NCBI GenBank assembly: GCA_009886115.1
Contig: VFJJ01000043.1
Coordinates: 47,082-67,081 of the forward strand
DNA from: Actinomycetota bacterium
GTDB lineage: Bacteria > Actinomycetota > Acidimicrobiia > IMCC26256 > VFJJ01
DNA: 20,000 nt
Direction of reading: 5' to 3'
A program made the position numbers and the translations under genes. Position 1 is the stretch's first letter; the number at the start of each line of letters is the position of its first letter. Positions 1 to 20,000 of the stretch are shown one piece after another. Under the pieces are notes generated by a model. The model was not told the DNA's origin. It did no database searches and saw only the letters and a list, made by a program, of their open reading frames with translations.

Positions 1-1
1 C

Positions 2-928
2 GGCCAGCACGTCGTGCTGGCGGGCCAGCCACGCGGCGTCGACCCGTTTGAGGGCTCGGGCCAAGGTCCCCGCGAACACCAGTCCGATGGCCACGGCCTC
101 GCCGTGGAGCACGTCGTACTCGGCCAGGGTCTCGATGGCATGGGCCAGGGTGTGCCCGTAGTTGAGGACGGCCCGGATGCCGAGACGCTCGTGCTCGTCA
201 GCGGCGACCACCGCGGCCTTCATCGCTGCGCACCGGGCCACGATGCTCGCGAGCACTGCGGCGTCGCGCCCGTCGATGGCCTCGGCGTCACGGACCAGCA
301 CCTCGGCCAGGTCGCCGGGCGGCTCCGGGGCGCCGTCGAGGAACGCGTACTTGGCGATCTCACCGAGCCCCGCCCGGTACTCGCGCTCGGGGAGCGTGGT
401 GAGCGTGCTCGTGTCGGCCAGCACCGCGATGGGCTGGTGGAACGCACCCAGCAGGTTCTTGCCTTCGGGCAGGTTCACCGCCGTCTTGCCGCCGATCGCC
501 GCGTCGACCTGGGCCAGCAGCGTCGTCGGAACCTGCACCACGGCGACACCCCGGTGGTACACCGAGGCCGCGAACCCGGCAGTGTCACCGACCACACCGC
601 CACCGACGGCGATCACGGCATCGCCGCGCAGCAGCCCCCACGCGGCGAACTGCCGACAGAGCGCTTCGACCGTGGTGAGGCTCTTGGCCGGCTCGCCGTC
701 GCCGATGAGGAACAGCTCAGCGGCGATGGACCGGTCGACGAGCGAGGCCACGATGGGGGCTGCGTAGCGCTCGGCCAGGCCGGCCTGGCTCACCACCGCC
801 ACCCGGGTCCGAGCGCCCACCACGTCGCCGACCAGGGCCGTCGCACCGGGGCCCACGACGATGTCGTACGACCGGTCGCCCAACCTGACCGGTACCCTCC
901 GCACCGGCCGCGCCGCCGCCGGGCTCAC
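2..928 (-). CDS. aroB: 3-dehydroquinate synthase (3' end runs off the window)
   Basis: Not in the ORF track. Manual translation from GTG 928 (GTGA overlap with the aroK stop) gives MSPAAARPVRRVPVRLGDRSYDIVVG...AVGGGVVGDTAGFAASVYHRG..VQVPTTLLAQVDAAIGGKTAVN...GKNLLGAFHQP...LNYGHTLAHAIE...LHGEAVAIG, the classical DHQS motifs. Follows aroC-aroK. Confidence 0.96.
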   Translation of the reverse strand, partial: MSPAAARPVRRVPVRLGDRSYDIVVGPGATALVGDVVGARTRVAVVSQAGLAERYAAPIVASLVDRSIAAELFLIGDGEPAKSLTTVEALCRQFAAWGLLRGDAVIAVGGGVVGDTAGFAASVYHRGVAVVQVPTTLLAQVDAAIGGKTAVNLPEGKNLLGAFHQPIAVLADTSTLTTLPEREYRAGLGEIAKYAFLDGAPEPPGDLAEVLVRDAEAIDGRDAAVLASIVARCAAMKAAVVAADEHERLGIRAVLNYGHTLAHAIETLAEYDVLHGEAVAIGLVFAGTLARALKRVDAAWLARQHDVLA

Positions 929-1518
929 CGGGTGCACCTCGTGAACGCGTCGAGCACGCCCAACGCGGCCTCGTCGACCGAGCAGCCTTCGGTGTCGAGC
1001 ACGACATGGGCGGCGGCCACGTAGGCGGGGGCCCGGAGCCGGCCCAACCGGTCGAGGCGGGCCTCGATGGCCTCGACGCCGGCGAGCAGCGGCCGACCAC
1101 TGCCGGACCCGACGCGCAGGACCAGGGTGGAGGTCGGCACGCGCAGCCAGACCACGCAGCAGGCGGCCCGCAGCGCCCGCCGGTTGTCAGGATCGATGAC
1201 CGCTCCGCCCCCGCAGGCGATCACCCCGGGCTCGATGCCGGCACAGGCCTCGGCCAGCGCGTCGCGCTCGAGCAGGCGGAACGCGGCCTCGCCGTCGGTC
1301 GCGAAGATCTCGGAGATCACCCGGCCGGTGGCGAGCTCGACGACCTCGTCGACATCGACGAACGCACGGTCGAGCCGCCGGGCACAGGCTCGACCGACGC
1401 TGGTCTTGCCCGCGCCCATCAGCCCGACGAGCGCCAGGTGCCGGGCGGGGTAGCGACCAGCGCCGGGATCGGGCCCAGAAGCACCACCGGGACCGGGCCC
1501 GGGAGCAGGACCGTTCAC
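925..1518 (-). CDS. aroK: Shikimate kinase
   Basis: C-terminal part of ORF 925..2427. P-loop GLMGAGKTSVG, IFATDGEAAFR, GGG and RPLL motifs. Start placed at GTG 1518, overlapping the aroC TGA (GTGA). Gly/Pro-rich N-terminal extension. Confidence 0.94.
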   Translation of the reverse strand: MNGPAPGPGPGGASGPDPGAGRYPARHLALVGLMGAGKTSVGRACARRLDRAFVDVDEVVELATGRVISEIFATDGEAAFRLLERDALAEACAGIEPGVIACGGGAVIDPDNRRALRAACCVVWLRVPTSTLVLRVGSGSGRPLLAGVEAIEARLDRLGRLRAPAYVAAAHVVLDTEGCSVDEAALGVLDAFTRCTR

Positions 1519-2669
1519 CGGAGGTTCTGGAGGTACGAGGCGTGGTTGCGCACGAGCTCGTCGACGGTGTCGCCGCCGAACTTCCGCAGCGCTTCCGAAG
1601 CCAGCACGAGGGCCACCATCGCCTCGGCGACCACACCCGAGGCCGGGACGGCCGTGACGTCGGTGCGTTCCTTGAACGAGACCGTCTCGGCCTTGGTCGA
1701 GACGTCGACGGTCCGCAGCACCGGCCGGTTGAGCGTGGAGAGGGGCTTCATCGCGACGCGGGCGACGAGCAGATCGCCGGTGGTCATGCCGCCCTCGACG
1801 CCACCCGCCCGATGGGTTCCACGGACATAGGCACCGGCCTCGGCGTCCCAGAGGATCTCGTCGTGGGCCTCGCTCCCCCGTCGCGACGCGACATCGAAGC
1901 CGTCGCCTATCTCGACGGCCTTCATGGCCTGGATGCTCATCAGCGCCTGCGCGAGCAGGGCGTCGATGCGCCGGTCCCAATGGACGTGCGAGCCCAACCC
2001 GGGCGGCAGGCCGAAGCCGAGCACCTCGACAACCCCCCCGAGACTGTCGCCGTCTTTCGCCGCCGCCTTGATCTGCTCGATCATGGCCACCTCGGCCACC
2101 GGATCGAAGCACCGCACTTGGGACGCGTCGATGATCGGCAGATCGTCGCGACCCGGCCGCGAATCGGACGAGGCTCGCGCCGTGCCCATCTGCACGACGT
2201 GGCTGATCACGCTGGCGCCGAGATGGCCCAGCAACAGTTTGGCCAGCGTACCGGCAACGACACGGGCGGCCGTCTCGCGCGCCGACGCCCGTTCGAGGAC
2301 GTTGCGAGCGTCGTCGAAGCCGTACTTCTGCATCCCTGCGAGGTCGGCGTGGCCGGGTCGGGGCTCGCGCAGGGGCTTGCTCGTGCGACCAGGTGCCGGC
2401 GACATCTCCTCGACCCACTTCGGCCACTCGGTGTTGCGAATCAGCACCGAGACGGGCGAGCCGATCGTGACGCCGTGGCGGACGCCCGACAGCAGCTCGA
2501 TGTCGTCCTGCTCGAAGCGCATGCGGGGGCCGCGCCCGTAGCCCATCCGCCGACGGGTGAGCTCCTCCGAGAGGTCCTCGATCAGCACCGGCAGGCCAGC
2601 CGGCAAGCCTTCGACGACCGCGACGAGCGCAGGTCCGTGGGATTCGCCGGCGGTCAGGAAGCGCAGCAC
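1515..2669 (-). CDS. aroC: Chorismate synthase
   Basis: MLRFLTAGESHG, RPGHADL, ERASARETAARV, GGVEGGMT and MKPLSTL signatures. Confidence 0.98.
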   Translation of the reverse strand: MLRFLTAGESHGPALVAVVEGLPAGLPVLIEDLSEELTRRRMGYGRGPRMRFEQDDIELLSGVRHGVTIGSPVSVLIRNTEWPKWVEEMSPAPGRTSKPLREPRPGHADLAGMQKYGFDDARNVLERASARETAARVVAGTLAKLLLGHLGASVISHVVQMGTARASSDSRPGRDDLPIIDASQVRCFDPVAEVAMIEQIKAAAKDGDSLGGVVEVLGFGLPPGLGSHVHWDRRIDALLAQALMSIQAMKAVEIGDGFDVASRRGSEAHDEILWDAEAGAYVRGTHRAGGVEGGMTTGDLLVARVAMKPLSTLNRPVLRTVDVSTKAETVSFKERTDVTAVPASGVVAEAMVALVLASEALRKFGGDTVDELVRNHASYLQNLR

Positions 2670-2675
2670 GAGCAG

Positions 2676-2681
2676 AGGTTA
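2676..2681 (-). promoter_or_regulatory. Putative -10 element (TAACCT) for a leaderless aroC transcript
   Basis: TANNNT hexamer 6 nt upstream of the aroC GTG, with no Shine-Dalgarno in front of the start. This is the usual actinobacterial leaderless geometry. Confidence 0.55.
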
Positions 2682-2748
2682 CCGGTCGACTCGCGACGTG
2701 GGCTCACCTGGACGGGCGAATGCTCCGGCCCGGCCGACGCTCCGACGC

Positions 2749-3522
2749 TCAGCCGCCGCGGTACCAGTCGAGCAGCGGGGCCCCCCACAGAACGGCGGTG
2801 ATCGTCCCGGCGGCGAGGAACGGGGCGAACGGGATGTGCTGCTTGCGGCCACGTTTCTTCGAGGCCATGAGGACGACGCCCACGACGGCTCCGAAGAGGA
2901 ACCCGGAGAACAGGCCCAGGGCCACGTGCCCCCAGCCCAGCCAGCCCAGGTACAGGCCGAGGATTGCCGACAGCCGCACGTCGCCGAAGCCCATCCCGCG
3001 GGGTTGCACGATGTGGAGGACGTACAAGAACGCGAAGGCGACCACGGCGCCCCCGAGGGCTCGGGGAACCTGACCCCACCGGTCGTCGAGCGCCGCCGCC
3101 AGGGCCAACAGGGGCAACGACGCGAACCCCACGGGGTACACGATCCGGTTCGGCACGATGTAGTGCTCGAGATCGATGACCGCAATGGCCAAGAGCGCGG
3201 CAAACAGCAGGCAGAACGCCGGGATCTGCCACGACCCGTCGAAGCGGATCGCCACGGCGCCGAACAGGGCCGCCGTTCCCAGCTCGACGAGGGGATAGCG
3301 CACCCCGATCTGGGCATGACAGCGCCGGCACCGCCCCTTGAGGAGCATCCACGACACGACGGGGACGAGGTCGCGGGGTGCGAGCACGTGGTCGCACTGC
3401 GGGCAGTGCGAGCCCGGCGACCCCACCGATTCCTTCCGGGGAACACGCCAGATGACGACGTTGAGGAAGGAACCGACGAGCAGCCCCAGCACCGTGCACC
3501 CTATGGCGACCTCTGTGGCCAT
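2749..3522 (-). CDS. pilD: Type IV prepilin peptidase/N-methyltransferase (peptidase A24)
   Basis: GSFLNVVIWRVP, Zn-binding CPQC and CRRC pairs, IDLEH and GMGFGDVRL aspartate motifs, IPFAPFL, multiple hydrophobic segments. GGAGG RBS. Confidence 0.95.
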   Translation of the reverse strand: MATEVAIGCTVLGLLVGSFLNVVIWRVPRKESVGSPGSHCPQCDHVLAPRDLVPVVSWMLLKGRCRRCHAQIGVRYPLVELGTAALFGAVAIRFDGSWQIPAFCLLFAALLAIAVIDLEHYIVPNRIVYPVGFASLPLLALAAALDDRWGQVPRALGGAVVAFAFLYVLHIVQPRGMGFGDVRLSAILGLYLGWLGWGHVALGLFSGFLFGAVVGVVLMASKKRGRKQHIPFAPFLAAGTITAVLWGAPLLDWYRGG

Positions 3523-3595
3523 GCGTTCCTCCCCGATTCTCGACCAGGACCGATCGGGCCGGGCGGGCTGGCCCCTCCGGCACGGGCTCGTCGGA

Positions 3596-4081
3596 CTACC
3601 AGGTCGTCCCGCTGGTGACGGTCAGGGCGTGGTTCGCGGTGCAGAGCGAGGCATCGGTGGTGGAGCCGTAGAAGGGACTGGCCTCGACCCCGACGACGTC
3701 GTGGATCACGTAGCAGGTCCCGCTGGTGGCCATCACCGCGATCCCGAGCTCCTGGTCGTTCGACGTGACCCCCACGCTGACGACCTCCACGTCGTTCGAC
3801 GGAGCGGCGGGGGCCAGGTAGGTGTAGGTGGGCTCGATCGTGGGCAGCGCGGCTTCGGCGTCGCCGTAGGTGGAGGCGTCGGCGTAGAGGATCCTCGCTG
3901 CGGTCAGGACGTTGCGGGCGACCGACTGCGCCTCGCGGTTGTCGGCCCGGGTTCGGGCACTCAAGAACGTGGGCACGGCGATCACGATCAACACGCCGAG
4001 CACCAGCGCGACGACGAGCAGCTCGACCAGGGTGAACCCCCGGTCGTCGCGTCGCGTCCTGCGTCGGAGAACCTGGATCAT
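3596..4081 (-). CDS. Type IV pilin (class III signal peptide), 161 aa
   Basis: C-terminal part of ORF 3596..4702, with ATG 4081 preceded by GAGGGG. MIQVLRRRTRRDDRG|FTLVELLVVALVLGVLIVIAVPTF has a basic leader, G-1/F+1/E+5 and a hydrophobic helix. Two C-terminal Cys. Adjacent to the prepilin peptidase. Confidence 0.93.
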   Translation of the reverse strand: MIQVLRRRTRRDDRGFTLVELLVVALVLGVLIVIAVPTFLSARTRADNREAQSVARNVLTAARILYADASTYGDAEAALPTIEPTYTYLAPAAPSNDVEVVSVGVTSNDQELGIAVMATSGTCYVIHDVVGVEASPFYGSTTDASLCTANHALTVTSGTTW

Positions 4082-4151
4082 CGATGCGCCCCCTCGGCCC
4101 GGCTTGCGGAGTCGCGCGGCGGTGCCGCGGCTCCCGTGTCTGTCCCAACAC

Positions 4152-4178
4152 ATCGGAACCGGACCCGTCCAGGTTGAG
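4152..4178 (-). promoter_or_regulatory. Putative FliA/WhiG (sigma-28 family) promoter for the pilin gene
   Basis: CTCA-N17-TCCGAT about 70 nt upstream of the pilin ATG. One mismatch to the actinobacterial FliA-type motif CTCA-N15-17-GCCGA(A/T) as recalled. Confidence 0.45.
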
Positions 4179-4254
4179 CGCGTTTCGCCCTGAACGGACA
4201 TATCGCTCGTGCGGCAGGCGGCCGAGGGCGGGCTCGGGCGCCTCTCAGCGACCG

Positions 4255-5112
4255 CTACACCGTCATGCCGCCGTCGACGGGGATGACCGCGCCGGTGAGG
4301 CCGCTGGCCTCGGGCGAGCACAGGTAGGCGATGGCCGAGGCGACCTCCTGGGGATCGAGGAGGCGGCCGGTGAGGTGGTGCACGGCGAAGTCGTCGACCG
4401 AGGCCAGGTCGTAGATGACAGCCGAGGCTGCCAGCATGGGGGTGCGCATCGACCCGGGACAGACCGCATTGGCGGTCACGCCCAGCGGCCCGAGATCGCA
4501 GGCCAGGCCGCGGACGTAGCCGACCACCGCGTGCTTGGCGGCGTTGTAGGCGCCGAGCCGGGGCATGCCGGTGAGACCGGCCGCGGAGGCGACGGCGACG
4601 AACCGTCCCCGACCCGCAGGAGCCGTGGCCACGATGGCGGGGATGGCCGCCCCGGCGAGGTGGTGGACCCCGTCGACGTTGACGGCGAACAGCTCGCGCC
4701 ACAGATCGGACGGGGTCTCCCAGGCTGGTGGTCCGCCGCCCATGAGCCCGGCGCAGGCGATCGCCGCGTCGAGACGCCCGAAGCGCGCGACGACGTCGGT
4801 CACGGCCCTCACCAGGGAGTGAGCCTCGCGAACGTCAGCGACCAGGGCCATCGCCGGCGACCCCGCAGCCTCGCAGGCGTCGCGCACCGCTTCCAGCTCC
4901 GCGACCGTGGCCTGTGGGTACGGCACGGCCGGGTTGGGCGCGCAGGCGTCGACCAGGCCGACCCGCCATCCCCGGCTGGCGAGCAGTCGAGCGGTCGCGG
5001 CCCCGAGGCCGCGTGCGGCCCCGGTGACGATGGCGACCGGGGCCGCGCCGGGGCCGCCCTCGGAGCCAGCAGCGCCCCCAGAATCGGCAGCGCCCTCAGA
5101 AGGTGATGACAC
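4255..5112 (-). CDS. Mycofactocin-coupled SDR family oxidoreductase
   Basis: TGAARGLG Rossmann motif, YNAAK catalytic motif, NAVCPG and VDGG. Carries the insert typical of MFT-associated SDRs (VDACAPNPAVPYPQATVAELEA). Exact start uncertain. Confidence 0.9.
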   Translation of the reverse strand: MSSPSEGAADSGGAAGSEGGPGAAPVAIVTGAARGLGAATARLLASRGWRVGLVDACAPNPAVPYPQATVAELEAVRDACEAAGSPAMALVADVREAHSLVRAVTDVVARFGRLDAAIACAGLMGGGPPAWETPSDLWRELFAVNVDGVHHLAGAAIPAIVATAPAGRGRFVAVASAAGLTGMPRLGAYNAAKHAVVGYVRGLACDLGPLGVTANAVCPGSMRTPMLAASAVIYDLASVDDFAVHHLTGRLLDPQEVASAIAYLCSPEASGLTGAVIPVDGGMTV

Positions 5113-6202
5113 CGCGGATGTTCTTGCCGGCCAGGAGGTCGGCGTAACCCTCGTTGATCTGGTCGAGCGTGTACGTGGTGGTGATCAGCTCGTCGAGCTT
5201 GAGGAGGCCGTCTCGGTAGAGCCCCAGCAGCTTGGGGATGTCGACACGAGGGTTGCAGGATCCGAACAGCGTGCCCCTGAGCTGCTTGTTCATGAGCGTC
5301 AGATCGAGCAGGCTGAGCTGCACGTCCATCTGCATCATCGGAGCGACGGCCGTCGCCACGCAGGTGCCGCCCTTGGCCGTGAGGGCCATGCCCGGAGCGA
5401 TGAGATCGCCCGTGAGCACCCCCGGGCACAGGATCACCGAGTTCGCCATGAGACCGTACGAGAGCTGCTGGACCAGCGGCATGGCCTCCTCCATGGAGGC
5501 GACGGCGTGGGTCGCCCCGAGGCTCATGGCGGTCTCGCGCTTGAACTCGAGGGGGTCGACGGCCACCACGTACCGAGCTCCGGCCATCCGGGCGCCCTGG
5601 ACCGCGTTCATGCCGATCCCGCCGCATCCGACGACGACGACCGTGTCGCCGACCGTGACCTCGGCCCGGTTGACCGCCGATCCCCAGCCGGTGGCCACGC
5701 CGCAGCTCACCAACGCGACCTGCGGCATCGGGAGGTCGGGCTCCACCTTGACGAGCGACATCTCACTGCACACCGTGTGCTCGGAGAACGTCCCGATGGC
5801 ACACATCGAGTTGAGCTCGATCCCCTTGGCCCGGACCCGACTCGTGCCGTCGAGCATCCGACCCGAGAGCAGCATCGCTCCGGTGTCGCAGAGGTTCTGT
5901 CGACCCGTCGAGCACATCCGGCACCGGCCGCACGACGGGATGAACGAGAACGAGACGTGATCGCCCGGAGCGAGGTCGGCGACACCCGGGCCGACCTCCA
6001 TCACGACGCCGGCACCCTCATGACCGCCGATGATGTTCGGGGCGGCGGGCATGTCACCGGTGATGAGGTGCTCGTCGGAGTGGCACATCCCTGCTGCGGC
6101 CATCTTGACCAGGACCTCACCGGTCTTGGGCCCGTCGAGATCGACGTCCTCGACCGACCACTGCTTGGCCCCGTCCCACAGCACCGCAGCACGCGTCTTC
6201 AT
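5096..6202 (-). CDS. Zn-dependent NDMA-type (nicotinoprotein) alcohol dehydrogenase, Rxyl_3153-like, mycofactocin-associated
   Basis: MKTRAAVLW, GMCHSDEH, GGHEGAG, structural Zn CGRCRMC..C, CGVATGWGSAV, GCGGIG. ATG 6202 is preceded by GGAGAG and is preferred over GTG 6211. Confidence 0.92.
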   Translation of the reverse strand: MKTRAAVLWDGAKQWSVEDVDLDGPKTGEVLVKMAAAGMCHSDEHLITGDMPAAPNIIGGHEGAGVVMEVGPGVADLAPGDHVSFSFIPSCGRCRMCSTGRQNLCDTGAMLLSGRMLDGTSRVRAKGIELNSMCAIGTFSEHTVCSEMSLVKVEPDLPMPQVALVSCGVATGWGSAVNRAEVTVGDTVVVVGCGGIGMNAVQGARMAGARYVVAVDPLEFKRETAMSLGATHAVASMEEAMPLVQQLSYGLMANSVILCPGVLTGDLIAPGMALTAKGGTCVATAVAPMMQMDVQLSLLDLTLMNKQLRGTLFGSCNPRVDIPKLLGLYRDGLLKLDELITTTYTLDQINEGYADLLAGKNIRGVITF

Positions 6203-6248
6203 GCTCTCCACCGTTTCGTCTCGCCGACTCGGCCCGATCGTTCGCCGT

Positions 6249-6254
6249 ACGCTA
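6249..6254 (-). promoter_or_regulatory. Putative -10 element (TAGCGT) for the ADH-SDR pair
   Basis: TANNNT hexamer 47 nt upstream of the ADH start, in a 350-bp intergenic region that is otherwise very GC-rich. Confidence 0.4.
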
Positions 6255-6494
6255 GTGCCACCGTCGACGTCGATCGACCCCGCCGACCCCGGACCGGGTC
6301 CCGTGCCGCACGGCGGCCCCGCCTCGCCGGCGACCGGCGTGCGCGCCGTGCGCGCCGAGGGCGCCGACCTCCGGCGAGCCGGCGGGCGGCAACTCGCCGT
6401 CAGTGGTCCTCGGTCCCGGTCGGACGGCCCCTGCGGTTGGCGGCGAGACGGTATCCGCCCACGCTGGCGGCGCTGACGCTCACTCTCGAGATCG

Positions 6495-6530
6495 CTGCGA
6501 CCCTGCCGGCCATCGGCTTGCTGGTCGCAG
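6495..6530 (-). terminator. Stem-loop downstream of the VWA stop (possible terminator or stabilizer)
   Basis: Perfect 8-bp arms CTGCGACC (6495-6502) and GGTCGCAG (6523-6530) plus inner GCCG/CGGC, 27 nt after the VWA stop. No U-tract. Confidence 0.35.
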
Positions 6531-6556
6531 GCATGCCACCCACGGTGATCCGACCG

Positions 6557-7525
6557 TCATGCGATCAACCCCCGGAGCGCCTCGGGCACCCGCGATGGGC
6601 CGGCCAGCTCCACACAGCGTCCCCCGCCGGCCCGGGCCAGCGCCCTGGCGTCTTCAGCGTCGCCGAGGGGTGCCACCACGTGCAACTGCTCGAGTCGCCG
6701 GGCCTCGACCACGGGATCGGTGCCTGCTGTCGGACGGCCGTCCGAGAGCAAGATCACGACCTTGCGCCGCGCCGGGCTTCGTTCGAGCTGCTCACGAGCC
6801 ACGCGCAGGGCCAGCGAGAGATTCGTCGTCCCGTACCCCTTGAGCGCGAGGAGGTCGTCGACGACCTCCTCGACGTCGCGGGGCACGTCCTGGGACTTGA
6901 GGACGATGGCGTCACCGGCGAAGGCGACGACCGAGTGATCGAGGGGCGCCCGCCAGGCGACGGTGGCGGCAGCGACGGCCGCGGCCGCCAGTCGGGCCCC
7001 GCCCATCGAGCCGCTGCGGTCGACCAGCAGGCACACGGCCAGGCGAGCCTTCACCCAATCGCGCGACCGGAGCTCGTCGATGGCCGGCGCTCGACCGGCG
7101 GCGCGGGCCTCGACGAGAGCGTCGAGCGAGGCGTCGATGTCGAGATCGCCACCGTCGCTCCATCGGGCCGTGCGTAGACGCTCGATGCCCCGGCGAGCGA
7201 GCGCATCACTTCGGGCGAAGCGGACGATCACCCGCCCGGCCAGCCGGCGCGCGAGCTCCTTGAGCTGGGCGTCCGTCACGTTCGCCAGGTCGGCCAGGAG
7301 GCCGAGCGCGTCGTCGGGGGACTCCTCGAACACCTGGGCGAACGCATCGACGTCGAGCTCGCCGGTCTGGGGTGAGACCCGTTCGAACTCGGGGCGCCGG
7401 GCGAGCAGCTGCCGGGCGGTGGTGCGACGACGCTCCTGGCGGACGGCGTCTGCGGCCTCGTCGCCCTCTCGGATCAGGCCCCGTCCCGCCGAGCCTCGGC
7501 CGGGAACGGGGCTGGAGCTTTTCCC
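6557..7525 (-). CDS. VWA (MIDAS) domain coding region, probably translated as the C-terminal half of a -1 frameshift fusion with the upstream AAA+ ATPase
   Basis: MIDAS DRSGS...GTT...LLSDG and GDLDIDASLD pre-VWA segment. The frame is open from 7537 to 6557 but has no ATG/GTG/TTG until GTG 7333, which lacks an SD. Confidence 0.85.
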   Translation of the reverse strand, partial: GKSSSPVPGRGSAGRGLIREGDEAADAVRQERRRTTARQLLARRPEFERVSPQTGELDVDAFAQVFEESPDDALGLLADLANVTDAQLKELARRLAGRVIVRFARSDALARRGIERLRTARWSDGGDLDIDASLDALVEARAAGRAPAIDELRSRDWVKARLAVCLLVDRSGSMGGARLAAAAVAAATVAWRAPLDHSVVAFAGDAIVLKSQDVPRDVEEVVDDLLALKGYGTTNLSLALRVAREQLERSPARRKVVILLSDGRPTAGTDPVVEARRLEQLHVVAPLGDAEDARALARAGGGRCVELAGPSRVPEALRGLIA

Positions 7526-8535
7526 GCGGCCCCGGCTTCACGCTCGCCGTCGTCCCGATCGTCACCGACGTCGTCGTCGTTCCCGGTGCCGTCCCCGGCG
7601 TCGGTGTCGTCGGTGTCGTCGTCGGCGGGGAAGATGCGGTCGTAGAGCTCCTCGATCACCGACTCGGGCGTGCGCGACGAGCCCTCGTACAGGCGGATCC
7701 GACCCGACAGCGCACTCACCGCAGCGTCGAGAGCCACCGAACGCTGGCGCGGCGGCCGGGCCCGGATCAGCCCCAGCTCGAGAGCCAGGATCTCGCAGTC
7801 GACGGCCCCCCGCACCGACGATCCGACCCGCACCTCGGGATGCTCGCGGGTGGCTCGCACCAGCTCCACGACCCGCTGGCGCCACCGCCGGCCGGACGCG
7901 CCGACATCCTCGGCCTCGGTGTACGGCGCCACGGCCCGCCCCACGATCTCGGCCTCGTCGGCCGCGCTCTGGTAGCCCATGGCGATGCGGCAGGTCCGGT
8001 CGTAGATCGCCGCCGAGATGCGTGCCGTCCCCACCGCGTCGAACGGGTTCATGGCTGCGACCAGCCGAAACCCGGGCGAAGCGGCGATGCGACCGACCCG
8101 GGGGACGTGCAGCTCGCCCTCGCTCATCACCGTGACGAGGACGTTGAGCGTCTCCTCGGGGATCCGGTTGATCTCCTCCAGGTACAGCAGGCCACCCTCG
8201 TGGAGGGCCACGGCCAGCGGGCCGGGCACGAAGGTCGACGGGCCGTACCCCTCGCTGAGAACCCGGGCCGGGTCGTGCGCGCCGACGAGGCGGGCCGGCG
8301 TGAGCTCGGCGTTGCCCTCGACGAACTCGAAGGGCACACCGCACCGGTGGGCCACCGAGCGCAACAGCGTCGACTTCCCGGTCCCGGGTGGGCCTTCGAG
8401 CAGCACGTGACGGCTCCCGGCCAGGGCCGCCACGACGATCTCGATCTCGCGCCGGCGACCCACGACGTCGAGCGTCAGAGCGTCGAGCAGCGCCCGACCA
8501 TCGGTGAACGCGGCGGGCTGGCGGGACGGGCTCAT
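7474..8535 (-). CDS. MoxR-family AAA+ ATPase (353 aa in the zero frame)
   Basis: Walker A GPPGTGKS, Walker B LLYLEEINR, AAMNP sensor I, AIYDR Arg finger, GSSVRG. Acidic low-complexity C-terminal tail. Confidence 0.93.
   Translation of the reverse strand: MSPSRQPAAFTDGRALLDALTLDVVGRRREIEIVVAALAGSRHVLLEGPPGTGKSTLLRSVAHRCGVPFEFVEGNAELTPARLVGAHDPARVLSEGYGPSTFVPGPLAVALHEGGLLYLEEINRIPEETLNVLVTVMSEGELHVPRVGRIAASPGFRLVAAMNPFDAVGTARISAAIYDRTCRIAMGYQSAADEAEIVGRAVAPYTEAEDVGASGRRWRQRVVELVRATREHPEVRVGSSVRGAVDCEILALELGLIRARPPRQRSVALDAAVSALSGRIRLYEGSSRTPESVIEELYDRIFPADDDTDDTDAGDGTGNDDDVGDDRDDGEREAGAAGKAPAPFPAEARRDGA
7478..7525 (-). other. Predicted programmed -1 ribosomal frameshift signal (G_GGA_AAA, 6-nt spacer, 15-bp hairpin)
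   Basis: Heptamer at 7525-7519 in X_XXY_YYZ phase with the ATPase frame. Spacer GCTCCA. Hairpin GCCCCGU(U)CCC(G)GCCGA-GGC-UCGGCGGGACGGGGC at 7512-7478. The -1 frame is the VWA frame. Confidence 0.8.
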
Positions 8536-8544
8536 CGGCGCCGG

Positions 8545-8550
8545 ACCCTA
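8545..8550 (-). promoter_or_regulatory. Putative -10 element (TAGGGT) for a leaderless or near-leaderless AAA+/VWA transcript
   Basis: TANNNT hexamer 9 nt upstream of ATG 8535. No SD present. Confidence 0.4.
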
Positions 8551-8625
8551 CTCGCGCCGTGGCCCGTCAGCGCTTCCCGCCCGCCAGTTCGGACCGCCGA
8601 CCGCCACGCGCCAGCACCGAGCCGT

Positions 8626-9336
8626 TCACCCTTCCGGGGTCGGCGCCGTGGAGGAGAAACCCGGGCGGAGGAGCTCCAGCAGTGCATCGACGAGCCCGTC
8701 GAGCAGACGCCGACCTTCGGCGGCCGAGGCGCCGGTGGCGTCACCGAGCACCCCGTCGAGGGCGTGGGGTCGCACCCCGTCGAGGTGGAGCCCGTCGAGG
8801 AGCTCGGCCAGCGGCGTCGTGTTGCCCACCGGTCGGACGGGCCGGACGGTCTCGGGAGCGAGGGCCAGCATCAGCGAGGTCTCGGTGCGACCGGCATGGG
8901 CGTCGCCACCGGGTACCGACGCAAACCAGGCGATCGCCGGCCGTCCCTCGCGACAGAGCTGGTCGGCGGCCTGCCTGACGGTCGGGGCGTTCCCGCCGTG
9001 GCCGCACACGAACACCGTTCGGGCGAAGGTGTGCGCCGCCGATCGGCCCAGCTCCACGAGCACGGCCCGGAGCGCGTCGTGGCCGATCGAGAGGGTGCCG
9101 GGGAAGCCCTGGTGCTCGCCCGAGGCACCGAAGACCAGCGCCGGAGCCACGACCAGGCCCGAGGCCCGACCGGCTGCGGCCCGGGCCACGCCGGTGGCCA
9201 CCACGGTGTCGGTGTCGAACGGGAGGTGGGGCCCGTGCTGCTCGGTCGCCCCCAGGGGCACGAGCAACGTCTCGTGGGCATCGGGCCCCGCTCGAACCTG
9301 GCTCAGCTCGGTCCAGGTCGCGTGCGCCAGGTCCAT
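8626..9336 (-). CDS. mftE: Mycofactocin biosynthesis peptidase (creatininase family)
   Basis: MDLAHATWTE..., PLGATEQHGPHLPFDTD, GASGEHQGFPGTLSIG, GHGGN, DAHAGRTETS, GVLGDATGAS. Start at ATG 9336; the ORF track over-extends it. Confidence 0.95.
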   Translation of the reverse strand: MDLAHATWTELSQVRAGPDAHETLLVPLGATEQHGPHLPFDTDTVVATGVARAAAGRASGLVVAPALVFGASGEHQGFPGTLSIGHDALRAVLVELGRSAAHTFARTVFVCGHGGNAPTVRQAADQLCREGRPAIAWFASVPGGDAHAGRTETSLMLALAPETVRPVRPVGNTTPLAELLDGLHLDGVRPHALDGVLGDATGASAAEGRRLLDGLVDALLELLRPGFSSTAPTPEG

Positions 9337-9409
9337 CAGCCGACGGCCGGCGCCGAGACCGCGTCGCGACCCGCCGGGCGAGGCCTCAGCAGCACGCGAC
9401 CCGAGCGGG

Positions 9410-10378
9410 TCACGGGAGGTATCCCCAGGTCCGGAGCTGTCCGACGATCTCGGCTGCGGCCTCCTCAGGTTCGAGATGCACGAGCCGAGGGGGGCTGCGA
9501 TCGACGAGCGCTCCGGTGAGGGCCAGGATGCGTTCGAGCGGCGTGAGCTCGGCGGACGGCGGCGACAGCACCCGGGGACGCGGACGATAGGGGCCGCGTC
9601 GGACGACCACGGGATCGACACGCTCCGACACCGTCAGCCGGGCGGCGGACGCGGCCACGACGACGCCAACGGGCTGATCGCGCGCCGCCAGCACTCCGGC
9701 GAGGCTGGCCCGACGGAGCCGGACCGGTCCGCCCTCGACCGAGATCACGACCGGCGAACCGAGACGGAGTCGCTCGCGGCGGCCCCCGTCGAGGCGACGT
9801 TCGACGACTCCGGTGGTGACGTCGATGGTCACCACACCGAGGGCCTGCCCGACGCCGAGCTCGGCCGCCAGGAACGCCGGCACCGAGGCCGAGCCCCGGT
9901 CGAGCGACGCGTTCCCGCACACCACCAGGTGCGATCCGTCGACCACCCCGGCGAGCTGGTGGGCCACGACCGGCGACGGAGCGTCGTCCGGGAGGCCGTC
10001 GATGCGCACCGCCGCGCTGGCACCCGAGGCCAGGGCTTCACGGAGCATCGCATCGGCCGCGGCCGGACCGACGCACACCACCGTCACGGTCGAACGCTCC
10101 AGCGGCGCCACTCCGCGACCAGCACCCTCAACAGGGCTAACGCTTGGGCTAACGCCGTCGGCAGGACCAACGCCGTCGGAGGGCGCAACCCGGTGGGCCC
10201 GGTCAGCAGCGTCGGCGGCGTCCGCGGCGTCGGCGATCCGTAGCGCCCATTCGAGTGCAGCCTCGTCGGCGGGCGACGGTCCGAGGCTGTGACGGTCGAC
10301 GGTGACCGTCCCGGTGAGGGCGTCCACCTCGAACCGCCGGGCCACGAGCTTCCAGCACACCGCCAGCGCCACGCTCAT
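9410..10378 (-). CDS. Electron transfer flavoprotein beta subunit (FixA/EtfB-like), mycofactocin-associated
   Basis: MSVALAVCWK, SPADEAALEWALRIA, VVCVGP, LREALASGA, VVCGNASLDRGSASVPAFLAAELG. ATG 10378 overlaps the fixX stop (ATGA). Confidence 0.88.
   Translation of the reverse strand: MSVALAVCWKLVARRFEVDALTGTVTVDRHSLGPSPADEAALEWALRIADAADAADAADRAHRVAPSDGVGPADGVSPSVSPVEGAGRGVAPLERSTVTVVCVGPAAADAMLREALASGASAAVRIDGLPDDAPSPVVAHQLAGVVDGSHLVVCGNASLDRGSASVPAFLAAELGVGQALGVVTIDVTTGVVERRLDGGRRERLRLGSPVVISVEGGPVRLRRASLAGVLAARDQPVGVVVAASAARLTVSERVDPVVVRRGPYRPRPRVLSPPSAELTPLERILALTGALVDRSPPRLVHLEPEEAAAEIVGQLRTWGYLP
10130..10236 (-). repeat. Short-repeat-derived insertion in the ETF beta gene
   Basis: GGGCTAACGC x2 (12-bp period), AACGCCGTCGG x2 (18-bp period) and 9-bp ADA repeats. 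Encodes ADAADAADAADRAHRVAPSDGVGPADGVSPSVSPV. Confidence 0.7.
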
Positions 10379-10683
10379 GACGCGTGGAAGACGACACCGT
10401 GGCCGCCCTCGGGGTAGCTCCAGCTGATGGCCCCTTCGGTGTCGCAGACCAGGTAGCAGGTGCCGCACTCGAAGCACTGCTCGTAGTTGAACACGATGCC
10501 CCCGTCGGACGTGGGCACGAACAGGTTGGCAGGGCAGGCCGTCACGCACGCCCGCGTCGAGCATCCCCGGCACGAGTCGCCGTCGACGACGATGTGCGGG
10601 GTCGGCGAGACACGGAACTCGACGGTGCCCATCCGGTCGTCGAACGACACCCGGGGCCAGGTTCGGGACGAGTCGTTGGTCAT
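10375..10683 (-). CDS. fixX: FixX-like 2[4Fe-4S] ferredoxin
   Basis: Eight Cys: CRGC-x4-C-x3-CP and CFECGTCYLVC; ends WSYPEGGHGV. ATG 10683 overlaps the fixC stop (TGATG). Confidence 0.92.
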   Translation of the reverse strand: MTNDSSRTWPRVSFDDRMGTVEFRVSPTPHIVVDGDSCRGCSTRACVTACPANLFVPTSDGGIVFNYEQCFECGTCYLVCDTEGAISWSYPEGGHGVVFHAS

Positions 10684-12026
10684 CAGCCGTAGCTCCTGAT
10701 CGCTGTCCAACCGTCGCGAGCCAGATCACGCAGACGCACCCTGGATCGGCGGGCCGACTTCCACGCGAGCCGAGCGATGCCCTGCTTGGGGGCGGGGTTG
10801 CGCACCGTGAAGAGGTCCTCGACGACGTCGCACGTGAGCTGCGGATACTGGAACTGGGCTCGCCCCGACAAGAGGAACTCGGGGACCCGGCGCAGCTTCT
10901 TGTGGTCGGCGAGCACGAAGTTGGCCTCGAGTCGGGCGCGGTAGCCGGCGAGGCCTCGCGCCGCGGTCGTGTCGCCGCTGCGGATGGCCTCGACGGCGGT
11001 CGCCCCGGCGGCCAGGCCCGAGCCGATCGCGAAGTTCACACCCTCGAGCCAGACCCCGGCCGCGAGGCACAGCCCGGCGGCGTCGCCGGCCACGAGCAGA
11101 CCGTCGCCGGCCAGGGTGGGGATCTGGTCGTAGCCGCCTTCGGGGATCAGGTGGGCCGAGTACTCGACGATCTCGCCGCCGGCGACAAATGGCGCGATCG
11201 AGGGGTGGGCCTTGAAGCCAGCGAGGATCTCCTCGGGGCGGTGCTTCGACGCGGCCAGGCCCGGGAGGTGCAGCACGACGCCGACGGAGATCGTGTCGAG
11301 GTTCGTGTAGAGGAAGCCGCCCCCGGGGACGTCCATCGTGCAGCCGACGACCTCGAAGTCGGCACCCTCACGGCCCGTGAGATTGAACCGCTGTTCGATG
11401 CTCTCCCGGGGCAGTCGCAGCACTTCCTTGACGCCGAGCGTGGTGTGCTCGGCCTGCTCGCTCGCCCCCGGATACAGGCCGGCGGCCTTGGCGATGAACG
11501 AGTTGACGCCGTCGCAGGCGATGACCACGCGGGCTCGTAGCGCTGAGGTCGAAGCGCCCGTGGCGGGGTCGGGCCGGTCGGTGACCACACCGACCACCCG
11601 CCCGGACGGGTCACGCACGACATCGGTGGCCACCGTGGAGGTGACCAGGACGCTGCCCGCGGCCTCGGCCTTGGCCGCCAGCCACGCGTCGAAGTCGGGG
11701 CGCAGCGCCGTCGCGCCGTTGTACGGGGGCCCGGCCCAGGTCTGCGATCGGAAGTCGAGGCACAGGCTCTGCGTGGGAGTGAGGATCATCGTGCCGCGTC
11801 GGGTGATCCACCGCTGGATGGGAATCTCGTCCCACCAATTGGGAATGACCTGGTCGAGGACCCGTCCGTAGATCACGCCGCCGTACATGTTCTTCGACCC
11901 GGGGAACGGGCCGCGCTCGAGCAGGGCCACCCGGAGCCCGGCCCGGGCGACGGCCAACGCAGCCGCCGATCCCGCCGGGCCGGCGCCCACCACGATCACG
12001 TCGAACGGGTCGGGGGCCGCGGTCAT
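10683..12026 (-). CDS. fixC: FixC-like FAD-dependent ETF:quinone oxidoreductase
   Basis: FDVIVVGAGPAG, ERGPFPGSKNMYGG, DGVNS, GGGFLYTN, EYSAHLIPEGG, GDAAG. Lies between etfA and fixX. Confidence 0.92.
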   Translation of the reverse strand: MTAAPDPFDVIVVGAGPAGSAAALAVARAGLRVALLERGPFPGSKNMYGGVIYGRVLDQVIPNWWDEIPIQRWITRRGTMILTPTQSLCLDFRSQTWAGPPYNGATALRPDFDAWLAAKAEAAGSVLVTSTVATDVVRDPSGRVVGVVTDRPDPATGASTSALRARVVIACDGVNSFIAKAAGLYPGASEQAEHTTLGVKEVLRLPRESIEQRFNLTGREGADFEVVGCTMDVPGGGFLYTNLDTISVGVVLHLPGLAASKHRPEEILAGFKAHPSIAPFVAGGEIVEYSAHLIPEGGYDQIPTLAGDGLLVAGDAAGLCLAAGVWLEGVNFAIGSGLAAGATAVEAIRSGDTTAARGLAGYRARLEANFVLADHKKLRRVPEFLLSGRAQFQYPQLTCDVVEDLFTVRNPAPKQGIARLAWKSARRSRVRLRDLARDGWTAIRSYG

Positions 12027-13294
12027 GTTCCTCCAACGCTCGGGAGTGCGTCCTGGTCGACGGGCTCGGCGGGGTCGAACGGCTCGGCGGGGTCGACGGC
12101 GATGAGCCGGGCCAGCGCATCGAGCACGGCCCGGGCGTCGCTCACGATCGCCAGGTCGGCCAGGCCCATCATGGGGCAGCTCGGATCGGTGTTCACCGAG
12201 ATCACATGGTCGGGATCACCCAGACCGGTCACGTGCTGCACGGCGCCGCTGATCCCGAAGGCAAGGTAGAGCCGGGGGTTCACGGCCACCCCCGTGGTCC
12301 CGATCTGGCGCTCGAAGGGGAGCCAGCCGGCGTCGGTGGCGACCCTGGTTCCGCCGAGCGAGGCTCCGAAGCGGGCGCCGATGGCCGCCAGCAGGTCGAA
12401 GCGCTGCGTGCTCGCCCCGTCGTCGGGGCCGGCCAAACCCTGGCCGCCGGCGACGATCCGGCGGGCCTCGGCCAGGTCGACGGTGCTCGGGTCGGCAGCC
12501 ACGAGCTCCACCAGCTCGGGATCGCCGGCCCCCATTCCGACGCTCACCACGACCGACGTGACCTCGTTCGCGGAAGGTGCCGGCGCGGCCGGGCCGGAGG
12601 TCGCGCCAGGCCCGGGCGCCCCACTCACCCCGGCCGCGATGCCTCGGGAGCCGGGGACGAGCGTCGCCACCGCCGGGCCGGCGAGGCGCACGTCGGTCTC
12701 GACCCCGCCGTGGTGGGTCACGACCGTGGCGCCGTGGAGGTCGATGCGGACCGCGCCCGCGACCAGGGGTCGATGAAGGACATGGGCCAACCGCGGCGCG
12801 AGGTCTCGGCCGTCGGCCGAGGCCGGCAGCACCACGACCGTCTCCGATGCCAGTGCCGCTGCCAGGGCCTGCGCCCACGCCGCCGGTGCGTACACGCCGA
12901 GCTCCGAGACCCGCAGCAGGCGCGCGGGGACGGCCAGGGTCGCTGCGGCCTCGACGACGCCCGAGCCCACGAGCCACACCCGTCCGCCGGCTTCGGCGAC
13001 GACCTCGTCGGCCCCGAGCGGGAGCTGACCGTCACGCACGGGCACGAGCGCCAGCATCCCGGCGTCGGGATCGCCGCTGGCGACGGTCCGGAGACCGGTG
13101 TCGGGGCCGGGATGGGCGCGGGGATCGGTGCCCCCGACCGCGTCGACGGGGGCACCAGCCGCCGGGACAGCACCAACCGCCGGAGCAGCGCCAGCGGCCG
13201 GGGCCACAAAGCGGCCGTCGGGGCCCCTTCGACGAGCCGGTCGAGGCGCGCCCCGACCGGCGTCGAGTGGTTCATCGGGTCGGCGCGCGCTCAC
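12023..13294 (-). CDS. Electron transfer flavoprotein alpha subunit (FixB/EtfA-like), mycofactocin-associated
   Basis: C-terminal part of ORF 12023..16174. GRDLAPRLA, DLAEARRIVAGGQG, GGTRVATDAGW, RQIGTTG, YLAFGISGAVQHVTG, VNTDP. Start is either GTG 13294 (GTGA-coupled to OYE2) or ATG 13057 (MLALVPVRDG). Confidence 0.9.
   Translation of the reverse strand: MSARRPDEPLDAGRGAPRPARRRGPDGRFVAPAAGAAPAVGAVPAAGAPVDAVGGTDPRAHPGPDTGLRTVASGDPDAGMLALVPVRDGQLPLGADEVVAEAGGRVWLVGSGVVEAAATLAVPARLLRVSELGVYAPAAWAQALAAALASETVVVLPASADGRDLAPRLAHVLHRPLVAGAVRIDLHGATVVTHHGGVETDVRLAGPAVATLVPGSRGIAAGVSGAPGPGATSGPAAPAPSANEVTSVVVSVGMGAGDPELVELVAADPSTVDLAEARRIVAGGQGLAGPDDGASTQRFDLLAAIGARFGASLGGTRVATDAGWLPFERQIGTTGVAVNPRLYLAFGISGAVQHVTGLGDPDHVISVNTDPSCPMMGLADLAIVSDARAVLDALARLIAVDPAEPFDPAEPVDQDALPSVGGT
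12063..12096 (-). repeat. 18-bp-period direct repeat in the ETF alpha C-terminal tail
   Basis: GGCTCGGCGGGGTCGA at 12063-12078 and 12081-12096. Encodes DPAEPFDPAEP. Confidence 0.75.
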
Positions 13295-15303
13295 AACCGC
13301 TCCCCCACCCGCTGCCCCTCGACGACCGCGGCGTGGATGCGGCGCGGCGCCACGCAGTCGCCCACACGCTCGACCCGGATCCCGGCGTCGCGACAGGCCC
13401 GCCAGAGACCGTCGGCGGGCGCGGCGGGAACGCACAACACCAGCCAGTCGACCTCGCGGAGCTCGGACCCGCCGGTCGGATGGTGCACGAGCTGCAAGGC
13501 CAGGCCCGGCCGGCCGTCGGCGCACGGCCCGGCACCCATCACGAGGGTGTCGGTCGTCTGGGCGATGCCCTTGGCCGACGCTCGCATCCACCACTGCTCC
13601 AGGTCGAGCGTGATCCCGAGGTCTTGGCCCACGACCATGCCCGGGGTGATCACCTCGACCGCGCAGCCCCGATCGGCGAGCAGCTCGGCGACCGACGTGG
13701 CCTGGTGGAACCCCAGCTCGTCGAACACGGCCACCCGGCCTGTCGGTGCCGCCCGTCCGGCGAGCACGTCGGTCACATCGACGACCAGCGCCCCGGGGGC
13801 TTCGGCCAGGGACGGGTCGACCTGCGGTACCCACCAGGGCCGTTCGGGCACCGAACCCGTGGCGACCACCACGACGTCGGGCCGCAGCGCCCGCAGCGAG
13901 TCGACCGAGGCCTCCTCGCCGTAGCGCATCGTCACGCCGGCCCGGCGGCACTCGGTGACCTGGTTGCGAATCACGTCGCCGAGCTCGGCCCGGTTGGCCA
14001 CCGTGGCCGCCAGACGGACCTGCCCGCCCGGCACCGGATCGCGCTCGATGACCGTCACGCGATGACCCCGATTCGCGGCGGCGATGGCGGCCTGCATCCC
14101 GGCCGGGCCCGCCCCGACCACGACCACCCGTTGCGGACGGTCGACCAGGGCCACCGCCGAGGCCCACCGGCCCCGCTCGGCCTCGCGGCCCGTGCGCGGG
14201 TTCTCGATGCAGCCCAGCCAGCGGTTGAGACCCATCCGCCCGACGCACTCCTGGTTGCACGACAGGCACAGGCGCGTGTCGTCGACATGACCGGAACGGG
14301 CCTTGGCCACGAAGTCGGCGTCGGCGATCTGGCCGCGCACCACCCCGACGAGGTCGCAGTGCCCGGCATCGAGGGCCCGCTCGGCCTGCAGCGGGTCCTT
14401 GAACCGACCGACGCCGACCACCGGCAACGAGATCGCCTTGCGAATCGCGCTCGGGATGAACATGGCGTATCCGGGCGGCACGTGCATCGACGCCTCGATC
14501 ATGTACAGGGTCGCGGTGGCGACGCCGATCGAGGTGTTGACGTAGTCGACCTGCCCGGTGGCTTCGACCATCCGGGCCACCTCGACAGCATCGTCGATGG
14601 TCGTGCCGTGCTCGATCAGCTCGTCGCCGCACAGGCGCACGCCGAGCGCCAGGTCGCGCCCGATCGTCTCCCTGACTGCGGCCACGATCTCGAGCAGCAA
14701 CCGAGCCCGCCGCGCCAACGTGCCGCCGTAGTCGTCGGTCCGGTGGTTCGTGGCGAGAGACAGGAAGCCCCGCACGATCGACGAGTGCGAGCATTGGAGC
14801 TCGATGCCGTCGAAGCCGCCCTGGCGGCAGTGCCCGGCCACGAGGGCGTATCCGGCCACGATCTCGGCGATCTCGCGGACCTCGAGCTCCTTGGGCACCT
14901 CCCGGAACAGCGGGTCGGGCACGCTCGAGGGGGCCCACACCGGCAAGCGGGAGTACATCGACGATGCCTGCCCGCCGTTGTGGTTGATCTGGGCGAAGAT
15001 CGGCGTGCCGTGGGCGTGCACGGCGTCGGTGATCTGCCGGTACCCGGGGATCACCGACGGCGAGAACCCGTGGATGAGCTTCTCGTAGGGCCAGTCGGTC
15101 GGGTGCACCGAGTGCTCCTCGGTGATGATCAGCCCCGCACCCCCCGCGGCCCGGGCTTCGTAGTACGCAGCGTGCTGATCGGTCGCGTGGCCGTCCTCGG
15201 CGTAGTTCGTGAGGTGGGCGCTGAACACGACCCGGTTCTCGACGGTGACCGGTCCGAGCCGCAGCGGGCTGAACAAGCGGGGATAGCGCGCGACGGTGGG
15301 CAT
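13291..15303 (-). CDS. Mycofactocin system FadH/OYE family oxidoreductase 2
   Basis: LFSPLRLG..NRVVFSAHLTNYA, TDWPYEKLIHG, CLSCNQEC..GCIENP [4Fe-4S] motif, VVGAGPAG, GDCVAPR. Confidence 0.92.
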   Translation of the reverse strand: MPTVARYPRLFSPLRLGPVTVENRVVFSAHLTNYAEDGHATDQHAAYYEARAAGGAGLIITEEHSVHPTDWPYEKLIHGFSPSVIPGYRQITDAVHAHGTPIFAQINHNGGQASSMYSRLPVWAPSSVPDPLFREVPKELEVREIAEIVAGYALVAGHCRQGGFDGIELQCSHSSIVRGFLSLATNHRTDDYGGTLARRARLLLEIVAAVRETIGRDLALGVRLCGDELIEHGTTIDDAVEVARMVEATGQVDYVNTSIGVATATLYMIEASMHVPPGYAMFIPSAIRKAISLPVVGVGRFKDPLQAERALDAGHCDLVGVVRGQIADADFVAKARSGHVDDTRLCLSCNQECVGRMGLNRWLGCIENPRTGREAERGRWASAVALVDRPQRVVVVGAGPAGMQAAIAAANRGHRVTVIERDPVPGGQVRLAATVANRAELGDVIRNQVTECRRAGVTMRYGEEASVDSLRALRPDVVVVATGSVPERPWWVPQVDPSLAEAPGALVVDVTDVLAGRAAPTGRVAVFDELGFHQATSVAELLADRGCAVEVITPGMVVGQDLGITLDLEQWWMRASAKGIAQTTDTLVMGAGPCADGRPGLALQLVHHPTGGSELREVDWLVLCVPAAPADGLWRACRDAGIRVERVGDCVAPRRIHAAVVEGQRVGERL

Positions 15304-15306
15304 CGG

Positions 15307-17445
15307 TCAGGCCCCCGGACCGTCGAGCGCCAGCGCCGCCCGTCGACCTTCGAGGATGGCCTCGTGGATGGTGCGCGGGGCGACGGCGTCGCCGGCGCGG
15401 GGATGGCGCTCGCCGGTGGCGCGCCACAGGGCGTCGTCGGGCAGGAGCGTGCCGCAATCGACGAGCGCCGCGCAGGCGATGACCGTGGTGAGGCCCGTGT
15501 ACCGCTCCTCGACGACGACCCCGGTCGTACCGAGGCTCCGCAGCACCGATCGCTTCACGAGCGCGACGCCCGCTTGGAGCAGCCGGGTGTTGGCTGGGGC
15601 CAGGTCGCCGGTGAGCGAGAGCTGGGTGCCGACGGTGAAGTCGGGGCAGACCAGCGTGACCTGCCGGCCCCGCGATGCCAGGAGCTCGGCGATCGAGACG
15701 GCGACGGGTCCTCCGACGGGGTCCCAGACCACGACCGGGCCCTCCGGCAACGCCGCGTCTAGACCCCGGACGGTGCCGGTGGGCGACCGGCGCTCGGTGG
15801 CCAGCAGGTCGGATGCGCTCCACACCACGACGCCGCTCGACCCGCTCGACGATGCCCCGCCCGACCCGCGCGCGGGGGCCCCGCCGGTCGACGGCGGCGA
15901 GGTACCGGCGTAGGGCCGCAGCCCTGGACGGGCGCCGGTGCACAGCACGACGGCGTGGTCGCCGGCGATGCGTTCGACGAGCCCCGGTTCGATCTCGCTG
16001 CTGGTCTCGATGGTGACCCCGAGGCGGCGGCACTCGGCTTCGAGCCAGTCGGCGATGAGCGCCAGCCTCGACCGACCCGAGCCCGCCGCGGCCGTCCGCA
16101 CCGATCCGCCGAGCCCGCTCGACCGCTCGACGAGGCGCACCCGGTGTCCTCGGGCTGCGGCGACCCGGGCGCACTCCAGGCCGGCGACACCCGCCCCGAC
16201 AACGAGCACGTCGCGTGGCGCGCCGGCTGTCCGTCCGGTTCCTTCACCGATGTCGACGCCGATGTCGACGCCGGCGCAGGGATCGGGGTCGTCGAGCTCG
16301 TGGCCCGACCGGGGCTCGCCGACACAGCTGACGATGGGGTTGCGGCCGTCGCGCACCTGGCACTTCTGGTTGCAGAGCAGGCACGGACGCACGCGGTCGG
16401 CGTGGCCGGCGGCGACCTTCGCACCCAGGTCGGGGTCGGCGATCTGGGCCCTGGTCATCTCGACGGCGTCGGCCCGGGCCGGATCGTCGAAGCCGCCGAG
16501 CGCCCACTCGGCCTGGCCCCACTCGACGATCGAGCCCTGGGCCACGACCGCGACGCCCGGTCGGACAGCCGTGACGGCTTCTCGGATCTGCGCCACGAGA
16601 CCGAGGTTGAATCCGGGCTCGGTGTGGCCGTCGGGCCGCGTGGCGCCCGTCGAGAAGATCGAGCCCCGCACCACGGTGATGGCATCGACGGTCTCGGCCA
16701 GCGCGGCGGCGACCAGGGCACCCACGTCGGCGACGATGCCAGCCCAGGGGGCGAGCTCGTCGCACGAGAGCCGGATGGCCAGAACGGCGTCGGGGCCGAT
16801 CGCATCACGAACAGCGGCCAGCACGCGCTGGGCGAATCGCAGGCGGAGGCCGTCGTCATGGCCGCCGTCGGACCCCGTCCACTCGTCGCTGCGCTGGTTC
16901 GTGAGCCCGGAGAGGAACTGGCGGATGAGCGAGAACTGGCCGACGTTCACGTCGACACCGTCACATCCCGCGGCCAGCGCGCCCCGGGCGGCCTCGGCGA
17001 ACCCGGCGATCACCGCGGCGATCTCGTCGGGCTCCATGGCCTGCGGAACCTCGCGGGTCGCCACGTCGGGGACCCGTGACGGCGCCCACATCGGGAGCTG
17101 CGAGAACGCCGACGAGCCCTGCGATCCGGCATGGTTGAGCCCGGCCAGAACGAGTGGCCGAACGCCCTCGCCTCGAGCCGCGGCGGCACACGCATCGACG
17201 ATCGTCCGCCAGCCCGGTGCGCACGCCGAGGCGAGCGGAGCCCGCTCGTACGGCCAGTCGGACGGGTGCACCGAGGCGTCCTCGACCACGATCACGCCCG
17301 CCCCGCCCAAGGCGCGACGCTCGTAGTAGGCGACGTGACGCTCCGACAGGGCCCGGCGGCGACCCAGGTTCGTCTCGTGCGCACCGAACACGATCCGGTT
17401 GGGGGCAGTTCGGTTCCCGAGCCGGAGGGGCTCGAGCAGCTTCAC
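15307..17445 (-). CDS. Mycofactocin system FadH/OYE family oxidoreductase 1
   Basis: GTG 17445 overlaps the mftC stop. LLEPLRLG..NRIVFGAHETNL, SDWPYERAPLA, CLLCNQKC..SCVGEP, VVGAGVAG, GDAVAPR. Confidence 0.9.
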   Translation of the reverse strand: MKLLEPLRLGNRTAPNRIVFGAHETNLGRRRALSERHVAYYERRALGGAGVIVVEDASVHPSDWPYERAPLASACAPGWRTIVDACAAAARGEGVRPLVLAGLNHAGSQGSSAFSQLPMWAPSRVPDVATREVPQAMEPDEIAAVIAGFAEAARGALAAGCDGVDVNVGQFSLIRQFLSGLTNQRSDEWTGSDGGHDDGLRLRFAQRVLAAVRDAIGPDAVLAIRLSCDELAPWAGIVADVGALVAAALAETVDAITVVRGSIFSTGATRPDGHTEPGFNLGLVAQIREAVTAVRPGVAVVAQGSIVEWGQAEWALGGFDDPARADAVEMTRAQIADPDLGAKVAAGHADRVRPCLLCNQKCQVRDGRNPIVSCVGEPRSGHELDDPDPCAGVDIGVDIGEGTGRTAGAPRDVLVVGAGVAGLECARVAAARGHRVRLVERSSGLGGSVRTAAAGSGRSRLALIADWLEAECRRLGVTIETSSEIEPGLVERIAGDHAVVLCTGARPGLRPYAGTSPPSTGGAPARGSGGASSSGSSGVVVWSASDLLATERRSPTGTVRGLDAALPEGPVVVWDPVGGPVAVSIAELLASRGRQVTLVCPDFTVGTQLSLTGDLAPANTRLLQAGVALVKRSVLRSLGTTGVVVEERYTGLTTVIACAALVDCGTLLPDDALWRATGERHPRAGDAVAPRTIHEAILEGRRAALALDGPGA

Positions 17446-18641
17446 GAGCTGGAGACTACGACCCGGTGCCGGGTGGGCTTCAACGTGACGTTGGTGGACA
17501 CGGCGGGACGGGCGTCGGCCTTGGGGATCTTCGAGTGCCCGGGCCCGGACGACGGCAGCGAGGCCGGGTCGACGGCAGCGAGTGCGTCGTCGGCGTTGCC
17601 CCACACGCACTCAGGATCGGGGGCATCGAGCGGCAGGCCGGTGAAGAACTTCGCCGCCATGCATCCGCCGCCGCAGGCGTCGTACGAGCCGCACGATGCG
17701 CACGCACCCGGTGACTGGGGCTCGCGCAGGCCCACGAACAGCTCGGACTCCCGCCACACGCTCGTGAAGCCGCCCCGGTCGCGCACCGACCCGGCTCGGA
17801 ACTCGTCGTGCAGCACGAACGGGCAGGCGTAGACGTCGCCGATCGGGTCGATCAGGCACACGACCCGTCCGGCCCCGCAGAGGTTGAGGCCGGGCAGGCT
17901 CTCGCCCAGGGCCGAGAGGTGGAAGAACGAGTCGCCGGTGAGGATGCCGGGGCGTTCGATGAGGAAGCGGTAGAGATCGCGCTGCTGCGCGTTCGTGGGA
18001 TGCAGGTCGTTCCACACGTCGGCCCCGCGACCCGACGGCCGCAGCCGGGTGAGCCTCAGCTGCGCGCCGTAGGAGTCGGCGATGGCCTCGAAGGCCGGGA
18101 GCTGCGGGATGTTCTGGCGGGTGACGACCACCGAGATCTTGAAGGGGCCGAAACCTGCGGCCGCGAGATGGTCCATGGCCCGGCGGGCGGCGTCGTACGA
18201 GCCGACGCCGCGCACCGCGTCGTTCGTCGCGGCGTCGGCCCCGTCGAGGCTGATCTGCACGTCGATGTAGTCGGTCGCGGTGAGGCGACGGGCTTTCTCG
18301 GCGTCGATGAAGTACCCGTTGGTCGAGAACTTCACCCCGACACCGCGCGACACCGAGTAGTCGAGCAGCTCGAAGAAGTCGCGCCTGACCATGGGCTCGC
18401 CCCCACCGATGTTCACGTAGAACACCTGCAGGTCGTGCAGCTCGTCGATGACCGCCTTGCACTCGGCCGTGGTGAGCTCCCGGGGGTCGCGTCGCCCGCT
18501 GGAGCTCAGGCAGTGCACACACTCGAGGTTGCAGGCGTAGGTGAGCTCCCACGTGAGACAGATGGGGGCGTCGAGGCCGCTCTTGAGCTGCTCGACCAGG
18601 CGAGGAGCAGCCGCAGTGGTGGATCCGGGCGAGGGGGGCAT
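17442..18641 (-). CDS. mftC: Mycofactocin radical SAM/SPASM maturase
   Basis: LDAPICLTWELTYACNLECVHC (CxxxCxxC), GGGEP, GLNLCGAGRVVCLIDPIGDVYACPF, CASCGSYDACGGGCMAAKFFTG. Confidence 0.98.
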   Translation of the reverse strand: MPPSPGSTTAAAPRLVEQLKSGLDAPICLTWELTYACNLECVHCLSSSGRRDPRELTTAECKAVIDELHDLQVFYVNIGGGEPMVRRDFFELLDYSVSRGVGVKFSTNGYFIDAEKARRLTATDYIDVQISLDGADAATNDAVRGVGSYDAARRAMDHLAAAGFGPFKISVVVTRQNIPQLPAFEAIADSYGAQLRLTRLRPSGRGADVWNDLHPTNAQQRDLYRFLIERPGILTGDSFFHLSALGESLPGLNLCGAGRVVCLIDPIGDVYACPFVLHDEFRAGSVRDRGGFTSVWRESELFVGLREPQSPGACASCGSYDACGGGCMAAKFFTGLPLDAPDPECVWGNADDALAAVDPASLPSSGPGHSKIPKADARPAVSTNVTLKPTRHRVVVSSS

Positions 18642-19030
18642 CAGGTCTCCTCACGTGCGGGTGCGCACAGGACTTCGGAGGCCGCGAGCGACGCCAGGGC
18701 CTTGAGGTACGACGAGCGCTGACGGGCGTCGAACGCTCCGGTCGCGATGGCGGCGTCGAGCGCGGCATCGACGGTCGGATGATCGCCGAGCGAGCGCACC
18801 AGCGCGACCAGGGCGTTGCGCTTCAAGAACACGAGACGCCGGTTCCCGTAGTGGTACGCCAGAGCGCCGAACGGCTCGGGGCGCAAAGCCACCTGGGGAT
18901 GCAGGGCGTAGGGACGGGCCGGGTCGAACCCGATGTCGGCGGTGCCGGGGTGGTCACCCACCGGACCGGCATCGAGGTCGTCATCGGGACCGTCGACGAC
19001 TCGGCTCGTCTCGACCTCGAGCGTGCTCAA
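18641..19030 (-). CDS. mftB: Mycofactocin biosynthesis chaperone (RRE domain)
   Basis: FDPARPYALHPQVALRPEPFGALAYHYGNRRLVFLK...YLKALASLA. Start is probably TTG 19030 (TTGA overlap with the mftA stop); GTG 19042 is an alternative. Confidence 0.95.
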   Translation of the reverse strand: MSTLEVETSRVVDGPDDDLDAGPVGDHPGTADIGFDPARPYALHPQVALRPEPFGALAYHYGNRRLVFLKRNALVALVRSLGDHPTVDAALDAAIATGAFDARQRSSYLKALASLAASEVLCAPAREET

Positions 19031-19143
19031 TAGACGCCGCACATCCCGTCGATCGAGATCTCCTCGACGAGCAGGTCGTCGTCGACGAGATCGTCGTCAT
19101 CGAGAACGGGGGCGTCCACGGCGGTGATGGCATCGTCGGGCAT
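19027..19143 (-). CDS. mftA: Mycofactocin precursor peptide, 38 aa
   Basis: MPDDAITAVDAPVLDDDDLVDDDLLVEEISIDGMCGVY*, with the invariant IDGMCGVY C-terminus. GAGGAG RBS at 19155-19150. Hidden at the end of the spurious ORF 19027..19962. Confidence 0.98.
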   Translation of the reverse strand: MPDDAITAVDAPVLDDDDLVDDDLLVEEISIDGMCGVY

Positions 19144-19186
19144 GATGGGCTCCTCGGCTCGGCGAGATGACAGGCAGATCACGGGA

Positions 19187-19192
19187 ATGGTA
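19187..19192 (-). promoter_or_regulatory. Putative -10 element (TACCAT) of the mftA operon
   Basis: TANNNT hexamer 43 nt upstream of the mftA ATG. It coincides with the ATG GTA of mftF on the other strand. Confidence 0.5.
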
Positions 19193-19999
19193 GCGGCGCA
19201 ACCGCCTTCACGAGGCACGATCGGGGCCGCGACTCCCGCGCCGTCGACTGCGCGTGCGCCGGAGATCTCGCTGGTCCTCGATCCGGGCGTGCGTCGCCTC
19301 GGCGGCGGACGGGTGCTGCTCGGCGGCTCACCGTTGCGGGTGCTGCGCCTGAGCGAGGCCGGGGCCGCCGTCGTCGAGCGTCTCGCTGCCGGCGAACGGC
19401 TGCCCGACCGTCCCACCACACGCCGACTCGTCGATCGCCTGCTCGACGGGGGCCTCGCCCATCCTCGGCCGGGCGCGGCGCGGCTCAAGCTGAGCGACCT
19501 CACCGTGGTCGTGCCCGTGCGCGACCGCCCGATCGGCGATCTCGTGACCGCGCTCGTCGCCGACCTCGGCGGTGACGCTGAAGATGACGCTGAAGATGCC
19601 GCAGGACGTGACGCAGGACGTGCCGCAGGACGTGACGCAGGACGTGACGCAGGACGTGCCGTTGAAGGCGCCGCAGGACGTGACGCGAGCGAAGCCCCGG
19701 ATGGGGCGGTCGGTCGGGTGATCGTGGTCGACGATGGCTCGACGATGCCGCTCGGGGTCCCCGACGGCGTCGTGGTGATCCGCCGGGAGGTCTCGGGCGG
19801 ACCGGCGGCGGCGCGCAACGCGGGTTGGGCCGGGGCCACCACCGTGCTCGTGGCCTTCGTCGACTCCGATTGCCGTCCCGCTCCGGGTTGGCTCGACTGT
19901 CTGCTGCCGCACTTCAACGACGAGCGGGTCGGGCTCGTGGCCCCACGGATCGTCGACACCATCGGCGCTCCCCGAGCGGGCGACGCCGACCGAGCGTCG
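19187..19999 (+). CDS. mftF: Mycofactocin biosynthesis glycosyltransferase (GT2), partial, runs off the window
   Basis: Not in the ORF track. Manual translation gives ...LVLDPGVRRLGGGRVLLGGSPLRVLRLSEAG...LVDRLLDGGLAHP...TVVVPVRDR...VIVVDDGS...GGPAAARNAG...VAFVDSDC..GWLDCLLPHFNDERVGLVAPRI. Start codon uncertain. Confidence 0.93.
   Translation, partial: MVAAQPPSRGTIGAATPAPSTARAPEISLVLDPGVRRLGGGRVLLGGSPLRVLRLSEAGAAVVERLAAGERLPDRPTTRRLVDRLLDGGLAHPRPGAARLKLSDLTVVVPVRDRPIGDLVTALVADLGGDAEDDAEDAAGRDAGRAAGRDAGRDAGRAVEGAAGRDASEAPDGAVGRVIVVDDGSTMPLGVPDGVVVIRREVSGGPAAARNAGWAGATTVLVAFVDSDCRPAPGWLDCLLPHFNDERVGLVAPRIVDTIGAPRAGDADRAS
19574..19687 (+). repeat. In-frame 12-bp tandem repeat in mftF (9.5 units)
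   Basis: Units GACGCTGAAGAT x2, G(A/C)CGCAGGACGT x5, GCCGTTGAAGGC, GCCGCAGGACGT, GACGCG. Encodes DAED DAED AAGR DAGR AAGR DAGR DAGR AVEG AAGR DA. Confidence 0.92.
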
Positions 20000-20000
20000 C

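Follow-up and report, generated by a model that had tools for sequence, protein, structure and literature searches.

A Probable Programmed −1 Ribosomal Frameshift Linking a MoxR-Type AAA+ ATPase to a VWA Domain in a Mycofactocin Locus

Introduction

On the minus strand of the window (the whole 20,000-nucleotide stretch of DNA analyzed here) the reading frame of an AAA+ ATPase overlaps, one base out of phase, a frame that encodes a VWA domain and has no evident start codon. The question raised by this arrangement is whether the two halves are ordinary neighboring genes or a single gene whose second half is reached by a change of reading frame. A sequence-only reading of the window had proposed the latter, in the form of a programmed −1 ribosomal frameshift that gives both the ATPase and an AAA+-VWA fusion. 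Among bacterial genes that are chromosomal and not mobile, only a few are known to carry a conserved −1 frameshift (dnaX, the chlD chelatases and a small number of others), and the present case would add to them a family with a very clean signal and with both split and fused gene layouts. The family is represented by about a hundred loci at species level, most of them from Acidimicrobiia.

Results

The Locus and the Slip Site

The features needed to follow the argument are these, all on the minus strand:

5096 to 6211, minus strand: NDMA-dependent (mycofactocin-type) Zn alcohol dehydrogenase (TIGR03989, 548 bits against a cut-off of 440)
6557 to 7519, minus strand: −1-frame part, 320 codons plus stop: disordered segment, helical N-domain and VWA domain, the last with intact MIDAS (DRSGS...T...D)
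7474 to 7476, minus strand: zero-frame stop TGA, 49 nt past the first base of the heptamer
7474 to 8535, minus strand: AAA+ ATPase, zero-frame ORF of 353 aa, with Walker A GPPGTGKS at residues 48–55 and Walker B region LLYLEE
7478 to 7512, minus strand: candidate stimulatory hairpin of 15 bp, with two 1-nt bulges and a 3-nt loop
7513 to 7518, minus strand: spacer GCTCCA, 6 nt
7519 to 7525, minus strand: slippery heptamer G_GGA_AAA in the phase of the ATPase frame (P site GGA to GGG, A site AAA to AAA)
7537 to 7623, minus strand: acidic low-complexity linker DDDTDDTDAGDGTGNDDDVGDDRDDGERE, lying after the AAA+ lid and before the slip site
7538 to 7540, minus strand: TGA bounding the −1 (VWA) frame at its upstream end
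8626 to 9621 (longest ORF), minus strand: MftE, directly upstream of the ATPase (TIGR03964, 253.5 bits against a cut-off of 172)

The placement of the ATPase/VWA pair in a mycofactocin locus, part of the original reading, is borne out by MftA, MftB, MftC and MftE, which score above their cut-offs in one cluster. The locus containing MftE extends to MftA near 19027, and profile matches also identified OYE_1, OYE_2, EtfA and EtfB in the window. The match of MftE to TIGR03964 begins only at residue 98 of the longest ORF. Start/stop coupling, which had been claimed for most other junctions of the operon, could be upheld for EtfA/FixC (12023–12026) and MftB/MftC (18641), from ORF coordinates only. 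An Rfam search of the window at gathering thresholds gave no match, and no RNA run was listed as containing this stretch.

The junction itself proved to be laid out as first described. Read on the minus strand, the ATPase frame is GCG GGA AAA GCT at 7527–7516, which gives the heptamer its X_XXY_YYZ phase. The VWA frame is exactly the −1 frame and opens after the TGA at 7540–7538, while the ATPase ends at the TGA at 7476–7474; since the −1 frame is closed by the upstream TGA, a slip must occur between there and 7474. The products calculated from these frames are 353 aa for the zero frame and 339 + 320 = 659 aa for the fusion. The VWA frame contains no ATG, GTG or TTG for 68 codons, the first being GTG 7333. 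The A4 run of the heptamer is as rare as had been supposed, as it is the single AAAA on the minus strand of the whole 20-kb window (72% GC), the plus strand having none, and the lysine codons of the two window ORFs outside the heptamer are AAG six times and AAA never. The acidic linker lies 5' of the slip site as described, and its length and sequence vary among homologues.

The 6-nt spacer and the 15-bp hairpin are likewise present, the pairs being 13 G-C and 2 A-U. A 71-nt fold around the site has a z-score of −1.0, with 30 of 200 shuffles folding equally well, which is uninformative because the DNA is 72% GC, and controls from within the gene were used instead. On that scale the 36 nt directly 3' of the site fold at −20.9 kcal/mol, compared with a same-gene mean of −11.8, and fall in the lowest 1.1%.

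Conservation of the Frame Relation

We compared the frames in 82 sequences, namely the window, a same-genus locus and 80 loci from a scan of species representatives. Both halves are present in 79 of the 82, and the VWA half is in the −1 frame in 74 of these 79. The five other loci comprise two with a −1 junction and heptamer plus a separate upstream frame break (L021 and L026), one with GGGAAAG, one A fewer (L064), and two true in-frame fusions (L090 and L092). In a scan of metagenomes, 40 of 47 loci have both halves and 37 of the 40 are of the −1 type. The loci are mutually related, and all of these counts overstate their independence. The 39 metagenome loci with a heptamer collapse to 20 clusters at 90% identity.

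These numbers bear directly on the idea that the frame break is an assembly or sequencing indel, or the mark of a decaying pseudogene of a fused gene. Such an origin would be in keeping with the existence of fused homologues and with the extra frame breaks or A3 run of some loci from metagenome-assembled genomes (L021, L026 and L064), yet 74 of 79 species-level and 37 of 40 metagenome loci repeat this frame relation, and both halves are intact and conserved. Contigs from four public runs of three studies, one of which may be the source of the window, show 0 differences and 0 gaps over 7300–7700, as a genuine frameshift predicts. We therefore consider the probability of this explanation to be negligible.

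Conservation of the Heptamer

The heptamer had been expected to recur in the same phase in homologues, and it does so in most of them. Among the 74 −1-type loci, the in-phase sequence is GGGAAAA in 67, AAAAAAA in two and CCCAAAA in one, with none in four, two of which have G_AAA_AAA. The 37 metagenome loci of −1 type have GGGAAAA in 35, CCCAAAA in one and none in one, and a phylum sample, drawn from the same kind of species genomes as the species-representative scan, has the heptamer in phase in 18 of 18 −1-type loci. The sequence flanking the heptamer is variable among relatives, and GGGAAAA occurs elsewhere only four times in 128 kb of both ORFs. Lysine is encoded by AAA in 121 of 570 cases (21%) and glycine by GGA in 371 of 3172 cases (12%) in the genes of this family, so that a Gly-Lys pair under protein constraint alone would be expected to read GGA-AAA in approximately 2.5% of loci.

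A run of A also invites the explanation that RNA polymerase slips on it and adds one A, so that a share of the transcripts would carry the fusion as one continuous frame. Transcriptional slippage needs longer homopolymers than the A4 of the window, which 67 of the 74 loci share, although A6 or A7 runs do occur in a few relatives (L024, L035, L031 and L052). A conserved hairpin at 5–7 nt and the strict X_XXY_YYZ phase are needed by a ribosome and not by a polymerase. Polymerase slippage could draw on the frameshifted Mg-chelatase genes (fs-chlD), where the length of the poly-A run reportedly tracks shift efficiency (Antonov et al., 2013; Atkins et al., 2016; Kuznetsov et al., 2022). Taking these points together, we give it hardly any chance of being the explanation here.

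The Hairpin Across the Family

Stems recur downstream of the heptamer even as their sequences change. A perfect stem of at least 5 bp beginning 4–8 nt past the heptamer is found in 66 of 70 loci, compared with a rate of 25.5% (3337 of 13097) at control positions within these genes. The spacer ranges over the family from 4 to 9 nt and is most often 6, the hairpins are mostly short (5–6 bp), and the arms fall into several types (GCCCC/GGGGC in 41 loci, CCGCC/GGCGG in 5, GCCGC/GCGGC in 5, CCACC/GGTGG in 3, and others). In the same-genus genome the changes within the hairpin preserve pairing (A-U to G-U). As regards the earlier expectation of covarying arms, the stem is kept with differing arms, but formal measures of covariation are weak. 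Fixed-register pairing in the commonest class is 68.1%, compared with 64.7% in shuffles (2 of 500 reach the observed value) and 61.6% when slid by +1, which is weakly above the controls, and RNAalifold found no consensus structure in an ungapped alignment of 86 junctions, as stems of different classes do not share a register. The arms also encode proline (CCN) and glycine (GGN) in the VWA frame, so that constraint on the peptide could create part of the complementarity.

This last point leads to a second explanation, in which heptamer and hairpin are kept for the linker peptide G-K...P..G-G or for another role of the RNA, such as mRNA processing or pausing. A peptide GKSxxP[DE]xGG does recur in the VWA frame, and the natural complementarity of proline and glycine codons, together with the weak formal covariation, is what this explanation would lead one to expect. 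Protein constraint, however, does not fix the third codon positions, as the family-wide usage of GGA and AAA makes clear; the peptide is absent from most fused genes of other classes; and the −1 frame stays open beyond the heptamer in each of the 70 loci that have one (searched within the overlap of the frames only). AAAAAAA, CCCAAAA and G_AAA_AAA alter the peptide and retain the slippery pattern, and judged by these substitutions the heptamer variants preserve slipperiness rather than peptide. We accordingly see very little chance that a role apart from frameshifting accounts for the module.

Start Codons of the VWA Half

If the halves were two ordinary genes, the VWA protein would start at the non-canonical CTG 7477 (within CTGA, by termination-reinitiation) or at GTG 7333, and the heptamer would be functionless. 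It is clear that no start position is conserved among homologues, in agreement with the predicted lack of start codons. Measured from the zero-frame stop, the first ATG, GTG or TTG falls at positions ranging from −691 to +191 nt, one of 74 loci has ATG as its stop-overlapping codon, and 39 of 70 loci have no ATG, GTG or TTG from the heptamer to the conserved RRTT[SA]R block. The zero-frame stop itself (TGA, TAA or TAG) lies 10–58 nt from the heptamer in relatives, a shift of 48 nt. In 50 of 80 loci the tblastn match to the VWA frame starts no later than query residue 6 and thus reaches back to the GKS of the heptamer.

A separate start nevertheless has its own evidence. CTG 7477 coincides exactly with residue 21, where the folded part begins, and many database VWA proteins are annotated from near this position or at MAE..RRTTSRR. 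A candidate start upstream of the RRTT block exists in 31 of 70 loci, the commonest being a GTG nine codons before the block (19 loci), and in L075, which lacks the heptamer, a GTG lies 16 nt ahead of the stop; these cases make a separately started VWA protein viable in some relatives. That the frequent CTGA at the stop marks a CTG restart was considered and rejected, as the stop changes its position against the VWA sequence and CTG is a common leucine codon. A start at GTG 7333 would cost 48 confidently folded, conserved residues: residues 21–68 of the −1 frame are modeled as folded (block pLDDT 92, 79, 69, 80 and 89) although they lie upstream of this codon. Two ordinary genes would also leave the rare GGA-AAA unexplained in 67 of 74 loci and in the fusions, and we find the explanation improbable. 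Gene callers give the VWA half arbitrary starts and shortened N-termini, and consequently the 659-aa product is absent from databases.

In-Frame Fused Relatives

Naturally fused homologues had been suggested as a further place to look, and they exist. Five in-frame fusions (L090, L092, L133, L136 and L139) all keep the in-phase heptamer and hairpin, and in each the −1 frame meets a stop 3–10 codons past the heptamer. With this early −1 stop, a fused gene can yield the same pair of products as a split one. In other classes of the phylum, most fused genes have neither the heptamer nor the GK...P..G peptide.

The fused relatives, in which a shift would give the short product, argue against a simple stoichiometry of a few VWA-bearing subunits per hexamer, as first envisaged, unless the shift efficiency is near one half. 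One may go further and imagine an isoform switch that works in both directions and is older than the split of the family, where a single module of G_GGA_AAA and hairpin would supply AAA+ alone and AAA+-VWA by extending split genes and truncating fused ones, and which is perhaps homologous to the fs-chlD cassette. We offer this as a tentative and rather doubtful idea. Were it correct, shifting would be near one half and the ring mixed at approximately 1:1, as in the two-tier ChlI/ChlD, and homology of the Pro/Gly-coded stem in an acidic linker to the fs-chlD cassette would make recoding an ancestral trait of AAA+-VWA motors, with the motor encoded here serving as a dedicated maturation machine for mycofactocin-dependent alcohol dehydrogenases.

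Protein Domains

The ATPase matches Pfam AAA_5 with 94.2 bits (cut-off 22) and AAA_3 with 47.6 (cut-off 27), and among solved structures it is closest to midasin AAA domains, NorQ, CbbQ, MoxR 2r44 and CobS. It is of the MoxR/CbbQ-NorQ-GvpN-like type. The original label of MoxR therefore stands at the superfamily level only, as the curated cut-offs of the named subfamilies (GvpN, NorQ, CbbQ and CoxD) are not reached, the best being GvpN with 60 bits against 266.8. The other half matches Pfam VWA_CoxE, VWA_2 and VWA, and its MIDAS residues D173, S175, S177, T238 and D266 are invariant in 34 sequences. The structure model of the VWA frame has a pLDDT of 84.7, and its best fold matches are NorD VWA chains (E 4.5e-10, TM 0.43–0.58).

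Discussion

The elements of a −1 cassette are all in place: the heptamer is in phase and conserved across species, a spaced structure lies 3' of it, and the −1 frame is open and conserved with no conserved start codon of its own. From this comparative evidence, a single recoded gene, in which a programmed −1 ribosomal frameshift gives the ATPase and an AAA+-VWA fusion, seems to us highly probable. The majority of ribosomes would translate the AAA+ ORF without a shift as far as the zero-frame stop at 7476–7474 and release the 353-aa ATPase, while a fraction would shift back by one base on G_GGA_AAA (7525–7519) as the hairpin 6 nt further on resists unwinding. The shifted ribosomes would read the −1 frame to 6557 and make the 659-aa AAA+-linker-VWA protein, joined at ...AAGK|SSSPVPGR. 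Both products may then co-assemble as a MoxR-type ring, with the VWA/MIDAS part acting as an adaptor as NorD does on NorQ.

Several known systems offer comparisons. The E. coli dnaX gene (tau/gamma) is likewise a cellular AAA+ gene with a long and a short product, one slip site and a 3' hairpin, and its polarity, with the zero frame giving the long product, is shared by the five in-frame fusions listed above. In the window the polarity is reversed, as the shift leads to the long product, and the protein family and heptamer differ; unlike dnaX, no conserved upstream Shine-Dalgarno stimulator is seen at the slip site. The G/GT tail-chaperone genes of phages use a heptamer of the G_GGA_AAN type for a −1 shift that lengthens a short protein, but they are viral, encode an unrelated protein family and usually lack a strong 3' structure. 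A search of Sharma et al. (2014; PMC4066793) yielded no passage on G_GGA_AAA.

The closest parallel in layout is fs-chlD, where 10–63% shifting was measured in E. coli reporters (PMC3711429, PMC9227772, PMC5009743). In both cases an AAA+ ORF is followed by a VWA ORF in the −1 frame, annotated in fs-chlD as two genes of about 1 kb (PMC3711429, PMC9227772); the slip site lies within the linker; the 5' arm of a downstream stem is rich in pyrimidines and its 3' arm in purines; fused homologues occur elsewhere; and the products are AAA+ alone and AAA+-VWA. The window has the same order of AAA+ N-part, acidic/Pro-rich linker and VWA C-part, with the predicted −1 shift falling in the linker. The differences are that the slip site there is A_AAA_AAR or poly-A rather than G_GGA_AAA, that the window ATPase is nearer to NorQ/CbbQ/midasin than to BchI, and that the neighbor here is an alcohol dehydrogenase and not a chelatase subunit.

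The chlD analogy of the sequence-only reading accordingly holds for mechanism and layout and fails for family. Against TIGR02031 (BchD-ChlD, cut-off 499.55) the window ATPase scores 35.8; against TIGR02442 (putative cobaltochelatase, cut-off 779.45) the ATPase scores 46.8 and the VWA half 37.6; and even the full fused homologue L090, with 34.6 and 57, is below both cut-offs. CobN/ChlH (PF02514) was not found in the source genome, which is 95.6% complete, whereas the same search was positive in 5 of 14 control genomes.

The pairs NorQ/NorD, CbbQ/CbbO and CobS/CobT also combine an AAA_5-type ATPase with a MIDAS VWA protein beside a client enzyme (PMC13036017; bioRxiv 10.64898/2026.10.09.757910). 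Their partners are separate genes with their own starts, in contrast to the frameshift or fusion here; the putative client in the present case is a nicotinoprotein alcohol dehydrogenase, and equivalog membership was not found. Our literature search found no paper mentioning an AAA+/VWA chaperone tied to NDMA/mycofactocin-type alcohol dehydrogenases, although published fs-chlD lists might include the family, and the finding points to an uncharacterized chaperone of this kind. Of 79 related loci, 55 contain an alcohol dehydrogenase homologue, in most cases immediately upstream and on the same strand, and the adjoining mycofactocin-type enzyme is likely the client of the AAA+/VWA ring.

A Probable Frameshift Signal in the Mycofactocin Locus

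The cassette, in which an AAA+ ATPase ORF (zero frame) is followed by a VWA frame, very probably makes an AAA+ protein and an AAA+-VWA fusion from one gene by a −1 frameshift, as judged from sequence comparison. It lies in a mycofactocin locus on the minus strand of the window, which ORFs and family models order from MftA and MftB through to an NDMA-dependent alcohol dehydrogenase.

Features of the mycofactocin locus (window coordinates)
near 19027, minus: MftA
18641-19042, minus: MftB
17442-18641, minus: MftC
15307-17610, minus: first OYE/FadH-type oxidoreductase
13291-15303, minus: second OYE/FadH-type oxidoreductase (TIGR03997, 950 bits)
between the second OYE/FadH and MftE in locus order, minus: EtfA, FixC-like flavoprotein, EtfB
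from 8626, minus: MftE
8535-7474, minus: AAA+ ATPase ORF
7537-6557 (open), minus: VWA frame
6211-5096, minus: NDMA-dependent alcohol dehydrogenase (TIGR03989, 548 bits)

A 1383-aa "ORF" at 12023-16174 (minus) was rejected as a high-GC artefact; only its last ~320 residues are EtfA, and a different frame of this stretch encodes the second mycofactocin OYE/FadH oxidoreductase. The 345-nt gap from the VWA stop to the alcohol dehydrogenase start (6212-6556, minus) holds a short ATG ORF of ~45 codons (6534-6400). In the ORF at 3596-4702 (minus), the longest frame has a prepilin-type N-terminal methylation motif at residues 217-243; the actual gene is probably short and pilin-like, with a start well within that frame.

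The signal described in the sequence-only reading is present on the minus strand: a heptamer G_GGA_AAA at 7525-7519 in the phase of the ATPase frame, the spacer GCTCCA and a hairpin at 7512-7478 (15 bp, two bulges, 3-nt loop). Its account of the frames is also correct, in that the VWA frame is the −1 frame, opens after a TGA at 7540-7538 and has no ATG, GTG or TTG until GTG 7333, while the ATPase stops at 7476-7474, with predicted products of 353 and 659 aa. No other AAAA occurs on the two strands of the 20-kb window (72% GC) besides the A4 run that it called rare, and the Lys codons elsewhere in the two ORFs are all AAG (6/6). As for an assembly indel, Logan contigs from four public runs of three studies (one run possibly the window's own source) show 0 differing letters and 0 gaps over 7300-7700. 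A same-genus genome (94% protein identity) shares the heptamer, frame relation and hairpin, with two changes in the apical stem that preserve pairing.

Conservation of the Junction

A VWA-alignment scan of species-REPRESENTATIVE genomes gave 80 loci, mostly from Acidimicrobiia MAGs. Adding the window and the locus of the same-genus genome makes a comparison set of 82; three lack the upstream part, the VWA being at a contig edge, and both halves are present in 79. The VWA frame is −1 relative to the ATPase in 74 of these, in frame in 3 and +1 in 2. Among the five exceptions, loci L090 and L092 are true in-frame fusions, L021 and L026 have a −1 junction with the heptamer and an unrelated frame break farther upstream inside the ATPase, and L064 reads GGGAAAG (A3 instead of A4; 3940-3960), which places the VWA in the +1 frame. 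The departures in L064, L021 and L026 resemble homopolymer/indel errors or recent mutations.

Conservation of the heptamer, which the earlier reading had proposed to check, is found in most of the 74 −1-type loci, with an in-phase GGGAAAA inside the frame overlap in 67, AAAAAAA in 2 and CCCAAAA in 1. Four loci have no strict match, but two of them carry G_AAA_AAA (A6 run). Two junctions, L070 (1975-2075) and L075 (3900-4010), have no candidate slippery heptamer and read GGGGGAA instead. A canonical VWA-frame start is also absent from L070; in L075 a separate GTG start precedes the ATPase stop by 16 nt, and this locus looks like a lineage in which the cassette has turned into two ordinary overlapping genes. 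The heptamer's flanks are variable in the junction profile, and the zero-frame stop (TGA, TAA or TAG) lies 10-58 nt downstream. In at least 90% of 86 aligned junctions a G directly follows the heptamer, giving the conserved word GGGAAAAG; the slip site's 3' context may be important.

A fused homologue was used to seed a metagenome scan, which yielded 47 loci, both halves being present in 40 (37 of the −1 type, 3 fused). The −1-type loci carry GGGAAAA in 35 cases, CCCAAAA in 1 and no heptamer in 1, and the 39 heptamer-bearing loci form 20 clusters at 90% identity. An in-phase heptamer also occurs in 18/18 −1-type loci of a 401-genome phylum sample, which comes from the same kind of collection as the species-genome scan and is not independent of it.

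The −1 relation alone is insufficient as evidence, because ATGA-type overlaps would also produce it; this origin was rejected, the codon overlapping the stop being ATG in 1 of 74 loci. Absent starts were another of the proposed checks: 39 of 70 loci lack any start between the heptamer and a conserved RRTT[SA]R block, and the position of the first canonical VWA-frame start ranges from 691 nt upstream of the stop to 191 nt downstream (74 loci). The heptamer could instead be kept by protein constraint only, which is unlikely because of codon usage: GGA and AAA are minority codons for Gly and Lys in these genes (12% of Gly and 21% of Lys in both ORFs across loci). GGGAAAA has 4 more occurrences in 128 kb of the two ORFs.

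The downstream hairpin recurs in relatives, as predicted, with a perfect stem (≥5 bp) starting 4-8 nt after the heptamer in 66/70 loci, against 3337/13097 control positions in the same genes (25.5%). The commonest geometry is a 6-nt spacer, a 5-6 bp stem and a 4-nt loop, and the arms vary by lineage (GCCCC/GGGGC, CCGCC/GGCGG, GCCGC/GCGGC, CCACC/GGTGG and others). The case for the heptamer is stronger than the case for RNA structure in itself. In the VWA frame the arms are read as Pro and Gly codons, and part of their complementarity could be a by-product of coding; RNAalifold gave no consensus structure on the ungapped junction alignment, and the fixed-register pair count is slightly above its controls. 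Among fused genes from other classes of the phylum, most have neither the heptamer nor the GK...P..G peptide; the protein therefore does not require this peptide, which favours an RNA role for the site.

Two Gene Layouts and Known Systems

In-frame fused homologues, also foreseen, do exist: five were found (L090, L092, L133, L136 and L139), and all keep an in-phase G_GGA_AAA with a downstream hairpin, followed by a −1-frame stop 3-10 codons on. In the split layout a shift would carry the ATPase on into the VWA part, and in the fused layout it would shorten the fusion to the ATPase alone, such that both would yield the same two kinds of product. Retention of the site in both layouts is the expectation if making both products is the selected function, and it fits poorly with a shift that merely keeps the VWA-bearing form rare.

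Frameshifted Mg-chelatase chlD genes (PMC3711429, PMC9227772, PMC5009743) comprise two ~1-kb ORFs with a −1 shift and fused homologues elsewhere, occur in several phyla including Actinobacteria, and shift at 10-63% in E. coli reporters; their slip site is A_AAA_AAR, and their stem has one pyrimidine-rich and one purine-rich arm. The cassette shares the ORF layout, the predicted −1 shift and the fused homologues, but differs in its slip site (G_GGA_AAA), protein family and metabolic context. It is best placed in a known kind, AAA+ and AAA+-VWA from one gene by −1 frameshift, here with a site conserved in both gene layouts. In our literature search no publication described a frameshifted MoxR/VWA gene (the Antonov 2020 gene lists might include some members) or reported an AAA+/VWA pair within mycofactocin loci.

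Protein Families and Putative Role

The ATPase matches AAA_5 best (94 bits) and is nearest to midasin AAA domains, NorQ, CbbQ, a MoxR structure and CobS, with BchI weaker. The MIDAS motif is intact in the VWA-frame product, whose predicted structure (pLDDT 84.7) is disordered at residues 1-20 and folded at 21-68, the latter located upstream of the first start codon; by fold it matches NorD chains of NorQD complexes best. ChlD/BchD and putative cobaltochelatase models score nowhere near their cut-offs for either half or for a full fused homologue, and CobN/ChlH was not found in the window's genome (95.6% complete). NorQD and CobST each have a VWA partner that engages the central pore of its MoxR-type hexamer (PMC13036017; bioRxiv 10.64898/2026.10.09.757910). 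By analogy, we infer that the cassette might be an ATP-driven maturation or remodelling factor for the neighbouring alcohol dehydrogenase. A homologue of this enzyme occurs at 55 of 79 cassette loci, most often as the immediate upstream neighbour in the same orientation (downstream in the window). MftC lies within ~3 kb at 22 loci, and 14 loci have MftE.

A paralogous AAA+/VWA pair (VWA part 37% identity) lies on another contig of the window's own genome (L013:259-2226; also L151), with further copies in the same-genus genome (L012) and in a genome from a different family within the phylum (L150). The two halves share one reading frame, with a single TGA between them (...AKPG*RALD...), and the peptide encoded beyond this stop but ahead of any start codon resembles that of a distant genome (PKQLDTAPALY vs PKQLERAPALF). 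Stop-codon readthrough could give the same two kinds of product here, or the pair may simply be adjacent genes. Among the 401 genomes, the single-TGA arrangement occurs only in the window's own genome and one other (G280), the other relatives being plain fusions.
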